Of a DNA stretch of 60,510 nucleotides, positions 1 through 60,510 are shown in pieces. The stretch lies in NCBI GenBank assembly GCA_964457915.1, contig CAYWFM010000002.1, positions 1-60,510 on the forward strand, written 5' to 3'. The notes below the pieces were generated by a model, which saw only the letters and a program-made list of their open reading frames with translations, had not been told where the DNA came from and made no database searches. How positions within the stretch are numbered: position 1 is the first letter of the stretch; every line of letters starts with the position of its first letter. The translations under genes and the position numbers were made by a program. Source of the DNA: an uncultured Candidatus Saccharibacteria bacterium (GTDB lineage: Bacteria > Patescibacteriota > Minisyncoccia > Phycocordibacterales > SBAW01).

Positions 1-62
1 GTGACGCAGTCCGCCCTGGACGAGCGAAAGTGGGCTTCGGTCCGACGCCGCCTTCACCGCTC

Positions 63-533
63 TTATAAAAACCGCCAAACGACAGGAAGGCGGCCCAAGA
101 AGGTTTTGCGCAAAAATCGAGAAAGGCCAAACGACTGCGCGGCTGGTATTGTTGCGATTACTATGAAGACCGCCAGCCAAATAATGTGCTCTTCGACAAT
201 GTAGCCATGAGGCACCTTCGGTAGATGGTACTGGGGGAAGTAGTATAGAAGCATGAGTATGGCGCCCGCCCATGCCGCAGGACGCACAAAAACTCCCAGC
301 AAAAGTGCGACACCAATGAGCAGCACGCCCCAGGCGTTTATCGGGTTTACCCACCAGAGCTGTGCTGGTTCAGCGAACCATGCATACAATGTAGGGAATG
401 TTTTTGCAGAGAGTAGGAACCCCTGCGCACTCCAGTTTGGTGTTGTGACCGCCAGATATCCATCAACCAACAAGTACCATCCCATCACGAGACGCAAGAG
501 TACGAGAGGTATTGAGGCTTTAGGAGTAGGCAT
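63..533 (-). CDS. DoxX-family integral membrane protein
   Basis: 156-aa ORF with about four hydrophobic helices. The sequence pattern (LVLLRLVMGWYLL, GVLLIGVALLLGVF) resembles the DoxX/DoxD family. The overlapping + ORF 1..204 is basic and low-complexity and is judged spurious. Confidence 0.6.
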   Translation of the reverse strand: MPTPKASIPLVLLRLVMGWYLLVDGYLAVTTPNWSAQGFLLSAKTFPTLYAWFAEPAQLWWVNPINAWGVLLIGVALLLGVFVRPAAWAGAILMLLYYFPQYHLPKVPHGYIVEEHIIWLAVFIVIATIPAAQSFGLSRFLRKTFLGRLPVVWRFL

Positions 534-600
534 ACAAAGCGCAAACGAGCACGCATACTTATAGTACTACTGAAATAAAATTGTATGCCATACTTGTGCT

Positions 601-1857
601 ATGCACGCGGTGTTTATTACCAGCAATAAACGCTATTTTGATCCAGCAAGTGTAGAGCGGCAATTTTTACTCATGCTCAGTGAGGTATATAGCACCCTGC
701 ACACGGTCGTTCTCACGCGGCCTGGGTATGCGATTGAGCAGGTTAACGATCACACCTGGTTGTACCCAACAAACACTTATCTGCCAGGCATGCGATACTT
801 CGATGCGCTCTATGTGGTGCGCAAACAGGTGGCATGGGGAGGCCAACTATATGCCGACGTTATTATTTCTGATGACCCATTTGTCTCGGGGTGGGTGGGT
901 TTAAAGTTGGCTAGTACGTATGACCGTGCATGGCTCGTGCATGTATACGACTTTTATTGGAAGCGTCCGCTGCGTAAGCGACTCTTCCGCTGGCCAGCGC
1001 TCCCACTGAGTGCGGTACTTGAGGGAGCGACACGCATATGTGTCTTCTCCAATCGTGCACAAATCTATCTTGAGAGTGCCGCGAATGAAACCCAAAAAGA
1101 AAAACTCCGCTCGATGCCTGAGGTATATACGCAAAACCAACAGACAGTGCAACCGATTGATTTGAAGGTTCGCTACCCAGAATTTAATTTCACCCTAACG
1201 GCCTTTGTCCCACGCAGTAGGCGAGCACTGGATGCTCTCATGGGGGCGCTCGCCCTACTTCGGCTGCGGTATCCAAAGGCAGGGCTCATACTGTTCTCAT
1301 CGACAAAGGATGAGCGTAGATGTCTGCGCCGAGCGCGCGAGTATCAGCAAGAATCGTGGGTGCGGTATCTTAAAGTTGAACCCAACACCTTCCCGTTTAC
1401 GCAGGCGAATGTTTTTATATATCTCAACGAAAGCGAGGAGGAAGATGTGATTATCATTCGCGCTGCTGCCGCGTCGTGTCCCATTATTGCTCGCACCAGC
1501 CCCATTTCGCAAAAAATTATAGAGGATAGGGTAAACGGATTGTTTGTTGCTGATCGACAACCTCGCACTCTCAGTGACGCGGTGCGCACCTTTAACGAAA
1601 TGCCAGGCTGGCGCGAGCGTTTCCATGTGAACGCGAGCATGTATGTTGAAAATCTTGTCGTTCCTTCACATGAGCGTATGGTGGAGCTGCTGCGAGCGGC
1701 GGGCACGTTCCCGTACGAGACACATCCACCACTACCTCCCAAACCCGAGCACGAGCTGTTTAGTAATTTAACGCGAACACCCACACTCTGGGAGCGCGTG
1801 CAGTCTTTTTTGAAAAGCAAAAGCACTAAAGGTCCTCCTAAGCGCCCCCAACTATAA
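601..1857 (+). CDS. glycosyltransferase (GT-B, family 1-like)
   Basis: 418-aa ORF. The C-terminal half has the GT1-like pattern (NVFIYLNESEEEDVIIIRAAAASCPIIARTSPISQKIIEDRVNGLFV). Confidence 0.6.
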   Translation: MHAVFITSNKRYFDPASVERQFLLMLSEVYSTLHTVVLTRPGYAIEQVNDHTWLYPTNTYLPGMRYFDALYVVRKQVAWGGQLYADVIISDDPFVSGWVGLKLASTYDRAWLVHVYDFYWKRPLRKRLFRWPALPLSAVLEGATRICVFSNRAQIYLESAANETQKEKLRSMPEVYTQNQQTVQPIDLKVRYPEFNFTLTAFVPRSRRALDALMGALALLRLRYPKAGLILFSSTKDERRCLRRAREYQQESWVRYLKVEPNTFPFTQANVFIYLNESEEEDVIIIRAAAASCPIIARTSPISQKIIEDRVNGLFVADRQPRTLSDAVRTFNEMPGWRERFHVNASMYVENLVVPSHERMVELLRAAGTFPYETHPPLPPKPEHELFSNLTRTPTLWERVQSFLKSKSTKGPPKRPQL

Positions 1858-1858
1858 G

Positions 1859-2494
1859 TTACTCAGTGTGGGCGAGGGTGAGGAGGATAACTTCACGCGC
1901 TCCCGCACCGGCAAGAGCGCGCGCCGCCTCCGCGAGCGTTGCTCCAGTGGTGGCAACATCGTCGAGCACTATGCACACACGATTGTGTACGAGAGCGGTG
2001 TTGGTGGTGGACATGCTATGCCGCACGTTGCGTCGGCGCATATACTCAGGGAGACCTTGTTGCGGGGTGGTGTGTACGGTGCGCGCCAAAAGAGTAGGTA
2101 CATACGCTACGGGCAAGAGTGGATTAGCACGCAGTGCTGCTTTGCAGAGCAGTTCTGTTTGATTGTGCCCACGCTCCTTGCGGCGTTTTGTGTGCATGGG
2201 TATAGGTACCAAAAGTGGAGTGCCTAACGATTCGCTCGCCGCTTCGAGTATGCGCTCAGCCAAGAGTTCGCCGCACAGTGCTAGGGCGTGAGCGTTTGCA
2301 TAGTATTTTATCTCCCACACGAGAGCGCGCACGAGAGGGTCATGGTAAGGCAGGGCTCCCGAGGCTGCTGGGCGTATGGCTAGAAGATCTTCGAGGGTGA
2401 GAGAGCGCACCAAACGCTCAGAGGTGCGCGGCGGCAGCACCATGTCCAAAAAGGACACTATGTGTGAGCGCAGCCGGTTAAAACGGGCACGCAT
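1859..2494 (-). CDS. comF: ComF-family phosphoribosyltransferase-like protein
   Basis: 211-aa ORF with a C-terminal PRTase motif (VCIVLDDVATTGATLAEAARAL) typical of ComFC/GntX. It lies divergent to the pilus locus. Confidence 0.7.
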   Translation of the reverse strand: MRARFNRLRSHIVSFLDMVLPPRTSERLVRSLTLEDLLAIRPAASGALPYHDPLVRALVWEIKYYANAHALALCGELLAERILEAASESLGTPLLVPIPMHTKRRKERGHNQTELLCKAALRANPLLPVAYVPTLLARTVHTTPQQGLPEYMRRRNVRHSMSTTNTALVHNRVCIVLDDVATTGATLAEAARALAGAGAREVILLTLAHTE

Positions 2495-2525
2495 AATGCT
2501 ATACTAGTACCATACATTCTCTCAT

Positions 2526-3614
2526 ATGGCATTCTCATTCCAGTCACTCTTTTCCTCAGGCACGCAAAGCGTCGTTGGTATCGACATAGGAACTTCTGCT
2601 ATCAAGGTGGTCCAATTAAAGCGCGAGCGCGGCCACGTGCTCTTGGAGACGTACGGCGCCATAGCGCTTGGCCCCTATGCAGGGCTTGAAATTGGTCGTG
2701 CAACCTCACTCTCGGCTGACAAGATAAGCGAAGCACTCACCGATGTTTTGCGCGAGGCAAATGTGACAACCAAAAACGCGGCGCTTTCTATCCCGTACTC
2801 CTCGAGCCTTATTACCGTGTTGAAGTTGCCCGCCTCTATTGAAAAACAATTGAGCGCAGTGGTCCCCATAGAAGCGCGCAAATATATACCAGTGCCCATT
2901 AATGAGGTAATGCTTGACTGGTTTGTCGTGGGAACCGACAAGGAAAAGGCTGCGACTTCTAAAATTGAGGTTCTTCTGGTGGCCATCCACAATGACACTA
3001 TCTCTAAGTTTCGCTCTATAGGCGCTAGTGCGGGGCTACAGGTTGGTTTTTTTGAAATAGAAGTGTTTTCGTCGGTGCGCGCAGCGCTTGAGCACGGTAT
3101 CGCGCCCATTGCCGTTGTTGATATGGGCGCGGGCACGACAAAGTTTTATGTGGTGGAGCGGGGGCTCGTCCGCGAAAGCCATATTATAAGCCAAGGGAGT
3201 CAAGATCTTACCCTTGCGGCTTCACGCGCGCTTAATATTCCAGTTACCCAGGCAGAGGAGTGGAAGCGTCGCTTTGGCCTTGGCCCTACCAATGGCATAA
3301 CTGAAACGCAGGCAAGTCTCGCCGATTCGCTCCAGCTCTCACTCTCGCCGCTTGTCTCAGAGCTCGCACGAACCGTCGCAGCCTATGAGACTCGCATGAA
3401 TCAATCAATAAGTGAGTTAGTGCTTACCGGGGGTGGGGCTGGGCTCAAGGGTCTCCAAGACTTTGCACAAAAAAACATTTCAACCCCGGTACGTTTAGCT
3501 GATCCTTTTTCAAAAACACAGACGCCCGCGTTTCTTGAGCAAATTTTAAAAGAGGCCGGCCCAGAGTTTTCTGTTGCGGTGGGGCTCGCTTTGCGTCGGT
3601 TGCAAGAAATATAG
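2526..3614 (+). CDS. pilM: type IV pilus assembly protein PilM
   Basis: 362 aa with an actin-like ATPase N-terminus (VVGIDIGTSAIKVVQLKRE). It is the first gene of the pilMNO-BTC order. Confidence 0.85.
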   Translation: MAFSFQSLFSSGTQSVVGIDIGTSAIKVVQLKRERGHVLLETYGAIALGPYAGLEIGRATSLSADKISEALTDVLREANVTTKNAALSIPYSSSLITVLKLPASIEKQLSAVVPIEARKYIPVPINEVMLDWFVVGTDKEKAATSKIEVLLVAIHNDTISKFRSIGASAGLQVGFFEIEVFSSVRAALEHGIAPIAVVDMGAGTTKFYVVERGLVRESHIISQGSQDLTLAASRALNIPVTQAEEWKRRFGLGPTNGITETQASLADSLQLSLSPLVSELARTVAAYETRMNQSISELVLTGGGAGLKGLQDFAQKNISTPVRLADPFSKTQTPAFLEQILKEAGPEFSVAVGLALRRLQEI

Positions 3615-3673
3615 TGTGCCGTGTGTGGATTGTTTATGGGGTAACCCATGTTATGGGGGTATACTGGTAGGGC

Positions 3674-4393
3674 ATGGATGTCCCGGTGACGCCTCCGTCG
3701 TTCATACCTAAAAAACCTGTAACCAACTCTGCCCGCATGGGCGGCTCTCGAGCAATGGGTATGGTTATATTCTTTTTTGGTCTTTTGGTTTTTATTGCTT
3801 CTTGCGCAGGAGCGGGTATCGCCTTTTTTGCGCAACAGTATCTCACCAAGCAAATAAGTGACAAGAGCGCTCAACTAGAGCACGACCAAACAACCTTTGA
3901 TTTGCCGGCTATAGAGGATCTGGCACGACTGGATGCGCGTATGAAAAATGCAGAGTCGCTTATGCAGCGGCACTATACCGCAATGACGCCGCTCATATAT
4001 CTTGGTGACCAAACGCTCCAGACGGTACAGTTTACCGACTATAAGTATGCCGTCGATCCTGAAGGGGGAGCAAAAATAACGCTTGCCGGTATAGCGAATA
4101 GTTTTGGCACCGTGGCGCTTCAAAGCGATCAGTTCGGCGCGAGTGATAAATTGCAGGATGTTGTGTTTTCAAATATTCAGCAAGATTCGAGTGGTAAAAT
4201 GATTACGTTTACGGTCACCGCAAAGCTCGATCAGCCACTCACCAGCTATGCAGCGAGCCTTGGTACACAAACGGGGGTCCTCAGTGCAACCACTACCGCA
4301 GCAACCTCAACACCGGGCCTCTTGGCACCGCCACCTATGCCATCCACAACCTCGAGTACTTCTTCTGCCGCTTCGACCACAAAATTACGATAA
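3674..4393 (+). CDS. pilN: PilN-like pilus assembly membrane protein
   Basis: 239 aa with a single N-terminal TM helix (MVIFFFGLLVFIASCAGAGIAFF), an extracytoplasmic domain and an S/T/P-rich tail. The assignment rests partly on its position directly after pilM. Confidence 0.55.
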   Translation: MDVPVTPPSFIPKKPVTNSARMGGSRAMGMVIFFFGLLVFIASCAGAGIAFFAQQYLTKQISDKSAQLEHDQTTFDLPAIEDLARLDARMKNAESLMQRHYTAMTPLIYLGDQTLQTVQFTDYKYAVDPEGGAKITLAGIANSFGTVALQSDQFGASDKLQDVVFSNIQQDSSGKMITFTVTAKLDQPLTSYAASLGTQTGVLSATTTAATSTPGLLAPPPMPSTTSSTSSAASTTKLR

Positions 4394-4395
4394 CT

Positions 4396-4959
4396 ATGCT
4401 ACGTCTATTTCTTCCCATTCTTCTTGTCGGCAGCGCTATAGCACTTTTTGTGCTGTATACCAATCCAACCTACCAGAAGATCAAAGGACTTTCTCTGCAG
4501 AATAAATCCTATTCTGAAGCTCTTGATAATGCGAAACACTTGATCCAAGCTCGCAATGATCTACTCGCAAAGCGTGATGGTTTTCAGGCCTCCGACCTAG
4601 ACAAGCTAAAGCATATTTTGCCAGACAATGTCGATAATATCCGTCTCATAATTGATGTAAACAATATCGCCTCACGCCACGGACTCTCTCTTTCGAATGT
4701 CACACTGGGTAATTTGGATAAAAACGGGGACAATCCTGCAGACACCGGGGCGACCTTAGGGAGCAAAACAGGGTCGGTAGATGTGGGCTTTGCAGTGTCG
4801 ACCAATAATTACGACACTTTCATAGCGTTCCTCCAAGATCTTGAGCACAGCTTGCGCCTACTTGATGTTATGAGTCTTAATTTTTCAGCTGCAAAAAGTG
4901 ATGGAGCGACTAACGCAACCCTCTACACTTTTACGGTGCGTACCTATTGGCTACACTAA
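4396..4959 (+). CDS. pilO: PilO-like pilus assembly membrane protein
   Basis: 187 aa with an N-terminal TM helix (LFLPILLVGSAIALFVLY) followed by a coiled-coil-like segment. It starts 3 nt after the previous stop. Confidence 0.55.
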   Translation: MLRLFLPILLVGSAIALFVLYTNPTYQKIKGLSLQNKSYSEALDNAKHLIQARNDLLAKRDGFQASDLDKLKHILPDNVDNIRLIIDVNNIASRHGLSLSNVTLGNLDKNGDNPADTGATLGSKTGSVDVGFAVSTNNYDTFIAFLQDLEHSLRLLDVMSLNFSAAKSDGATNATLYTFTVRTYWLH

Positions 4960-4962
4960 ATT

Positions 4963-5298
4963 ATGCTAACTTTTCTTAAAGAAAATATGGTGTTCAGTAT
5001 CATCGCACTCGTGGCAGTGTTGGGTGGCGGATACTATTTCCTTTTTAGACAAACGGGCGCAGGCCCCGTGCTTACGAGTAGTGAAATAGCCACCCCGGAG
5101 TCTCAATTAATTTTGCAACAGCTCGCCAGTTTGCAGGGGATACACCTAGATGATGCGGTCTTTAAAGATCCGGTATTTCTTTCACTTACCGACTTTGGGG
5201 TTGTGTTGAAGTCAGAGCCGGTTGGCCGACGCAACCCATTCCAGCCCATTTCATTTGCTCCGTCAGCCAATCAACTGCCCCTGCCTGGGAAGAAATAA
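4963..5298 (+). CDS. small pilus-locus membrane protein (PilP-like)
   Basis: 111 aa with an N-terminal TM helix and a C-terminal GRRNPFQP motif reminiscent of PilP/GspC (R-D/N-P-F). It is tightly packed between the pilO-like gene and pilB. Confidence 0.45.
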   Translation: MLTFLKENMVFSIIALVAVLGGGYYFLFRQTGAGPVLTSSEIATPESQLILQQLASLQGIHLDDAVFKDPVFLSLTDFGVVLKSEPVGRRNPFQPISFAPSANQLPLPGKK

Positions 5299-5303
5299 AA
5301 AGT

Positions 5304-7136
5304 ATGGACTTGCTCGCTATACTAGAGCAAAACGGCGTTGTGAGCCGTGAGCTTGCTGCTACGTTGCAAACACAATTAAGCGCGCCAGGCGTATCCGCCG
5401 AGTCGGTACTGGTAGCAGCTGGTGTGCCGCTCAATGAGATCCTCAAAGCAAAAGGGCAGTATTTTGGCGTGCCAACTCGAGAGTTGGGTAATAAACCGAT
5501 AGCCTTTGAAATACTTCGGTATATACCGGAGGAGAGTGCTCGGTACTACCACTTCGCGCCCCTCGCGATAACCGAGGGCGTCCTTGAGGTTGGGGTGACT
5601 GACCCAGACAATCTTGAGGCACGCGATGCACTCACCTTCATTTCGGCAAAAATAGGCATGCCGTATAAGATTTTTCTTATCACCGACAGTGATTTTGAAA
5701 AACTCTTGACCCAGTATAAGGGGCTTTCAGGAGAAGTGGGGAAGGCGCTCTCCGAGCTTGATGTTGAACTCACGGTTGATGATGCGCCTAAAAAAAGGAA
5801 TCTCATGGAGGATGAGATCACTGAGACCGAAGCTGAGGCTATCACCTCAGATGCTCCGGTAACCAAAATTGTGGCAACTATTTTGCGTCATGCCTTTGAA
5901 CAGCGTGCTTCTGACATTCATGTTGAGCCGCTCGTCGACCAAACTCGTGTGCGGTTTCGTATCGACGGTGTGCTCTCGACAAACACCACCCTTCCAGGTC
6001 AGGTGCACAGCCAGGTGGTCGCTCGCATTAAGGTGCTCGGCAATATGCGTCTTGATGAAAAACGAAAACCACAAGACGGTCGCTTTTCTGCGCGCGTGGG
6101 CGGCAACAAGGTAGATTTTCGTGTTTCAACTTTCCCTACCTACTACGGAGAGAAGGTGGTGATGCGTATTTTGGGTTCGGCGGCAAAACTCTTGCGGCTC
6201 GAGGATTTGGGCTATACCAAGCGCAGTCTTGAGTTGGTGCGCACTGCGATTAAAAAACCATACGGTCTCATACTGGTCTCAGGTCCTACGGGCTCGGGTA
6301 AATCAACCTCGCTCTACGCGATTCTCAATGAGATAGATCGTGAGCGGCAAAATGTGCTCTCGCTTGAAGATCCAGTTGAATACACCATCCCGGGCGTGGC
6401 TCAGTCGCAGGTGCGGCCTGAAATTGGATACACCTTTGCGAACGGTTTGCGCACCACACTGCGCCAAGACCCAAATGTCATCATGGTCGGCGAGATTCGC
6501 GACAGTGAAACGGCCAATTTGGCAGTGCAAGCAGCACTCACCGGCCACTTGGTTCTCTCGACCATCCACACCAACAACTCTATTGGTATTGTGCCGCGCC
6601 TTCTTGATATGGGTGTCGAGCCGTACCTCATCCCCCCGGTACTTATTTTGGGTATGGCACAACGTCTCGTAAAAACACTTGCGCCCGGCGGCGGCAAGAA
6701 GGTCCCCGTGGATAATTCAACAAAGGCTATGTTTGATGAGGAATTTAAAGATTTGCCGGTGGAGTTTCGCAAAGACCTCCCGTCGCTTGCTGAAGTACAC
6801 ATGCCACTGCCAACAGCAGAGTACCCAACAGGCCTCCAGGGGCGCATCGCGGTCACTGAAATGTTTGCGATGAATCAAGAACTTGAGCGTGCAATACTTG
6901 ATCGAAAAACCGAGGAAGAAATGTTCGCTACTGTGCGTAAGCAGGGTATGCTCACCATGAAGGAAGATGCTATCATAAAAGCCACGCAAGGGGTGGTGCC
7001 GTTTACTGAAGTGAACTCGCTTGGTGGTACATACGATTTAGCAGATGAAGAGGTTGTGCCAGCGGAGCCCGCTGCACAATCAACAAGCGTTGCACCTGCG
7101 CCCGCCGTGGATAAAACGAAAGAAATAGAAATTTAA
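5304..7136 (+). CDS. pilB: type IV pilus assembly (extension) ATPase PilB/GspE family
   Basis: 610 aa with a GspE N-terminal domain, Walker A SGPTGSGKSTSL, and Asp box/Walker B (LRQDPNVIMVGEIRD). Confidence 0.9.
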   Translation: MDLLAILEQNGVVSRELAATLQTQLSAPGVSAESVLVAAGVPLNEILKAKGQYFGVPTRELGNKPIAFEILRYIPEESARYYHFAPLAITEGVLEVGVTDPDNLEARDALTFISAKIGMPYKIFLITDSDFEKLLTQYKGLSGEVGKALSELDVELTVDDAPKKRNLMEDEITETEAEAITSDAPVTKIVATILRHAFEQRASDIHVEPLVDQTRVRFRIDGVLSTNTTLPGQVHSQVVARIKVLGNMRLDEKRKPQDGRFSARVGGNKVDFRVSTFPTYYGEKVVMRILGSAAKLLRLEDLGYTKRSLELVRTAIKKPYGLILVSGPTGSGKSTSLYAILNEIDRERQNVLSLEDPVEYTIPGVAQSQVRPEIGYTFANGLRTTLRQDPNVIMVGEIRDSETANLAVQAALTGHLVLSTIHTNNSIGIVPRLLDMGVEPYLIPPVLILGMAQRLVKTLAPGGGKKVPVDNSTKAMFDEEFKDLPVEFRKDLPSLAEVHMPLPTAEYPTGLQGRIAVTEMFAMNQELERAILDRKTEEEMFATVRKQGMLTMKEDAIIKATQGVVPFTEVNSLGGTYDLADEEVVPAEPAAQSTSVAPAPAVDKTKEIEI

Positions 7137-7137
7137 C

Positions 7138-8199
7138 ATGGATTACAAGACTCGATTAGCGACACTCGTAGAATCGCTGCTCGCCCAAGGGGCGAGCGAC
7201 TTACACCTTAACGTGGGGCTCCCGCCCATTATCCGTACTTCTGGCGTGCTCACCCCGATTCTCTCTGAGCCGGCGCTTACAAACGAAGACGTAATCGGTC
7301 TGCTTAATGAAATGCTGCTGCCCGCACACAAGGAGCGTTTTGCGCACACACAGGAAATAGATTTCTCGTGGGCATATGCTGACCGCGGCCGTTTTCGAGG
7401 TAACGGGTTTATTGAGCGTGGTAATTATGCTGCTGCGCTGCGCCTTATCCCTAAGAAAATTCCCACTATTGCAGAGTTGGGGCTCCCGCCCATTGTTGAG
7501 CAGTTCGCATCGCGTCGTCAGGGATTCTTTTTGGTTGTGGGGCCAGTGGGGCAAGGGAAAACAACCACACTCGCCTCGCTGATTGAAAAAATTAACACGG
7601 AGCGGGCTGAGCAGATTGTCACCATTGAAGACCCTATCGAATATCTGTTTGAAAATAAGCGCTCGGTCATTTCGCAGCGCGAGGTGCGGGTGGATACGCA
7701 GAGTTTTGAAAACGCACTCGAGTCAGTCTTTCGTGAAGACGTGAACATCATCATGATTGGTGAAATGCGCACACCAGAGACCATGTCAACGGCGGTGCGC
7801 GCCGCTGAAACTGGCCACCTCGTCTACTCGACACTTCACACCAACAACGCCGCGCAAAGTATCGACCGTATTATCGACTCATTTCCTCCCAATCAGCAGG
7901 ACCAAATTCGCATTCAGCTCGCAGCATCGCTGGTTGGTATATTCTCGCAGCGTCTTATCCCGCGCGTCTCCGGTGGGCTCGTGCCTGCCTGCGAGCTCCT
8001 CATCAACAATAACGCAGTAGCCAACCTCATCCGTGAAAAGCGAACGCATGAAATCCAAACAGTCATCGAGACGGGCGCTGAGCAGGGGATGATAGACATG
8101 AACCGTTCGCTCGCCGACCTCGTGCGCTCCGGAGAAATCACGGTTGAGAACGCCTACGCGCGCTCATGGAACGTAAAGATGCTCGAGCGTCTTCTCTAA
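7138..8199 (+). CDS. pilT: twitching-motility (retraction) ATPase PilT
   Basis: 353 aa with Walker A GPVGQGKTTT plus REDVNIIMIGEMR and HLVYSTLHTN. The size and motifs are typical of PilT. Confidence 0.9.
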   Translation: MDYKTRLATLVESLLAQGASDLHLNVGLPPIIRTSGVLTPILSEPALTNEDVIGLLNEMLLPAHKERFAHTQEIDFSWAYADRGRFRGNGFIERGNYAAALRLIPKKIPTIAELGLPPIVEQFASRRQGFFLVVGPVGQGKTTTLASLIEKINTERAEQIVTIEDPIEYLFENKRSVISQREVRVDTQSFENALESVFREDVNIIMIGEMRTPETMSTAVRAAETGHLVYSTLHTNNAAQSIDRIIDSFPPNQQDQIRIQLAASLVGIFSQRLIPRVSGGLVPACELLINNNAVANLIREKRTHEIQTVIETGAEQGMIDMNRSLADLVRSGEITVENAYARSWNVKMLERLL

Positions 8200-8203
8200 A
8201 CGT

Positions 8204-9418
8204 ATGGAATTTACCTATGAAGCACTCGATAGTCAGGGTAAGACACAAGGTGGCGTCGTAAACGCGACAAGCCAAGAAGCTGCCATAGCCTCACTGCAGG
8301 CAAAGGGTTTTACCATTACCGCGATATCAAACCCTGAGGAGGTAGGTATACAAAAATATCTCAGCAATATCCCGTTTTTCACCGGAGTATCACAAAAAGA
8401 TGTGGTGATGCTCTCACGCCAAATCTCGACACTCTTTGAGGCACAGGTGTCTGCGCTGCGCGTCTTCCGCATGCTCTCTGAGCAGGCTGAAAAGCCCGCG
8501 CTGCGCTTCATCTTGGCAGATGTTGGTGACAATTTGCAGTCGGGTACAAGCATCTCAGATGCGCTCATGCGCCACCAAGATGTGTTTTCAAGTTTTTACG
8601 TCAACATGGTGCGCGCCGGCGAGGAGTCGGGTAAGCTCGACCAGACATTCCAATTTTTGGCAGATTATATCGAGCGCTCCTACGAGCTCACCAGTAAAGC
8701 GCGCAACGCGCTTGTCTACCCAGCCTTCATTATGGCGACGTTTGTCGCGGTGATGACGCTCATGCTCACCGTTGTTATCCCAAAGATTGGAGAAATTCTC
8801 GAAGGGGATGGTCAGCAGCTCCCTATATATACCCAAATCATCCTAGGATTGAGTCATTTTTTGGTTGACTACGGTATTTTCGTGTTCATAGCACTTATCG
8901 TCGGTGGCTACTTTCTCTACCGCTACAGCAAAACCCCCCAAGGCTCGCTTGGGCTTAGTCACTTCAGGCTCAGTATTCCGTATATCGGCAGCTTGTATCG
9001 CAAGCTCTACCTAGCTCGCTTTTGCGACAACATGAACGTCATGCTCTCCTCGGGTATTACAGCGGTGCGTGCACTTGAAATTACCTCGACCGTTATAGAA
9101 AACGATCTTTACTCACAAATTTTGCTCGAGGCGCTCGAAGGGGTGAAGGCAGGTAACACCATGTCCTCAATGCTCGCACGATATCCAGCAGAGATGCCCG
9201 TGATTCTGATTCAGATGCTTCAAATTGGAGAAGAAACAGGGGAGATGAGCAATATTTTGCAGCGTTTGGCAAAGTTTTATAATCGCGAGGTTAATGCTGC
9301 CGTTGATACGCTCGTCTCACTCATTGAACCTGCCCTCATCATCCTGCTCGCCCTGGGGGTTGGCTTCTTGCTTGCATCGGTGCTGCTCCCAATTTACAAC
9401 TCAACAACAAGTATTTAA
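8204..9418 (+). CDS. pilC: type IV pilus platform protein PilC (GspF family)
   Basis: 404-aa polytopic protein with two GspF-type repeats. Confidence 0.9.
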   Translation: MEFTYEALDSQGKTQGGVVNATSQEAAIASLQAKGFTITAISNPEEVGIQKYLSNIPFFTGVSQKDVVMLSRQISTLFEAQVSALRVFRMLSEQAEKPALRFILADVGDNLQSGTSISDALMRHQDVFSSFYVNMVRAGEESGKLDQTFQFLADYIERSYELTSKARNALVYPAFIMATFVAVMTLMLTVVIPKIGEILEGDGQQLPIYTQIILGLSHFLVDYGIFVFIALIVGGYFLYRYSKTPQGSLGLSHFRLSIPYIGSLYRKLYLARFCDNMNVMLSSGITAVRALEITSTVIENDLYSQILLEALEGVKAGNTMSSMLARYPAEMPVILIQMLQIGEETGEMSNILQRLAKFYNREVNAAVDTLVSLIEPALIILLALGVGFLLASVLLPIYNSTTSI

Positions 9419-9541
9419 GGAGAAGGCCGCCGAGCGGCTCCCTGTTATCCACACGAAGAGGGGTGGGGTGTCGCTAAGGGTCGTATACTAGTAGTGTCTG
9501 CGCTTTCATTATTAAGCAGATTAATAGTTATTAATTGATTT

Positions 9542-10069
9542 ATGCATAAATCTGTTACAAAGGGCTTCACCCTTATCGAACTCTTGGTGGTTATCGCCAT
9601 CATCGGTATTTTGGCCTCCATCGTGCTTGTGTCTCTTAACAGCGCTCGTACCAAGAGTCGTGATGCAAACCGCGTCGCCTCCCTCGGTGAAATGGCAAAA
9701 GCTATCCAGGTTGCTGATATTGACCCAGCACCAGCAATTACCGGTTGTACAACCGCTGGTGCAAAGGCAAATACCTGCACAGGTCCAACTCCAGTTGCTT
9801 TCTCCAATTATGGCGATCCATCAGTGGGTACTGGTGGTACTGCTTGCGCCGTTGCTACAGCTGCAACAGCAGGTTCAGCGGCTTGCCAATATTCGATTGG
9901 TCAGGCTGGTACCGCGGGTGCAGCATTCGTTGCAGCTCCAACTACGCAGAACTATCGCATCTGCAGCATTCTTGAAGGCGGCAATACTTCATACGGCGGT
10001 ACGGCGGCTACCTTTGGTGCAGTCCACGTAGGTTCTGATACCGGAGGTTCGGTCATCGCAGGCTGCTAA
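9542..10069 (+). CDS. type IV pilin, paralog 1 (candidate major pilin)
   Basis: Class III signal MHKSVTKG|[24 protein letters not shown] (the Glu5 equivalent is present). It has its own terminator at 10091-10127 and a C-terminal [12 protein letters not shown]. Confidence 0.9.
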
Positions 10070-10090
10070 TCTCGTCCTTTCTGGTGTTGT

Positions 10091-10127
10091 AGAAATCCCC
10101 AGCTCAAAGCTGGGGATTTCTATTTTT
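10091..10127 (+). terminator. rho-independent terminator after pilin 1
   Basis: Hairpin AGAAATCCCCAGC-TCAA-GCTGGGGATTTCT followed by ATTTTT. Confidence 0.8.
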
Positions 10128-10190
10128 GAGGTACAATTATGTGCGAAGGTCTCCGTTCATCTCGTATTATTTGGTGACTATTAATTATGT

Positions 10191-10742
10191 ATGCATAAAT
10201 CTGTTACAAAGGGCTTCACCCTTATCGAACTCTTGGTGGTTATCGCCATCATCGGTATTTTGGCCTCCATCGTGCTTGTGTCTCTTAACAGCGCTCGACA
10301 GAAAAGCCGTGATGCTGCGCGTGTTGCGTCTCTAAAAGAAATGGCTAAAGCTATGCAAGTTGCTGATGCTGATCCAGCCCCGTCTCCTACCGGTTGCTAC
10401 ACCAGTGGTACGCGGTATGTGAATGCAAACGGCTGTAAGGGCCCAGTCCCTATAGTGTTTGGTAAGTACTCTGACCCTACTGTGGGTGGTTCAGGAACGG
10501 TCTGTCAGGGTACTGCGGGTACAATATCTACCGCGCCTTGTCAGTATGCTATTTCTAAAGTAGACGGAACGGCACCAACTACAAACACAGCTGGTACTGC
10601 AACTTCTATCACCACACAGAGCTGGGAGATTTGTACTCTTCTTGAAACAGGTAATGTTACCTATGGTGGTGCTATCGCAACCAACGGTATGGTGCGTGTA
10701 GGTTCAGACACAGGAGGTGCTGTCCGTGCGGGGTGCAATTAA
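10191..10742 (+). CDS. type IV pilin, paralog 2
   Basis: The first 107 nt are identical to pilin 1 (9542-9648 = 10191-10297). The centre is divergent and the C-terminus ([13 protein letters not shown]) is conserved. Confidence 0.9.
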
Positions 10743-10756
10743 TCTCTGTGTAAATC

Positions 10757-10794
10757 AAAGAAATCCCCAGACTGAGCTGGGGATTTCTTTTTTT
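10757..10794 (+). terminator. rho-independent terminator after pilin 2
   Basis: Hairpin AAAGAAATCCCCAG-ACTGAG-CTGGGGATTTCTTT followed by a T-run. The stem sequence is related to the pilin-1 terminator. Confidence 0.8.
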
Positions 10795-10813
10795 GGGAGT
10801 ATACTAACGCTAT

Positions 10814-11401
10814 ATGAAAACGTTTACAAAGGGCTTCACCCTTATCGAACTCTTGGTGGTTATCGCCATCATCGGTATTTTGGCCTCCATCGTGCTGGTA
10901 AGTTTAAACCAAGCGCGAAGTCGTGCTCGAGATGCAAACCGCATGGCGTCTCTTGAGCAAATGGGTCGGTTTATCGCAATAAACGACTCTGATCCGTTCA
11001 GTAGTTTTTGGACTGCTGCGGGCGATCCTGCTGCGCTGCCAGGGTGTGCGACTGAATATTGCAGTATCTCTGATGTTGTTGAAGGTCCTATGTCGATAGG
11101 CCGAGATGCGACCACCTCAATTGCTACTAATTTTCAGCTGTTTATTGATCCAACCGCAGGAACCTCCTCGCCAGCGTGCCTTGGTGCAACTGGCGGCCCT
11201 GCCGACCCTCCAGGTACGGTGTGTGGCTATTCTATGTCTCGTATAGACAATGAAAACCCAACAGGTAGCGCTACAGGTAATCCCGACTCTCAACACTATC
11301 AAATTTGCGCAATGCTCGAGGGTAGCATTGGTGGCTATGGCGCGGGGTTGGTGCATGTTGGTTCTGATACCGGCGGCTCAGTGCAGCCTGGATGCAACTA
11401 A
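10814..11401 (+). CDS. type IV pilin, paralog 3
   Basis: Signal MKTFTKG|[24 protein letters not shown]. It shares 73 identical nt with the pilin 1/2 N-terminal coding region and has the C-terminus [13 protein letters not shown]. Confidence 0.9.
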
Positions 11402-11409
11402 CGATATCT

Positions 11410-11952
11410 ATGCGCGCTAGGCTGCAGAGAGGGTTTACGCTCATAGAGTTGCTCACCACCATAGCGGTGATAGGTGTTTTAGCCTCTATAATTATGGTCT
11501 CTCTAGTAACCGCTAGGGCAAAAGGGCGTGACGCGCAGCGCATAACAGATTTGAAGAATATTGAGATAGCGCTCAGCTCGTATCGTCTTGAGAAAGGGTT
11601 TTATCCATCAACCCTTGATCCAACGATAAAGTGGTTTAGTAATTGTCCTATTGCGGGCGCGTGGGGGAAGGGGGATTTGCCTAACACGGGTGACACTGGG
11701 TGGATACCGGGACTTGCGCCAACCTTCATGCAGCAACTACCAAACGACCCAACTCCTAAGACCGATCGGTGTTATATGTACGTGTCTGATGGCAAGAACT
11801 ATATGCTGCTAGCTCATCAGACGGTAGAGACTTATACCGAAGCAACCAACCCATACCCCCGCCCACTAAGTCTGACAGGTACCACCTGCTTGGTAAGATT
11901 CTCCTATGAAAATACATTCGCGCTGTATACGCCGGGCGCACGCTGTTGGTGA
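11410..11952 (+). CDS. type IV pilin-like protein, paralog 4
   Basis: Signal MRARLQRG|FTLIELLTTIAVIGVLASIIMVSL. The ATG at 11410 is preferred over the ORF-track ATG at 11392, which overlaps the end of pilin 3. Confidence 0.8.
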   Translation: MRARLQRGFTLIELLTTIAVIGVLASIIMVSLVTARAKGRDAQRITDLKNIEIALSSYRLEKGFYPSTLDPTIKWFSNCPIAGAWGKGDLPNTGDTGWIPGLAPTFMQQLPNDPTPKTDRCYMYVSDGKNYMLLAHQTVETYTEATNPYPRPLSLTGTTCLVRFSYENTFALYTPGARCW

Positions 11953-11964
11953 TATAGTAAGGCT

Positions 11965-12540
11965 ATGAGTATTCGCTCTTATTTGAGTAGAGGTGTGTGG
12001 GGGAAGGGATTCACGTTGGTGGAGCTTCTTACCGTTATTGCTATTATCGGCATCCTTTCCTCGATTGTGATGGTCTCGCTCCTCACGGCACGTCAAAAGG
12101 GTAGAGATGTTAAACGCATTGCTGATGTTAAGCAGATTCAGCTTGCCCTTGAACAGTACTATAACGAAAACCTTTCATATCCAAACGGCCTGAGTAATTT
12201 ACAACCTACATTCATGCCCGTTGTGCCCAAAGATCCACTAACTGGCAGTGACTACATATATGTGGCGGCAAACGCCTTGGGTACAACAAACTGCACGAGC
12301 AATAAGGGTATTATGTATCACCTAGGTGCAGTGATGGAGATACAGGGCACGCTGGGAGCTGGCAACTACCAGCAGGTACCTGGGCGCTACAATAGTTGGC
12401 AGGCTAATGTGTGTGGCGCTACGGGTAACGATTTTAACGGAGCATCGATTGGCTGTACCACGACCTATGATGCGGCAAACCAAAACAAAAATGCAGCGGT
12501 GGGTACCGCGACGACGTGCTACGACGTGATTAATCAGTAG
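11965..12540 (+). CDS. type IV pilin-like protein, paralog 5
   Basis: Leader ...GVWGKG|[24 protein letters not shown], 191 aa. Confidence 0.85.
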   Translation: MSIRSYLSRGVWGKGFTLVELLTVIAIIGILSSIVMVSLLTARQKGRDVKRIADVKQIQLALEQYYNENLSYPNGLSNLQPTFMPVVPKDPLTGSDYIYVAANALGTTNCTSNKGIMYHLGAVMEIQGTLGAGNYQQVPGRYNSWQANVCGATGNDFNGASIGCTTTYDAANQNKNAAVGTATTCYDVINQ

Positions 12541-12544
12541 CATT

Positions 12545-13321
12545 ATGACTCTACTGTATACGCTCGCAACTTTTTTGCTCGGATGTATCTTGGGCAGTTT
12601 TCTTAATGCGGCACTCTTTCGTTTTAATACGGGTAAGTCGGCGCTTAAAGGTCGCTCGCGCTGTATGCACTGTGGGCATACGCTACATGCAGTCGATCTG
12701 GTACCGGTGGTGTCATATCTGTTATTGGGTGGTCGTTGCCGCTATTGTGGTTCGCGTGTTTCGTGGCAGTACCCACTGGTTGAACTCTTAGGAGGGCTGC
12801 TCTCTGTGGCTCTTTTTGTTTTATTTTATTCCCAACCAGTGTGGTATCTTTTTTGGCTCGTAGTGTGGTTCTTGGTGCTCTTTATTGTGGTATACGATGT
12901 GCGGCACATGATTATCCCATGGTCGGCCTCGCTCCCGCTTTTGGGGTTAGCCATCGGCTTTGTGTTGGTGCAGTCTGTCCTCCCGCTACCGACTGTGAAT
13001 TGGATGATACTTACCGCTGGCCCGCTTCTCGCGTTCCCGCTCTTTTTCATATCACTTATTTCACGCGGTCGATGGATGGGGTGGGCGGACAGTCTTTTTG
13101 AACTCTCCCTGGGTTGGCTGTTGGGGCTAACGCAAGGCCTTACAGCACTCATGCTCAGTATTTGGCTTGGTGCTGCGGTGGGGATTGTTGTTCTTCTGCT
13201 CACAAAGCGGGTTACAATGAAAAGCGAGATCCCGTTCGCGCCGTTTTTGGCGCTCGGCGCGGCGCTCAGCTTCTTCTTACATGTCGATTTTTTTAGCACC
13301 CTCCCACTCCTCTTCCACTAA
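12545..13321 (+). CDS. pilD: prepilin peptidase (A24 family) PilD
   Basis: 258-aa polytopic protein with an N-terminal CxxC...CxxC domain (RCMHCGH...CRYCG), as in prepilin peptidases. Confidence 0.9.
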   Translation: MTLLYTLATFLLGCILGSFLNAALFRFNTGKSALKGRSRCMHCGHTLHAVDLVPVVSYLLLGGRCRYCGSRVSWQYPLVELLGGLLSVALFVLFYSQPVWYLFWLVVWFLVLFIVVYDVRHMIIPWSASLPLLGLAIGFVLVQSVLPLPTVNWMILTAGPLLAFPLFFISLISRGRWMGWADSLFELSLGWLLGLTQGLTALMLSIWLGAAVGIVVLLLTKRVTMKSEIPFAPFLALGAALSFFLHVDFFSTLPLLFH

Positions 13322-13904
13322 GACAGGCTTTACGCTCATCGAGTTGCTCGTGGTCTGTTTTATAATCGCTGTTCTCTTTGTGATTATTATCCAAAGTCTA
13401 ATCGCCGCACAAATTAAAACTCGTGACGCACAACGTCTCAAAGATCTCGATACGATCCAGGCTGCTGTCGAGCAGTACTATCGCGATAATGGACATTACC
13501 CCGTAACGAAGTGTTCAAATAACGCATCGGTGTGGTCAAGTTTTGATAGTCCAACGTATAAGACCACCACCATTTGTGCTGCTGCTAATGGGGCAGGAGT
13601 AAACACGCTCGGCCCAGAGCTGGCGACCTATCTGATTGATTACACAAGAATGAAAGACCCGCTTCCCCCCGCGTCGACTGATGCAGGGTATCTGTATCGC
13701 TCTGACGACGGAGCGAGTTACTGCATACTCGTATGGCGCACACCTGAAAACATGAACAATTTCCCAGCAAGCCGGTACATACACGCAGGGTCTCGCTGTG
13801 CAGGAGGAGTGAACAGTTCAGGTCAATGCACGAGCAGTTCAGGAGTCGTGGATAGTTCAAACAATCTTTTTTATGGAATTGGGACGTTCGCCGGTAGCTG
13901 TTAA
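13281..13904 (+). CDS. pilin-like protein (minor pilin candidate)
   Basis: Leader ...SSSTKTG|[17 protein letters not shown]. The ORF overlaps the pilD 3' end by 41 nt, so the exact start is uncertain. Confidence 0.7.
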   Translation: MSIFLAPSHSSSTKTGFTLIELLVVCFIIAVLFVIIIQSLIAAQIKTRDAQRLKDLDTIQAAVEQYYRDNGHYPVTKCSNNASVWSSFDSPTYKTTTICAAANGAGVNTLGPELATYLIDYTRMKDPLPPASTDAGYLYRSDDGASYCILVWRTPENMNNFPASRYIHAGSRCAGGVNSSGQCTSSSGVVDSSNNLFYGIGTFAGSC

Positions 13905-13909
13905 CTCGT

Positions 13910-14641
13910 ATGCATAGAATACACTACAAACAAACTGGTTTTACCCTCATCGAGCTTTTGGTGGTGCTCGTTATTATGACCCTCATGACGTTGGCGTTTA
14001 TCAACAGCCAGTCAAAGTTTGACTCGGGTACCATTATGCGTGGGCTTGCATACCAAGTCGCGCTCACCATTCGTCAAACGCAGGTCTACGGCACCTCTGT
14101 GATTCAAAATAGTCCGGGCGCGGCATCTTTTGGCCCTGTGTTTGGTGTTTCATTTGGGAATGGGGCAAACGACTATTTCATCTTCTCCGATCCAATAGTG
14201 CCTCCAAAAGGTGAGATGGATGCAGGAGTGGTCAGGCTAAAAACGTTCACCGTCCAAAGCAATTTCTCAATTCAGGAAGTGTGTTTGGTAAGTACTGAAA
14301 GTTCGAACAATTGGTATTGTAGTGTACGACGCGACACGGGTACTACTGACGACTCAACAACGCCAAGCAGTCGCCTTGATGTGCTCAATATCTTATTTAA
14401 ACGCCCCAACCCTGACGCACTCTTGGCCGCATACAAGAAAGATGTTGGTGGCGTCCTGCAACCTGCGACTGCAGCAAGCGGAGTATTTAAAGCTGCCTAT
14501 GTACAGCTCAAAGCTATTAATGGCGATGTGCGGGTGGTGCGCATCACCTTGACGGGCCAGGTGACAGTCTGCGGAGTTGGGAATCTTGCCGGTACCGGTG
14601 TGACCATTACTCGTCTGAAGGCAACACCAACCTTATGTTAA
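13910..14641 (+). CDS. minor pilin-like protein (GspH/FimT-like)
   Basis: Leader MHRIHYKQTG|[18 protein letters not shown], 243 aa. Confidence 0.75.
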   Translation: MHRIHYKQTGFTLIELLVVLVIMTLMTLAFINSQSKFDSGTIMRGLAYQVALTIRQTQVYGTSVIQNSPGAASFGPVFGVSFGNGANDYFIFSDPIVPPKGEMDAGVVRLKTFTVQSNFSIQEVCLVSTESSNNWYCSVRRDTGTTDDSTTPSSRLDVLNILFKRPNPDALLAAYKKDVGGVLQPATAASGVFKAAYVQLKAINGDVRVVRITLTGQVTVCGVGNLAGTGVTITRLKATPTLC

Positions 14642-15243
14642 GTATGCAAAAAGGATTTACCTTGGTTGAAATACTCGTATCGGTTGCGCTCTTTAGTCTG
14701 GTTATGGTCGTGGCTCTGGGAGCGCTGCTCACCCTCTCAACCGCGACCCGCAAGGCTACCTCGATAAATACTGCGGTCGACACACTGGGCGCCGCTGTTG
14801 AAAGTATGACACGTACCATGCGCACGGGGCTTAACTACGATTGTGGTCTCGCGAGCGTTGCTATCAGTCCTGTCCCGGTTAACTGTACTTCGTCGGGAGC
14901 AACAGCAATTGCGCTTCATGCGGTTGATGGTTCGCGGGTGTCTTATTGTCTTGGCACTGCTGCTAATGTGTGTAACTCCGCTGGCACCGTACTATTAAGA
15001 AACGTCAGTACCGGGAGCCTCGCAAACTCGTGGGTGCCGCTCACGACGCCAGAAATAAAAATTACGAATCTACGGTTCTATGTGGAGGGTACCTGTTCTG
15101 CGGGAGGGATCGGGGGGTGTGTGCCCGATACGACACAGCCGAAAATTTCCATACTCCTCTCGGGTACCTATCAGGTGACCACTAACCAAACAAGTGAATT
15201 TCATATACAAACAACCGTAACGCAGCGCTTATATGATCAATAG
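14635..15243 (+). CDS. minor pilin-like protein
   Basis: Leader MLSMQKG|FTLVEILVSVALFSLVMVVALGAL. It overlaps the upstream gene by 7 nt, consistent with translational coupling. Confidence 0.75.
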   Translation: MLSMQKGFTLVEILVSVALFSLVMVVALGALLTLSTATRKATSINTAVDTLGAAVESMTRTMRTGLNYDCGLASVAISPVPVNCTSSGATAIALHAVDGSRVSYCLGTAANVCNSAGTVLLRNVSTGSLANSWVPLTTPEIKITNLRFYVEGTCSAGGIGGCVPDTTQPKISILLSGTYQVTTNQTSEFHIQTTVTQRLYDQ

Positions 15244-15794
15244 TATGCGGACACTTCTTTCCCCAAAAGCATTCACGCTCATAGAGACGTTGGTTGCGAT
15301 ATTTATCCTCATGACGGCGGTCGTGGGGCCCCTCTCCATTGCTGCCAAAGGTCTTCAAATTGCGCTGATTGCAAAAGACCAGACAACCGCCGTGTATCTC
15401 GCGCAAGACAGTATCGAGTTTGCTCGGTATTTGCGGGACACCTCGTGCCTTACAGGTGCACCGTTGGGGAATTGCAGTGGGTCGGTGGCGTTTGACCCAT
15501 TTTTAAGTGGCGGGGTGTGCTCAGGCACAAAGGGGTGTCGCATTGATTCTATAACAAAAACGGTTACCAACTGCGCAAGTGACGGCGCCACCTGCCGCTC
15601 GCTTAATTATGACACCACGAATGGGTGGTTCACCTACGGCGCAACGAGCGCCACTATTGTGCCGACCGTGTTTACACGAATGCTACAGGTGTCGCTAGCG
15701 CCAGGTAAGGCCGATGAGCTAGAGGTGACCGCTCAAGTTTGGTGGGATGATATTGGAGGGGTAACACACACTATTACTGAACAAGAAAATTTTT

Positions 15795-15808
<14 letters not shown>
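15233..15808 (+). CDS. minor pilin-like protein (PilV-like)
   Basis: Leader ...LLSPKA|FTLIETLVAIFILMTAVVGPL, 191 aa. It overlaps its neighbours. Confidence 0.7.
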
Positions 15809-18397
<2,589 letters not shown>

Positions 18398-18403
18398 TGT
18401 ACT

Positions 18404-18715
18404 ATGGCCCATATGTTGTCGCGCGAGGAGTTAGAAAATCTTGCAAGACTGGCCCGTCTAGATCTTTCAGAGGCAGAGCTGGGAGCACTTGGTAGTGATA
18501 TATCGAGCGTTCTTGGGTATGTCGCGCAGGTGAGTGCGGTTGAATTTGATGCAACAAAACCAATAGCGCCGTTGGTGCACAACGTCATGCGTGAAGATGT
18601 TGTGCGCGATGAGCACGACCAGGTTGCGGGGACTGAGCCTGCCATTCGTGCATCGTTCCCGAAAGAAAAAAATGGCTACAACGTGGTGCGCAAAATCATT
18701 CAAAAAGATGAGTAA
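18404..18715 (+). CDS. gatC: Asp/Glu-tRNA amidotransferase subunit C
   Basis: 103 aa with a typical GatC N-terminus (LSREELENLARLARLDLSEAE). It overlaps the gatA start by 8 nt. Confidence 0.85.
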   Translation: MAHMLSREELENLARLARLDLSEAELGALGSDISSVLGYVAQVSAVEFDATKPIAPLVHNVMREDVVRDEHDQVAGTEPAIRASFPKEKNGYNVVRKIIQKDE

Positions 18716-20135
18716 GGACCTCCTTTCAATAATCGAAGCACTACAAAAGTTAGAGGCGAAAGAAATTTCTTCGCTCGATTTGGTGCGCGCGTGCAAGGTG
18801 TCTATTGATGAAAAAAACGGTTCTATGAACGCCTACCTCGAAGTGTTTGAGGATATTGAAGAACAAGCAAAGGAAGCTGATGCGCGCCGTGCCAAAGGAG
18901 AGAAAGGCGCGCTTCTCGGTATCCCACTTGCTATTAAAGATAATATCCTCATTGAAGGTCGTCGGGTTTCTGCTGCATCAAAAATTTTAGAAAACTATGT
19001 AGCAACCTACGATGCGACTGCGATAAAAAAATTAAAGGATGCCGGCGCCGTGTTTATGGGTCGCACCAACATGGACGAGTTTGCCATGGGTGGCTCGACT
19101 GAAAACTCGGCATTTGGGGTGACTCGTAACCCACACGATGAGTCGCGTGTTCCTGGAGGATCCAGCGGTGGCTCTGCAGCCGCACTTGCCGCAAACATGG
19201 CGCTGGGCGCATTTGGTACCGACACTGGTGGGTCGGTGCGCGAACCTGCAAGTTTTTGCGGTTTGGTAGGACTCAAACCAACCTACGGAGCAGTCTCGCG
19301 CTTTGGCATTATTGCTCTGGGGAGTAGTCTCGACCAGGTGGGCCCCTTTGCGCGCACAGTCGCCGATGCAGAACTTCTTTTTTCAGTGACGCGAGGGCAA
19401 GATCCACTTGATAGCACGACGATAGGTGAGTCGACGTATCAAAAAATACCAGAGACAAAACGCATCGGCGTGCCACGGGCGCTTCTGAAAGAGGGGGTCG
19501 ATGCTGATGTGCTCGCGCAGTTTGAAGAGTCACTCAAAAAACTCGAGAGCCTTGGGTATACCATCGTTGATGTTGAGATTCCATCGGCGGCACTCGCGCT
19601 TGCTATTTACTACATCATCATGCCAGCAGAAGCTTCGACTAATCTCGCGCGATTTGATGGTGTTCGCTACGGGCTCTCGCTGAAGGGTGAGAGCCTGTTT
19701 GCTGATTATGCAAAGACGCGGGGTGTGGGGCTTGGCCCAGAGCCGCGTCGCCGCAGCATGCTCGGGACCTACGTGCTCTCGGCTGGATACTATGACGCCT
19801 ACTATGGCAAGGCCACCGCAGCGCGTGCACAACTCACTCGCGAAATGGTGGCAGCGCTCAGTGGGTGTGATGCAGTCGTAACGCCAACAGCGCCGTGTCC
19901 TGCGACCAAAATAGGAGAAAAATCAGACCCGCTCTCGATGTATCTCATGGACATCTTTACCGTAACCGCAAACCTCACGGGTAACCCAGCGCTCTCGGTC
20001 CCGATGGGTACCGTCGTACGTGAAGGCACACATCTTCCGGTTGGCATCCAGTTTACCGCGCCACACGGCGACGAAGCTATTCTTTTTTCAATAGGGAAAA
20101 CGTTCGAAGCGACACAAAAACCTGCGCTACAATAA
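18708..20135 (+). CDS. gatA: Asp/Glu-tRNA amidotransferase subunit A
   Basis: Amidase signature GGSSGGSAAALA. The ATG at 18708 (MSKDLLSIIEAL...) is preferred over the ORF-track start at 18591, which lies inside gatC. Confidence 0.9.
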   Translation: MSKDLLSIIEALQKLEAKEISSLDLVRACKVSIDEKNGSMNAYLEVFEDIEEQAKEADARRAKGEKGALLGIPLAIKDNILIEGRRVSAASKILENYVATYDATAIKKLKDAGAVFMGRTNMDEFAMGGSTENSAFGVTRNPHDESRVPGGSSGGSAAALAANMALGAFGTDTGGSVREPASFCGLVGLKPTYGAVSRFGIIALGSSLDQVGPFARTVADAELLFSVTRGQDPLDSTTIGESTYQKIPETKRIGVPRALLKEGVDADVLAQFEESLKKLESLGYTIVDVEIPSAALALAIYYIIMPAEASTNLARFDGVRYGLSLKGESLFADYAKTRGVGLGPEPRRRSMLGTYVLSAGYYDAYYGKATAARAQLTREMVAALSGCDAVVTPTAPCPATKIGEKSDPLSMYLMDIFTVTANLTGNPALSVPMGTVVREGTHLPVGIQFTAPHGDEAILFSIGKTFEATQKPALQ

Positions 20136-20140
20136 AGTGC

Positions 20141-20716
20141 ATGATGCCGAGCATCAATATTGAATATGTGGTCGTGCGCCTGCTCGACTATCTTTTTGGA
20201 GTACCCGTCGACGTGCACAGTGTCCCAAGGGTGTTTCTTTTTTTGGTTGAGACTGTCGCCACCGTGGGTATGGTGTGTGCAGTGGTACTGCTCGTGCTCT
20301 TGCTATTTGTGCGCATCAAACTCATTAATGCAGAGCATCATGGTTTTTTGGTGCGCGAAGAGAAGGAGCGTCTGAGTCGTCATCATGAACAAAAGGCGGC
20401 AAAGAATCCACGATGGGAAATGATAGCAGGGCTCGCTAACTCTACGAACGAAAGCGAGTGGCGGCGTGCGATTCTCGAGGCTGATATACTACTCGCTGCG
20501 CTGCTTGGCGAGCAGGGCATCCCGGGAGAGACGGTGGGAGAGCAATTAAAAAATGCTAACCCACTGCAATTCACCACCCTCGATCTTGCCTGGGAGGCTC
20601 ACAAGGTACGCAATGCGATAGCACACCTCGGCGAAGGCTTCCCGCTCACTGAACGCGATGTGCGCGCGACCATAGACCAGTACCGTCGCGTCTTCGAAGA
20701 ATTTAATTTTATATAA
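20141..20716 (+). CDS. membrane-anchored hypothetical protein with C-terminal R-x4-H (HEPN/DUF4145-like) motif
   Basis: 191 aa with a TM helix (VATVGMVCAVVLLVLLLFV) and the C-terminal sequence AWEAHKVRNAIAHLGEGFPLTERDV. Confidence 0.5.
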   Translation: MMPSINIEYVVVRLLDYLFGVPVDVHSVPRVFLFLVETVATVGMVCAVVLLVLLLFVRIKLINAEHHGFLVREEKERLSRHHEQKAAKNPRWEMIAGLANSTNESEWRRAILEADILLAALLGEQGIPGETVGEQLKNANPLQFTTLDLAWEAHKVRNAIAHLGEGFPLTERDVRATIDQYRRVFEEFNFI

Positions 20717-20723
20717 TCGAGGC

Positions 20724-20751
20724 TTGAATTTTTTAAAAATAAGAGTAGAAT
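20724..20751 (+). promoter_or_regulatory. sigma70-like promoter for the tRNA(CAT) pair
   Basis: TTGAAT (20724-20729), a 16-nt spacer, then TAGAAT (20746-20751), about 37 nt upstream of the first tRNA. Confidence 0.4.
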
Positions 20752-20787
20752 CTTTGCATACTACCGTAAGAAATTCTTACGTAATAT

Positions 20788-20860
20788 AGCGGGGTGGAGG
20801 AGTAGTACCTCACGAGGCTCATAACCTCGGGACCCGGGTGCAAATCCCGGCCCCGCAACA
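20788..20860 (+). tRNA. tRNA-Met (CAT), initiator-like
   Basis: Cloverleaf: acceptor AGCGGGG/CCCCGCA (1:72 A-A mismatch), D stem GAGG/CCTC, anticodon arm CGAGG-CTCATAA-CCTCG, T arm CCGGG-TGCAAAT-CCCGG. The ends (GCGGGGTGGAG...CAAATCC.GGCCCCGCAAC) closely resemble bacterial tRNA-fMet. CCA is not fully encoded. Confidence 0.8.
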
Positions 20861-20865
20861 AGAGA

Positions 20866-20899
20866 AACGAAAAGTCCCGCCTTGGCGGGACTTTTCGTT
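20866..20899 (+). terminator. 15-bp hairpin after the first tRNA
   Basis: AACGAAAAGTCCCGC-CTTG-GCGGGACTTTTCGTT. Confidence 0.5.
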
Positions 20900-20935
20900 G
20901 AAAGTACGGCCTAAAAATGCTAGGGTATGGTCACA

Positions 20936-20999
20936 TCCGCCTTCGCATAAGCTTCGGCGGGACAATGTCCGCCGTGGCTCAAGCTATGGCGGGACGATG
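20936..20999 (+). repeat. two tandem 32-nt hairpin repeats abutting tRNA(CAT)-2
   Basis: TCCGCC-N14-GGCGGGAC(A/G)ATG occurs twice, at 20936-20967 and 20968-20999. The stem arms are conserved and the loops differ. Confidence 0.75.
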
Positions 21000-21072
21000 T
21001 CGGCGTAGCTCAGGTAGTTAGAGCATGGGACTCATAAACCCAAGGTCGGAGGTGCAAGTCCTCCCGCCGACA
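20999..21072 (+). tRNA. tRNA with CAT anticodon (elongator Met or lysidine-modified Ile2)
   Basis: Acceptor GTCGGCG/CGCCGAC, D arm GCTC-AGGTAGTTA-GAGC, anticodon loop CTCATAA, T arm GGAGG-TGCAAGT-CCTCC, discriminator A. No CCA is encoded. Confidence 0.85.
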
Positions 21073-21234
21073 CAAAAACGAAGTTTTTGAGCGCGAGCAA
21101 AATGCCTGCGCATTTTGCGTGGAGGACTTGCAAGGCACAGCGATGCTGAGCCAGCGGGCGAGGCCGCGAGCCGGGGCCGAGAAAATTTTGCTGCAGCAAA
21201 ATTATTCGTGGCCAAGCCTCCCGCCGACACAAAA
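21073..21234 (+). mobile_element. tRNA-3'-end-associated conserved non-coding element, copy 1 (ends in an 18-nt duplicate of the tRNA 3' end)
   Basis: Direct repeats CCTCCCGCCGACACAAAA at 21060-21077 and 21217-21234. The 78-nt core at 21139-21216 is 69/78 identical to 31230-31307. A perfect 20-nt palindrome lies at 21184-21203. Confidence 0.6.
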
Positions 21235-21339
21235 GTTGCCGCTAATGGGTATTCGTGTCTTCCTAGTATTTGCCGTTGCACAACGAGCAAAGTGCTCATA
21301 TAGTGTGGGCGTGAATTGGGCTACTAGGTAGAACTCCTC

Positions 21340-24300
21340 ATGCACCATATTTTTCATACAACAAGGCCGCTGGTGTTCAAAATAGCAATACTTTTTGTTA
21401 TTTTTTCGATAGCTTTTTCTCCTGTGGTATCTGTGTATGCGCAAACGACCACGCCAATAAGCGAATTGCCACCGCCTTCAGTGGCGACGAACACGCCAGA
21501 CACTCCAACTCTGTCACTGCCGGTAGATGCTGGTGCTTCAGAAAGAAATATTTCTCCTGTAAATTTTGAAGCACCTACTCCACAAGTGCAGCCAGGCGCA
21601 CCCGGGGGTAATGAAAAGGCACTTGTCCCAGAATCGGCTGCTGCAGCCAACACAAACGAAGGCGCTGGTGTGGGGACTACTTTAAACAGAGCGGGCACCT
21701 TTTCAACCCAAAGTGCTGTCGATGAGACAGATAGTTTTAGTGGACTAGTCTCCACTCAAAATCCTTCGGGTCCTGACTATATGTCTGGTGCCGTAACATA
21801 CTCAGTACCTATAGCGATACCTCCTGGGCGCAATGGTATGCAGCCTAACGTGCAACTCACGTATAACAGTCAAAGGGCAGATCAATCTTCCATCGTCGGC
21901 TACGGGTGGGAATTGTCCATACCATATATTCAACGTCTTAATAAACAGGGGTGGGATAGTATCTATGATGAAGACGATTACTATTCGTCATTGAGTGGTG
22001 ATTTGGCAACCACCTCTGTCCTTGGGACTTTTCAGACCCGATCTGAGGATGGGCAGTTTCTCCAATACACATATGCAACCACCACCGGTTGGACAGTCAA
22101 AGATAAGAAGGGAGTAGTATACACTTTCGGTTCAAGCACCCTTGCTCGACAAGACGATCCTGCGAATCCCTCACATGTTTATAAATGGATGCTTACAGAA
22201 GTGCGTGACAGTAACGGCAATTTCGTTACCTATCAATATATTAAAGATGGTAACCAGATATATCCCTCAACCATTACCTATACCAATTCTGCTTCATCGA
22301 CAGGTATATTTAGTATCGAATTTTCACGGGAATCGCGACCAGATAATGCAACTTCCACCTACCTTGGTGGCTTTGGTGTAAAAAGTGCATATCGTATTTC
22401 TGAAATTATTTCCAAGGTTAACGGTGTGTGGACTCAAAAATACACCCTTGCATATTTAGCGGGTGATAATGGGCGGCGCTCGCTGCTCGCAGCTGTCACA
22501 CAATCAGGCCAAGATGAAAAGGGCGTGCTTACCACACTGCCGCCCACCACGTTTAATTATCAGTCTTCAACTACGACCAAGGGGTGGGTGGAGAATCCTC
22601 AATGGGGACTTCCTATCGGTTTAGCTTTGCCGAGCGTTTTCCTTTCTGATTACTCTGGCGACGGGTTGCTAGATGTAATTTATCAGCTAGATGATCTCGC
22701 TGATTCGCCAAACGCTCATGCAAAACTCAACCTAGGAACGGGTAACTGGAGTGAAGCCTCTACGACATGGTACGAGCCGGGGTATATGGGTGTTCCTGGT
22801 TGGCGCATGGGCGACATGAACGGTGATGGTTGGTCAGATGCTGTTTATAGTTCAGACGACCCCATGTTCACTTTTAATCGAGTATATATAAACGTTGGGG
22901 CAGGATGGGTGCTTAGCACGAGCACGGTGCCTATACCGTTTAATAACGCAAAAAGTACATTCCTTATTGATGTAAACGGTGATGGTCTTTCTGATGCGGT
23001 ACAGTCGTATACAAGTGGGCAAGAGATTTTGCAATATAATCGTGTGTTTATTAACGATGGAAACGGTGGTTGGATGGATGAAAGTACCACAACATGGCAA
23101 ATGCCCCCACTATATATGAATGCATACGGCAATCGTATGTTTGATGTGAATGGTGACGGTCTGCCAGACATCTTGCGCAAAGATAATACCACTGGTGACA
23201 ATCGGACTTATATAAACACAGGGCATGGATGGATATATGACGAAGCATGGAGCCATTTGCCGCGATTAGTGGATCCCGGAGCGTGGTTCATTGATGTTAA
23301 TGGAGACGGTATTCCAGACATACTATTTTCGGCCGACTATGGTGGCACGGCACAGTACGAGGAGGCATATATAGGTGATGGGTATGGGGGTTTTAACTTA
23401 GACACAGGATGGGTGCCACCTTTGCGATTGATGGGAAAGTACAACATGCCGGTTGACCTGAACGGGGATGGTATGCCAGACATGCTCGATTCATTTAATC
23501 TGACGGTTCGGCTTAATAAAGCTCTCAAGGCAGATCTTCTCTCGCAAGTCACGACACCAACGGGGGCAAAAACGTCATTCGGATATAAAATGACCACCGC
23601 GTACCGCGACGTGTCGGGGGGTATGCTCAATCCGCATTTGCAATATCCATTACTTACCGTTAACACGATCACGACGAATGATGGATTTGGGAATGTAGCC
23701 ACAACTACCTATGAATACAAGGATGGAGTTAACTACTATGCGAGCGCTTTTGATCATCAGTTAGGGGGATTTGGTCTTGTGACCAAGACGGATACTTTTG
23801 GGAATGTCACCAAAACATATTTTCACACCGGTGGTGGTACTGATGCGGCGCACGGCGAATATGCAGACTCGCGATATAAAATAGGGAGGGCGTATCGGAC
23901 AGAGGTGTATGATGACGCCAACCGTCTGTATAGCAAAACCATATATAGATGGGACAGTACTCCCGTGAGTACTAATGCAGCTTTTGTGTATCTGGCGCAA
24001 GCTGTTGAATCATCCTATGACGGTGGGTCCACACACAAAGATAGTGCCGAGCAATATACGTATGACTCCACAGGGAACCTTACACTTAAAAAACAATATG
24101 GGCAGGTACAAGGGAATGATGATGGGACATATGGCGATGTGGGGTCTGATCTTGTATCAACCACGTACACCTATGCGGCTAACGGATCGACCGCAACAGG
24201 TTTTTTGGCTAGCGCTTTAGTGCAGGATCAGAGTAGTACTAAAGTCCGCGAAGCTCGCTACTACTATGACAATCTCTCTTTAGGTAGTGTAACCGTTGGC

Positions 24301-27300
24301 AATCAAACCAAAGGGGAGGATTGGATATCAGGCTCACTGTATGCCTCTACTACTAAGACCTATGGCATGTATGGATTTGTGGTGGGAGCGACAAATCAGA
24401 GTGGAGGGGTGACGACGTATGTGCCGGACACGTACTACTTGTACCCAGCCACTACCACTAATCCGCTGAACCAATCGACGAGCTACCAGTATAACTATGC
24501 TCTCGGAAAGGTGATACGTGCTGTAGATCCTAATGGCAGCGTGAGTACGACGACCTATGATGGATTAGGCAGACCTCTTTTTATTGGAGTTACAGATCCA
24601 CAAACTGGCGCTTTAGTAACACGCACCGTGTACGCATATACCGATAGTGCTACGCCAGGGGGCACTAAAGTTGCACAAACCGACTACCAAACAGCCGCGA
24701 CGAGCACGGCAACCTATACCTATTTTGATACCCAAGGTAAGCCAGTCCAAAAAAGAGTCCAGGTGGGTGGGAATAATACGTACGCGATTACTGACACTAT
24801 ATACAACAGGCTTGGATTGGTTGGTTTGCAGAGTTTGCCATACTTTGCCTCAAGTACCGGCCGGACAGGCGCCACCACAACAATCGCTTTGTACTCGACA
24901 TACTTCTACGATGCTCTTTGGAGAGTGATAAAAGTAACTGATGGAGTCGGAAGCACTACCTATACATATAAACCTTGGCAGACGACTGTTGTAGACCCTC
25001 GCAGTAACCCAAAACTACTGCAGTATGATGCGTATAAAAATTTAGCAACGGTGGTTGAGTTTAACGCCACCTCTACAGGCACTACTACGTATGCCTATGA
25101 TGCGAGCAATAATCTAGTGAATGTTACTGATGCGCAAGGTAACACTCGTGCGTTTACGTATGATGGGCTAGGGAGGCGGACATCAGCACAAGATTTACAT
25201 GCGCCAGGCGACCCAACTTTCGGCACATGGGCGTACGTTTATGACGCTGCAAATCTTCGCCAGTCGGTGGATCCAAAAGGTCAGGTGGTCAATTACACTT
25301 ACGATGTGCTCAACCGCCCACTTACCGAAGATTACACAGGCTCGCCCGGCACTGAGGTACTCAATACCTATGACAGCTGCTCGAAAGGTATAGGGCAGCT
25401 CTGTGCAGCAAGTTCTACCTCGGCCTACATAACCTACACATACAACCCGCTCGGGTTGCGCGCGAGCGAAACAGCAAAGATTGTGGGTACTACTACGACG
25501 TTTACTACGTCATATCTCTATGACCAAATCGGGAATCAAACATACATAACCTATCCCGACGGATCAAAAGTGCAGTATGTATATACCTCAGGTAATCAGA
25601 TAGATGCTGTGTTTGAAAAAGAAGGAGGTGTGGGCACCGCAACCACTACTATAGTGAGCAAATTCACCTACGCTCCTACGGGGGATATTGCCACCGTGCA
25701 ATATGGCAACGGAGCAACTACTACCAATAGGTATGATGCAAACACTCTGTACAGATTGGCTAGCAGAGTAACCGCAACACCGACCGCTGGGCGTGCACAA
25801 GATCTGACCTATACCTACGACACGGTGGGGAATATCACCCAAATCACGGACGCTTCAAACTCTGCGACCAACAAAGTAGTTAGATATGCATATGACGCTC
25901 TCAATCGACTCACCGCAGCATCAACGACCAGTGCAACAACAACCCCTGATTACAGCTATAGCTATACCTATGACAAACTCGGTAACATCACGAGCGGGCC
26001 CGCGGGTGTATATGCATACTTGGGCAATGTTGGCTCTACCTATGCAAACCCACATGCGCTAACGGCGCTCTATGTAGCTACTTCAACGCGACTTGCAGAT
26101 ACTATTGCGACCTCAACTATTCTTCTTGAGTCTACATCAACGAATATATCTTCCGGCCTTACAGGCACGACCACAAAAACATGGGTGCACCCGACAGTAT
26201 CAAGCAAGGCGCTCGTGGTTCTTTCTGCAGAAATCCTTGGGCATGTTGTCGGAGGAGGGTTTGTGGGATCTTCAACATGGAACGGGAGCCCCCTGGGCCG
26301 TATTCGGTATACTCGTAATGGAGTTATTAACACAGAGGTGTGGTATACCGTCGCTACGACAAGTGGCCCAGGTGTCTTATCGGTAAATATTACGGGAGAC
26401 TCAGATGCTATCAAACTCAACGCTGCATCTTTTGTGGGGGTTGCGACAACTTCACCCTTGGTCGCCTCGAATGTAGTCGGGGGGAGTAGTGGGAATCCGC
26501 CAATTGCGCTCCCTATGACCCCTAAAAATGCTCTGGTGGTGGCTGTGCTCACCCGCAACTCAACCACCAGTGCTACAACCAATCGCACTGCTATTAGTAA
26601 TGACACAACAGGCCCGATACTGAGCGCATCGAGTTATCAACTGGCGACCACTAGTGGGACGACTACTGACACTTACACTGGGGCGGCGGCACAAGGTTGG
26701 ACTATGATCATGGTCGCGTTTAAAGCGGCTACTACGACTGTGTTTGGTGGCTTTGGTACAACAACGGCTACCACCACCCTTGTGTATGACCAAAATGGCA
26801 ACTTGCTTAGTGAGGGTGTCTCTACCTACGCATGGGACTACAAAAACAGATTGGTTCAAAGTGGAGACGGAGTCGCAACTTCGACCTATGGGTATGACCA
26901 GAATGGTACTCGAGTAAAAACAGTTGAAAAAGGATATACGACTCTGTATCCAAACAAGCTTTACAATGTGATGCTTGGAGGAAACGCAACCACCACCAAG
27001 CACATCTTCGCAAACAATCTGCTGCTCGCGACTGTTGAGAACATCGCGGCGCCACTCAGCGGTTGGGTGAGTACTTCGACCATCGCCATCGCTGCAACCT
27101 CAACTAATGTTACGGTTGGTTTCGCAAGCTCCACGGTGCGCACATGGACGCATATGGTCACAGCGCCAAACTCGCTGGTAGTGTTGTATGCAGATATTCT
27201 CCAAAATACTGCTACAGGCACGGTGAGCTCTGCCACACTCAATGGCGCCGCCTTCACAAAGGCTACCTCGACGCTCCAGGGGACCATGGACGCCGAGCTT

Positions 27301-28683
27301 TGGTACGTACTAGCGATCACCTCAGGATCAAAAACAGTAGTTGTAAATGTGGCGGGTAATACCAATGCAATTAAACTCGCCGCTGCCTCCTTCATCGGCA
27401 CAACTCTCGTTAATCCTCTGGGCAACACCACAAAAGCAGTAGGCACCACCGGCTCTCCCACCATCAGCATCACCCCTGCGGCTAAAACCGACCTCCTAAC
27501 GACAACACTCTCGCGCAATGGCACGAGTGATGCTACCTCTACCGCTCTTTCAATATACAAAGACAACCTCATCGCAACCCTGGGCGCTGCAAGCTACCAG
27601 TTTGCCACCACCACTAAGGCATATACCGACACCTACCTCGGTGCGACAACCACCAACTGGGCTTTGGTAGCAGCCACCTTCAAACCTGCCACCACTACCG
27701 TAGGAGCAGTAGCAACCTCCACCCTGCGCTACTTTGCTACCGACAATCTCTCTGGCGCCAACGTTGTCATGGATACCACAGGCACCATAGTCGAAACTCT
27801 CGACTACTACCCATATGGTGCGCTGCGTATTGATACCAAAGCAGGAGCCTATACCGGAGAGAAGCGTAAATATGCAGGTACTGAGTACGACGCGGGTAGT
27901 GGATTAAACTACATGAATGCGCGTTACTACGAGGGGTCTCGCGGTCAGTTCCTTTCACAGGACCCTGTGTTCTGGGAAGTGGGCCAGACTAAGGACGGCA
28001 TAAGAGCTTTATCAGACCCTCAATCAATGAACAGTTATTCTTATGCGGGCAATAATCCGATCACTCAAAGTGACCCAAATGGCCGTTGGTATAAGGAGTT
28101 CGTAACTGGCCAACAATCCTTCTCGAGTTTCTATGGTGAAGTCGGCGAAGCGGCAAATTATCTTGGTCAAAGTAGTCCGGCATGGAATTATGCAATGAAT
28201 AATCCATATACAACCGGAGCGGTAGTTGGAGTGGGTTCAGGACTTGCAGCATACGGTGCGTCAGCAGCACTAACATCACTTAGCGTAGATGCTCTTTCGG
28301 GAATCGGAACTCGATCCATGGGAAATCTGTCTAGATTGGAGTCTCTTCCTCAAACAACGCAAGTACCGGGTAAGCTTGATCTTCTTTCACAACAAACTGG
28401 AAAATCTGTTGGCCAATTACTACAAGAAGCTTCACAAAGCGGTAAACCTTACATCGATTTCCGTAACGGGGGGAATATAAATATCCTTAATCAAAGCGGA
28501 TTGCCAAACACACTTAGTCGCATTACGACAAATCCTCAAATTACAAAAATTATTTCAGCTGGGCGTATGGAAACCTCGCAGGTGTCAAATCTGGTAAGAT
28601 CGGGTAACATGCAAGGTCTCCAATCAACCTTGTCGGGCCTGTCTAAGGTTCTTGGACAAATATCAAAATTATTGTCAAAATAG
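21340..28683 (+). CDS. RHS/YD-repeat polymorphic toxin (WapA/TcB-TcC-like) with Sec signal, SpvB-like N-domain, FG-GAP/VCBS repeats, RHS core and variable C-terminal domain
   Basis: 2447 aa. It has a signal-like N-terminus (IAILFVIFSIAFSPVVSVYAQ), an SpvB-type motif (SGAVTYSVPIAIPPGRNGMQPNVQLTYNS), repeated D.NGDG.(P/S)D motifs and many YD repeats (YTYDGLGR, YAYDALNRL). The RHS core reads YYPYGALR...GTEYDAGSGLNYMNARYYEGSRGQFLSQDP...DPNGRW. Confidence 0.9.
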   Translation: MHHIFHTTRPLVFKIAILFVIFSIAFSPVVSVYAQTTTPISELPPPSVATNTPDTPTLSLPVDAGASERNISPVNFEAPTPQVQPGAPGGNEKALVPESAAAANTNEGAGVGTTLNRAGTFSTQSAVDETDSFSGLVSTQNPSGPDYMSGAVTYSVPIAIPPGRNGMQPNVQLTYNSQRADQSSIVGYGWELSIPYIQRLNKQGWDSIYDEDDYYSSLSGDLATTSVLGTFQTRSEDGQFLQYTYATTTGWTVKDKKGVVYTFGSSTLARQDDPANPSHVYKWMLTEVRDSNGNFVTYQYIKDGNQIYPSTITYTNSASSTGIFSIEFSRESRPDNATSTYLGGFGVKSAYRISEIISKVNGVWTQKYTLAYLAGDNGRRSLLAAVTQSGQDEKGVLTTLPPTTFNYQSSTTTKGWVENPQWGLPIGLALPSVFLSDYSGDGLLDVIYQLDDLADSPNAHAKLNLGTGNWSEASTTWYEPGYMGVPGWRMGDMNGDGWSDAVYSSDDPMFTFNRVYINVGAGWVLSTSTVPIPFNNAKSTFLIDVNGDGLSDAVQSYTSGQEILQYNRVFINDGNGGWMDESTTTWQMPPLYMNAYGNRMFDVNGDGLPDILRKDNTTGDNRTYINTGHGWIYDEAWSHLPRLVDPGAWFIDVNGDGIPDILFSADYGGTAQYEEAYIGDGYGGFNLDTGWVPPLRLMGKYNMPVDLNGDGMPDMLDSFNLTVRLNKALKADLLSQVTTPTGAKTSFGYKMTTAYRDVSGGMLNPHLQYPLLTVNTITTNDGFGNVATTTYEYKDGVNYYASAFDHQLGGFGLVTKTDTFGNVTKTYFHTGGGTDAAHGEYADSRYKIGRAYRTEVYDDANRLYSKTIYRWDSTPVSTNAAFVYLAQAVESSYDGGSTHKDSAEQYTYDSTGNLTLKKQYGQVQGNDDGTYGDVGSDLVSTTYTYAANGSTATGFLASALVQDQSSTKVREARYYYDNLSLGSVTVGNQTKGEDWISGSLYASTTKTYGMYGFVVGATNQSGGVTTYVPDTYYLYPATTTNPLNQSTSYQYNYALGKVIRAVDPNGSVSTTTYDGLGRPLFIGVTDPQTGALVTRTVYAYTDSATPGGTKVAQTDYQTAATSTATYTYFDTQGKPVQKRVQVGGNNTYAITDTIYNRLGLVGLQSLPYFASSTGRTGATTTIALYSTYFYDALWRVIKVTDGVGSTTYTYKPWQTTVVDPRSNPKLLQYDAYKNLATVVEFNATSTGTTTYAYDASNNLVNVTDAQGNTRAFTYDGLGRRTSAQDLHAPGDPTFGTWAYVYDAANLRQSVDPKGQVVNYTYDVLNRPLTEDYTGSPGTEVLNTYDSCSKGIGQLCAASSTSAYITYTYNPLGLRASETAKIVGTTTTFTTSYLYDQIGNQTYITYPDGSKVQYVYTSGNQIDAVFEKEGGVGTATTTIVSKFTYAPTGDIATVQYGNGATTTNRYDANTLYRLASRVTATPTAGRAQDLTYTYDTVGNITQITDASNSATNKVVRYAYDALNRLTAASTTSATTTPDYSYSYTYDKLGNITSGPAGVYAYLGNVGSTYANPHALTALYVATSTRLADTIATSTILLESTSTNISSGLTGTTTKTWVHPTVSSKALVVLSAEILGHVVGGGFVGSSTWNGSPLGRIRYTRNGVINTEVWYTVATTSGPGVLSVNITGDSDAIKLNAASFVGVATTSPLVASNVVGGSSGNPPIALPMTPKNALVVAVLTRNSTTSATTNRTAISNDTTGPILSASSYQLATTSGTTTDTYTGAAAQGWTMIMVAFKAATTTVFGGFGTTTATTTLVYDQNGNLLSEGVSTYAWDYKNRLVQSGDGVATSTYGYDQNGTRVKTVEKGYTTLYPNKLYNVMLGGNATTTKHIFANNLLLATVENIAAPLSGWVSTSTIAIAATSTNVTVGFASSTVRTWTHMVTAPNSLVVLYADILQNTATGTVSSATLNGAAFTKATSTLQGTMDAELWYVLAITSGSKTVVVNVAGNTNAIKLAAASFIGTTLVNPLGNTTKAVGTTGSPTISITPAAKTDLLTTTLSRNGTSDATSTALSIYKDNLIATLGAASYQFATTTKAYTDTYLGATTTNWALVAATFKPATTTVGAVATSTLRYFATDNLSGANVVMDTTGTIVETLDYYPYGALRIDTKAGAYTGEKRKYAGTEYDAGSGLNYMNARYYEGSRGQFLSQDPVFWEVGQTKDGIRALSDPQSMNSYSYAGNNPITQSDPNGRWYKEFVTGQQSFSSFYGEVGEAANYLGQSSPAWNYAMNNPYTTGAVVGVGSGLAAYGASAALTSLSVDALSGIGTRSMGNLSRLESLPQTTQVPGKLDLLSQQTGKSVGQLLQEASQSGKPYIDFRNGGNINILNQSGLPNTLSRITTNPQITKIISAGRMETSQVSNLVRSGNMQGLQSTLSGLSKVLGQISKLLSK

Positions 28684-28687
28684 CTAT

Positions 28688-28972
28688 ATGGATACCGTTA
28701 AAAAACTAATCGATTCGTTTTTAGGTCAGGAAATAACCCTTGATGATTTTTTTAGTTCCATTAGTAAGTTTTACGCGCCCGATAGTCTAGAATGGAAGAA
28801 TTTGACCCAAGAGGAACAAGACTTCATATATGAAATCTATGAAAAGGCAACGTATGCTGCCGACGGGCTTTCCAAAGCTGACCCTGATAGAAAATATGGA
28901 GTTATCGATCAAGATGACTTCAAGAAATGGCTAGGTGAAATAAAAGAGAAGAATATCCAGTTCTGGAAATAG
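28688..28972 (+). CDS. small acidic protein immediately downstream of the RHS toxin (candidate immunity protein)
   Basis: 94 aa from the ATG at 28688, 5 nt after the RHS stop. It is AT-rich like the toxin tail. The function is assigned from position only. Confidence 0.5.
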   Translation: MDTVKKLIDSFLGQEITLDDFFSSISKFYAPDSLEWKNLTQEEQDFIYEIYEKATYAADGLSKADPDRKYGVIDQDDFKKWLGEIKEKNIQFWK

Positions 28973-28979
28973 ATCGATA

Positions 28980-29210
28980 ATGAAATACAGTGAATTTGCC
29001 CTGCCTTTACTAGCATTTGCATTAGGGGTTTGGCTTTTGATCCAGATTAAAAATGAAGTGGAAACAGGTGCACTTCGATTGAAAAGTGGAGGAAAAACTT
29101 ATCGAAAGGAACACCCAAATCAGTTTTTATTTGGAATAGTAATACAGAGTGTAATCGCAGGAATTCTCATCATATATCCGCTGGTGCATTTTTCGTTTCT
29201 TTTTCTTTAA
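28980..29210 (+). CDS. small two-TM membrane protein (alternative immunity candidate)
   Basis: 76 aa with two hydrophobic helices (LPLLAFALGVWLLI; FLFGIVIQSVIAGILIIYPLV). It starts 8 nt after the previous stop. Confidence 0.4.
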   Translation: MKYSEFALPLLAFALGVWLLIQIKNEVETGALRLKSGGKTYRKEHPNQFLFGIVIQSVIAGILIIYPLVHFSFLFL

Positions 29211-30169
29211 GTGAGAACAGTGGCACATCTTTCATCTTTCTTTTGCTTGATCCAATCATAGAATTGAAATCCATTACACTGATTCGAGTGCCACCTGTCT
29301 TTTTCCAAAATTGAGCCATTCGTTCAGCCCACTCGATTTCAGTAGTGATTTTGTATTCAATCTTTGTAGTTTCGATCTCTCCATCGTCATTTCGTTCTCC
29401 AGATTTTACAGGAACATAGCCGTGTGGCTCGACTAGATTCTTGTAGTAGACAACATGGTCGACAAAGTCTAAGAAGAATTGCCGATATGTCTCGAAGTCT
29501 TTGCATTGTTGAAGTCGTACCCTGATCTCATCGCAGTATTGAGCAATACTCAGTTCGATCGCTGCTGGTTTATGTAGTAAGGGTATCCGCTTTACCAGAT
29601 CCAACTTCTCGTTAGCCAGTTCACTAATCTCCTTATCGTATTCAGCGCTCTTTTTTGCATACTCTGCCCGTTCGGCACCACCATTAGCATAGAGTTCAAG
29701 AATTCGTTTTTTTAGCAATACTGATAGCTCTTAGTCTGGTTTCTATCTTTCCGAGATGGCGCTGTAGTCGCATTTGAGATGCGCGTCCATCACTTTTGAA
29801 GATATCCATGTGCTTCTTGAGTGTCTCCGGTTTTACAACTTCTTCTCTAAAAAGTTTGTAAACTTTCTCCTCAAGGATTGATGTTTTTATTTCATTGTTG
29901 TCGCACTTCCGAAGATTCGACTTTTTGGAATGCTGTAATATTCGGATTGTCCAATTGCACTTGTACGATGCTCGGTGATAGACCTTGTGCGGAGTACTTC
30001 GTTTATCGACGTAATAGCGGCGGTATGCATAACAGCTTCCGCCGCATCCTCCACACCGAATCAGGTTTGATAGTAGTTGCGGTATTCGTGGGTTGCGATA
30101 TTTCTTCCTGTAGTAGTCAATTTTATCTTGAACCTTATTGAACAACTCCTTGGAGATAATCGGAGGCAC
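29170..30169 (-). pseudogene. large serine recombinase remnant (5'-truncated, frameshifted)
   Basis: Two overlapping - ORFs (29696-30169 and 29170-29718) together encode a recombinase-domain end, a Zn-ribbon (CGGCGGSCYAYRRY...YKCN) and a coiled-coil tail. The N-terminal resolvase catalytic domain is absent, and an in-frame TAA lies immediately upstream of 30169. Confidence 0.6.
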
Positions 30170-30296
30170 TTAAAAAGCAATTACAAGCAAGCACCAGGGA
30201 TCCGGGTAGACCTAAAATATTATGACACAAAACATGTAAATAAAAGGTGACTGACCCTATTGACTATTGATGGCTTTGGAGGGAAATGAAGAGTTT

Positions 30297-30536
30297 TTAT
30301 CTAAATAGTTCTAAAAAACCAAATCCTAGCAAAATAATAGACACTAACACGATTACCATTCGAACATAGACGCTATCCATGTTGTCTGCTTGAAACTTGA
30401 ATACTTTCAAACCAGTTCGAAGATAACAATGATTAAGAAGTTTAATCGAGATTTGTATAAAAGTATTTGAAAAGATAAGTAATAGTAAAGCAATTGTGAT
30501 GTTTATAAGTGAATCTAAATTATTTAATGTAAACAT
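30297..30536 (-). CDS. small hydrophobic ORF in AT-rich DNA
   Basis: 79 aa with two hydrophobic segments and no recognisable family. Confidence 0.25.
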   Translation of the reverse strand: MFTLNNLDSLINITIALLLLIFSNTFIQISIKLLNHCYLRTGLKVFKFQADNMDSVYVRMVIVLVSIILLGFGFLELFR

Positions 30537-30676
30537 ATATTTTGCTATTAAAAATTAATCAGTCCTAACATCTTATGATCTCACGCCGATTCTACCACTT
30601 TAGTGGGGACAGATATCAATAAGTGACGAAAATTGTTGTGTATACTCAAGAGAGTTATTAGGTAAACGTATACGAT

Positions 30677-30922
30677 ATGCATACAAGACTTGTGATGGCG
30701 AGTGCAGGGGCCGCGCTACTACTTACTATGGGGGTCACGACAATAGCAGCAGCACAGATTACGCCAGGAGGTGGGGATGTGCCAGGGACTACTCAAGATT
30801 GTAAAAATGGCGGCTGGGTCACTCTGAGCGATGGTTCATCGTACTTTAAAAACCAGGGTGACTGTGTAAGTTATGTCGCTACTGAAGGCAGTAATCTCGC
30901 TGCCGGAAACCCTGTCCTCTAG
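30677..30922 (+). CDS. small secreted protein
   Basis: 81 aa with a signal-peptide-like N-terminus (MASAGAALLLTMGVTTIAAAQ) and two Cys. It is followed by a strong terminator. Confidence 0.5.
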   Translation: MHTRLVMASAGAALLLTMGVTTIAAAQITPGGGDVPGTTQDCKNGGWVTLSDGSSYFKNQGDCVSYVATEGSNLAAGNPVL

Positions 30923-30960
30923 GAGGGAGAAGAGTTTAAGTGCGTTTGTGGGCACAGTGA

Positions 30961-30994
30961 GCAAAAACACCTCCGTAGCAGGAGGTGTTTTTGC
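30961..30994 (+). terminator. rho-independent terminator
   Basis: GCAAAAACACCTCC-GTAGCA-GGAGGTGTTTTTGC followed by a T-rich tract. Confidence 0.8.
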
Positions 30995-31055
30995 TATTTA
31001 TTTTTTGACATTTTTGCGCTAGAATGCTCCTGCCTGCCCCTTGGGGCTGGCATTT

Positions 31056-31129
31056 GCAGTGGTAGCTCAACTGGTTAGAGCACCCGCCTGTCACGCGGGA
31101 GGTTGCGGGTTCGAGTCCCGTCCGCTGCG
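31056..31129 (+). tRNA. tRNA-Asp (GTC)
   Basis: Acceptor GCAGTGG/CCGCTGC, D arm GCTC-AACTGGTTA-GAGC, anticodon arm CCCGC-CTGTCAC-GCGGG, T arm GCGGG-TTCGAGT-CCCGT, discriminator G. No CCA is encoded. Confidence 0.9.
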
Positions 31130-31322
31130 CTAGCGATAAAACCGAGTAGTTTTTACTACTCGGTTTTGCGCTTATGCGGGCAGCGGGAGAAACTGAACTT
31201 CTTCAGTTTCGCCGGGACTTGAAAGCCGGAGCGATGCTGAGCCAGCAGGCGAGGCCGCGAGGCAGGGTCGTGAAAAATTTGCTGCAGCAAATTTATTCCT
31301 GGCCGAGTCCCGTCCGCTGCGC
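31130..31322 (+). mobile_element. tRNA-3'-end-associated conserved non-coding element, copy 2 (ends in a 19-nt duplicate of the tRNA-Asp 3' end)
   Basis: Direct repeats CGAGTCCCGTCCGCTGCGC at 31112-31130 and 31304-31322. The core at 31230-31307 matches 21139-21216. A perfect 20-nt palindrome lies at 31275-31294. Confidence 0.6.
31138..31167 (+). terminator. rho-independent terminator after tRNA-Asp
   Basis: AAAACCGAGTAGT-TTTT-ACTACTCGGTTTT. Confidence 0.75.
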
Positions 31323-31438
31323 CCAGAACCAGAACTGAAATACAGCTGGGTCGAATACGCCCGGTTGTTCCATGTTCAGACGCCTAATCCACACAAGGTA
31401 TGCGGGGGTGGTGTGGGGTGTGTCACAATGGGCTTACT

Positions 31439-31897
31439 ATGATTCGAAAATTTTCACTCATCCAATGGCTCGCGATACTATACGCGGTTCAATTTTTTGT
31501 CGTGGTGAGTGTGGGGCATATCCCGGGATTTATCGATGCTGAGGGTAATTTATTTGGTTTTTATCACGTTAGCTTTCTTATCGATGCTAGCCATTTTATT
31601 TCAGGAGTTGCCGCGCTCGTTGCTGCACTCCATTCGACACGCTGGTCGACATACTACTTTCGTCTTGTAGCGATTCCGTATGGTATCGACTGCATCGTCA
31701 GCTTCCTTTTTAGTAGAGATCTAACCGAAACGGGTAGCATTCTCACGCAGGGGATAGGACCTTCAGACTGGAGCTTTCACAACGGTATTGCGAACTCTCC
31801 GCATATCGTACTCGTTGGTGTTGCGCTTTGGATAGGATATTGGCTCGCACCGAGGATTGGCGTTAAAACCCCGCGCCAACTGTTGCGAAGGCGCTAA
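31439..31897 (+). CDS. small polytopic membrane protein (DUF4383-like)
   Basis: About 152 aa from the ATG at 31439, with four hydrophobic helices. The ORF-track start at 31400 is less likely. Confidence 0.5.
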   Translation: MIRKFSLIQWLAILYAVQFFVVVSVGHIPGFIDAEGNLFGFYHVSFLIDASHFISGVAALVAALHSTRWSTYYFRLVAIPYGIDCIVSFLFSRDLTETGSILTQGIGPSDWSFHNGIANSPHIVLVGVALWIGYWLAPRIGVKTPRQLLRRR

Positions 31898-31921
31898 TTG
31901 CCACAAGGGCAAAGAAATCTC

Positions 31922-33022
31922 ATGATGAGGCGTTTTTTAAAAGTAGGTATATTGGGGGCAGGACTTGTGGGAAGTGTTGTACTTAGTGCGCTGGTGCTCC
32001 CCTATCTGGTTAGTGGTGCTGCGTGTACAACTATCGCTCCTACCGTGCCAGTGTCGACGGAAGTGGCATACGGCATACCTGGTTCAACTCGTCATGAGGC
32101 TGACACCTATCTCACGTTTCCCGAGTGGTATATCGTATATAGCGCTGAAGAGTATGCTCAGTTTATTGCACAGCATCCCCCGCAGCAATTTCCATTTTTG
32201 ACCGCGATAGGGCAATACTGGTGTAGTTATAAAAGTATGTACGCGGTGGTCGATAAAGCTGGGTATGCGCACGAGCCGGGCCAGCGGATACTCCTGCTCA
32301 CCATTGGAGCCAGTTTTTCTTTTGAATATGAAATCCGATGGTTGTACGAAAACACGATAGGTCGTATTACCAGCGCTCTTGCGGGTGGCGAACAAACCGA
32401 AGAAGATCTCTATGGTCAAAGAGTTGAACAAACGTATGCAGATTTTCTGTATGAAACACCTTGGTATGCGTTTCCCTATGGACAGAAATTTACTGCTCTT
32501 TGGAAAGAGGTGCCGCTGTGGGGGAAGCATCCTATACGAAAATGGGAGCGTCGCGTTGCTTTGAGTTTTGGATATCTTAGCAAGGGTGCATATGCGTGGG
32601 TGATTGGGAAGGTAACTGGCGCTGCGTATGCACCAGCAGAACTTGTTATATATATGCGCACCAGACCTCTGCCACCAGGATTTCATGATGAGAGAGTTGA
32701 GGTGGTGCAGGTTGCTCACGATGGTTCGCTTTTGCTGCGGGTTCCGCGGTACGGTCAGTTTACCGACATCATGCTGAAGCTTGCCGCTCTAAAGGTGCAA
32801 AGTATCGATATTGCAGGGAATGCACAGATAGTACTCACGGTGCTTGCTCCTCAAGGGGCACAGGTTTCTTTCCCAAATACGACAGAAATATTCTCGATGC
32901 CTGTCGCTATAGAGAGAGAACGACGGCGCGTGGCGCTCAGTGTGCCAGTGTTGCAGTTACATGAAATTATACGAAAGCTTCAAAGTGAGCAGGTTGAAAT
33001 TGAGCACGTGTATGATTATTAA
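31922..33022 (+). CDS. hypothetical membrane-anchored protein
   Basis: An N-terminal TM helix (VGILGAGLVGSVVLSALVLPYLV) followed by a roughly 330-aa domain I do not recognise. The ATG at 31922 is preferred to the TTG at 31898. Confidence 0.5.
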   Translation: MMRRFLKVGILGAGLVGSVVLSALVLPYLVSGAACTTIAPTVPVSTEVAYGIPGSTRHEADTYLTFPEWYIVYSAEEYAQFIAQHPPQQFPFLTAIGQYWCSYKSMYAVVDKAGYAHEPGQRILLLTIGASFSFEYEIRWLYENTIGRITSALAGGEQTEEDLYGQRVEQTYADFLYETPWYAFPYGQKFTALWKEVPLWGKHPIRKWERRVALSFGYLSKGAYAWVIGKVTGAAYAPAELVIYMRTRPLPPGFHDERVEVVQVAHDGSLLLRVPRYGQFTDIMLKLAALKVQSIDIAGNAQIVLTVLAPQGAQVSFPNTTEIFSMPVAIERERRRVALSVPVLQLHEIIRKLQSEQVEIEHVYDY

Positions 33023-33034
33023 CGAACAGAGTAT

Positions 33035-34645
33035 ATGAAACAAAAGAAGTCGAGTCTGTGGGCACGTAAGTCGCTGTGGGTGGGCACTTTTCTTTTTGTT
33101 GTTTTTGCTGTTGCTCTCAAGCAGGCACTATATCTCTCAGAAGGTCCTGAGAAAGAAAAGGACTGTGGCCCCAATTCGATTGCTGATACCGAGCCGATGG
33201 TAGCTGGTAGCAAAGAAAACTACCCGCCCTCACTTCCTTGGGAGCAGCGCGGCGGCACCATTAATGATGCGAGCTGTCTTGATAGAACCGCGGTATATGG
33301 AATCGTACGCATCAGCTCACAGAAGGATGTGCACGACGCTTTAGTATTCGCCAAAGCGCATGATCTCAAAGTAGCAACTGCCGGCGTGCGACATAGTATG
33401 GGTGGGCAAGCGTTTGCTCGTGGGGCGCTCGTGCTTGATATGCGGGGGTTCGCGGCACTTTCACTCGACACAGACGCCAACACTATTACCGTACAGAGCG
33501 GCGCAACGTGGCATGATATCCAAAACTACTTGCATCCAACCTATGCGGTGAAGGCGATGCAATCGACTGATATTTTTACGGTCGGGGGCTCTATTTCAGT
33601 AAATGCTCATGGGATGGATCACACCGCAGGGTCAGTTGGGGACACGGTGCTCTCGATGCGCATCATGCACCCCGATGGAAGTATTGAGACGATAAGTCGC
33701 ACACAAAATCCAGAACTTTTTAACTTAGTTGTTGGTGGGTATGGTCTCTTTGGGGTCATTCTTGATGCGACGCTGCGCATCACTGTGAACGATATCTATA
33801 CTTCGCAGCGACGGATTATTGGGTACCAGGAGTTCCCCCAAGTGTTTCAAGATGAAATTATGCCCGATCAAAACCTCGGACTTTTTTATGGGCACCTTTC
33901 AACGGCGCCCGGCTCGTTGCTTCAGGAAATGATTTTATACACCTACACCAAAACAGATCAGGGAGAGGGTGCCGTGATACAACCCCTGGCAGACGTGAGT
34001 GCTATCCCATTGCGGCGCTTCATGATCAACTTTTCTAAAACAGGCACGATTCCTATGAACATTAAATGGTGGAGCGAAAAATACATCGAACCCAAGCTCG
34101 AGACGTGCACCGTTAAACCGCGCACACAAGCGATGGGTGAGGGAGAAGCATGCTTCGTATCGCGCAATGAACCAATGCACGACTCGGTGCCCTATCTAAA
34201 AAATGCTATGCGAAATGACACTGATATTTTGCATGAGTATTTTATCCCCCGTGATCAATTTGTCTCATTTGTTGACTCCCTGCGAAATATAAGTAAAGCC
34301 GATGGAGCCAATCTACTTAATGCCTCTGTGCGCATTGTCCATAAGGAAGATACCTACCTCACGTATGCACCAGAAGACATGTTTGCTATTGTCTTGTACT
34401 TCAACCAGAAAACAGATGCGCGGTCTAGTGAGCGCATGGCAACCCTGACGCGTGATCTTATTGATGCCGCGATAGCACACGGAGGAACCTTTTTCTTACC
34501 GTACCAACTCTCGTATACCAAAGAGCAGCTGCGCGCAGCCTATCCGAATATAGACCAATTCTTTGCAGCAAAAGAAACATACGATCCCGAACATATTTTT
34601 ACCAATACGTTCTACGAAAAATACGCAGAGGCCCCTAAAAGGTAG
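33035..34645 (+). CDS. FAD-binding (PCMH/FAD_binding_4-type) oxidoreductase, membrane anchored
   Basis: 536 aa with an N-terminal TM helix and an FAD-linked oxidase pattern (VATAGVRHSMGGQAF; GGYGLFGVILDATLR). Confidence 0.7.
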   Translation: MKQKKSSLWARKSLWVGTFLFVVFAVALKQALYLSEGPEKEKDCGPNSIADTEPMVAGSKENYPPSLPWEQRGGTINDASCLDRTAVYGIVRISSQKDVHDALVFAKAHDLKVATAGVRHSMGGQAFARGALVLDMRGFAALSLDTDANTITVQSGATWHDIQNYLHPTYAVKAMQSTDIFTVGGSISVNAHGMDHTAGSVGDTVLSMRIMHPDGSIETISRTQNPELFNLVVGGYGLFGVILDATLRITVNDIYTSQRRIIGYQEFPQVFQDEIMPDQNLGLFYGHLSTAPGSLLQEMILYTYTKTDQGEGAVIQPLADVSAIPLRRFMINFSKTGTIPMNIKWWSEKYIEPKLETCTVKPRTQAMGEGEACFVSRNEPMHDSVPYLKNAMRNDTDILHEYFIPRDQFVSFVDSLRNISKADGANLLNASVRIVHKEDTYLTYAPEDMFAIVLYFNQKTDARSSERMATLTRDLIDAAIAHGGTFFLPYQLSYTKEQLRAAYPNIDQFFAAKETYDPEHIFTNTFYEKYAEAPKR

Positions 34646-34698
34646 GCCGGGCGGCCCTGACTCCAAATTTAGGCCAAAATGTCGTATACTCCTTATAT

Positions 34699-36315
34699 AT
34701 GCAAAGAAGCGCTCGGAAACTCTGGCTCCTCGTAGGGGGGCACCCTTGGTATGTTGGTGGTATTGCCCTTATTCTCGTTGGCTCGCTTATCGGGAGCCGT
34801 TTTATCTTTGGTGCCAAGACTCCCGACGCGGCTACTGACAGCAATATTGCCCATGTAACGGTTGCCACTGTTGGGGATCTTGCCCAGCAAACAGGCCCTT
34901 TGGCAGTGGTGGGTACCGTAACTTCACTCGATCAGGCGACCATCCTGGCCCAGTCAGCGGGGGAGGTAACGAGCTTGCGCCGCTCTATTGGTGATCGAGT
35001 GGTGGCGGGTGAAATTATCGGATCGTTTGAGAATAGCTCGCAGCGAGCGGCGGTGACCCAGGCCGAGGGTGCGTATGAATCAGCGCAAGCAGCGCTCGCC
35101 AAAGCACAAGGCACGACCGCGGCAAACAGCGGGCTCTCCTCGTCACAGGCACAATCTTCGGCACAAAATAGTGCGGTAGCGCTCGCCACCGCACTAAACA
35201 GTACGTATGCAGCGCTTGATGATGCGGTACACACCAAAGCTGATGCACTATTTGTAAATCCACGCTCGAGCACCCCGACCCTTATAGGAGTACTCATACC
35301 CAATAGTCGGCTGGCAAATGCACTTCAAGCGGAGCGAATTTCTGTTGAAGCAGTACTGGGTAAGGCCTCGTCAGCTGCGAATAACACGAGCAATCTTGGT
35401 GCTAGTACGCAGACTCTTTTGGAGTCTGCAAAAGAGACACAGGTGTTTCTTGGCGATCTTATTACCGCGTTTACTATCGCAATTCCAGACAGCAACTATA
35501 CCGCCACTACTATTGGAGGGTATCAGACATCGCTCGCCCAAGCACGAAGCGAAGTGAATAGTGCTATCTCAGCACTCACGACCGCAAAGAATGCGTATGA
35601 TGCTGCAGTCAGTGGGGCACAAAGTGCTTCAAACACTGCAAACGGTGGTACACAGAACGATATTGCTGCGGCACAAGCGTCGCTTAAAACAGCACTCGGC
35701 TCACTCAATGCCGCTAAAGCGGTGCTCGAGAAGACCATCATCCGCAGCCCTATTACGGGCACTATTGTGAGTCTTCCGATTACGCGCGGTGGATACGTCT
35801 CTTCATTTTCGCAAGTAGCGGTCGTATCAAATCCTGGGGCGCTCTATGTTGAGTTGCAGGTGACCCAAGACGAAGCACGAACACTCGCTGTTGGTAACAA
35901 GACAACGGTTAATGGTGCACTCTCGGGCATTATTACGTTTGTTGCACCAGCACTTGACCCGACAACGGGTAAAATTCAAGTGAAGGTTGGTCTCACTGGA
36001 GACACGAGCACTCTTGCTGCTGGTCAGGCGGTGACACTCTCGTTGAGCCGTTCGGTAAATGCAGCTACACAGAAAACGCTAAAACAGATCACTATTCCCA
36101 TTGTTGCAGCAAAGATTTTACCCACCGGCCCGGTGGTGTTCACGATGAGCGCTAGCTCCACCTTGGTTGCTCAGCCGGTGGTGTTGGGTGCAATTTTGGG
36201 TGATCAGGTGGTTGTTACTTCTAGTTTGCCGCTTGATCTTCCTATTGTCGCTGATGCGCGAGGGCTGTCAGCAGGACAAACCGTCGTAGTCGAGACCGCG
36301 ACTACCACACGCTAA
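34699..36315 (+). CDS. efflux pump periplasmic-adaptor (HlyD/MFP family) protein
   Basis: 538 aa with an N-terminal TM helix, long Ala/Ser/Gln-rich coiled coils and a beta-barrel part (IRSPITGTIVSLPITRGGYV). It lies directly upstream of the RND pump gene. Confidence 0.75.
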   Translation: MQRSARKLWLLVGGHPWYVGGIALILVGSLIGSRFIFGAKTPDAATDSNIAHVTVATVGDLAQQTGPLAVVGTVTSLDQATILAQSAGEVTSLRRSIGDRVVAGEIIGSFENSSQRAAVTQAEGAYESAQAALAKAQGTTAANSGLSSSQAQSSAQNSAVALATALNSTYAALDDAVHTKADALFVNPRSSTPTLIGVLIPNSRLANALQAERISVEAVLGKASSAANNTSNLGASTQTLLESAKETQVFLGDLITAFTIAIPDSNYTATTIGGYQTSLAQARSEVNSAISALTTAKNAYDAAVSGAQSASNTANGGTQNDIAAAQASLKTALGSLNAAKAVLEKTIIRSPITGTIVSLPITRGGYVSSFSQVAVVSNPGALYVELQVTQDEARTLAVGNKTTVNGALSGIITFVAPALDPTTGKIQVKVGLTGDTSTLAAGQAVTLSLSRSVNAATQKTLKQITIPIVAAKILPTGPVVFTMSASSTLVAQPVVLGAILGDQVVVTSSLPLDLPIVADARGLSAGQTVVVETATTTR

Positions 36316-36318
36316 ATT

Positions 36319-39300
36319 ATGTTGTGGCTTTGGAATTTTTTTCTTGAAAAAAGACAGTTCAGCTATGTACTACTAACGGTATTACTAGCCGCTGGGCTTT
36401 TTGCGCTCGTGCAGATTCCAAAAGAAAATTACCCACAGATCACCATACCGGTGGGGTTTGTGATTGTGACTCTACCCGGAGCCTCTGCTGCCGACATGGA
36501 GACCTTGGTGACTGATAAACTCGAAAATCAAATTTCGGGCATCAATAATATTGACACGATGACCTCGATGTCGGGCGACGGCGTCGCTGAAGTCTCGGTG
36601 CAGTTTGTGGCGAGTGCTGATATTAACCAATCGATTCAAGATTTGCGTGACGCGGTATCCAAAGCGGTGCCCGAGTTGCCCTCAGATGCCTCTGCGCCAC
36701 AGGTAGTTAAGGTGAATTTTAATGACATGCCAATTTTGGTCGCCTCTATTTCGGGTGATCTTCCACCAACCGAGTTTGCGGCACTGGGCACTGCGCTTAA
36801 AAACGAACTAACGAACATTAACGGAGTTTCAAAAGTTGATGTGGCGGGTGTGCCGCCACGCGAGGTTGATGTGGTGGTTCGCCAAGCAGCACTTTCGCAG
36901 TATGGTCTCACCTTGCCGGGCATTATTGCTGCTATTGGCCAGGCGAATGCATCTCTGCCCGCGGGGAGTATTACCATGCAGGGGGTTAACTATGATGTGA
37001 ATTTTAAGGGCGGTATTACGGATCCTGCAGAGATCGCCCATATTGCGGTGGGCCAAAAGAACGGGACACCTATTTATTTGCGTGATGTGGCGCTTATTTC
37101 AAATGGGTTGGCGCCGGAGACCACGTATTCGCGATTGTCGCTTAACGGCAAACCTTCTCAACAAGCTATTACCCTCACGGTGTACAAACAGTCGAGCGCG
37201 GGTATCCAGGCGACTGCGCAGGCGGTGCACACAAAACTCATCAGCCTCCAGGCGACGTCACTGCAGGGTCTGGAACTTTTTATCCCACCAACAACCGACG
37301 CAGGCACACAGGTGAGTCAGCAGTTGGGCGATCTAACCGAGACAGGAGTGATAACAGTGCTCTTGGTTATGGCGGTATTATTTTTGACCATTGGTTGGCG
37401 TGAGTCTATTGTTGCGGCGCTTTCTATCCCGATCTCATTCTTCATCGCATTTCTCGCGCTGTTCCTCACCGGCAATAGTCTTAACTTTATTTCACTCTTC
37501 GCACTTATTCTTGCAGTTGGAATTTTGGTCGACTCGGGCATTGTGGTGACTGAGGCAATCCATGCACGCATGCGCACCCACAAGACGCCACTAGACGCCG
37601 CGCGCGCAGCGCTCCATGACTACGCGTGGCCCCTCATTGCAGGGACAATGACGACAGTTGCGGTGTTTGCGCCACTCTTCTTTATACGGGGCATCGTCGG
37701 GAAGTTTATTGCCGGTATCCCGTATACGCTTATCTTTGTGCTCATGGCGAGTATTTTTGTTGCACTCGGTATTGTGCCGCTCATCGCTCTGCTGATGACC
37801 GCAGGTAAACAAAACAAACTAGAGGCGGCACAGGAGAAATACACCGAGCGTTTTACTGAGTGGTATAAAGAGAAATTACGCAGCATGCTTGAGAACGCTC
37901 GGTGGCAGCGTCTCTTTTTGCGAGCGCTCGCAGTACTCTTTGTGCTCTCGCTCGCCCTCCCATTTACCGGGGTGGTGAAGTCAGTGTTCTTCCCCCAATC
38001 AGATGAGGACTTTGTGTTTATAAACATTAAAAAACCTGAGGGTACCACCCTCGCGCATACTGACCTTACGGTGCGTGCGGTTGAAGAGATCTTATATGCG
38101 GACCCGGATATTGAGTCTTTTCAAACAACCGTGGGCGCGAGCTCGGCACTCTCGGGAGGCGGTGCATCAGACCCAAATGGGGCACGAAGTAGTAATGCTG
38201 CAAATATCACCGTCAATCTTCCTAAGGGACACGCCCGCAGCAGCACCGAGGTCCAAGAAGATTTAGCGAAGCGACTTTCGAGTATCACCGATGCGCAGAT
38301 ACAGGTGCTACAGTCATCACAGGGACCATCCTCGGGGGCGCCGATAGTTATTCGGTTTGATGGTGACAATCTTGATGACTTGGTGACCGCAGCAGAGAGG
38401 GGTAAGGAGCTCCTGAGCACCATTCCACATGTAACCAACATTGCAGCATCAACCGAAAATAACGGTACGGCGTTTGACCTCTCTATCGACCGTGCAAAAG
38501 CAGCACAGCTTGGCATCAACACACAGCAGGTAGCGCAGACACTGCGCGCAGCGGTTACCGGCATACAGGCGACAAGTATTAGCCAACCAACGCAAGATAT
38601 TAAGGTGGTGGTGAAATTAGATCTCAATCAAGCCTTTACCACACCAGCCACCTCAAACGAAACCACCATCGAGGCGATCAAACAAATTACCGTGCAGGGG
38701 AGCACAGGACCTGTGCTTCTCGGCTCGCTCGTGAGTGACTCGTTAGGGCTCAGTAATGCGGCTATTACGCACTACAACAAGGTACGTGAAGAAACCGTAA
38801 CCGCCTACCCCGACTCACAGACGACAGCAACGGAGGTGACGAAAGAGTTTCAAAAGCGTATTGGAGAGTTGCAGCTCTCCCCGGGGGTGGTGGTTGCATA
38901 TGGGGGAGAAACCGAAGACGTGAATCAATCGTTTACCGATATGTTCGTGTCGCTTATCGCGGGTCTCCTTCTTATGTTTATGATTCTTATCATCTCGTTT
39001 AATTCAATTCGCTACACCCTCTATCTTCTTTTGATTGTGCCGCTTTCACTCATTGGCGTTTTGGATGGTTTGGCGCTCACCGGACAGCCAGTATCGTTTT
39101 CGTCGCTGTTGGGTGTTATTGCGCTTGGTGGCGTCATCATTAACCACGCCATTATCCTTATGGATTCAATGGTTCACCGCCACAATGCCGAGGCAGATAG
39201 GCCGCTTATTGATGTGGTGGTTGATGCTGCAGCGACCCGACTGCGCCCTATTGTACTCACTACTATTGCAACCGTTATCGGCATGGTGCCACTCTCGTTT

Positions 39301-39438
39301 ACTAATGCGATGTGGGGGCCGCTCGCGTTTGCTATTATGTTTGGTCTTTCGTTTGCGATTGTACTAACGCTCGTCTTGGTCCCCGTACTCTTTTATCGCC
39401 ACAATATGAAGCTTCAAGCACGCAAGCACTCCGCATAA
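36319..39438 (+). CDS. RND-family efflux transporter (AcrB/AcrD/AcrF family)
   Basis: 1039 aa with a 12-TM RND architecture and two large extracytoplasmic loops. Confidence 0.9.
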   Translation: MLWLWNFFLEKRQFSYVLLTVLLAAGLFALVQIPKENYPQITIPVGFVIVTLPGASAADMETLVTDKLENQISGINNIDTMTSMSGDGVAEVSVQFVASADINQSIQDLRDAVSKAVPELPSDASAPQVVKVNFNDMPILVASISGDLPPTEFAALGTALKNELTNINGVSKVDVAGVPPREVDVVVRQAALSQYGLTLPGIIAAIGQANASLPAGSITMQGVNYDVNFKGGITDPAEIAHIAVGQKNGTPIYLRDVALISNGLAPETTYSRLSLNGKPSQQAITLTVYKQSSAGIQATAQAVHTKLISLQATSLQGLELFIPPTTDAGTQVSQQLGDLTETGVITVLLVMAVLFLTIGWRESIVAALSIPISFFIAFLALFLTGNSLNFISLFALILAVGILVDSGIVVTEAIHARMRTHKTPLDAARAALHDYAWPLIAGTMTTVAVFAPLFFIRGIVGKFIAGIPYTLIFVLMASIFVALGIVPLIALLMTAGKQNKLEAAQEKYTERFTEWYKEKLRSMLENARWQRLFLRALAVLFVLSLALPFTGVVKSVFFPQSDEDFVFINIKKPEGTTLAHTDLTVRAVEEILYADPDIESFQTTVGASSALSGGGASDPNGARSSNAANITVNLPKGHARSSTEVQEDLAKRLSSITDAQIQVLQSSQGPSSGAPIVIRFDGDNLDDLVTAAERGKELLSTIPHVTNIAASTENNGTAFDLSIDRAKAAQLGINTQQVAQTLRAAVTGIQATSISQPTQDIKVVVKLDLNQAFTTPATSNETTIEAIKQITVQGSTGPVLLGSLVSDSLGLSNAAITHYNKVREETVTAYPDSQTTATEVTKEFQKRIGELQLSPGVVVAYGGETEDVNQSFTDMFVSLIAGLLLMFMILIISFNSIRYTLYLLLIVPLSLIGVLDGLALTGQPVSFSSLLGVIALGGVIINHAIILMDSMVHRHNAEADRPLIDVVVDAAATRLRPIVLTTIATVIGMVPLSFTNAMWGPLAFAIMFGLSFAIVLTLVLVPVLFYRHNMKLQARKHSA

Positions 39439-39483
39439 AAACGATGCTACACTACAGGTATTACTGGTTGTTGTGTTTGTAGT

Positions 39484-39687
39484 ATGAACACCATCATAAA
39501 AACAATTATTGGGTTACTGGTGCTGGCACTATTGGGTGCGGGGGTGTGGTGGTATTTGCGGATGCATGCACCTTTGGGACAAATGGGGCAAGGGCAAAAG
39601 GCTACTGCTGCGGGGCCGGATGCTCCTATTGTGTATCCACCAGGCGTGGGTACGAGTCAGCTTCCTGACCCGAGCACGGTCCACTAA
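39484..39687 (+). CDS. small membrane-anchored protein
   Basis: 67 aa with a single TM helix (IIGLLVLALLGAGVWWYL). Confidence 0.35.
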   Translation: MNTIIKTIIGLLVLALLGAGVWWYLRMHAPLGQMGQGQKATAAGPDAPIVYPPGVGTSQLPDPSTVH

Positions 39688-39711
39688 CACCACCCTGATT
39701 TCTTTAGAAGG

Positions 39712-40269
39712 ATGGAGTATAGTACACCCATGCATACACATCCAGACAGAGTGCCCTCAGTGGTATTCAAAACTCGTGTGCGCGATGAGTCGCTTGAGGG
39801 TGAAAATCCCTACCGCTGGCAAGATCGTACAACAGACGATATTTTTGCAGGTAAACGTATTGTGTTGTTTGGTTTGCCGGGCGCCTTCACTCCAACCTGC
39901 TCCTCGACTCATCTACCAGGGTACGAGGCACAGTACGAGGCGTTTAATCAGGCGGGCGTTGACGACGTGATATGTCTCTCCGTGAATGATGCGTTCACGA
40001 TGTTTCAGTGGGGGAAGCAGTTAGGTATCAAACAGGTACACCTTTTACCTGATGGTAATGGTGATTTTACACGGGGTATGGGTATGTTGGTGAAGAAAGA
40101 AAATCTTGGATTTGGTGAGCGTTCTTGGCGCTATAGTATGTATGTTGAAGACAGAGTCATTAAAAAACTCTTTATTGAACCGGGGTTTATGGACAATTGT
40201 CCAGATGATCCGTTTGATGTCTCTGGCGCTGAGGTGATGTTAACCTTTCTGCAGGGCCGCGGTGCCTAG
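39712..40269 (+). CDS. peroxiredoxin (Prx5/PrxD-type, AhpC/TSA family)
   Basis: Motif GKRIVLFGLPGAFTPTCSSTHLPGY, with the peroxidatic Cys in the PGAFTPTC context. An alternative ATG exists at 39730. Confidence 0.85.
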   Translation: MEYSTPMHTHPDRVPSVVFKTRVRDESLEGENPYRWQDRTTDDIFAGKRIVLFGLPGAFTPTCSSTHLPGYEAQYEAFNQAGVDDVICLSVNDAFTMFQWGKQLGIKQVHLLPDGNGDFTRGMGMLVKKENLGFGERSWRYSMYVEDRVIKKLFIEPGFMDNCPDDPFDVSGAEVMLTFLQGRGA

Positions 40270-40340
40270 TTGTGGACAGCTGAGTGTACAGTGCATACAA
40301 AAAACGGTACTGTAAAGGTGTTACTCATTCATCATTCTAT

Positions 40341-41243
40341 ATGCAACGCTACAAGCAAGTTATTCTTGGTGTTTCTCTCGTACTCGCTGTGTCTGTAGTT
40401 TCTTTACCTGTCCGCGCAGCACAACTGACCAATGATCAGGTAAAAGCTATTCTTGGAATGCTACAGGTCTTTGGTGCCGACCAAAGCGTTATCGGTACTG
40501 TACAAGCGGCTCTCACTGGCTCTGCAACGTCTTCCCAACCAACGCTTGGCGAGCAGGGGAACCTTTCTCTGGGGCAACTCGGTAAGCTTTTGTGTGTCGC
40601 GCTGGATCGCAATCTCTCTGTCGGCTCTCGAGGTGACGATGTGCGTAAGTTACAAGATCTGTTGCGAGAAGATCCAGAATCTGGATTCACCGCATCCTCC
40701 ACCGGTCTCTTTGGTCCTCAAACTGCCAAAGCAATGGCTCGCTTCCAGATAAAAAACGGTATTGCTTCTAGTACACAGGGTGAAGTTGGGCCACGCACAA
40801 GAGCGTTCTTTGAACGCGCCTGCGGCAAAGGTCTTGAGAATAGTAAAAAAGAAGATCACGAGAGAGATGGTGAGGACAGAAAAACAGAACACGCAACCTC
40901 TACAAGAGCCACCACTGAGCAGCGGATGTATTTTGGCACTATCCAAAGCATAGCAAGTTCGTCACTCGTCCTGCAGCTTAAAAACGGCTCCACAACTGCT
41001 CCTATCACCATTGTCCCGACGACAGCGATTAAACTATCGGCTGCATCCTCAACACTCCAGGGGACGGTTGCGGATCTCACGGTAGGAACTCAGGTGGGAG
41101 TTGAGGTTTCAAAGAACCCCGACGGGTCACTGACTGCACGTATGATCGCTGTGGGTATGCTGATGCCCCAAGTGAAGACAGAGACACAGTCAAAGAATCC
41201 TATGATGCCGCCGCAGGGGTTTTTGAAAAAAAATGATCGGTAA
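40341..41243 (+). CDS. secreted peptidoglycan-binding-domain protein
   Basis: Signal peptide MQRYKQVILGVSLVLAVSVVSLPVRA and a PG_binding_1-like segment (GSRGDDVRKLQDLLRE...FGPQTAKAMARFQIKNGI). The ATG at 40341 is preferred over the GTG at 40284. Confidence 0.7.
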   Translation: MQRYKQVILGVSLVLAVSVVSLPVRAAQLTNDQVKAILGMLQVFGADQSVIGTVQAALTGSATSSQPTLGEQGNLSLGQLGKLLCVALDRNLSVGSRGDDVRKLQDLLREDPESGFTASSTGLFGPQTAKAMARFQIKNGIASSTQGEVGPRTRAFFERACGKGLENSKKEDHERDGEDRKTEHATSTRATTEQRMYFGTIQSIASSSLVLQLKNGSTTAPITIVPTTAIKLSAASSTLQGTVADLTVGTQVGVEVSKNPDGSLTARMIAVGMLMPQVKTETQSKNPMMPPQGFLKKNDR

Positions 41244-42348
41244 TATGCACACTTTTTCAGAATTGGTGCAAGCAACCATGCCACTTGCTACTCTGACGGC
41301 AGCCGCACAAGAAGCGATGCAAATAAGCCCAAGCATGATGGTGGGTATAGTAGTATTCGTGCTCGTTGGTATTGCGGTTGTGCTTGCGCTGATCGTGCTC
41401 ATCATTGTCGCGCAATGGAAGGTGTATAAAAAAATGGGCCACCCAGGTTGGGTTGCTATCGTGCCATTCTATAACACTGTTATACAGTTGCGTATGACCA
41501 ACCTGCCCTTGTGGTGGGTTGTGCTCCTTTTTGTGCCGATAGTGAATATTGTGCTCTTTGTACTTATCACACGACGATTGGCGGGAGTGTTTGGTCGCAG
41601 TGCAGGCTTTACGGTGGGGTTAATCTTCTTGCCATTCATCTTCTACCCAATACTTGGCTTTGGGCGTGCCACCTACCGCAACGGTTATCCACCAGCACGA
41701 CCAATGAGTGAAGAGGTGAAGTGGGCACTTATTGGTGCAGGAGTCTTCGCGATTTGCTTTTTCAATGGCTCGACACCAAGTCGACTCCACCCACTTGTTC
41801 GCATAGCCGACTCGGAGTATGCAACTGACGGAGAGTATGTATACCTAAACAATGAGATGCTCAGTGGTGCAGATCCGCGAACATTCAAAATAGATGGGTA
41901 TTACGCAAAGGATGCATGGTCAGTATATTATGACGCCGACAGATTGTCTGGTGTAGACGCGAACCACTTTACGGTGCTTGGAGAAAGAGGTGTGTACGCA
42001 AAGAGCGACACGGATGTTTACTGCGCCGGCATGATACTAGAGGGCGCTGATGCGGCGACGTTCTCGATTTTCTCTGATGATGATTTCGCAAAAGACTCAA
42101 CTCGGGTGTATGTCGATTGTGAAGCGCTCCCCGGTGTTGATTCGAAAACCTTCGAGGTTCTTGGTGGTGGCTATGCGAAAGGAGCCGCGCATGTGTATTA
42201 CTACGACCAGCCTATACTCAGCGCTGACCTAAAAACATTTACCGTCGAATCGGGCATGGTTGGTACAAACGAGTATGACGCAAAAGATAAAAATCATATG
42301 TATTACGCAGGAGAACTCATGGGTAAGGGGAGTGTAGGTGGTGAGTAA
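41233..42348 (+). CDS. membrane protein with DUF5684-like N-terminus and DKNYY-repeat C-terminal domain
   Basis: N-terminal TM region (KVYKKMGHPGWVAIVPFYN...) and C-terminal repeated (Y/V)Y..(D/N)...L.GADP.TF motifs ending in DKNHMYY. Confidence 0.6.
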   Translation: MIGNMHTFSELVQATMPLATLTAAAQEAMQISPSMMVGIVVFVLVGIAVVLALIVLIIVAQWKVYKKMGHPGWVAIVPFYNTVIQLRMTNLPLWWVVLLFVPIVNIVLFVLITRRLAGVFGRSAGFTVGLIFLPFIFYPILGFGRATYRNGYPPARPMSEEVKWALIGAGVFAICFFNGSTPSRLHPLVRIADSEYATDGEYVYLNNEMLSGADPRTFKIDGYYAKDAWSVYYDADRLSGVDANHFTVLGERGVYAKSDTDVYCAGMILEGADAATFSIFSDDDFAKDSTRVYVDCEALPGVDSKTFEVLGGGYAKGAAHVYYYDQPILSADLKTFTVESGMVGTNEYDAKDKNHMYYAGELMGKGSVGGE

Positions 42349-42430
42349 AAGGTGTTTAAAGGGGCGTGGAAAAATCTCTCGTTTTGGTGTACGGTATACA
42401 GGTCCGCGCATGCGTGGGCCTGTTTATGTC

Positions 42431-42503
42431 GCCGAAGTAGCTCAGTCGGTAGAGCAACTCCATGGTAAGGAGTAGGTCGCCAGTTCGATTCTGGCCTTCG
42501 GCT
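42431..42503 (+). tRNA. tRNA-Thr (GGT)
   Basis: Acceptor GCCGAAG/CTTCGGC, D arm GCTC-AGTCGGTA-GAGC, anticodon arm ACTCC-ATGGTAA-GGAGT, T arm GCCAG-TTCGATT-CTGGC, discriminator T. Confidence 0.9.
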
Positions 42504-42568
42504 CAAGGAAACCAAACCTTAGGTTTGAGAGTTTATTACAGTAAAGCAGCATTGCCCGCTTTGTAGCT

Positions 42569-43258
42569 ATGGAAACAAAACCTAATCGCCCACGCTCAAT
42601 AGGGATCATTATGGACGGTAACCGTCGGTGGGCACGTGAGAGAGGTATACCGCACATGGAAGGCCATTTGATTGGCTACGGGAAAATACTTGAAATTATG
42701 CGTTGGTGTAAGGAGGAAGGGGTGCTCTATATGACCCTGTATGCTTTTTCGACAGAAAATTGGAATCGCTCGAAAGAAGAGGTTTCATACTTAACAAACA
42801 TTTTTGAAAACAATTTAGTGCCTGACATGGAGCGAGCAAGACAAGAAAATGTTGCGGTGCGTTTTGCTGGAGATTTAAAACGCTTTGGCTCTGATTTTGA
42901 AAAAAGAGTACAGGAGCTTGAAGTGCTTAATCCAAAAGATCCTACGGGTACGCTCGTGGTCGCGCTTTCCTATGGTGGGCGTCTTGAGTTGGTGACGGCA
43001 ATAAATAAGTTACTCGCGCAAGGAAAGGGTAGCGTAACAGAAGAAGAATTTTCGAAAGAGTTATGGACGTGTGATATCCCCGACCCAGACCTTATTATTC
43101 GCACCGGCGGCGAGCAGCGACTCTCAAATTTTTTGCCGTGGCAGAGTGTGTATAGTGAGTTATTTTTTACCCCAACGTACTGGCCCGCATTCACGAAAGA
43201 AGAATTCATCGCCATCCTCGATGAGTATGCCAGCCGTGAACGCCGCCGAGGGAAGTAA
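42569..43258 (+). CDS. uppS: undecaprenyl-diphosphate synthase (cis-prenyltransferase)
   Basis: 229 aa with the motifs IGIIMDGNRRWARERG and RTGGEQRLSNFLPWQ. Confidence 0.95.
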   Translation: METKPNRPRSIGIIMDGNRRWARERGIPHMEGHLIGYGKILEIMRWCKEEGVLYMTLYAFSTENWNRSKEEVSYLTNIFENNLVPDMERARQENVAVRFAGDLKRFGSDFEKRVQELEVLNPKDPTGTLVVALSYGGRLELVTAINKLLAQGKGSVTEEEFSKELWTCDIPDPDLIIRTGGEQRLSNFLPWQSVYSELFFTPTYWPAFTKEEFIAILDEYASRERRRGK

Positions 43259-43262
43259 AACC

Positions 43263-43283
43263 TCTCGCCCGTAGGCGAGATTT
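43263..43283 (+). terminator. short hairpin after uppS
   Basis: TCTCGCC-CGTA-GGCGAGA followed by TTT. Confidence 0.5.
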
Positions 43284-43305
43284 ATGGTACTTTGGTGACG
43301 GTGTT

Positions 43306-43381
43306 GCCAGAGTAGCTCAGTTGGTAGAGCATCTCACTCGTAACGAGAAGGTCGGCGGTTCGATCCCGCCCTCTGGCTCCA
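43306..43381 (+). tRNA. tRNA-Thr (CGT), CCA encoded
   Basis: Acceptor GCCAGAG/CTCTGGC, D arm GCTC-AGTTGGTA-GAGC, anticodon loop CTCGTAA, T arm GGCGG-TTCGATC-CCGCC, discriminator T, CCA at 43379-43381. Confidence 0.9.
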
Positions 43382-44257
43382 ATGACTAAAGAGGAGGAGA
43401 AGGGAGAGATACAGAAAAAAATAGAAGGGTTGGAGGCGGCGATGCTCGCACCCGATTTTTGGAGCGATAAAAACAAAGCGCAGGCAGCTATAAAGGAGCT
43501 ACAAGATTTAAAGGCGGCGCTTGAGGGAGGCAGCTCATATGATCGTGGGGGCGCAATACTCTCTATTGTTGCTGGGGCAGGCGGAGATGATGCTGAAGAC
43601 TTTGCGGCGATGCTCCTTTCGATGTATCAAAAATTTATTGAGAAAAAAGGTTGGGGTGCCCGGATGCTGCATGAAAATCAAAATGATCATGGTGGGTATC
43701 GCAACCTTTCGATGGAAATCACCGGGAAGGGAGTGTTTGGGACACTTAAGCGTGAGTATGGGGTACACCGGTTGGTGCGTCTTTCGCCATTTAATGCGAA
43801 CCAAAAACGCCAGACATCATTCGTGCTCGTTGAGGTGCTGCCGGTGATTGAAAAGGTATCGAACCTAGAGGTTCCTGAGGGTGACCTTGATGTCTCGGTA
43901 GCACGCTCCTCGGGTCCTGGTGGGCAAAATGTCAACAAACGCGAGACGGCGGTGCGTATCGTGCACAAGCCAACCGGCATATCGGCGCATGTTGATGGTG
44001 AGCGCACCCAAGGAGCAAACAAAGAGAAGGCGCTCGCCATTATAAAAGCGAAGCTCCAGCACTTTCTTGAAGAGCAGCGCAAAGAAAAAATCTCTGACCT
44101 TTCAACTGATACCAACAAGATTGAATGGGGCAGCCAAATTCGTTCGTACGTACTCCATCCCTACAAGCTCGTGAAAGATCACCGCAGCGGTGTTGAGGTG
44201 CATGATGCCGAAGGAGTCCTCGACGGCAATCTCGACCCGTTTATTGAAGCTGCATAA
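43382..44257 (+). CDS. prfB: peptide chain release factor 2, short form (domain 1 truncated)
   Basis: SPF tripeptide (RLSPFNA) and GGQ ([10 protein letters not shown]). It is 291 aa, against roughly 365 for typical RF2. The ATG at 43382 starts the nucleotide after the tRNA CCA. An alternative ATG at 43442 is preceded by GGAGG. Confidence 0.85.
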
Positions 44258-44306
44258 GGCTGTTTTGCTAAGCCTCGAGTCGGGAGTACAATAGAAAAGT
44301 TACATC

Positions 44307-44987
44307 ATGATTTACTACGACCGCGTTTCGAAAATATATCCAGATAGTTCTGTTGCGCTACAAGACGTTTCCTTCTCGGTAGAGCCAGGCGAATTTATCT
44401 CTATTGTTGGTCACTCGGGCGCAGGGAAGACGACGCTTATTAAAATGCTCCTCGCAGAAGAAAAGCCAAGCTCCGGTTCGGTCTTTTTTGAGTCTATCAA
44501 TATCCACGAGGTGCCCCTCTCGCGTATGAGCCACCTGCGCCGCAAAATTGGCACCGTGTTTCAGGATTTTCGCTTGCTCCCAAACAAGACCGCGTATGAA
44601 AACATAGCCTTCGCTATGGAGGCAGCGGGGCGCGATGAGGAGGAAATCCGCTCTGATGTCCCCCACGTGCTTGAGCTTGTTGATCTTGCAGATAAGATGA
44701 ACAACTTTCCCGGCGAGCTCTCCGGTGGTGAGCAGCAGCGTGTCGCCATAGCGCGCGCCATTGTAAATCAGCCCGACGTTATTATTGCTGACGAACCAAC
44801 GGGTAATCTCGACCCGGTGAACACCTTTGAAATTGTGCAGATTCTGAAGAAAATTAACGACCTTGGGACTACGGTTATTCTCACTACCCACAATAAGGGT
44901 GTCATTGACGCGCTTAAGAAGCGGGTCATTACCATGGACCGTGGCCGTGTGGTGCGCGATGACCGCGAAGGGAAGTATATTTTATAA
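44307..44987 (+). CDS. ftsE: cell-division ABC ATPase FtsE
   Basis: Walker A GHSGAGKTT, signature LSGGEQQRV, Walker B VIIADEPTGNLD. It is followed by ftsX. Confidence 0.9.
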   Translation: MIYYDRVSKIYPDSSVALQDVSFSVEPGEFISIVGHSGAGKTTLIKMLLAEEKPSSGSVFFESINIHEVPLSRMSHLRRKIGTVFQDFRLLPNKTAYENIAFAMEAAGRDEEEIRSDVPHVLELVDLADKMNNFPGELSGGEQQRVAIARAIVNQPDVIIADEPTGNLDPVNTFEIVQILKKINDLGTTVILTTHNKGVIDALKKRVITMDRGRVVRDDREGKYIL

Positions 44988-45033
44988 GTCAGTTGCCCTC
45001 GGGGTAGGAGGAGGAGTATACTAGGGAGCATTG

Positions 45034-45966
45034 ATGAGCTTCGTCACCCTTCGGCGTGTTATACGTGCTGGGCTCCTAGATTTTTCTAGGAATGGTTTTG
45101 TCTCCTTTTCATCGATCCTCATTATGGTTGAAACCCTCTTTATTTTGGGTTTCATGCTGTTTGTGGGCATTATTCTCAATACGACACTTAACCAGCTGCG
45201 CAATCTTGCTGATGTGAATGTGTACTTCACCACGGGGGCTCCTGAAGAGCAGATCTTTACCTTGCAGAAATCTCTCGAGGCTCTTCCTGAGGTTGCATCT
45301 GTTGAGTATATATCTGCTGACGAAGCGGAGCAGCAGTTTCGTGCACGCCATCAAAATGACCAGCTCGCACTCCAGGCGCTCGATGAGCTCGGCAGTAACC
45401 CGCTGGGCGCCGTACTCAACGTTAAAGCAAAAGATGTATCCCAGTATGATGCGATAGCGACATTCCTTAACGAGCAGCAGTCCCTGGGGAGCGGTGCTGG
45501 TGCCGGTATCGATAAGATTAACTACAACAACGAGCAGCACCGCAGCGCGCTCGAAAACCTTAAAAATATTACCAACTCAGGTGGTCGTCTCGGGCTTATC
45601 ATTATTGCCATTTTTATCATCACCACAATAACCACGCTCTTTAACATGATACGTCTCACCATCTATACGAGCCGTGACGAGATTCATGTTATGCGGCTTA
45701 TGGGTGCTGGGCAGCTGTACATTCGAGCGCCCTTTATGATCGAAGGTATGCTCCAGGGGCTTATTGCGGGTATCACGACACTGCTCCTCTTCTACCCACT
45801 CACCTGGTGGTTGGGTGCTTCAACCGCGAGCTTCTTTGGTGGTGTTAACATATACACCTACTACCTCAGCCACTTCATACTCTTTTTTATCATAATCGTG
45901 GGTACGGGAGTGGGGCTCGGCGCGCTTGCGAACTTTCTCGCGACGCGTCGATATATAAAAATTTGA
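45034..45966 (+). CDS. ftsX: cell-division permease-like protein FtsX
   Basis: About 310 aa with the FtsX topology (TM1, a large loop, then three C-terminal TMs). The ATG is at 45034 and the stop is TGA. Confidence 0.85.
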   Translation: MSFVTLRRVIRAGLLDFSRNGFVSFSSILIMVETLFILGFMLFVGIILNTTLNQLRNLADVNVYFTTGAPEEQIFTLQKSLEALPEVASVEYISADEAEQQFRARHQNDQLALQALDELGSNPLGAVLNVKAKDVSQYDAIATFLNEQQSLGSGAGAGIDKINYNNEQHRSALENLKNITNSGGRLGLIIIAIFIITTITTLFNMIRLTIYTSRDEIHVMRLMGAGQLYIRAPFMIEGMLQGLIAGITTLLLFYPLTWWLGASTASFFGGVNIYTYYLSHFILFFIIIVGTGVGLGALANFLATRRYIKI

Positions 45967-45969
45967 TAT

Positions 45970-47637
45970 ATGGCTACGAATCCGAAATACATTTTTATTG
46001 TCGGTGGGGTAATGAGCGGCATCGGCAAAGGGATAGCAACCTCCTCCATCGGGAGGATTTTAAAATCCAAAGGCTTCAAGGTTACGGCCATCAAAATCGA
46101 CCCGTACATTAACGTTGATGCGGGCACCATGAACCCAACCGAGCATGGCGAAGTCTTTGTTCTTGATGATGGGTACGAAACAGACCAAGACATGGGTAAT
46201 TATGAGCGGTTTCTCGATGAGGCACTACCCTCTATAAACTACATGACTACGGGGCGCGTTTACCAAGAAGTTATCCGCCGCGAACGTAATTTAGAATATG
46301 GGGGCAAAAATGTTGAGGTGGTACCTGACGTGCCCCTTGAAGTGTTGCGCCGTATCAGCGAGGCACAAAAAACAGCAAACGCTGATATTACCCTTGTTGA
46401 GGTAGGAGGCACTATTGGTGAGTATCAAAACATCATCTTTCTTGAAGCGGCACGGATGCTCAAACAGAAATACCCTCGTGATGTGGCGGTGGTCATGCTC
46501 TCGTATGTGCCGATTCCTGGCAATATCGGAGAGATGAAAACCAAGCCGACCCAGTATGCGGCGCGTTCGCTCAACAGTGTCGGACTCCAGGCGGATGTTA
46601 TTTTGGCGCGCGCTACCGTACCCCTTGACCAAAAACGCAAAGAAAAAATAGCCGTCTTTTGCAACATACTGCCTGAGCGTGTTATTAGTGCGCCCGATGT
46701 CGACTCAATCTATGATGTGCCACTTAATTACGAGAAGGATGGTATGGGTGATATTTTGTGCGACGTACTTGGGCTCGATAGGCGCGCAACTGATCTGTCG
46801 CAGTGGGCGGCCTTTGTTGCTAAATCAAAAAATGGGGGGACAAAACGCTCTATCGCGGTTGTTGGTAAATATTTTATGTCGGGTGAGTATGTGCTCTCGG
46901 ATGTCTACATCTCGGTCATCGAGGCTCTCAAGCACGCGGCGTATGCGGTCGACTGTAAGGTGCAACTGTCCTACCTAGATTCTGAAGTATATGAAAAAGA
47001 CCCTGCGAAGTTAGAAGAGCTGCGCCAGTATGATGGCATTGTCGTGCCTGGGGGTTTCGGTTCGCGCGGCGTCGAGGGTATTGTGAGCACTATTCAGTTT
47101 GCGCGTGAACAAAAAATTCCATACCTCGGCCTGTGCTACGGTATGCAGTGGCTAACCATTGAGTATGCGCGCCACGTGGCGGGGCTCGAGGGCGCTAACA
47201 CCGCTGAGGTTCATGCAGAGGCACCCCATCCTGTTATTGACGTGATGTCCGACCAGGTGGAAAAACTTACCAAGGCAGACTATGGCGGCACCATGCGCCT
47301 CGGGACCTATCCCTGTGTGCTCAAAGAGGGCACCGTTGCCCACGAAGCATACTTGTCCGCTGGGGCGTTAGCGAAGGAGGGGGGAGGCGCACAGGTGGAC
47401 GAGCGCCACCGCCATCGCTACGAGGTAAACCCTGAGTATATTGAGCGGCTTGAAAAAGCAGGGCTCGTATTTTCAGGAAAATCACCATCAGGAAAACTAA
47501 TGGAACTAGCAGAGCTTCCCCGCACAGTACACCCATTTTTTGTCGGTTCGCAATTTCACCCTGAACTTACTTCGCGCCCGCTCAAACCACACCCACTCTT
47601 TATTGCGTTCATAAAAGCTACTGCAGCGCAAAAGTAG
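45970..47637 (+). CDS. pyrG: CTP synthase
   Basis: 555 aa with the N-terminus KYIFIVGGVMSGIGKGI and the GATase motif (GLCYGMQ, HRHRYEVN). Confidence 0.95.
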   Translation: MATNPKYIFIVGGVMSGIGKGIATSSIGRILKSKGFKVTAIKIDPYINVDAGTMNPTEHGEVFVLDDGYETDQDMGNYERFLDEALPSINYMTTGRVYQEVIRRERNLEYGGKNVEVVPDVPLEVLRRISEAQKTANADITLVEVGGTIGEYQNIIFLEAARMLKQKYPRDVAVVMLSYVPIPGNIGEMKTKPTQYAARSLNSVGLQADVILARATVPLDQKRKEKIAVFCNILPERVISAPDVDSIYDVPLNYEKDGMGDILCDVLGLDRRATDLSQWAAFVAKSKNGGTKRSIAVVGKYFMSGEYVLSDVYISVIEALKHAAYAVDCKVQLSYLDSEVYEKDPAKLEELRQYDGIVVPGGFGSRGVEGIVSTIQFAREQKIPYLGLCYGMQWLTIEYARHVAGLEGANTAEVHAEAPHPVIDVMSDQVEKLTKADYGGTMRLGTYPCVLKEGTVAHEAYLSAGALAKEGGGAQVDERHRHRYEVNPEYIERLEKAGLVFSGKSPSGKLMELAELPRTVHPFFVGSQFHPELTSRPLKPHPLFIAFIKATAAQK

Positions 47638-47646
47638 TACTAGCCA

Positions 47647-49290
47647 CTAGTGTCCACTGCTTGGTTTTGGTTCGGTGGGGGATAACATTTTTGTACTAGG
47701 TAATCGCAAGGTGAGGAAAAAGGCGAGTACCATAAAAATGATTCCCGACAGCAGGGTGAGTCGGCTCGCTTCAACCGTTGCGGTGCGTACAATACCTGTC
47801 AGCGCTACGCCAAGTGTGCTCGGTGTAGCGTTGGGCGCTTCTTGAAAATCTCCGCTAAACCCTATCGTCGATGCTTGGGTTTTGATCTGCTGGGTGAGAG
47901 CGGGTTTTGCTGACTCAGGGATAGAGGGGCTCGCTACTATACCCGCAACCAGATTGGTAGAAAGGGTAGAAAGTAAAATAGCACCCATAATGGCTGAGCC
48001 GAGAGTGGCTCCTAGTTGGCGCAGGGTACCGTTAACTCCTGATGCCTCGCCGGCTTGGGCGAGCGGTACCGCAGAGAGCGTAATATTATTTGCCTGCGAC
48101 ATAATAAGACCCATGCCAATACCAAACAGTATAAAACCAGGCGTCAGTGCCCACTGGGTCGTATCACTTCCGATACCTAGGCTTAGCACCCAAAACGCCA
48201 AGGCGTTAATAAGGACCGCGGCTTGAATAAGTCGCTTAGGGGTTACAAACTGAATGATGTAAGCGCTAAAAACTGAAACAACCAAAAGGGTGAGCGACAT
48301 GGGGAGCATCGCAACTCCCGTTGCGACTGCTGAGAGCCCGAGCACGCTCTGGAAGAATACGGGGAGCACAAAACTCATACCTACCTGTGCAAGAGAAAGA
48401 AGGCCGATGATAAGTGTGCCGCGCACAAAGACACCGTTTTGAAACAGCGAGAGAGAAACAAGAGGTGTTTTTTGTGCGTAGTGCTCGCGATAGTACTGCC
48501 ACAGTGCAAAGAGCCCCAGCAATCCAAGTCCAAGAAGAATGCTCGGGAGCACTATTGAATACTGTCCCAGAAAAGCCCAGGAGAAAGACCCAAGTATGAA
48601 AACCTCCTTCGCATAGATCCACCCGTAGGTTGAAGACTCTATGACGCCAAACACAACCAGCAGCATGCCGAGTGATGAAAGGAGTATTCCAAGAAAATCA
48701 AGTTGTGGCTTGCGACTCGTATCGCGCGCTTCGTGGACAATGAGTGAGCCAAGTATAACAACCGCAGCGACAAAGAGGTTGATTCGAAATGCCCATCGCC
48801 ATGAGTAGTAGGTGGTGAGGAATCCGCCAAACACAGGGCCGAGCGCCGCACCCGCTGAGGCGACGCCGCCCCAAATACCAAAGCCGATTTGTCTGTCACG
48901 CCCTTGATAATTGGAGACCAAGAGTGACGCGGTAGCAGGCATCATGAGTGCGGCGCCGATCCCTTCGATAATCGCTTCGCCAATAATCATCATGCCCACG
49001 CTGGTACTGATAGAGGTGATGAATGAACCTAGTGCAAAAATAAGCGCGCCCGTCACAAACATGCGTTTACGACCAAAGAGGTCGCCGAGCCTGCCGCCGG
49101 TAATGGTGAAGGCGGCGAGTACCAGTGAGTAGGCGGTTATGACCCATTGGATGCTTTGAATATCAGTGTTGAGATCGCCTATGATAGCGCGCAGCGATAC
49201 ATTGAGAATCGTGGTGTCGAGAATGATGATAAGAAGAGCAAAAGACAGCACCAAAAGTGGTGCCCATTTGCGAAAACCGGCTTGTAGCAT
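47647..49290 (-). CDS. MFS transporter, DHA2 (EmrB/QacA, 14-TM) family
   Basis: 547-aa polytopic protein with the MFS motif GRLGDLFGRKRMF. Confidence 0.85.
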   Translation of the reverse strand: MLQAGFRKWAPLLVLSFALLIIILDTTILNVSLRAIIGDLNTDIQSIQWVITAYSLVLAAFTITGGRLGDLFGRKRMFVTGALIFALGSFITSISTSVGMMIIGEAIIEGIGAALMMPATASLLVSNYQGRDRQIGFGIWGGVASAGAALGPVFGGFLTTYYSWRWAFRINLFVAAVVILGSLIVHEARDTSRKPQLDFLGILLSSLGMLLVVFGVIESSTYGWIYAKEVFILGSFSWAFLGQYSIVLPSILLGLGLLGLFALWQYYREHYAQKTPLVSLSLFQNGVFVRGTLIIGLLSLAQVGMSFVLPVFFQSVLGLSAVATGVAMLPMSLTLLVVSVFSAYIIQFVTPKRLIQAAVLINALAFWVLSLGIGSDTTQWALTPGFILFGIGMGLIMSQANNITLSAVPLAQAGEASGVNGTLRQLGATLGSAIMGAILLSTLSTNLVAGIVASPSIPESAKPALTQQIKTQASTIGFSGDFQEAPNATPSTLGVALTGIVRTATVEASRLTLLSGIIFMVLAFFLTLRLPSTKMLSPTEPKPSSGH

Positions 49291-49308
49291 ACGAATCAGT
49301 ATAGCAAA

Positions 49309-50307
49309 TTATGAAAAAGTATCGCGCGAACCATCGCGAGCAATCTCATCTTCATCATCAAAAACATAGTATCGCTTGTATCCGGCATACCCTACGGCGC
49401 CTCCGAGTGCCACTATGGTTATCCCGAGCGCTCCAAGAACAAGTGGGTCGTCAAAAAGTCCGTGCTGTTTTTTGGGCGCTACGAGACGTCGTCTGAGCAC
49501 TTTACGTTTTTGGGTGGTGGTAGCAGCTGGTGTTCCTGGTGTACCCATTGTGACCACCTCAACCGATTCTTCGTCGGTGTAATACTCATACGCGGCTTCG
49601 GCGCTATCACCAAGATATGCTTTGTCGCCAGGTAGTGGAGTGCCGGCTGGGACAAGCTCGCTCTCGACACCTTGTGCAGAAGGATTTACCGCAAACCCAT
49701 CAGCAGGCGCTAGGTTAGGAAAGAAGGTGCTCAAGAGGAGTGGTATGGAGGCGCCGGTTGAAGTGCCGAGATTCCCGGGCAGATAAAACAGGACAGTGTA
49801 GTACAAGTTATTACCGACTGCGAGTGTTTGCCCAGGGGTCGTGGTCGGCGGCTGTGGCTCGGTTGGTTTCGTGGGGTTGGTGGTACTTGGTGGATTTTGA
49901 GTTGGTGTCGTCGGGGGAGGTGTGGGTTGCTGCTGGGTGGTGGTTGGTGAAGTTATTGGGGTAGTTGTCGCTGAAGGAGTGGGGGGAGTGGTTGGAGGCG
50001 TGTAGAGAGTTGGATATGGGATAAACCATATATAACCATCACTTGGATTTTGGCGAAAAAGCCCCTCACTCGTATCTGGGTTATCAAATGAGCAATACTG
50101 GCCACTGTGGCAGTAAATGGCTTGATCAACTTGTGCGCGTGCCACGCAAAGCGGCACAGCAAGTGCCGTGCCAAATACAACAAGCGCCACTATGTAAGCA
50201 GTGGAGTATTTCACCGTGCGTGTGTAGATATTGTAGCACTCAAATATTCTCTTAGTTGAGGGTCCAAATAAAATAATTGAGTGTTCCTGCAAACGTGACC
50301 CAAGCAA
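49309..50307 (-). CDS. Pro/Thr-rich surface protein with C-terminal TM anchor
   Basis: It has a signal-like region (AYIVALVVFGTALAVPLCVARA), a long P/T-rich low-complexity tract and a C-terminal TM helix. The true start is probably the GTG at 50214, because the ORF-track start overlaps the tspO 3' end by 56 nt. Confidence 0.55.
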   Translation of the reverse strand: MLGSRLQEHSIILFGPSTKRIFECYNIYTRTVKYSTAYIVALVVFGTALAVPLCVARAQVDQAIYCHSGQYCSFDNPDTSEGLFRQNPSDGYIWFIPYPTLYTPPTTPPTPSATTTPITSPTTTQQQPTPPPTTPTQNPPSTTNPTKPTEPQPPTTTPGQTLAVGNNLYYTVLFYLPGNLGTSTGASIPLLLSTFFPNLAPADGFAVNPSAQGVESELVPAGTPLPGDKAYLGDSAEAAYEYYTDEESVEVVTMGTPGTPAATTTQKRKVLRRRLVAPKKQHGLFDDPLVLGALGITIVALGGAVGYAGYKRYYVFDDEDEIARDGSRDTFS

Positions 50308-50734
50308 GGTAGGGGCTTAAAAGCCATGCGGCGAGTGTGCTGTGCTTGGCAAACGCATACATGGTCCACGCGATAGAGAGCCAAAGGAAGATGATTTCGA
50401 CAAACGCGGTGCCTGGGTTTTGGAGACCAAAAAAGAGTATCGACCACAGCATGTTGAGTGCTAGCTGGAACCCAAAAATTCTTAGTGCTGGCTTGGTCTG
50501 AGAGCCTGAGCGCCATACAAGGTATGCTGCAACCCCCATGAGCAAAAAGAGCGTCGTCCACACAGGTGCAAAGACCCAGTTTTGTGGTGCTATGGGTGGC
50601 TTGGTAAGGGTGGCATACCAAGTGGGAATGTTGGGAGTGGTGAAGAGTGAGCCGACTATACCCGCACCTTCAGCGAGGACAATAAAACCAACAAGGGTTA
50701 GCCAATTATTTTTGCGCTTGTTCATGCAGATCAA
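50252..50734 (-). CDS. tspO: TspO/MBR tryptophan-rich sensory protein
   Basis: 160 aa with five TM helices and the motif WYATLTKPPIAPQNWVFAPVWTTLFLLMG. Confidence 0.85.
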   Translation of the reverse strand: MICMNKRKNNWLTLVGFIVLAEGAGIVGSLFTTPNIPTWYATLTKPPIAPQNWVFAPVWTTLFLLMGVAAYLVWRSGSQTKPALRIFGFQLALNMLWSILFFGLQNPGTAFVEIIFLWLSIAWTMYAFAKHSTLAAWLLSPYLAWVTFAGTLNYFIWTLN

Positions 50735-50742
50735 GTATAGCG

Positions 50743-51303
50743 CTACTTTCGGCGGCGCAGAATGAACAGCGTCATAAGTGCGTTTGCAAAAATCATAGCC
50801 ACCGAGTGAATGGCAGTCGCGATGTTGTAGGCTTGGAGTGAAAAAAGGGCGAGCACGTGGCGCAGAATGTTTGCTGCATAGAGGAGCGGATTTTCGGTCT
50901 TAGGATGTTTCCATGTTTTGCGCAATGTTGGAACAAATGCAGCAAAATCTATAAAAACAACAATGACGACCGAGAGTGTGGGGTCGCGGGTGAGCCACCA
51001 CGGGATAAGTCCTAAGAGTGCGATGATAAGAAAGAGTTTATCGGTGCGTGTCGTCTCTTTAAAACCATACCGCAACGATAGTAAAAAGATGATGATGGTA
51101 AAAATTTCAGACACGGCGGTAGGGATAACGCCGACGCCAGCCCCTTTCACTAGTTGGCCAAAGAATACGACTAGAGAGACGATGCTCCACACGAACCACG
51201 AGTAGGCGTGGGGGCGCACCTTGCCGCGCCACACATCGTATACATAAGGGATATTTCCTATAAGCGCGAGCAGGGCCGCCATAACCGCAAAGGACTCTTT
51301 CAT
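50743..51303 (-). CDS. polytopic membrane protein, unknown function
   Basis: 186 aa with about six hydrophobic helices and no family confidently recognised. Confidence 0.5.
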   Translation of the reverse strand: MKESFAVMAALLALIGNIPYVYDVWRGKVRPHAYSWFVWSIVSLVVFFGQLVKGAGVGVIPTAVSEIFTIIIFLLSLRYGFKETTRTDKLFLIIALLGLIPWWLTRDPTLSVVIVVFIDFAAFVPTLRKTWKHPKTENPLLYAANILRHVLALFSLQAYNIATAIHSVAMIFANALMTLFILRRRK

Positions 51304-51330
51304 TATAGGTTAGTATACCGGCCGATGCTG

Positions 51331-51936
51331 TTATCGAGACTCACCTTCGAAGTGGGGCTCCACCACACCCCACTGCATAGTTTGAGGGTCGAGCTTGAGA
51401 TAGACACTTTTACCAACAGAGGGCTGGGTAGTCATAGGCTCATTTGGTGCACGGTCCGCATAATTAAATACCACAACACCTTTTTGTTTGGGGTTTTGGC
51501 TCAGTGTTGTTGATTGAGGTGCTATGCGATCACCCAGAAGATAGCCATCGGAACCCATCCAACCATGTGGGGTATTGAGTGCTGCGACTGCAAAGTAGAA
51601 GGTGCCCGAACCACCAGTGTTTTGAGTGAGAATAAACGCGATATCTTCGCGCCCGTCGCCATCAAGATCGGTTTTAATTTCATTCCCAAAAAATTTCGTA
51701 ACTATTTTTGAGGCTGAGCCAGGCGCGGCCTCAACCTCTGCCTTACCATCGTGCAGCTGCACATGCATACCATCGAGCATATACGCCGCATTTTTTGGGT
51801 CGGTTGCTGGTGTCATCACCATAGGACCTCCTTTCTCTGGCGCAGGCGCAGAAGAGGGAGTGTTTGATAAGTACACACCAGCCCCAAGGAGTACGACGAT
51901 TGCTACCACTCCCGCACCAATAAGAATTTTTTGCAT
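51331..51936 (-). CDS. membrane-anchored hypothetical protein
   Basis: The start at 51936 (MQKILIGAGVVAIVVLLGAGVYL) is preferred over the ORF-track start at 52005, which overlaps the upstream gene. Confidence 0.5.
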   Translation of the reverse strand: MQKILIGAGVVAIVVLLGAGVYLSNTPSSAPAPEKGGPMVMTPATDPKNAAYMLDGMHVQLHDGKAEVEAAPGSASKIVTKFFGNEIKTDLDGDGREDIAFILTQNTGGSGTFYFAVAALNTPHGWMGSDGYLLGDRIAPQSTTLSQNPKQKGVVVFNYADRAPNEPMTTQPSVGKSVYLKLDPQTMQWGVVEPHFEGESR

Positions 51937-51950
51937 ATACACACAGTATA

Positions 51951-52367
51951 CTACTGTAGCAGCTGAACGATTTCTTCCACGGAATGAGCAATACCGGTAA
52001 GACACCCTTCGATCATGAGGTTTGGCCCATAGGCATCAAAAGAACGACTGTCGGTTAGATAACCGATACATTTTTTACCAAGCGCGTAGGCCATACCAAG
52101 CTCAACGCACACGCCTTCGTCGGGCACGCGCCCATCGAGGACGCACAGGAGAATGTCACAGCGCTTTACTTCAGCCATATCGTGTTCAAAAATTTTCTGG
52201 CGAGTTTTTCGTATGTCTGCGCCTTTGGTTATTTCATCAAAAGCAATGTCGCCATCTTCTTGGGGGAGATATGTTTCATGACCCAAGGCCTTGAGCGTAT
52301 CGCGCAGCACTTGGTTTCTGGTGCGCTCGCTCTCGTTAAACAGTGGGGCGGCAATGTATATACGCAT
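51951..52367 (-). CDS. nucleoside 2-deoxyribosyltransferase-family protein
   Basis: 138 aa with the pattern MRIYIAAPLFNESER...DEGVCVELGMAYALGK, typical of the NDT family (PF05014-like). Confidence 0.75.
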   Translation of the reverse strand: MRIYIAAPLFNESERTRNQVLRDTLKALGHETYLPQEDGDIAFDEITKGADIRKTRQKIFEHDMAEVKRCDILLCVLDGRVPDEGVCVELGMAYALGKKCIGYLTDSRSFDAYGPNLMIEGCLTGIAHSVEEIVQLLQ

Positions 52368-52378
52368 ATTTACTACTA

Positions 52379-52732
52379 TTAGCGTTTCGCTCTCACTTCC
52401 TTTACGCGAAAACGGACGATTTTTTTGATAAGCGAAAGCGGGAGTTTTTGGTCGAGGGGGAATTGTACCGTGCCTTTGGAGAGTTTGTATTTTGAAAGCT
52501 CTTTTGCAAAAGCAGCGACGCCCGAGGAGGTGGGGAAGAAGCTCATGTGCGTTTTAAACGCGCCAAAATGCACCAAGTTGCCACCCATCTTAAATGTTGG
52601 AATTCCATAGCTTATCGTTTCTGTTGCCTCAGGCGCCACCTCCCGGATTGCCTCGCGCATTTGCTTCAAGAGCGGCTGCGTCTCCTTTGGCGCCGCCGCA
52701 ATATAGGCATCGATCTCTTTGTGGGGGTTCAT
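52379..52732 (-). CDS. DUF1801 (YdhG-like) domain protein
   Basis: 117 aa with the pattern IDAYIAAAPKETQPLLKQMREAIREVAPEATETISYGIPTF. Confidence 0.65.
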   Translation of the reverse strand: MNPHKEIDAYIAAAPKETQPLLKQMREAIREVAPEATETISYGIPTFKMGGNLVHFGAFKTHMSFFPTSSGVAAFAKELSKYKLSKGTVQFPLDQKLPLSLIKKIVRFRVKEVRAKR

Positions 52733-52810
52733 GGTGCTACTATATCAAATCATTCGACAGGCTTTAACTGAAGTAAAAAACACGGTATTGGTCGGTAGAT
52801 AGCGCGTCTT

Positions 52811-52840
52811 AAAAAAGAGTGACGGCCTTTCGGCCGCCAC
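52811..52840 (-). terminator. rho-independent terminator (minus strand)
   Basis: On the minus strand, GTGGCGGCC-GAAA-GGCCGTCAC followed by TCTTTTTT. It lies just downstream of ORF 52854-53219. Confidence 0.65.
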
Positions 52841-52853
52841 TAAATTTCCCCCA

Positions 52854-53219
52854 CTATGGTTGAGCTACATACTGCTGCCAAAACCGTTCAGGTACCCCAA
52901 ACCAATCTTCGGGGTAGGCCGGCAGTGCGACGAATACACAACACTTAGCCTGCACATCGCTTCTATTATTTACTTTTTTGAACTCAGCTTCAGCGGCAGC
53001 TATTACTTGTGCAAGCAGTCCTTGTGCTACGTGTTCTACATTTTTTTCATCCTCGTCAGTCCGAAGGCTGTTCAGGACAACCTTGTAGCAAAGCTGCGTA
53101 TCCACTGAATCTGGTAACGCCGCGAGCAGTCTTTTTAAAACCTTTACTCTAGCTTCAGCAGCTACCAGATCTACTGCGAACCGTTCCAAAAGATGCAGAA
53201 CGAGTGGATCCTGTGGCAA
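52854..53219 (-). CDS. hypothetical protein
   Basis: 121-aa ORF with a TTG start and its own terminator. No family is recognised. Confidence 0.4.
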   Translation of the reverse strand: MPQDPLVLHLLERFAVDLVAAEARVKVLKRLLAALPDSVDTQLCYKVVLNSLRTDEDEKNVEHVAQGLLAQVIAAAEAEFKKVNNRSDVQAKCCVFVALPAYPEDWFGVPERFWQQYVAQP

Positions 53220-53293
53220 ATGTACCTCCTGTGCCTGTGTTCCAAAGCCTACCCTACAAGGAAAACGCTCGTGTGTTAAGTAACAATAAATTA

Positions 53294-53321
53294 TTGAAAT
53301 ACAGCCTGAAAAATGTATAGT
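53294..53321 (+). promoter_or_regulatory. sigma70-like promoter for tRNA-Gln
   Basis: TTGAAA (53294-53299), a 16-nt spacer, then TATAGT (53316-53321), about 42 nt upstream of the tRNA. Confidence 0.4.
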
Positions 53322-53363
53322 GGTAAGGCATTGGGACCCTCGGCCCCTTTGTGTGGGTCCTAT

Positions 53364-53437
53364 TGGGAGATCGTCTAATGGTAGGACAACAGACTCTGAA
53401 TCTGTTTATCTAGGTTCGAATCCTAGTCTCCCAGCCA
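53364..53437 (+). tRNA. tRNA-Gln (CTG), CCA encoded
   Basis: Acceptor TGGGAGA/TCTCCCA, anticodon loop CTCTGAA, T arm CTAGG-TTCGAAT-CCTAG, discriminator G, CCA at 53435-53437. Confidence 0.9.
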
Positions 53438-53823
53438 TCCTTCGCCCCTACGCCGCCAAGGCTTTGTAGGGCAAGCAAGCTTCGGAATGGCCTGGCCATC
53501 ACCATGCACTACGCGTACATACTTTGGAGCTCAAAATCTTCGAACTACTATTTCGGCTCAACCACCGATTTACGAAAGCGTTTGACTGAGCATAACAGTG
53601 GAAAATCCAAAGCAACAGCTCCATATCTACCGTGGAGGTTAGTTTGGTATGGAGCATTCGAAAACCGCCGGCTCGCCGAAGATTTTGAGCGGTATTTAAA
53701 GACAGGCTCTGGGAAAGCTTTCGCCTATAAACGCTTGGCCAATTCCGGAGTTTTGAAGAAGGATAAGTTTGAGTCCAAAAATGGTGTTACGAAGCTTTAG
53801 CGTAGTACACCTAGTCTCCCAGC
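53436..53823 (+). mobile_element. GIY-YIG gene cassette bounded by a 14-nt duplication of the tRNA-Gln 3' end
   Basis: CCTAGTCTCCCAGC occurs at 53422-53435 (inside the tRNA) and again at 53810-53823, 10 nt after the GIY-YIG stop codon. Confidence 0.5.
53504..53800 (+). CDS. GIY-YIG (URI/YhbQ-like) nuclease-domain protein
   Basis: 98 aa with the pattern YAYILWS...YYFGSTTDLRKRLTEHNSGK...W.LVWYGAFENRRLAEDFERYLK, which is the GIY...YIG...R...E/N pattern. Confidence 0.8.
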   Translation: MHYAYILWSSKSSNYYFGSTTDLRKRLTEHNSGKSKATAPYLPWRLVWYGAFENRRLAEDFERYLKTGSGKAFAYKRLANSGVLKKDKFESKNGVTKL

Positions 53824-53840
53824 TCGACAATTTGTAATAA

Positions 53841-54221
53841 GTGTGCTATTTTATAAATGGTAGTGTATGTAGATCTTCAACTAAAAGGTGCGCTGTGCCG
53901 AACATCCGAAACAAGAAACGGGATCCTTTAAAAGACGAGCAGCTTAAGGTGCTTTATCCAGAAGGGGTGGCTATTCTCGAATGCGACGATGGGATATGTC
54001 TCATCTGCCGACGAGACTCAGCATATGACAGGCAAATCATTGTATTTGGCGGCGAAGATTCAGCCGACAAAACTTCTGACTGTTGGTGGGTGGATTTGCA
54101 AGGAATACTGAAGGGAGAGTTTCTCGCCAGAAATACATCAATGATCAGGCGCGAACCGCTAGAATACAAAGCTAATGAAATGCTGTTGAGTGTGTCTATA
54201 CGGCTTACACTCAGTCTGTAA
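53841..54221 (+). CDS. hypothetical Cys-containing protein
   Basis: 126-aa ORF with an uncertain start (GTG at 53841, or GTG at 53895 behind AAAGG). No family is recognised. Confidence 0.3.
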   Translation: MCYFINGSVCRSSTKRCAVPNIRNKKRDPLKDEQLKVLYPEGVAILECDDGICLICRRDSAYDRQIIVFGGEDSADKTSDCWWVDLQGILKGEFLARNTSMIRREPLEYKANEMLLSVSIRLTLSL

Positions 54222-54318
54222 ATTTTGTTTATAACCCTAAGAGACCCCCAAACACAATCTCGCAGGTGACACCTGCTACAACAACCGTTACTCCCAGAGT
54301 GGCGGTTATTTTAATCTT

Positions 54319-54437
54319 GTTCCAACTTCCCTCCTTCGCCAAGGCTACGGGCGGGCGAGCTATCCTTCGAATCCTCTCAGGACCTACGGCCAGAGGGCCA
54401 GCTCGACTTTTTTATAAAAGTGTTGTAATTTTGTTTT
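54319..54437 (+). repeat. ~120-nt intergenic repeat, copy A
   Basis: It aligns with 55075-55194 and contains an identical 35-nt block, GGCTATCCTTCGAATCCTCTCAGGACCTACGGCCA. It ends in ACTTTTTTATAAAAGT(G/A)TTGTAATTT. Confidence 0.8.
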
Positions 54438-54466
54438 GGATAACAACTGTTCGAAGAGGTAATACG

Positions 54467-55021
54467 ATGATCATCGTACCTAAAAGAATCGTCGACGTTC
54501 ACGCGACGAGCCGTAGGCCGCTCTTCTTTCTTGCTGGTCCCATCCGTGGTGGAGGTGATTGGCAGGCTGATATGGCAGAGCGGATTATACTCCGAAGCAG
54601 GCACTCCACTATCGCGTGTCCGGCTCGTTGGTCTGCCGAGCATCGTCTAGCTGAACACTTTCACCAACCATTTTCTGCCGCGGAAAATCGCCAACTCGTG
54701 TGGGAACGCTACTACCTCACTCTGGCGGGTCTTACCCCGAATGTTGCTGGCTGCGTTATCTTCTGGCTTGGGCTTGAAAGTAAGACACAACCTCATCCTG
54801 GACCTGAACCGTACGCCATGGACACTCGTCGAGAAATCGGCAAGTTCACTGGGCTCGCTGAGAGGGGTGAGGTTCGAATGGTTGTAGGGGGTCATCCTGG
54901 TTTCTACGGCCTGGACGTCATTCTCTATGAGCTTCGTTGTGCGCTGGGCGCATCTTTCAGATTCCATGAAGATATGGATACTCTGGTGGATGCTGCTATT
55001 GCAGTAGCGGTTGAAAGTTAA
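54467..55021 (+). CDS. nucleoside 2-deoxyribosyltransferase-like protein (second, divergent family)
   Basis: 184 aa from the ATG at 54467, with GAAGAGG 7 nt upstream. It has the motif LFFLAGPIRGGGDWQ. The upstream part of ORF 54266-55021 is a read-through of the repeat element. Confidence 0.55.
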   Translation: MIIVPKRIVDVHATSRRPLFFLAGPIRGGGDWQADMAERIILRSRHSTIACPARWSAEHRLAEHFHQPFSAAENRQLVWERYYLTLAGLTPNVAGCVIFWLGLESKTQPHPGPEPYAMDTRREIGKFTGLAERGEVRMVVGGHPGFYGLDVILYELRCALGASFRFHEDMDTLVDAAIAVAVES

Positions 55022-55052
55022 CGCCCAACAGGTCGCCTGACCTCGTTGGGCG
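55022..55052 (+). terminator. hairpin terminator
   Basis: CGCCCAACAGGTC-GCCT-GACCTCGTTGGGCG (one mismatch), then a T-rich tract. Confidence 0.6.
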
Positions 55053-55074
55053 ATTCTGTTATTTACTCAAAACA

Positions 55075-55194
55075 GTTCCAACATCCCCCCTTCACTAAAG
55101 TTACGGACGGGCAGGCTATCCTTCGAATCCTCTCAGGACCTACGGCCATAGGGGCAGCTAGTGACTTTTTTATAAAAGTATTGTAATTTGTTTT
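55075..55194 (+). repeat. ~120-nt intergenic repeat, copy B
   Basis: See copy A. A third, partial copy of its 5' end (AAAACAGTTCCAACA(T/C)CCC) lies at 55499-55520. Confidence 0.8.
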
Positions 55195-55220
55195 TAGCTG
55201 AACAAGGAGACATCTAAAAT

Positions 55221-55439
55221 ATGTCGATACTTTGCGACGGATGCAATGTGAACAAGCTGTGGGAGCACCGCTGCCACAAAAGCGATATCGTAGTCGCTGG
55301 CATGAAAACTGCTTTCGACTGCACATGCCCTGAACCAGGGTGTGGACCTTCGCCTCGCCCAAAGACAGTTACCGCAGAAGGTAGTCATTTCCTTCGTGAT
55401 CCAGATGGAAGACTGCTCGGAGTCTTTCCGGCCGACTAG
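55221..55439 (+). CDS. small Cys-rich hypothetical protein
   Basis: 72 aa with 7 Cys (CDGC...C...CTC...C). It is followed by a terminator at 55462-55486. Confidence 0.4.
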   Translation: MSILCDGCNVNKLWEHRCHKSDIVVAGMKTAFDCTCPEPGCGPSPRPKTVTAEGSHFLRDPDGRLLGVFPAD

Positions 55440-55461
55440 GTGCGATTGCCAAATTTGGTAG

Positions 55462-55486
55462 GGCGGTCACTCATAAGGTGACCGCC
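55462..55486 (+). terminator. rho-independent terminator
   Basis: GGCGGTCAC-TCATAAG-GTGACCGCC followed by ATTTCCTTTT. Confidence 0.65.
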
Positions 55487-55593
55487 ATTTCCTTTTCCAA
55501 AACAGTTCCAACACCCCACCCCCGCCCCCACGCCGCCAAGACTCTGCGGAGCAGTAAAGAAACTTTTTGAAGGTGGATTACGTTATCAGTCTC

Positions 55594-55842
55594 ATGAGAA
55601 AGGTACCGCTAGTAATTCTTGGTGTGACAGCGCTCCTGTGTTCTCGGGCAATGTTCGCTTTTTTCAATGATCCTGAAGGGCCCAACTTATTGATAGTCGT
55701 TGTAATGGCAGGGATTATATATAGCGTATCGGCAGCCGCATATTTTTATACCCCCAAAACAATTATTGGTCTCAAAAAACTTTTATTGGCAATTTTTATT
55801 CAAATAGTATTGGTTGGTGGATTGTCTTTTTGTTTAAACTAA
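55594..55842 (+). CDS. small three-TM membrane protein
   Basis: About 82 aa (MRKVPLVILGVTALLCS...). The ORF-track start is the TTG at 55567. Confidence 0.35.
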   Translation: MRKVPLVILGVTALLCSRAMFAFFNDPEGPNLLIVVVMAGIIYSVSAAAYFYTPKTIIGLKKLLLAIFIQIVLVGGLSFCLN

Positions 55843-55944
55843 AATCTCTTTGTTTTAGTATGCGCCAGGCGGTTCAGCGACTTTCTGTGGCTTTAGTGGT
55901 AGAATCTCCTTGAACGTTTAGATTTAAAAAATAATATATTCTAT

Positions 55945-56174
55945 ATGAAAACCATGTCTTGTGCTCAAATGGGTGGTCCGTGCGAAGAGAAAATCACCGC
56001 GGAAACTCCCGATGAGATGATAGCAAAGGGTATGGTACACGTTGAAGCAACACACCCTGAGATGGCGGCAGATATCAAGGCGACGCCTCAAGATGATCCT
56101 AAGATGATCCTAAGATGGTGGAGTGGAGCAAAAAGTTTGCAGAGGAATGGGCTGCCACCCCTGACAACGCCTAG
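55945..56174 (+). pseudogene. DUF1059-family small metal-binding-type protein, frameshifted by an 11-nt tandem duplication
   Basis: The N-terminus MKTMSCAQMGGPCEEKITAETPDEMIAKGMVHVEATHPEMAADIK matches the DUF1059 pattern. AGATGATCCTA is duplicated at 56091-56101 and 56102-56112. Removing one copy restores ...QDDPKMVEWSKKFAEEWAATPDNA with a stop at 56172-56174. Confidence 0.6.
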
Positions 56175-56182
56175 TGCGTTAC

Positions 56183-56731
56183 TTATCGCACACCAAAAAA
56201 CCACTCTGATGAAGGGGTGGTTTTTTGGTGTGCGAACCGAGCACGAGCTCGCACATATGCAAAAGCGCCAAAGAGAAGTGCTGCATACAGTAGGTCACCC
56301 GCGAGCATCGAAAGAAAGAAAGGAAGCCCAAGCGCATAACAGTAGAGAAGCCCTACGAGTGTTTTTGCATACCAGGGTGAAAACAGCCAGACAGCAAGGT
56401 TGGTGATAAGAAAAAAACCAAAAGAAGAACCCAAAACAACTCCACCCATACGCCATGCGCCACGAACAAAGCGCATAGAGTACCCAAACATACCTATGAG
56501 TGCAAACGACAAATATACTGAGGCGAGTATACGCCAGTCATAGAATCCAATAACCGCATCCACGATGAGCATGGTTGAGAGTGGGATGATGACTACCCAC
56601 GTGCGACCAAGGTCGCGCCCTGCACGCAGTGCCACGGCACTTACGGGTGTCGAGTTTGGGATATGCGGCAGCAGGCGACCAAGGAGCCCAAAGCCGATGA
56701 GCCCCAGTATGGTGAGTGGCTTGTTGCGCAT
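56183..56731 (-). CDS. polytopic membrane protein (DUF6580-like), candidate cobalamin-related transporter component
   Basis: About 182 aa from the ATG at 56731 (MRNKPLTILGLIGFGLLGRLLPHIPNSTPVSAVAL...). It sits in an operon with the DUF4430, PduO and NrdJ genes. Confidence 0.5.
   Translation of the reverse strand: MRNKPLTILGLIGFGLLGRLLPHIPNSTPVSAVALRAGRDLGRTWVVIIPLSTMLIVDAVIGFYDWRILASVYLSFALIGMFGYSMRFVRGAWRMGGVVLGSSFGFFLITNLAVWLFSPWYAKTLVGLLYCYALGLPFFLSMLAGDLLYAALLFGAFAYVRARARFAHQKTTPSSEWFFGVR
56191..56230. terminator. 14-bp hairpin between convergent genes
   Basis: CACCAAAAAACCAC-(12-nt loop)-GTGGTTTTTTGGTG. It lies 17 nt after the repaired DUF1059 stop and overlaps the last codons of the minus-strand ORF. 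Confidence 0.5.
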
Positions 56732-56733
56732 AC

Positions 56734-57177
56734 CTAGAATGTAGACGGTGCAAAGATCCACTCAACCACATCATTCGGTTGCAGTGTATATGAATCAGCC
56801 CCCACTTGAGGCATGACACCATTCACTTTGTATTGCCAGTATTTATGGTCAGCACCGTTTTTGAGCCCATGCATACTTACCACTAACGTGCCGAGCCCTG
56901 CATACTCTTTGGTCTCAAGCTGGAGTGCACGGTCACTAGCGTTGAGGGTTTTGAGTACTGAAAGTGCGGTGTCGCTGGCAGTAATGGCTACTGGTGTGTG
57001 AGCATATAGCCCAGCGATGGTAAGCGAGATAGTCTGCTGTTTAGTGGTTACTTCTCGGAGAGGTGCGGGAGCGTAGACTTTGTGTGTTTTGGGAGCAATG
57101 TAGGCAGCAAGTCCAAGACAGGTTATGAGTACAATCGCACAAGCAAGAAGAGCTCCCAATTTTTTTCGTGTAGTCAT
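56734..57177 (-). CDS. DUF4430 (transcobalamin-like fold) secreted protein
   Basis: 147 aa with an N-terminal TM/signal segment and the C-terminal sequence KYWQYKVNGVMPQVGADSYTLQPNDVVEWIF. Confidence 0.65.
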   Translation of the reverse strand: MTTRKKLGALLACAIVLITCLGLAAYIAPKTHKVYAPAPLREVTTKQQTISLTIAGLYAHTPVAITASDTALSVLKTLNASDRALQLETKEYAGLGTLVVSMHGLKNGADHKYWQYKVNGVMPQVGADSYTLQPNDVVEWIFAPSTF

Positions 57178-57195
57178 GATGGGTGTTGTGAAAGA

Positions 57196-57732
57196 TTAAT
57201 AGGTTGGCGCAGGCTCTGGCTTGCCGGCACTGGCGGCAGTATACCGCGCAAGCACATAGAGTAAACTAGACAGACGATTAAGGTATGCATAGGACGCATC
57301 GCCAAGCGCTCTCACACTGCGCGCATGTATCGTCGCGCGTTCGGCACGACGTGCGAGAGTGCGCGCGACATCAAACTGTGCGCCGCGCACCGTTGCCCCC
57401 GGGATAAGGAAGCAGGTGGGTGGTTCGACGGTGCGCATGAGGAGTTCGATGTGCTCCTCGACCCAAGTCACCTCTTCAGGAGAAAGTGATTTGGTTGAGC
57501 CAGCAAGCTCTGCTTGCACGATAAAGAGATGTTCTTGCACGGTGCGCACGATTTTTGATGCCTGCAGATCGGTGGGAGGTTCTTCACACAGTGCGTAGCA
57601 CAAACCTAAGAGTGAATTGAGTTCATCGAGCGTACCGAGTGCATCATAGAGGGCGCTATCTTTTGGGAAGCGCTCTTTAGTACCAAAGAGTCCTGACTCT
57701 CCAGAGTCGCCTGTGCGGGTGTAGATACTCAT
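57196..57732 (-). CDS. pduO: ATP:cob(I)alamin adenosyltransferase, PduO type
   Basis: 178 aa with the N-terminus MSIYTRTGDSGESGLFG and the characteristic helical-bundle sequence. Confidence 0.85.
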   Translation of the reverse strand: MSIYTRTGDSGESGLFGTKERFPKDSALYDALGTLDELNSLLGLCYALCEEPPTDLQASKIVRTVQEHLFIVQAELAGSTKSLSPEEVTWVEEHIELLMRTVEPPTCFLIPGATVRGAQFDVARTLARRAERATIHARSVRALGDASYAYLNRLSSLLYVLARYTAASAGKPEPAPTY

Positions 57733-57737
57733 GATGG

Positions 57738-60062
57738 TTATGGGGTGGTTGTGGTCCCCGGGACAACCATATCAACATCACATACTCCTCCGACGCAAGC
57801 CAACTCTTTCTTTTGCTCGGTCTCATCGGTACGTTCGTAGAGTATGAGTTTTGAGTAGTCGATGGTGGGAAAATTTGTCATCAACGCGTCGTATCGTTTT
57901 TTGTCTATCGTTTCATATGGTGCTAGACGATAGATGTGATCGAAACGCGGCAAGAAGGAAAGGCCGCCGATAATGTCCCAGTTTTTCTGCACCCAATCGA
58001 CAACGCCAATCCACTCGTCTTCGCCAACTGAAATGGTGGCCGAAGGGTTGTGCTCGGTAAAATTAAGCTTAATCATCTTCCAGTATTCGAGTTGTTCGAG
58101 TGCGCTGAAATCGTCTTTAAATTTTGCGCTGTCTGGCGACTCAACCGGGAATTCAAGTACGTAGGTTGTGGCGTTTTCAGTGTTTTGGCCAACCTCTGGA
58201 TAGTAGGGCACCCCCTGGTCTTTGAGCATCTTGAAGAGTGAGTCGGTGGCAGAGATGCGCACACGGCGAATGTAGTATTTGGCGTGGCGTGGATGGATGC
58301 CCGAGGAGCAGTTGAAAGTTTGTGACACGGTGCCTGAAGGTTTTACCGCGGTCACCGACATGGCCGGAGCAATACCAAAACGCTTCGCATAATTTTCATT
58401 CGCTTTAACGACGAGGTCGCGCATGGCGCGCAGAGTCTGGGGGTCGCGCGCTGCTTCACTGTCCCACTGGCCGGTCACCGAGACACCAAGGAGCGCCTCT
58501 TGTTTGCAGTGCTCAGCCCACTCTGAGCTGATGTAGTTAAACTTGGTGAGAGATGCTTGGTAGGTACCCAAGAGAGCTGCGAGACGCGCCTTTCGCAAAA
58601 GTGTTTCAAACGTGTCGTGTGAGCGCGCGATAACTTCAGAGAGATTGCAGAACTGTTTTGACTGCAAAATAATCTCGCCGCACGGGTTAGTACCTATGGG
58701 GCCGTGTACTACTTGGTCACCATTGAGAAACCCTTGCTGCAAAAAGTTTGCAAGGCGACGCTTTGGTAGCGTGTTGGACAGTGACCCGCGGTTGAAGATG
58801 CCGCGCTCGCCCGACTGGCTCTTCATGAGCGCCACCCACTCCTCCATGAGCTCGGTGTTTGAGGGGCGTGTTTCATATACCGCAGAGTTGTTTGCGACCA
58901 TGCGGTAGGGTTCAGAAAGGTAAAACTGGCCCTTCTTTGCATCGCGCAGCTCGACGTCATCAAGATCAGAGAGACTGATCATTGCGGTGCGGCGCACACC
59001 GCCCGCCACGACACACTCGCCAATTTTGCAGATAACATCATGCACATCAATGGGGCGCAGGCGCCGACCTTGTCGGCGTAAAATCTTTTCGCGCGCAAAC
59101 TCTAAAAGTGAGCGCAGCGGTTCGGGGCCTGAAGCTTTGCCGCCCATCACTTTGAGTCGTGTTCCTGCAGGGCGCACGCCTGAAAAATCAAAATCAATGT
59201 CCTTGCCGCTGTACCATGTTTGTAAACCCAAAGTAAGCGCATCACACCAACCCTCTTTAGAGTCGGCGACCACATGGGTCGGTAGTTTCTTTTTTGATTG
59301 TTTTTGAATTTGGGGGAGCTGCTCGATATTTTGGCTTTCGACCGCAAAACCCACCCCACAGCCTTGCATCGAGAGATACATGATTTCGGCAAAGTCGGTG
59401 AGTTTGGTGGGGGCGATGAAGGTACAGTTGTAGGCGCAGGTGTTACAGCGGCGCGCTGCCTCACCAGCAAATTGCATAAGGCGCATCGATGGCATTACCT
59501 CTTGGCGCACAATAGCATCACGCACTTCGTCATACTCGCCGCCGGTCAATTTGTCTCCCAAATTTTCACGCATGAATGCGATATAGCGGTCGACCGTTTC
59601 AACCCATGTTTCGCGACGATTTTCGGGCTCTATCCAACGAGCGTATGTGCGCAGGTATACGAACTCACCGAGAGGGTTGCCGGTAAAGTATTGTTTACTG
59701 GCAGTCGCCAGAGCGCGCAGACGCTCGGGCACCTCTCCTTGTGCAGAGCGCATCTTTGAGCGTTCTGCGCGATAGAGAATGTATGCTTTTGCGGTGGCAG
59801 GGAAGTTGAGTGCCATGAGTTCGCGCTCAACTTCGTCTTGAACGCCCTCCACGGTTGGTATAGAGGATGGATTTTCAGTGAGAGATTTTTCAAGATGCAA
59901 TGTTACCGCGCGTGCTACCTGTTCGGGCGCCCCCTCGGTGAATTCTCCCGCAGCTTTCATCGCTTTGCCGACGGCAACGGCGATTTTAGTACTCGTAAAA
60001 GGTACCCGTGCACCATCACGTTTCAAAATGGCTTGCAATGCGGGTTGCTGTTTTAGCTGCAT
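57738..60062 (-). CDS. nrdJ: adenosylcobalamin-dependent (class II) ribonucleotide reductase
   Basis: 774 aa with an ATP-cone-like N-terminus (ILKRDGARVPFTSTKIAVAV) and the active-site motif TNPCGEIILQSKQFCNLSEV. Confidence 0.9.
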   Translation of the reverse strand: MQLKQQPALQAILKRDGARVPFTSTKIAVAVGKAMKAAGEFTEGAPEQVARAVTLHLEKSLTENPSSIPTVEGVQDEVERELMALNFPATAKAYILYRAERSKMRSAQGEVPERLRALATASKQYFTGNPLGEFVYLRTYARWIEPENRRETWVETVDRYIAFMRENLGDKLTGGEYDEVRDAIVRQEVMPSMRLMQFAGEAARRCNTCAYNCTFIAPTKLTDFAEIMYLSMQGCGVGFAVESQNIEQLPQIQKQSKKKLPTHVVADSKEGWCDALTLGLQTWYSGKDIDFDFSGVRPAGTRLKVMGGKASGPEPLRSLLEFAREKILRRQGRRLRPIDVHDVICKIGECVVAGGVRRTAMISLSDLDDVELRDAKKGQFYLSEPYRMVANNSAVYETRPSNTELMEEWVALMKSQSGERGIFNRGSLSNTLPKRRLANFLQQGFLNGDQVVHGPIGTNPCGEIILQSKQFCNLSEVIARSHDTFETLLRKARLAALLGTYQASLTKFNYISSEWAEHCKQEALLGVSVTGQWDSEAARDPQTLRAMRDLVVKANENYAKRFGIAPAMSVTAVKPSGTVSQTFNCSSGIHPRHAKYYIRRVRISATDSLFKMLKDQGVPYYPEVGQNTENATTYVLEFPVESPDSAKFKDDFSALEQLEYWKMIKLNFTEHNPSATISVGEDEWIGVVDWVQKNWDIIGGLSFLPRFDHIYRLAPYETIDKKRYDALMTNFPTIDYSKLILYERTDETEQKKELACVGGVCDVDMVVPGTTTTP

Positions 60063-60092
60063 ATATAAAATGTGTTACATTGATAAGTGTCT

Positions 60093-60123
60093 ATCTATGA
60101 TACGCATAGATGAGTATCTATGA
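60093..60123. promoter_or_regulatory. candidate operator: three ATCTATG half-sites in the nrdJ/arsR-like divergent region
   Basis: ATCTATG at 60093-60099, its inverted copy CATAGAT at 60105-60111, and ATCTATG at 60116-60122, which overlaps the regulator ATG at 60120. Confidence 0.4.
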
Positions 60124-60491
60124 ATCAACAACCACGAAAAAAGATGGGGATAAGAACCCCGAGAACAAAAAAAGAGCACGGTAAAGAGTTGACGCATGCT
60201 CGCCCGAGTTGGGTTACCAGTGGTGAGGAGGAGCTCTGCCCTGAATGTTTTAAGGTGGTAGGGGATCGCACCCGGTATAAGGTGGTCTGCATGCTTGGCA
60301 AAGAACCGACCGGTCTTACGGTGAAACAGCTTACTGAAAAAATAAAACTGAAACAGCCAACGGTGACACATCATCTTAATATATTGCGTTCAGTAAATGC
60401 GGTAGCTTCTGCCGACATGGGGCGCCAGCGAATATATACGCTCAACCGCGACGCACACTGTTTTGAGGACTGCAAGATCCCGTACGCCTAA
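60120..60491 (+). CDS. ArsR/SmtB-family winged-helix transcriptional regulator
   Basis: 123 aa with the sequence GDRTRYKVVCMLGKEPTGLTVKQLTEKIKLKQPTVTHHLNILRSVNAV. Confidence 0.7.
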   Translation: MNQQPRKKMGIRTPRTKKEHGKELTHARPSWVTSGEEELCPECFKVVGDRTRYKVVCMLGKEPTGLTVKQLTEKIKLKQPTVTHHLNILRSVNAVASADMGRQRIYTLNRDAHCFEDCKIPYA

Positions 60492-60510
60492 AGTTGCAAA
60501 AAATAGAAAG

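Follow-up and report, generated by a model that had tools for sequence, protein, structure and literature searches.

A multi-copy, tRNA-linked structured element of Patescibacteria with a closing helix that matches the neighbouring tRNA

The window, that is, the whole stretch of 60,510 nt of DNA analyzed here, contains two copies of a short element, each lying behind a tRNA gene and on the same strand. Copy 1 (21073-21234) follows the tRNA-Met(CAT)-2 gene and copy 2 (31131-31322) that of tRNA-Asp(GTC); their parts are collected in Table 1. In both, a hairpin (H*) and a segment called the guide precede a core, which is followed by DR2, a displaced copy of the 3' end of the tRNA, the original of which is DR1. 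For the numbering of copy 1, T54 of the tRNA is 21053, C56 is 21055, and the discriminator A73 is 21072; the T-loop of this tRNA, TGCAAGT, is non-canonical.

Table 1. Parts of the two element copies and their host genes in the window
Feature	Position	Strand	Basis or remark
tRNA-Met(CAT)-2, host gene of copy 1	20999..21073	+	ARAGORN; Rfam tRNA 62.7 bits; sequence
DR1 (copy 1)	21055..21077	+	tRNA 56-73 and 5 nt of trailer; exact 18-nt repeat is 21060-21077
Spacer (copy 1)	21073..21096	+	mini-hairpin CAAAAAC-GAA-GTTTTTG, then AGCGCGA; sequence, comparison with other copies
Hairpin H* (copy 1)	21097..21118	+	9 bp, CUGC tetraloop (CTGC in DNA)
Guide, P1 5' strand (copy 1)	21121..21132	+	GGAGGACTTGCA, exact reverse complement of tRNA 54-65
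Three-way-junction core (copy 1)	21133..21213	+	MFE, alignments A1/A2, pair counts; model R1 75.2 bits
P2 (copy 1)	21134-21136 with 21170-21172	+	part of core
P2b (copy 1)	21140-21142 with 21165-21167	+	part of core
P5 hairpin with tandem G·A (copy 1)	21145-21164	+	part of core
P3/P4 arm (copy 1)	21175-21213	+	part of core
P4 hairpin (copy 1)	21184..21203	+	20-nt palindrome; helix kept in other genomes, sequence differs
DR2 (copy 1)	21213..21234	+	P1 3' strand; CAAG-CCTCC... from C56 through A73, plus CAAAA
tRNA-Asp(GTC), host gene of copy 2	31056..31130	+	C56 = 31112, G73 = 31129; ARAGORN, Rfam
Terminator-like hairpin, tRNA-Asp to element	31138..31167	+	AAAACCGAGTAGT-TTTT-ACTACTCGGTTTT
5' arm (copy 2)	31180..31223	+	B', H*, guide
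B' (copy 2)	31180-31186	+	GCAGCGG, complement of acceptor 3' strand, upstream of H*
H* (copy 2)	31189-31210	+	9 bp, loop CTTC
Guide (copy 2)	31212-31223	+	CCGGGACTTGAA
Core (copy 2)	31224..31303	+	model R1 91.4 bits over 31211-31314
DR2 (copy 2)	31304..31322	+	CGAGTCCCGTCCGCTGCGC = tRNA-Asp positions 56-74 (19 nt)

An exact 18-nt duplication of the tRNA-Met end had been described in a sequence-only reading of this DNA, and CCTCCCGCCGACACAAAA is indeed present twice, and only twice, in the window (21060-21077 and 21217-21234); the repeat reaches back to C56 (CAAGT / CAAG-), with one T deleted. At the second site, GAGTCCCGTCCGCTGCGC occurs at 31113-31130 and 31305-31322, and the repeat again extends back to C56 (31112 and 31304). 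Shuffles are expected to yield 0.01 chance matches for either tRNA-end repeat. The earlier reading had overlooked the duplicated tRNA-Asp end behind the second copy, the reach of both repeats back to C56, the perfect complementarity of the copy 1 guide to tRNA 54-65, and B' of copy 2. The other landmarks that it listed for copy 1 were all located, namely the 9-bp hairpin, now H*, the segment GGAGGACTTG at 21121-21130, proposed as one strand of a closing stem that also appears in the single-sequence fold, and the 20-nt palindrome, now P4. The core shared by the two copies extends beyond the 78 nt that it gave, the repeat being 93 nt with 86% identity (21124-21216 versus 31215-31307).

Both window copies belong to a hitherto undescribed family of non-coding elements that occurs, in multiple copies, in Patescibacteria (CPR). 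The family was assembled by exact-pattern scans and with the covariance model R1 (alignments A1 and A2), whose copies were counted at E<1e-8, giving 31 strong copies in 27 loci, nearly all from Patescibacteria. The scans found 2 metagenome loci and about 25 loci (22 assemblies) in GTDB species-representative genomes; a tRNA gene lies just upstream, on the same strand, in 22 of 32 scan extracts, and 3 of the 10 extracts without one are chance matches in non-CPR genomes. R1 adds copies behind tRNA-Ser and tRNA-Val. Further copies of the core exist behind many different tRNA genes, with the tRNA 3' end duplicated each time; the linked tRNAs cover 12 amino acids, and tRNA-linked elements are always on the tRNA strand. 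At three loci (L045, L033, and L043) no tRNA adjoins the element. Presence is patchy, as an exact 22-mer from the almost invariant region matches only about 22 GTDB species-representative genomes. A 23-base pattern from the window found nothing in that set, indicating that the species of the window itself is absent from it. Exact-protein look-ups returned only one 10-kb Logan contig (L001), which ends inside tRNA-Met-2, and the nearest relative among the GatA neighbours is just 61% identical, so that the empty sites available are distant syntenic ones, none at the strain level.

The core had not been recognized earlier as any named family, and this holds. With both window copies as queries, Rfam 15 returned only tRNAs and noise, leaving the core unmatched at the gathering score and even at E<=10; the consensus-type copies L055, L046, and L004 left it unmatched at E<=1, and IS and MITE families gave no match. 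Scans of viral contigs and IMG/VR and BLAST against phages and plasmids produced no real match to the element, and a literature search by keywords and sequence string nothing relevant on it. TIGR-Tas arrays, made of 36-nt units adjoining tas genes, were ruled out.

An ORF search of the element found none, in line with the earlier inference that the insert is too short for a recombinase, and no recombinase lies nearby. Small ORFs across the element were excluded, because copies differ in length by amounts not divisible by 3 and show compensatory changes. Pfam revealed no recurrent recombinase or mobility gene among the window ORFs and 88 ORFs within 2.5 kb of the 27 loci, whole genomes not being included; the window and the same flanks contained no transposase, integrase, or reverse transcriptase near the element, and the flanks no TnpA, TnpB, or IscB ORF next to it. 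A GIY-YIG gene behind tRNA-Gln was rejected as a partner nuclease, having no homologue near any other copy.

The core is about 95 nt long and folds on the + strand into a Y-shaped three-way junction, which unaided single-sequence folding recovers identically for both window copies. Arm 1 consists of P2, a GA/GA internal loop, P2b, and the P5 hairpin with tandem G·A, and is almost invariant in sequence, with an almost invariant stretch of 33 nt that includes the tandem G·A pairs; arm 2 (P3/P4) is conserved through compensatory changes only. The suggestion that the insert encodes a structured RNA gained strong support from covariation: paired cells amount to 85.9%, compared with 34-47% in slid controls, and double changes occur at 21 of 30 pairs, a level that none of 500 shuffles reached. 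In one copy (L036:1032), the P5 hairpin is permuted yet preserved. The core RNA is inferred to be under purifying selection and hence to do something. As for the strand, the z-scores of the two window copies are -1.5 and -2.4 on the + strand and -1.0 and -0.15 on the - strand; together with the tandem G·A motifs, they are a better argument for the + strand than the counts of G·U versus A·C (27 versus 15), which favour it weakly. Tandem G·A motifs typically serve as binding sites for proteins. The loop and base of H* are conserved across the family and its stem sequence is variable; a kissing contact between the CUGC loop and GCAG of the P5 loop was ruled out, as CUGC also accompanies cores without P5 (L140 and L037).

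Comparison of each copy with its own tRNA demonstrates that the closing helix, P1, is locus-specific and, as far as the letters alone can tell, rebuilt at each locus. DR2, the 3' strand of P1, repeats the upstream tRNA in direct orientation from C56 onward. The guide, its 5' strand, is reverse-complementary to tRNA positions 54-65; beyond the inserted CUGC hairpin, this complementarity often carries on along the acceptor 3' strand and trailer. The guide complementarity stops at T54 and DR2 begins at C56 in nearly every copy. The guide of copy 1 complements the T-loop and T-stem of tRNA-Met, odd T-loop included, and DR2 of this copy is, by predicted pairing, both the 3' strand of P1 and a putative decoy of the tRNA from C56. 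Guide and DR2 match their own T arm for 21 of 76 tRNAs, versus 1.9% with swapped tRNAs. Because, at positions where the tRNA 5' strand carries U, the guide of window copy 2 and of L031 carries C facing G, and because it runs on into the trailer in L035 and L050b, it is a complement of the 3' strand and not a copy of the 5' strand. A degenerate second tRNA gene was ruled out, given that the 5' arm tracks the 3'-strand complement at G·U positions and enters the trailer. The signature of site-specific insertion proposed by the sequence-only reading thus stands for the direct copy but was incomplete; it also includes an inverted tRNA copy, since the closing stem and the duplication are both re-templated from each host tRNA.

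The direct repeats measure 7-13, 18-28, or at least 53 nt, and DR2 ends most often at the discriminator or C74. In about half of the copies, the direct repeat stops at 73/74 and the palindrome continues through a unique hairpin, which simple fold-back does not predict. In five copies, DR2 measures just 8-11 nt, yet the acceptor 3' strand still has its near-perfect complement there. At least five copies lack the acceptor part of DR2, and B' is absent or decayed in others, including window copy 1, where AGCGCGA in the spacer is what remains of this complement. CCA follows DR2 in three tRNA-linked copies (L004, L011, and L041); as a sign of copying from mature tRNA, this was rejected, CCA being inconsistent and C74 being encoded anyway by 70 of 76 CPR tRNA genes. 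Window copy 2, L004, L035, L046, L048, L056, and L033 have a hairpin that separates the element from the end of the tRNA or gene; many type-A copies have none.

The window cores, adjoining tRNA-Met and tRNA-Asp, are mutual nearest neighbours (0.80, versus at most 0.62 to all others), as are the Arg and Ser cores of L036; such similarity within a genome could stem from gene conversion, not transposition. Between genomes, the closest cores adjoin different tRNAs, and homology between loci ends -4 to +2 nt from the end of P1. L032 and L052 have exactly the tRNA and the element in common (244 nt) between unrelated flanks, and L004 and L140 share tRNA, hairpin, and arms and differ in their cores. 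Cores and arms are shuffled relative to one another, at least four unrelated-looking cores occupy the same flanking architecture, and tandem or nested arrays occur at L037, L072, L044, and L045. What follows an element downstream is a terminator, a further tRNA (L047) or element, or an unrelated gene. A comparison with empty sites, which had been proposed earlier, found the tRNA-Met2 and tRNA-Asp sites without the element in syntenic relatives. Some associations are old, with the tRNA-Gly(TCC) locus filled in three related genomes and the tRNA-Asp locus filled in the window and L072; this fits a vertically kept, host-useful RNA equally well as a mobile element.

The initial proposal of a candidate tRNA-targeting element or a tRNA-linked structured RNA is supported in both its halves, none of the grounds named for refuting it having materialized, and the preferred reading, held with slightly less than even confidence, combines them into a new non-autonomous insertion module, specific for tRNA 3' ends, whose cargo is a selected structured RNA. 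Its mechanism and function are inferred, without transcript or population data. Insertion would proceed by recombination using the T-arm and tRNA 3'-end sequence; the enzyme is not known, because no transposase, integrase, or reverse transcriptase was found in the searched regions. One conceivable route is a Campbell-type insertion of a small unit bearing one tRNA 3'-end copy. Another would combine fold-back with a copy-choice switch of template at the T-arm and terminator palindrome, and the junction at L048 is compatible with priming by fold-back where the terminator stem ends. By either route, the intact tRNA would stay upstream and a displaced 3'-end copy downstream. Re-templating of both P1 strands on a new tRNA is an inferred part of the module, its mechanism not having been demonstrated. 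The element is probably transcribed as the 3' trailer of the tRNA, for which transcript data are lacking; in the RNA, the guide may pair with the decoy DR2, closing the junction and leaving the tRNA free, or it may instead invade the 3' half of the real tRNA. The most plausible role of the core RNA, whose activity is itself inferred, would be to recruit a host factor that processes or propagates this RNA. Counting against the module, the near-invariance of 33 nt across classes exceeds that of most selfish DNA.

Such a module would differ from the mobile DNA that it most resembles. Like MITEs and the Correia, BOX, ERIC, and REP/BIME repeats, the element is short, non-coding, multi-copy, and intergenic, and may form stable hairpins in transcripts; unlike MITEs, its inverted ends (guide and DR2) vary with the host tRNA instead of being constant in the family, and its duplication has no fixed length (7 to more than 50 nt). 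Its copies are, moreover, old enough for compensatory changes, with 33 nt invariant across bacterial classes, unlike those of MITEs and small repeats. It resembles class C group II introns in being structured and equipped with a target-complementary segment, and part of its copies are tied to hairpins at the ends of transcription units, but it is about 110 nt long versus at least 600 nt, lacks domains V/VI, an Rfam intron match, and a reverse transcriptase, and duplicates its target. In predicted topology it is similar to retron msr-msd, with ends that pair (compare a1/a2) and close a conserved arm and a variable long hairpin; unlike retrons, the element has no adjacent reverse transcriptase, several copies per genome, and a tRNA-derived closing helix. 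The absence of an adjacent tnp or IscB ORF and of an Rfam match separates it from IS200/IS605 PATE and from TnpB/IscB guide RNAs. A bolder form of the module, protein-free and self-retargeting at the RNA/DNA level, would rely on host enzymes only, recognize through its own structured RNA the universally conserved T-arm present in any tRNA gene, copy the tRNA 3' end in both orientations and thereby rebuild its closing helix, and hop from one tRNA gene to another; in the transcript, its anti-tRNA strand and the decoy would act as a two-state switch able to hold the tRNA hostage. This form is considered unlikely.

Also unlikely, and to the same degree, is that the element is a host cis-acting RNA switch for tRNA maturation, with the three-way junction as a sensor of a protein or small molecule. 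A stabilized P1 (guide:DR2) would let the tRNA fold and be processed, whereas otherwise the guide would zip, by way of the trailer, into the acceptor and T strands and block maturation. MFE predictions, the only evidence that four segments can pair in two exclusive ways, favour the full transcript over "tRNA alone plus element alone" by 1-20 kcal/mol for every one of 18 copies; the full-transcript structures printed have the guide on the 3' half of the tRNA. These predictions leave out tRNA modification, tertiary structure, and co-transcriptional folding. The five short-DR2 copies keep an acceptor complement that can pair solely with the real tRNA, the tRNA-Gly(TCC) and tRNA-Asp loci have kept the element over time, and invariant internal loops with variable peripheral helices are aptamer-like. 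A conserved, covarying core centred on a junction, variable peripheral helices, and a P1 that competes with an alternative helix (again by MFE prediction only) are shared with riboswitches and attenuator-type switches. Unlike riboswitches, however, the element lies 3' of tRNA genes and not in the 5' UTR of coherent genes, its partner would be a tRNA, no ligand has been identified, and its distribution is as patchy as that of mobile elements. Nor would a switch account readily for four or more unrelated-looking cores in one flanking architecture, for tRNAs of 12 amino-acid identities, for tandem and nested arrays, or for the three copies away from any tRNA.

A somewhat weaker case, and a doubtful one, can be made for a free-standing tRNA-like ncRNA, in which B':B and A':A would form an acceptor/T-stem minihelix, the CUGC hairpin would replace the D and anticodon domains and the junction the T-loop, the ends would be trimmed by the CCA-adding enzyme and by RNases P and Z, and a protein would recognize the invariant arm, tandem G·A motifs being typical of such contacts. 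The acceptor complement, hairpin, and T-stem complement follow one another in tRNA order in L045, L055, L058, L031, and window copy 2, and the L045 unit exists without a tRNA gene; the preferred end of DR2 and the three copies with CCA agree with this scheme. Opposed to it are the copies that lack the acceptor part of DR2 or an intact B', the inconsistency of CCA and near-universality of C74 in CPR tRNA genes, the pairing away of the T-loop (bases 56-60), and the failure of ARAGORN and Rfam to detect anything tRNA-like; the match of the helix to the neighbouring tRNA would also be left without a reason. Location in a 3' trailer and acceptor/T-stem mimicry recall tRNA trailer RNAs (3'ETS-leuZ), tmRNA, viral TLS, and YrlA. 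Unlike the tmRNA TLD, TLS, mascRNA, and YrlA, the element has no T-loop, an inconsistent CCA, and an acceptor/T stack in a subset only, and, unlike generic tRNA mimics, its sequence is copied from the neighbouring tRNA.

The hypothesis that the element is a miniature, cis-mobilizable remnant of tyrosine-integrase islands, with DR1/DR2 as attL/attR of a trans-acting, T-loop-specific integrase and the core as the remainder beside attR, appears improbable. In the classical att arrangement, an intact tRNA stands upstream and the direct repeat begins in the T-loop and reaches the 3' end of the tRNA. The element resembles this arrangement, and shares with tRNA-gene-targeting integrative elements and CIME the displaced copy of the 3' end on the downstream side, a repeat with its left edge in the T-loop, and tandem accretion at one tRNA, of which its arrays are reminiscent. 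A 10-kb block that follows copy 1 in the window and is missing in relatives also suits an island, but no third repeat bounding the block was found in the window. No integrase is present in the window or within 2.5 kb of the 27 loci, phage, plasmid, and IMG/VR collections gave no match, and a single integrase would not serve tRNAs of 12 amino-acid identities. Furthermore, the element is only about 160 nt long and holds an inverted target copy, which has no counterpart in att sites, around an RNA-type interior under covariation; arm-type sites would not produce such covariation, tandem G·A, or G·U tolerance.

Even less credit is given to a self-cleaving or splicing ribozyme, whether as a T-loop "intron" with a duplicated exon or as an anti-tRNA-guided ribozyme for 3' processing in cis. 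The core is small, nearly invariant, and set between substrate-like helices, a predicted alternative fold puts the element in the T-loop of a tRNA formed by the 5' part and DR2, and many small ribozymes are, like this element, linked to repeated or mobile DNA. However, Rfam ribozyme families are unmatched at E<=10, the junction strands are incompatible with a hammerhead core, other cores occur in the same architecture, and, since several copies have only a truncated DR2, the functional 3' end is DR1 and splicing is unneeded. Chance similarity or an assembly artefact, for which it could be said that assemblers break here (L001 ends inside tRNA-Met-2, and N runs lie within the L050 and L054 elements), is already refuted by recurrence of the architecture in more than 25 independent assemblies from different projects, by the 0.01 matches expected per repeat in shuffles, and by covariation, which assembly cannot produce.

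CPR/Patescibacteria represent a large share of bacterial diversity and have tiny genomes; to our knowledge, they are thought to be poor in mobile elements and in known regulatory RNAs. The family described here constitutes a recurrent, strongly constrained RNA structure that is wired both physically and structurally to their tRNA genes. If it is mobile, non-coding DNA spreads in these bacteria by exploiting the most conserved 10-20 nt of any genome, and this would account for the breaks in assemblies at the tRNA loci of CPR bacteria. A regulatory element would be the first switch to act in cis on a tRNA, and the self-retargeting module, if true, would be at once a novel class of mobile element and the first RNA switch to control tRNA maturation in cis. 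In any case, the element is a defined 110-nt RNA, which alignment A2 and covariance model R1 make it possible to annotate.

The element behind tRNA-Met(CAT)-2 (copy 1) is bounded by CCTCCCGCCGACACAAAA, an 18-nt sequence which is exactly duplicated, as the sequence-only reading had it, and which is absent elsewhere in the window; the chance expectation from shuffles is 0.01 matches. The hairpin, the segment GGAGGACTTG and the palindrome described between the repeats were likewise found in the sequence. The core repeat shared with the region of tRNA-Asp(GTC) (copy 2) is real, and only its extent had to be revised, from 78 nt to 93 nt at 86% identity. Copy 2 likewise ends in a duplicate of its host tRNA's 3' end (CGAGTCCCGTCCGCTGCGC). 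In both, C56 of the T-loop is the first duplicated position, and just 5' of the core lies the reverse complement of the tRNA's own positions 54-65 (the guide), which in copy 1 tracks even the odd T-loop of its tRNA. Both window tRNA-Met(CAT) T-loops are non-canonical, with G replacing the universal U at position 55, and the first tRNA-Met of the comparison locus L059 has TGCAATT. The 5' leader of tRNA-Met-2 holds two tandem hairpins of ~30 nt, whose GGCGGGAC stem also occurs in the tRNA-Met-1 terminator.

Coordinates of the features (window positions unless a locus is named) and helices of the core
Feature	Position	Strand	Detail
Pilin-like units	9538-11029
T-loop, tRNA-Met-1	20841-20847		TGCAAAT
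Terminator, tRNA-Met-1	20866-20899
Leader hairpins, tRNA-Met-2	20930-20998		TCCGCC-N14-GGCGGGAC
tRNA-Met(CAT)-2	20999-21073	+	ARAGORN
T-loop, tRNA-Met-2	21053-21059		TGCAAGT
Copy 1 repeats	21060-21077, 21217-21234
Copy 1 hairpin	21097-21118
Copy 1 GGAGGACTTG	21121-21130
Copy 1 palindrome	21184-21203
Block between tRNA-Met-2 and tRNA-Asp	21340-31000
Copy 2 repeats	31112-31130, 31304-31322
GIY-YIG gene	53504-53749
Non-coding repeats	53819-53852, 54319-54437, 55075-55195
Different-core elements	L037 4766-5050, 5284-5405
Different-core element	L031 5834-5995
Different-core element	L140 870-1045	-
P1			guide + DR2; 5'-most helix
J1/2			GAA; itself complementary to T54-T55-C56
P2			3-4 bp; GCC/GGC, GGC/GCC, GAC/GUC, AGC/GCU
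Internal loop after P2			GGA/GA
P2b			GCG/CGC
P5 hairpin			GCC-GA-GCC AGCA GGC-GA-GGC; tandem sheared G·A pairs
P3a + P3b			rich covariation
P4			variable hairpin; often further tandem G·A pairs

The arms are templated by the neighbouring tRNA. A script run on all tRNA-linked copies found, with almost no exceptions, that guide complementarity stops at 54 and that the downstream copy of the tRNA 3' end (DR2) begins at 56. DR2 ends at 73/74 in about ten copies, beyond the tRNA in others (+4 to >+50, taking in the terminator in L048 and L072), and is only 7-13 nt long in L035, L052, L056, L031, L032 and L038. Upstream of the guide, many copies have a hairpin whose CUGC loop is conserved, preceded by sequence complementary to the acceptor 3' strand. 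The guide of L004 and L035 is a single unbroken run of 18-21 nt; taken with a terminator-like hairpin, it and the tRNA 3' end make up a palindrome of ~40 bp. The 5' arm is the complement of the tRNA 3' strand and does not copy the 5' strand: at G·U pairs of the tRNA the guide places C against G (copy 2, L031), and the arm continues into trailer sequence (L035, L050b). A generic detector, requiring guide complementarity to 54-65 at 10 or more of 12 positions and an exact downstream copy of 56-63, was positive for 21 of the 76 tRNAs at the CPR loci examined, compared with 1.9% after tRNA swap.

RNAalifold and manual reading agree on the fold of the core, a three-way junction. Over 31 copies, 85.9% of cells were paired, as opposed to 34-47% with the partners slid, and both sides had changed in 21 of 30 pairs; none of 500 shuffles equalled these values, which bears out the proposal of a structured RNA. 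The tandem G·A motif is retained in a permuted P5 (L036:1032, GC-GA-GGCC ... GGCC-GA-GC) and arises again in seven copies where the inner P1 pairs change from AUCG/CGAU to UGAG/CGAA. Unaided folding of both window copies led to the same junction; the z-scores were -1.5 and -2.4 for the + strand and -1.0 and -0.15 for the - strand. Taken with the purine-purine motifs, these results indicate selection for structure on the strand of the tRNA, most simply at the RNA level, although a structured single-stranded DNA is not excluded.

These copies belong to a family. A 20-base core pattern retrieved 29 metagenome loci, of which two were true homologues, and a 22-base pattern retrieved 28 GTDB loci, about 25 of them true, from Saccharibacteria, Kaiserbacteria, Paceibacterota, Yonathbacteria, Minisyncoccia and other Patescibacteria; three non-CPR GTDB matches were chance hits within coding DNA. 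A same-strand tRNA gene lay just upstream in 22 of 32 extracts, and R1, a covariance model of the core, found 31 copies at E<1e-8 besides weaker ones. The further copies behind tRNA genes with a duplicated 3' end that the sequence-only reading had proposed counting do exist; the hosts, later finds included, are tRNAs for Met, Asp, Gly, Gln, Arg, Tyr, Leu, Ser, Lys, Pro, Ala and Val. IMG/VR and the phage and plasmid collections yielded no copy of the element, and Rfam gave no match even at permissive thresholds, in keeping with the view that the core lies outside the named RNA families. The known families tested for membership each fail on a defining feature, and a literature search by keyword and sequence string returned no description. 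To our knowledge, there is no earlier description of the principle itself, in which direct and inverted copies of the neighbouring tRNA 3' end serve to rebuild the closing helix of a conserved junction.

The detector also picked members whose cores are quite different (one in L140, two in L037, one in L031) but in which tRNA 3' end, hairpin, anti-copy, core and copy follow one another in the usual order. The layout 'S, hairpin, reverse complement of S, core, S' thus extends beyond elements with the R1 core. One such type is AT-rich and has a GUAC(A/U)G...C(A/U)GUA hairpin that is conserved, another retains only the P2-GA/GA-P2b motif, and in L033 the layout follows a protein-coding gene with its terminator. 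Because the same architecture occurs with different cores, a superfamily with exchangeable cores is suggested.

Cores have been exchanged between loci. In their variable parts the two window copies are mutual nearest relatives (0.80 versus at most 0.62) despite their Met and Asp hosts, as are the L036 Arg and Ser cores, and the core most similar to one in another genome follows a different tRNA or lies at a non-tRNA site. All-against-all BLASTN showed that inter-locus homology starts at the CUGC hairpin, or at the tRNA start where the tRNA is the same, and that it stops at the P1 3' end, give or take a few bases. The segment common to L032 and L052 is exactly tRNA-Gln plus element (244 nt, 87.7%), set between unrelated flanks. 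At the tRNA-Gly(TCC) locus beside a HAD-family gene, the arms are kept in L004, L035 and L140 and the hairpin in L004 and L140, yet the L140 core is different. Units also form arrays: two of one core type plus a nested R1-type unit follow one tRNA-Pro in L037, tandem units occur in L072, L044 and L045, and L045 holds a complete unit with tRNA-Ser-type arms and no tRNA-Ser gene upstream. Relatives with the synteny GatA ... tRNA-Met, tRNA-Met, tRNA-Asp, tRNA-Thr have empty sites of the kind that the sequence-only reading had proposed to compare, except L072, whose tRNA-Asp site is filled.

In 18 of 18 tRNA-plus-element transcripts the predicted ground state lies 1-20 kcal/mol below the separate tRNA and element folds. 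In the printed predicted structures the real tRNA 3' half (DR1) pairs with the guide and, where DR2 is complete, DR2 is the predicted partner of the tRNA 5' half; by prediction only, then, the tRNA 5' strands, DR1, guide and DR2 would form a two-state system. A host switch acting on tRNA maturation remains tenable, if unlikely, and a tRNA-like stable RNA carries still less weight. C stands at position 74 in 70 of the 76 Patescibacteria tRNA genes of the window and CPR loci examined, followed mostly by A (CAA, CAG, CAC, CAT), and CCA is encoded in only seven; this marked bias just past the discriminator may point to an unusual 3'-end maturation signal.

The element has no coding capacity: it holds only spurious ORFs, as expected of an insert judged too short for a recombinase. 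No recombinase was found in the window (type IV pilus genes, LigA, GatCA, RND pump, CTP synthase and similar genes), ORF clustering of element-bearing loci gave no shared neighbour, and Pfam found only housekeeping genes among 88 ORFs within 2.5 kb of 27 loci. That the elements are integrase relics is improbable, that they are ribozymes even more so, and an artefact is virtually ruled out. The window also encodes a stand-alone 82-aa GIY-YIG nuclease (Pfam E = 6e-17), 67 nt behind tRNA-Gln(CTG), one of its few tRNA genes encoding CCA; no homologue was found near other element copies. Nearby, non-coding segments of 100-120 nt (82-91% identical, ~756 nt spacing) end in AT-rich promoter-like sequence before unannotated ORFs (54266-55021 and the next). 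Elsewhere, three tandem paralogous units of ~620-650 nt (63-83% identical), downstream of pilB/pilT/pilC-like ORFs, each span a pilin-like ORF of 175-195 aa (assignment without Pfam check).

Our preferred reading, held tentatively and at slightly under even chance, is a non-autonomous insertion module specific for tRNA 3' ends, whose cargo is a selected structured RNA. The family, its fold, the templated arms, the core exchange between loci, the arrays and the lack of coding capacity are demonstrated; the insertion route is inferred. Campbell-type insertion of a small unit bearing one tRNA 3'-end copy would explain why the left edge is fixed at C56, why the right edge often falls where the tRNA ends and how units accrete into arrays; fold-back and template switching at terminator and T-arm palindromes would explain the inverted copy, and the L048 junction fits this route. 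Neither accounts for all copies, and the enzyme is not identified.

The ~10 kb block that follows copy 1 contains a 2447-aa ORF with repeated D-V-N-G-D-G-type units and small unannotated ORFs, and its GC falls to 41% at 28-30 kb; the corresponding gap is only 4-650 nt in the syntenic relatives L059, L069, L072 and L096. It may be an inserted island beginning right after the element; no third direct repeat bounding it was found. Independent assemblies break or carry N runs in or at elements: the Logan contig L001 ends at about window position 21023, and L050 (~6250) and L054 (~4500) are likewise affected. In practice, these elements cause contigs to end at CPR tRNA loci.

Follow-up and report, generated by a model that had tools for sequence, protein, structure and literature searches.

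Why should the 3′ end of a tRNA gene be written a second time a short distance behind that gene, around a sequence that recurs with a different repeat behind another tRNA gene? The question is raised by a tRNA-Asp gene (GTC, no CCA encoded; 31056-31130, found by ARAGORN and by Rfam as tRNA with 70.2 bits) in the window, by which is meant the whole 60,510-nucleotide stretch of DNA analysed here; the two window copies described below, with their host tRNA genes, lie on the + strand. The last 19 nucleotides of the gene, CGAGTCCCGTCCGCTGCGC, run from C56 of the T loop to one base beyond the discriminator (31112-31130, DR1) and, exactly as had been predicted, are repeated at 31304-31322 (DR2, the tail). 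This sequence occurs nowhere else in the window, on either strand and with up to 3 mismatches, and 0/100 shuffles gave a match. The 173 bp between the repeats contain no ORF. Reading of the sequence and folding place a terminator-like hairpin, AAAACCGAGTAG/CTACTCGGTTTT (31138-31167), directly 3′ of the tRNA, followed by an antisense copy of the gene end (IR) that is split by a further hairpin: the distal part is GCAGCGG (31180-31186), the exact complement of the acceptor 3′ strand CCGCTGC; then comes hairpin 1, GAAACTGAA cttc TTCAGTTTC (31189-31210); and then CGGGACTTGAA (31213-31223), which is antisense to the T54-G65 region, is complementary to it at 10/11 positions (p=0.011 against shuffles) and ends at the complement of T54. 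The core consists of P2 (31225-31263), a conserved rod-like hairpin with a tandem G·A loop, an AU bulge and an AGCA loop, and P3 (31266-31303), a long hairpin with a conserved base, GGTCG/TGGC(C), and a variable tip. DR2 pairs with IR to form a closing stem, P1, in which GGGACTTG (31214-31221) faces CGAGTCCC (31304-31311) with one G·T, as anticipated.

A sister copy lies behind the tRNA-Met gene (CAT; 20999-21073, ARAGORN and Rfam). Its DR1 is CAAGTCCTCCCGCCGACACAAAA (21055-21077), hairpin 1 is CAAAATGC ctgc GCATTTTG (21098-21117) and IR is GGAGGACTTGCA (21121-21132), 12/12 complementary to the T loop and T-stem 3′ strand of tRNA-Met (p=0.003); the core (21134-21212; 91.4 bits) comprises P2 at 21134-21172 and P3 at 21175-21212, and DR2 (21213-21234) has a 1-nt deletion relative to the tRNA. 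A repeat finder gives 86% identity between 21124-21216 and 31215-31307 (family D3), and these two are the only copies within the window. The original prediction had drawn attention to nine differences between the cores, two of them paired, and this is what the alignment gives: 31230-31307 and 21139-21216 differ at 9/78 positions, with T at 21186 against A at 31277, and A at the mirror position 21201 against T at 31292. Both copies hold a perfect 20-nt palindrome (AATTTTGCTGCAGCAAAATT and AAATTTGCTGCAGCAAATTT), which in the Asp copy occupies 31275-31294 within P3 and includes CTGCAG.

The two copies have relatives elsewhere. Searches yielded 10 more distinct copies in other metagenomes and genomes, one divergent relative and about 30 additional traces at the protein level. 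The targets are tRNA-Asp (two), tRNA-Met, tRNA-Arg, tRNA-Trp, tRNA-Leu (two), tmRNA (two) and one site behind topA, and all copies at tRNA or tmRNA genes lie just 3′ of the gene and in the same orientation. Scanning at the DNA level was of little use. The pattern GCTGAGCCAGCNGGCGAGGCC gave 25 matches in species-representative genomes, all of them chance matches in GC-rich coding DNA; three scans of viral DNA (2.9 million viral contigs) gave 0, 0 and 97 matches, none real; blastn against a phage collection gave no match; and the single real match of the metagenome scan was a copy behind a different tRNA-Asp (L029). The scan patterns were too strict, because most relatives carry GCCGAGCC where the window carries GCTGAGCC. 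Gene prediction sometimes places an ORF on the strand opposite the element; the translation of this ORF (...FSRPRLAASPAGSASL...), used as a protein query, recovered copies behind tRNA-Arg (L038), behind a tRNA cut by the contig end (L039) and at a tmRNA gene (L040/L041). Searched with a profile, 1.84 billion representative proteins yielded 32 matches, most of which continue into antisense-tRNA peptides. A further search added L139 (NCBI Patescibacteria, GCA_038065315.1, a 680-kb contig) and L140/L141. A covariance model, R1, then detected another three copies in L140, of which one follows tRNA-Trp and two follow tRNA-Leu in tandem. L140 thus holds four copies within 20 kb, one of them behind topA with no tRNA nearby.

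Loci orthologous to the window through the downstream DUF4383 gene comprised one empty site (L032), one divergent element (L034, in a Parcubacteria genome) and several uninformative contigs. L034 has the same repeat layout behind tRNA-Met and a divergent core, and the fact that R1 does not detect it (E above 1) is the reason for treating it only as a probable distant relative. Inspection of L034:3084-3222 shows a full inverted copy of the T arm (GGGAGTCGAACCC) directly after tRNA-Met and a 19-nt tail, with a core that keeps only the motif GGAGCG...CGCGA. Rfam 15, searched with E up to 10, gave nothing credible on the element itself, the only gathering-level scores being to tRNA, to tmRNA and to a LOOT RNA elsewhere in L139; hammerhead, hairpin and other known ribozymes, tmRNA-like RNA and YrlA were considered and found no support there. 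No description of the family was found in full-text literature searches. The bacterium from which the window comes belongs to Patescibacteria (CPR), and all named hosts of DUF4383-gene homologues and of spurious ORFs lying over related elements are Parcubacteria or Patescibacteria. The family is apparently widespread in Patescibacteria (CPR) and undescribed.

The order of the parts is the same in every copy: a terminator-like hairpin of variable sequence, IR, the core (P2 then P3) and DR2; the hairpin before the core takes an equivalent position each time, with a different sequence. IR is an antisense copy of the 3′ region of the gene, from its trailer to T54, and ends at the complement of T54; an A or C follows, and then P2. 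It is significant against shuffles in 9/10 copies, matches at 18/18 positions in L139, and extends to 25-26 nt in the tRNA-Leu copies of L140, where it reaches the gene trailer. DR2 is a sense copy which starts exactly at C56 of the T loop in 9/10 copies and ends 1-5 nt beyond the gene. The duplication is 7, 9 or 19-23 nt long, 19-23 nt being the length in intact copies; in L038, the exception, no more than the last 7 nt of the tRNA are repeated, and the tail of L139 matches over just 9 nt. At the left the junctions read ...GAA(A/C)G and at the right ...TGGC/CGA, TGAC/CGA or CGGG/C (the slash marks the junction). With the conserved branching G of retrons in view, the IR/P2 junction was seen to read AAAGCC, CAAGGC or AACGCC, without an invariant AGC-type motif; flanking repeats are present. 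The arms vary from copy to copy and match the tRNA or tmRNA at each site. A tRNA-like gene with its own acceptor stem was also considered and set aside as a general feature, since clean 7-bp acceptor pairing is seen in the Asp copy alone.

Two further observations concern the surroundings of the tails. Both tRNA-Leu tails of L140 (6640-6665 and 6835-6860, - strand) carry an 18-19-nt GC palindrome hairpin at the same position, and the two palindromes are in a flip/flop relation, GCCTGCC-TGCC-GGCAGGC against GCCTGCC-GGCA-GGCAGGC, with the loop inverted. In L038 (about 800-885, - strand) 13 nt identical to the 5′ start of a downstream tRNA-Val (GCGCGGTTAGCTC) occur a second time about 60 nt before that gene, just after the element tail.

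A closing stem that failed to persist in other copies would have undermined the original prediction. A stem matched to the local tRNA or tmRNA is in fact present in most copies, and the IR/DR2 pairing is better than that of shuffled tails in the four copies with intact tails (5-15/500 shuffles as good), and not in two decayed ones. The idea that this stem arose by compensatory evolution is not supported by the data, however: one strand is an antisense copy of the host-gene 3′ end and the other a sense copy, and each drifts independently once inserted. In the window Met copy T60 is absent from DR2 alone, and in L029 only IR is altered. Since IR and DR2 deviate from the tRNA independently of one another, the stem is a legacy of the insertion event and is not maintained afterwards.

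The behaviour of the core is different. P2 is a 12-bp rod around the tandem G·A loop, and 12/12 pairs hold in six copies through compensated changes, GCG/CGC becoming AGA/UCU and GCC/GGC becoming GGC/GCC and then GAC/GUC; RNAalifold independently yields the same fold. In the tRNA-Trp copy the upper half of P2 is missing. Over P2 and P3 together, in 12 distinct model-aligned sequences, 95.4% of cells are paired and 16/26 pairs show two-sided changes. None of 500 shuffles reach these values, and controls in which the strands were slid are only 32-54% paired. Because this alignment (A9) was fitted to the model, the pair counts are inflated in favour of the structure; the P2 result came from a manual alignment and is independent of it. 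MAFFT shifted L039 by one column, for which reason manual and model-based alignments were used instead. Palindrome positions varying without compensation in a larger alignment would have refuted the original prediction; the 12-sequence alignment showed instead that the pairs of P3, and those of P2, are kept through many two-sided changes. A G·U pair stands at the base of P3 in 8/12 sequences, where the opposite strand would have A·C; folding is thus confined to the + strand. At the tip P3 is free to vary, and among the copies only those in the window have the CTGCAG palindrome.

The claim had been that conservation of structure over sequence argues for a functional hairpin or a dimeric-protein binding site, and not for neutral debris. 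Its two halves fare differently. That the pairs of P2 and P3 are kept, and that the closing stem recurs, establishes a conserved single-strand structure which is not debris. A dimeric protein bound to duplex DNA is made less likely by the replacement of the palindrome tip in other copies and by G·U pairs that exist on the + strand only. The possibility that P2 is conserved because it holds arm-type protein sites, with GCGAKGC as direct repeats, was rejected, L039 having AGA/UCU for GCG/CGC and L038 GAC/GUC for GCC/GGC.

A strand-specific, covarying structure is also what would be expected of a functional small RNA, mobile or not, that is co-transcribed with the tRNA and binds the (pre-)tRNA or tmRNA through its antisense segment, at the T loop and 3′ half. 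Another possibility is that the IR/DR2 stem mimics the acceptor/T-arm top half of a tRNA, to be recognised by a tRNA-binding protein such as the CCA-adding enzyme or an enzyme of tRNA processing. L029 and L034 have no terminator between tRNA and element, and promoter prediction gives the window copies none of their own; GCAGCGG/CCGCTGC and CGGG/CCCG form, in the Asp copy, a tRNA-like stack of acceptor and T-stem; and the antisense match to tmRNA in L139 is still 18/18 in spite of its decayed tail. However, strong terminator-like hairpins precede the window Asp, L039, L040 and L139 copies, the element is present only sporadically among relatives, copies decay (L038, L039), one has no tRNA neighbour, and IR and DR2 do not co-evolve by compensation. 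A small RNA is an unlikely explanation.

The distribution of the copies bears directly on mobility. In the relative L032, whose DUF4383 protein is 68% identical, tRNA-Met and tRNA-Asp are 42 nt apart and both sites are empty, and L034 has an element after tRNA-Met only. The cores of L029 and L040 are near-identical and GC-rich, and yet the loci differ in GC content (53% against 37%) and in target (tRNA-Asp against tmRNA). Copies can be arrayed, as in the tandem pair behind tRNA-Leu in L140 and in an array seen at the protein level with a 174-nt period in which each unit has its own tail, and they also decay, L038 and L039 being examples. No free, circular or excised form was seen. The object is best read as a mobile element family and not as a locus-specific RNA gene; leaving aside the enzymology, the feature probably belongs to a family of Patescibacteria elements that are miniature (about 100-200 bp), structured, mobile and non-autonomous and encode no protein. 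As a separate observation, two translations of the antisense ORF (P0025 and P0036) contain two diverged cores separated by only about 100 nt, without an intervening tRNA tail, an arrangement that none of the insertion models predicts.

A direct repeat from T loop to gene end is the classic attL/attR signature of genomic islands, and the feature could be a scar: what is left, at one end, of a larger island or prophage that carried an integrase, occupied the tRNA gene and has since mostly been deleted. Real islands do use these genes, as shown by a 7.6-kb serine-recombinase island in the tmRNA gene of L139. It is nevertheless hard to see how such remnants could account for at least 10 independent copies that are uniformly small, none with cargo or integrase, with a core under structural selection, with tandem small units, and with no copy in the 2.9 million viral contigs or the phage collection. 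We regard the scar as very improbable.

The L139 island has features of its own. It lies at 10191-18167, about 7.6 kb, in the 3′ end of the tmRNA gene (17778-18167, - strand), adjoining smpB. Within it are the large serine recombinase (16229-17821), an AAA_15/AAA_21 ATPase and a tRNA-Arg. A tmRNA fragment, CATCTCCACAA, marks its end near 10191, and the island has moved the small element 7.6 kb from its tmRNA gene. The LOOT RNA (Rfam RF03000, 85 bits; 15080-15201, - strand) lies within it.

For the mobile element family, the end state in the DNA equals insertion between T55 and C56 of a piece made up of the gene 3′ end, hairpin, IR and core. The inserted piece carries its own gene 3′ end and terminator, and so the tRNA remains intact while the old 3′ end is displaced. 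How this state is reached can only be inferred. Pairing of IR with DR2 would recreate the duplex of the gene 3′ end as a stem capped by the core, and a trans-acting enzyme could act on this folded single strand to insert the element at the T loop. Integron attC and the CTXφ attP(+) hairpin are recombination sites that work as folded single strands, and it is the resemblance to these, with an inverted copy about 90 nt from a direct copy and a strand-specific conserved fold, that puts in the lead, as a tentative guess resting on analogy, a model in which the folded strand undergoes site-specific recombination and the enzyme is encoded elsewhere. As in those sites, the inverted and direct repeats of the target fold into a stem imitating a duplex, structure is conserved over sequence, one strand folds, and arrays occur. 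Unlike in attC, no GTTRRRY/RYYYAAC boxes were visible at the junctions read (by eye, without a pattern search) and no IntI or other integrase was seen in the window. Unlike in both attC and CTXφ attP, the stem takes its sequence from the host tRNA and the conserved part is the apical domain, not the stem; and the target is the T loop, not dif-like, where CTXφ-type attP (of IMEX) uses host XerCD at the dif site.

Closely related cores sit on different targets (tRNA-Asp against tmRNA; tmRNA against the site behind topA), which is hard to account for by a carried, target-specific recombination site and is the weak point of the folded-strand model. If IR and DR2 were written from each new target, this difference would be explained better than by the folded-strand model. 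One way of writing them is a reverse-transcriptase route, target-primed synthesis with snap-back copying of the target, which as an alternative enzymology is possible but doubtful. The fuller proposal is a retroelement-like non-autonomous unit, in which a bottom-strand nick at 55/56 would prime a reverse transcriptase to copy the core RNA, snap-back then making both copies of the target. It accounts for IR and DR2 being target-specific even where the cores are closely related and for the variable duplication length (7, 9 or 19-23 nt), and the layout is like that of a retron non-coding RNA, with inverted repeats (the retron a1/a2) closing a short conserved and a long variable hairpin, as in msr-msd, over about 100-150 nt. 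However, no reverse transcriptase gene was found near any copy, nor is there an adjacent effector gene; the variable hairpin region between tRNA and IR is left unexplained; direct evidence of an RNA intermediate is absent; and, unlike in retrons, the flanking repeats are tRNA-derived and the element is multi-copy and arrayed. In this specific form we consider it quite improbable.

Alternatively, the antisense segment may be a true guide: a core of about 90 nt, as RNA or single-stranded DNA, would with an unknown enzyme pair with the T loop and 3′ half and insert at 55/56, a fresh antisense and sense copy being written at each new tRNA or tmRNA target. This too is unlikely on present evidence. 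If it were correct, the family would represent a new class of non-autonomous mobile element that is guided by nucleic acid, with a core that is possibly self-cleaving or self-ligating. Some observations fit poorly whichever model is taken. The 18-nt hairpin in the tRNA-Leu copies of L140 and the 9-nt match in L139 are both awkward for reading the tail as the displaced gene end, and the flip/flop palindromes, that 9-nt tail and the core arrays of about 100-nt period without tails remain unexplained by any of them.

Comparison with other known systems places the outcome, and the boundary at C56, in the T-loop class of tRNA-gene integration, while the target-copying architecture is distinctive. 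A T-loop sublocation is reportedly used by integrase-driven islands and prophages in tRNA and tmRNA genes, as set out by Williams in 2002. The element is like these islands in its direct repeat from T loop to just beyond the gene 3′ end, in leaving the gene intact, in having filled and empty sites among relatives and in giving arrays by reuse of one gene; it is unlike them in measuring 100-200 bp and not kilobases, in having no integrase or cargo, and in adding an antisense copy of the target and a conserved, covarying core of two hairpins. With MITEs, REPINs and CIMEs it shares a small, protein-less, multi-copy and hairpin-forming constitution dependent on an enzyme encoded elsewhere, but its arms are copies of the target and not conserved terminal repeats, no target duplication of fixed length is made, and it targets tRNA and tmRNA genes at their 3′ ends. 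Genes for tmRNA serve as integration sites for islands, and group I introns, on average about 290-410 bp, occur in the T loop of tmRNA genes (PMC11915505). The element is like these introns in entering at the same few T-loop nucleotides and in having a guide-like segment that pairs with the exon; the introns interrupt the gene and have a group I catalytic core, whereas the element leaves the gene uninterrupted. No Intron_gpI match to the element was obtained at E up to 10 and 5, and the tRNA is intact by ARAGORN and Rfam.

Patescibacteria have tiny genomes in which few mobile elements have been recognised. Here a small structured element is present in many of them, several per genome, at the most conserved RNA genes, and it occupies tRNA and tmRNA genes without a resident integrase and without harm to the gene. 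The antisense arm matched to the target hints at recognition by base pairing; if that is true, the core and an unknown enzyme could constitute a compact reprogrammable insertion system. The element also has consequences for annotation: it interrupts metagenome assemblies at tRNA genes, seeds spurious ORFs (at least 45 clusters in public protein sets) and produces tRNA-fragment calls, and annotation needs a model of the family.

The window itself is ordinary chromosome, with type IV pilus genes, ligA, a PF01425 amidase, a release factor, pyrG (CTP synthase), an efflux pump and a B12-type ribonucleotide reductase. Of the roughly 37 window ORFs scanned, none was found to encode a recombinase, a transposase or a reverse transcriptase, and no such gene was found beside most other copies; the genes neighbouring copies are DUF4383, a giant ORF, topA and smpB, with no adjacent reverse transcriptase gene. 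The interval from tRNA-Met to tRNA-Asp (21235-31055) is 9.8 kb here against 42-172 nt in the relatives L032 and L034, and contains a 2447-aa ORF (21340-28683) and a few small ORFs; this block may be an insertion. Downstream of tRNA-Gln two repeats were noted, 53432-53473 with 55512-55553 (74%) and 54319-54437 with 55075-55195 (82-91%). Finally, a tandem repeat of 3 units of about 650 bp lies at 9538-11401, downstream of pilM/N, pilB/T and pilC-like genes, and its first ORF has a pilin-type N-terminal methylation motif.

Follow-up and report, generated by a model that had tools for sequence, protein, structure and literature searches.

A probable selfish GIY-YIG nuclease cassette at the 3′ ends of tRNA genes in Patescibacteria

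Why should the 3′ end of an intact tRNA gene reappear, unchanged, just beyond a small nuclease gene, and does the second copy belong to the chromosome or to the DNA that lies between the two? The question is raised by one of the six tRNA genes in the 60.5-kb stretch of DNA analysed here (the window), where tRNA-Gln(CTG) is followed by an ORF for a 98-aa GIY-YIG protein and then by a repeat of its own last nucleotides (Table 1). A preliminary description of the window had pointed out this arrangement, and ARAGORN, Rfam, Pfam and an exact-match count all bear it out; the gap that it noted between the stop codon and the second copy also exists, but it measures 9 nt from the last base of the stop codon rather than 10. 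On comparative evidence throughout, we put at about 60% the probability that the locus holds a selfish nuclease unit that is aimed at tRNA gene ends and is widespread in the ultra-small Patescibacteria.

Table 1. Features of the tRNA-Gln cassette and of two further tRNA inserts in the window
Feature	Positions	Strand	Basis or remark
Promoter-like site TTGAAA-16-TATAGT upstream of tRNA-Gln	53294–53321	+	10/12 matches
Intact tRNA-Gln(CTG)	53364–53437	+	ARAGORN; Rfam tRNA, 67.5 bits, 53364–53434
Left 14-mer (copy 1), tRNA positions 61–74, the target's own sequence	53422–53435	+	
Left terminal inverted repeat and leader, CATCCTTCGCC ... AAGCTTCGGAATGGCC	53436–53503	+	Alignments with relatives
Stand-alone GIY-YIG nuclease gene, 98 aa	53504–53800	+	Pfam PF01541
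Right terminal inverted repeat, GGTGTTACGAAGCTTTAGCGTAGTACA	53783–53809	+	Minus-strand match to left-end core motif
Right 14-mer (copy 2), element-borne tRNA 3′ end; right edge of the mobile unit	53810–53823	+	
Native flank with promoter-like site of the downstream gene, outside the cassette	53824–53852	+	
tRNA-Met, then an insert and a 17-nt repeat at 21217	20999–21073		
tRNA-Asp, then an insert and a 19-nt repeat at 31304	31056–31130		

A nuclease gene between two copies of a tRNA end

The repeated 14-mer, CCTAGTCTCCCAGC, occurs exactly twice in the window (53422–53435 and 53810–53823), and no further copies with two or fewer mismatches are present in it, against a chance expectation of 0.26. 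It comprises the 3′ strand of the T-stem (CCTAG), the 3′ strand of the acceptor stem (TCTCCCA), the discriminator G and C74, and its left copy starts directly after the T-loop TTCGAAT; the same start is found in the majority of the 69 related loci whose repeat measures 12 nt or more. The cassette opens with two bases (53436–53437) that are also the last two of the CCA encoded by tRNA-Gln. A chance match between the two 14-mers was considered and rejected, because the window holds only these two copies and because the repeat changes jointly with the local tRNA in relatives: it reads CCTAGTCCCGCAGC in the related locus L002, for example, and CCAGCCCGGGGAGCCA behind tRNA-Asn in L005.

In the window, the unit is about 390 bp long (388 bp) and holds one ORF; it is bounded by the 3′ end of the tRNA and by the native flank, and Rfam detects no intron. 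Some 140 compared loci have the same layout (left 14-mer, left end, ATG and ORF, right end, right 14-mer), in cassettes of ~350–390 bp with a stand-alone GIY-YIG nuclease gene of ~90–105 aa. The terminal inverted repeats are ~25 nt long and imperfect, and each cassette end contains two CTTCG subrepeats placed 11 nt apart. Across loci, the left end follows the consensus (T/C/A)ATCCTTCGCYAARGCTWCGGAATNGC; in the window, a nested hairpin of ~29 nt (about 53447–53475), missing from L096, L001 and L095, interrupts it. The consensus of the right end, GGTATTCCGAAGCTTTAGCG(A/T)AGGATA, is an imperfect reverse complement of the left end. The right repeat of the window codes for the last 5 codons and the stop of the nuclease gene, and in the family at large the right end often encodes the final residues G(V/S/I)PK(L/F) and the stop codon. 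Because it is equally conserved in the roughly one third of loci in which the ORF stops upstream of it, where it is non-coding, we regard the right end as a DNA-level element.

When the outer 14 nt of the left end are compared with the reverse-complemented right end, the two agree at 8.46 of 14 positions if both come from one locus, at 8.42 if they come from different loci and at 5.64 if the sequence is shuffled. The terminal inverted repeats are therefore real, since they exceed shuffled sequence, and they are without covariation, since ends drawn from one locus match no better than ends drawn from different loci. On the same figures, an RNA helix between leader and trailer is rejected. This pattern argues for the inverted repeats being two copies of a protein-binding site and not an RNA stem.

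The only promoter-like site ahead of the cassette is the one upstream of tRNA-Gln (Table 1), and neither a promoter-like nor a terminator-like site was found between tRNA-Gln and the ATG, so that the tRNA and the nuclease gene are probably driven together by the tRNA promoter, through read-through. The tRNA and its promoter region are 93% identical in the cassette-free locus L176. An AT-rich promoter-like sequence similar to that in the native flank also follows intergenic repeats at 54403 and 55163.

The encoded protein matches the Pfam GIY-YIG family (PF01541) over residues 1–71, with an E-value of 9e-17 and a score of 61.6 bits against a cut-off of 22.6. Its catalytic Tyr/Tyr/Arg/His/Glu residues are conserved in an alignment of 37 sequences, in which Y5, Y16 and E62 are invariant and R26, H30 and N31 are present in at least 90%. 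A basic block after the catalytic Glu, K-x-GSGK-x-FAYKR, is invariant in the same alignment, and the C-terminal GSGKAFAYKR block is specific to the cassette family. AlphaFold models the GIY-YIG core confidently (pLDDT 83) as strand-strand-helix-strand-helix with a disordered tail, and the model has the three-stranded sheet flanked by helices that marks the fold. Foldseek matched it to 1ZG2 (UPF0213 BH0048; E = 3.5e-4), Slx1 and the catalytic domain of I-TevI. By sequence and fold together, the nearest solved relatives are the UPF0213 proteins BH0048 and EF2693 and the Slx1 nuclease domain, with I-TevI farther away; a profile comparison with BH0048 gave E = 1.8e-8, and identity to this group of proteins is ~30%. 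No NCBIfam model names the cassette protein.

Only two short helices follow the catalytic core within the 98 aa, with no extra DNA-binding domain, and the window contains no further paralogue of the nuclease. The GIY-YIG gene is the sole ORF of the cassette, which encodes no transposase of a known class (DDE, HUH, serine, tyrosine or Cas1). The cassette proteins form a close clade of their own, 12 clusters (50% identity; E 1e-30) inside 3,200 small relatives at E 1e-10, and this tightness is unusual for proteins spread over such deep lineages. Codon differences between the window and L096 comprise 17 synonymous and 3 non-synonymous changes, and the nuclease gene is under purifying selection.

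Distribution of the family at tRNA genes

A first search returned 437 homologues, all of them small and, where named, overwhelmingly from Patescibacteria. We fetched 80 loci from species-representative genomes, 80 from metagenomes and a few by exact protein look-up, which left 137 distinct loci after duplicates were removed; most of these are from metagenome-assembled genomes, and their taxon labels are sometimes doubtful. A tRNA was counted as adjacent if it lay on the same strand and ended no more than 300 nt upstream, and the count was made in the 113 loci whose upstream sequence extends for 330 nt or more. By this measure 89 loci (79%) are tRNA-adjacent, as against 17 of 663 control ORFs in the same loci (2.6%). 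The gap between the tRNA and the ATG is mostly 27–60 nt, with a median of about 40 nt. The host tRNAs (n = 96) are Gln in 57 cases, Ser in 15, Asn in 12, Trp in 6, Leu in 2 and Tyr, Cys, Glu and Met in 1 each.

At 73 of the 96 tRNA-adjacent loci (76%), the 3′ end of the local tRNA is repeated after the gene, a repeat being defined as a recurrence of 10 nt or more from this 3′ end within about 60 nt past the stop codon. The modal length, found in 35 of these 73 loci, is 14 nt, corresponding to tRNA positions 61–74 and starting right after the T-loop; where CCA is encoded, the repeat is 16 nt. The cassette is placed immediately after tRNA position 74 and leaves the tRNA intact. Because tRNA adjacency and flanking repeats are found at these frequencies among the other copies, the survey that the preliminary description had called for upholds its reading of the cassette as an insertion at a tRNA 3′ end, and ties this GIY-YIG family systematically to such ends with flanking repeats.

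The loci at which ARAGORN reported no tRNA do not appear to hide one: Rfam found no tRNA beside the cassette in 16 such loci, and a hidden or decayed tRNA was rejected as an explanation. For L001, a decayed orthologue of the window's site was rejected as well, since the region of its left 14-mer is far more diverged than its cassette, which points to a different site.

Two other tRNA genes of the window, tRNA-Met and tRNA-Asp, are followed by non-coding inserts that the preliminary description had likened to the cassette and proposed as its decayed or non-autonomous relatives. These elements are real, each with tRNA, insert and repeat in that order (Table 1), and their inserts are homologous to each other and contain an antisense copy of the T-arm. 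The proposed kinship fails, however: the inserts have none of the cassette's terminal repeats, and their direct repeats are of other lengths (17 and 19 nt), so that derivation from the cassette was rejected. They are a separate family that shares with the cassette only the region targeted. Another of the early observations, that the leader motif recurs elsewhere, was borne out, in that its core CCTTCGCYAARGCTWCGG has 4 matches in the window versus 0.29 expected. These lie at 20940, 54333 and 55089 and, on the minus strand, in the cassette's own right end (53789–53806). Given the first three, small repeats built from the cassette end motif exist in this genome.

Origin of the second tRNA end and spread of the cassette

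Several comparisons bear on whether the right 14-mer belongs to the target or to the cassette. The window and three relatives, L001, L095 and L096 (96%, 91% and 97% amino-acid identity, respectively), can be aligned over a stretch that opens a few bases ahead of the left end and closes with the final base of the right 14-mer, and the right flanks of all four are unrelated. The alignment of L037 with L044, which are near-identical at the nucleotide level, likewise ends with the right 14-mer. No tRNA is found upstream of L001 and L095, whose left 14-mers are CCGAGTCAGTCAGC and AGTAGAGGGCCAGC; their right 14-mer is still the end of tRNA-Gln. When the 14-mers of 19 non-tRNA loci were compared with a library of tRNA ends, the left one matched at 5–11 of 14 positions and the right one at 11–14, and the reverse mismatch, with the left copy tRNA-like and the right one not, was found at none of them (19 to 0). 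Finally, some right copies behind genuine tRNA genes are of a donor type: in L004/L098 the tRNA-Asn gene ends in CCTACCTGCGGAGC and the right copy is CCTACCCGAGGAGC, the exact tRNA-Asn end of L053, and in L028 and L045 the right copy is likewise the tRNA variant of another genome.

Taken together, the shared cassette boundaries, the 19 non-tRNA loci and the donor-type copies indicate that the right 14-mer is borne by the element and that the left one is the target's. The earlier wording of a "target duplication" is therefore one that we do not retain. The right 14-mer is not a classical target-site duplication, which is rejected for at least 19 loci on the mismatch between their left and right 14-mers. 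The left 14-mers of the non-tRNA loci nearly all end in AGC, AAC or CGC and are preceded by an RGTTC motif, and what these sites share lies mainly in the 3′-most 4–10 nt; the landing sites resemble a T-loop plus a tRNA end. One example of a non-tRNA target site reads GGTTCTAGACCGAGTCAGTCAGCCA.

The same observations weigh on a cut-and-paste DNA transposon, in which the GIY-YIG protein would be the transposase, the inverted repeats its ends and the 14-nt duplication the product of a 14-bp stagger. Such an element would account well for inverted repeats that are joined to a direct repeat whose length is sharply fixed, at 14 nt in 35 of the 73 loci, and for a repeat that matches the local tRNA over at least nine tRNA species, even inside one protein clade. 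It would not account for 14-mers that differ at 19 non-tRNA loci with the tRNA-like one always on the right, for near-identical cassettes that have the right 14-mer in common and not the left, or for donor-variant copies behind real tRNAs, since a true duplication would copy any target. We consider a transposon of this type quite unlikely. We also rejected a symmetric model in which either end of the unit would have a sticky 14-nt overhang; it predicts both kinds of mismatch, and only one kind was seen.

An empty tRNA-Gln site, which the preliminary description had suggested seeking in relatives, is provided by L176. In this close relative, the neighbouring gene is 85% identical to that of the window at the nucleotide level (76% in amino acids), and the same tRNA-Gln, ending in ...CCCAGCC, is followed by unrelated DNA and no cassette. 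The tRNA-Gln of the window is 100% identical in L096 and L176, of which L096 is filled, like the window, and L176 empty; the right flank of L176 is not shared with the window, so that the filled/empty pair is an imperfect one. L096 is more distant: its neighbouring gene is only 61% identical in amino acids, whereas the two cassettes agree at 97% in protein and at 93% in DNA sequence. The cassette is far better conserved than its surroundings, which points to horizontal spread.

Protein clades of at least 75% identity contain a mixture of Gln, Asn, Ser and Tyr sites. In L130, two complete cassettes that differ from each other lie in tandem, and the 14-mer is present three times; remnants of a second unit are present in L100, L031 and L041. 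In L092/L094, the left flank is swapped between strains. Strains that carry protein P0108 differ in that the whole left flank and its tRNA have been replaced, the sequences parting at the left junction. Identical copies of protein P0088 have a single context in all places shown, across many samples. Movement is therefore not rapid and recent jumps are uncommon, given one stable context for P0088 and only a left-flank swap for P0108. Carriage by phage was rejected, as a scan of viral contigs gave no relative.

These data also allow an immobile alternative to be weighed, namely a tRNA-linked housekeeping nuclease that is co-transcribed with the tRNA and whose tRNA fragment and inverted repeats serve as signals for RNA processing or stability. 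The read-through arrangement without a separate promoter, the purifying selection on the nuclease gene and the stable context of some members over many samples all agree with it. It is difficult to reconcile, however, with the presence or absence of the cassette among close relatives, with a 97% identical cassette beside a 61% identical neighbouring gene, or with the many tRNA hosts, the tandem and truncated copies and the non-tRNA sites; the repeats are also without covariation, and hence form no conserved RNA helix. We judge this alternative very improbable, and the housekeeping-operon reading is already largely refuted.

A third possibility is a miniature integrative cassette that is moved in trans by a site-specific recombinase of the host or of a phage, with the nuclease as cargo. 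A circle in which the right repeat, the 14-mer and the left repeat follow one another would present an attP-like site, its core set between binding arms in inverted orientation, that recombines with a tRNA 3′ end. The direct repeat of a tRNA 3′ end is a hallmark of integrase-driven islands, and the cassettes share it. An element-borne 14-mer would fit crossover within an att core, as would non-tRNA sites that share mainly its 3′-most 4–10 nt, and the tandem arrays hold exactly the junction predicted. Like the tRNA islands and prophages of tyrosine integrases, the cassettes are inserted at the tRNA 3′ end and flanked by direct repeats of which one copy is the element's own. Those islands, however, are kilobases long and carry an integrase, whereas the cassettes are 0.39 kb, have none and are flanked by a fixed 14-nt repeat; and the island's copy normally rebuilds the tRNA, whereas the cassette's copy is the distal one and leaves the tRNA with the 3′ end that it had. 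A 14-bp core would also be unusually long. No recombinase is encoded in the cassette, no integrase, recombinase or transposase domain was found by Pfam among the annotated neighbours in seven distinct contexts, and the sole conserved gene, under purifying selection, is the nuclease. We therefore regard movement in trans as unlikely.

Precedents, a possible mechanism and implications

Other small elements and proteins offer partial likenesses to the cassette. IS200/IS605 elements also insert immediately 3′ of a specific target without duplicating it, carry their own cleavage sequence at the right end and are very small, with a single gene; they differ in using an HUH enzyme (TnpA) on single-stranded hairpins, in their 4–5-nt target and in having no inverted terminal repeats. 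The stand-alone proteins of the UPF0213/YhbQ type (BH0048, PDB 1ZG2; EF2693, PDB 1YWL) and the Slx1 domain have the size and fold of the cassette protein. To our knowledge, none of these proteins is known to be mobile, to be linked to tRNA genes or to be flanked by terminal repeats.

The closest precedent is SegB of phage T4, a free-standing GIY-YIG homing endonuclease encoded in the T4 tRNA gene cluster (PMC2330249). Its site, 27 bp long, opens with the T-arm motif GGTTCRANTCC, and cleavage falls immediately past CCAR, at the tRNA gene's 3′ end; the enzyme cuts many tRNA species and spreads selfishly (PMC2330249). SegB is like the cassettes in that a GIY-YIG gene lies among or behind tRNA genes and in that its cut point is the cassette–tRNA junction. 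It is unlike them in being a phage protein with an added DNA-binding domain, in lacking inverted repeats and any reported partial copy of a tRNA, and in spreading by recombination between co-infecting phages, whereas the cassette protein has 98 aa and is chromosomal in Patescibacteria.

By parallel with SegB, the cassette nuclease would recognise the DNA that encodes the T-arm and cut at the end of the tRNA gene. We propose this cut site because the SegB cut point falls at the cassette–tRNA junction and because the non-tRNA sites carry a similar GTTC motif. The cassette, together with its own 14-mer, would then be pasted or copied into the break, and the 14-mer would re-create the same sequence at the right edge, so that both borders would look alike to the enzyme. 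Such borders would permit the unit to be released, leaving a scar-free empty site and an intact tRNA gene. The sequence to the left of copy 2 (GGATA or GTACA) is unlike a T-loop, which counts against equal cutting at the two edges. Two properties of the protein also count against a SegB-like reading: it consists of a catalytic domain only, with no obvious module in its 98 aa for a site of ~25 bp, and it appears to belong to the UPF0213/Slx1 branch and not to that of Seg and I-TevI. A 14-mer that is always carried along is also hard to square with its agreement with each tRNA type within clades of at least 75% identity, which would call for recombination between cassettes or for the 14-mer to be made anew from the target now and then.

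We place the cassette family with the free-standing homing-endonuclease cassettes, and the chance that it is a new class of mobile element is a real one. A more specific and decidedly tentative proposal is that the cassettes are a new minimal class of mobile DNA in which a GIY-YIG protein of ~100 aa acts as its own transposase, binding the inverted repeats and cutting after the tRNA-end sequence at both borders. The 14-mer would then be a portable copy of the target, which would allow scarless excision and reinsertion behind any matching tRNA gene in otherwise unrelated genomes. A second GIY-YIG cassette family, arranged in mirror image at tRNA 5′ ends, suggests that bracketing of tRNA genes may be a general strategy in this lineage.

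In full-text literature searches we found no publication that describes GIY-YIG cassettes at the 3′ ends of tRNA genes, whether in Patescibacteria or in other bacteria. Insertion sequences that encode homing endonucleases have been described in rRNA genes of the CPR, mostly LAGLIDADG enzymes in group I introns and in a few cases GIY-YIG enzymes outside introns (PMC11270868). These are like the cassettes in coming from the same lineage and in placing nuclease genes at structural RNA genes, but they lie inside rRNA genes; the term tRNA has 0 occurrences in that paper (PMC11270868).

The family is large and regular, with more than 130 loci, and biochemical tests can be designed straight from its sequences. 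If the selfish-cassette reading is true, a 98-aa enzyme that reads the ends of tRNA genes would be of interest to tool builders, and cassettes of this kind would help to explain assembly breaks and rearrangements beside tRNA genes in Patescibacteria genomes. Inverted repeats combined with a copy of the target that the element itself carries, and driven by a GIY-YIG protein of a single domain, would be a previously unreported design. The idea of homing endonucleases would then be carried over from the tRNA clusters of phages, as in SegB, to the chromosomes of a huge uncultured radiation. The tRNA genes of Patescibacteria would then be landing pads for nuclease cassettes of ~390 bp, which would target an essential and universally conserved gene without damage to it by inserting one base past the discriminator and bringing along a copy of the target.

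Intergenic repeats and non-coding inserts in the window

Several features of the window share sequence with the GIY-YIG cassette behind tRNA-Gln or resemble its layout; their positions are collected in the table, together with those from related cassette-bearing loci of genomes and metagenomes (L-numbers). The intergenic repeat begins GTTCCAAC, includes the CTTCG-containing core motif of the cassette's left end and finishes ...GGGCCAGC, immediately after which comes an AT-rich, promoter-like stretch. Cassettes at non-tRNA positions in other genomes (L040, L080, L092 and L095) landed in sequence of this same GTTCCAAC...CAGC type. Two neighbouring hairpins also lie immediately upstream of tRNA-Met, the first of which carries the cassette end motif in its loop (CTTCGC-ATAA-GCTTCGG).

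The inserts behind tRNA-Met and tRNA-Asp are homologous to each other, with the common sequence …agcgatgctgagccagc.ggcgaggccgcgag…tttgctgcagcaaa…, and the T-arm recurs in antisense orientation within each of them. L003 and L082 have similar inserts that also include an antisense T-arm, and an additional non-coding insert was observed in L074.

Positions of features in the window and in related loci
Feature	Locus	Positions	Remark
Intergenic repeat, ~120 nt	Window	54313-54431	
Intergenic repeat, ~120 nt	Window	55067-55190	
Intergenic repeat, ~120 nt	Window	55499-55560	
Two neighbouring hairpins	Window	20936-20999	Immediately 5' of tRNA-Met
Non-coding insert, ~143 nt	Window	21074-21233	Behind tRNA-Met (20999-21073); closed by 17-nt repeat of tRNA 3' end
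Non-coding insert, ~173 nt	Window	31131-31322	Behind tRNA-Asp (31056-31130); closed by 19-nt repeat of tRNA 3' end
Left-repeat hairpin, ~29 nt	Window	53447-53475	CCCTAC...GTAGGG
Sequence similar to left-repeat hairpin	Window	55517-55555	
2447-aa ORF	Window	21340-28683	Immediately ahead of low-GC stretch
Low-GC stretch, 3 kb	Window	28001-31000	Immediately upstream of tRNA-Asp
Nuclease gene cluster, 2.2 kb	L096	532-2703	Around one tRNA-Gln
Second small GIY-YIG gene	L096	1521-1887	Adjoins 5' side of cassette-bearing tRNA
Tandem array	L130	1290-2200	
LOOT RNA (RF03000)	L001	1912-2034	Rfam matches, 72-84 bits across the three loci, well above threshold
LOOT RNA (RF03000)	L067	5614-5740	
LOOT RNA (RF03000)	L080	3670-3790	

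Variation within the cassette and its surroundings

The left-repeat hairpin, which is nested in the cassette's left repeat in the window, is missing from L096, whose cassette is 97% identical, and from the near-identical cassettes of L001 and L095. At the same spot, other palindromic inserts of ~40 nt were seen in L006, L013, L039, L062 and L112. At the opposite edge, no 14-mer follows the right repeat in L012, L017 and L141; instead, a complete tRNA gene, tRNA-Glu in L012 and L017, apparently starts with its first base directly after the repeat.

The LOOT RNA matches lie a few kb or less from cassettes, and GC in the low-GC stretch of the window is 0.40, versus a window average of ~0.50. Among the genome and metagenome loci, a contig end often falls within a few hundred bases of the cassette (for example, at most 500 nt upstream in 13 of 80 genome loci); because many cassettes adjoin contig ends in this way, our results suggest that they break assemblies.

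GIY-YIG genes at tRNA 5' ends and in clusters

The second small GIY-YIG gene of L096 is of a different kind from the cassette's own, and a gene of this second kind was likewise observed directly upstream of the tRNA in L005, L010, L030, L063, L106, L114, L115, L132, L148 and L168. Its stop codon lies 2-16 nt ahead of tRNA position 1 or within the first ~20 nt of the tRNA, and the gene is preceded by a 9-23 nt partial copy of the tRNA 5' end, behind which there is usually a GC-rich hairpin. This arrangement is the mirror image of the 3'-end cassette in the window, where no such gene is present upstream of tRNA-Gln.

Cassettes also occur together. The L130 array reads tRNA-Gln, cassette A, 14-mer, cassette B, 14-mer, with the cassette B protein belonging to a different subfamily from that of cassette A; a further YhbQ-like GIY-YIG gene was noted downstream. 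The L096 cluster holds four GIY-YIG genes of three kinds, along with two additional 5' fragments of its tRNA-Gln, and is a hotspot of nuclease cassettes.
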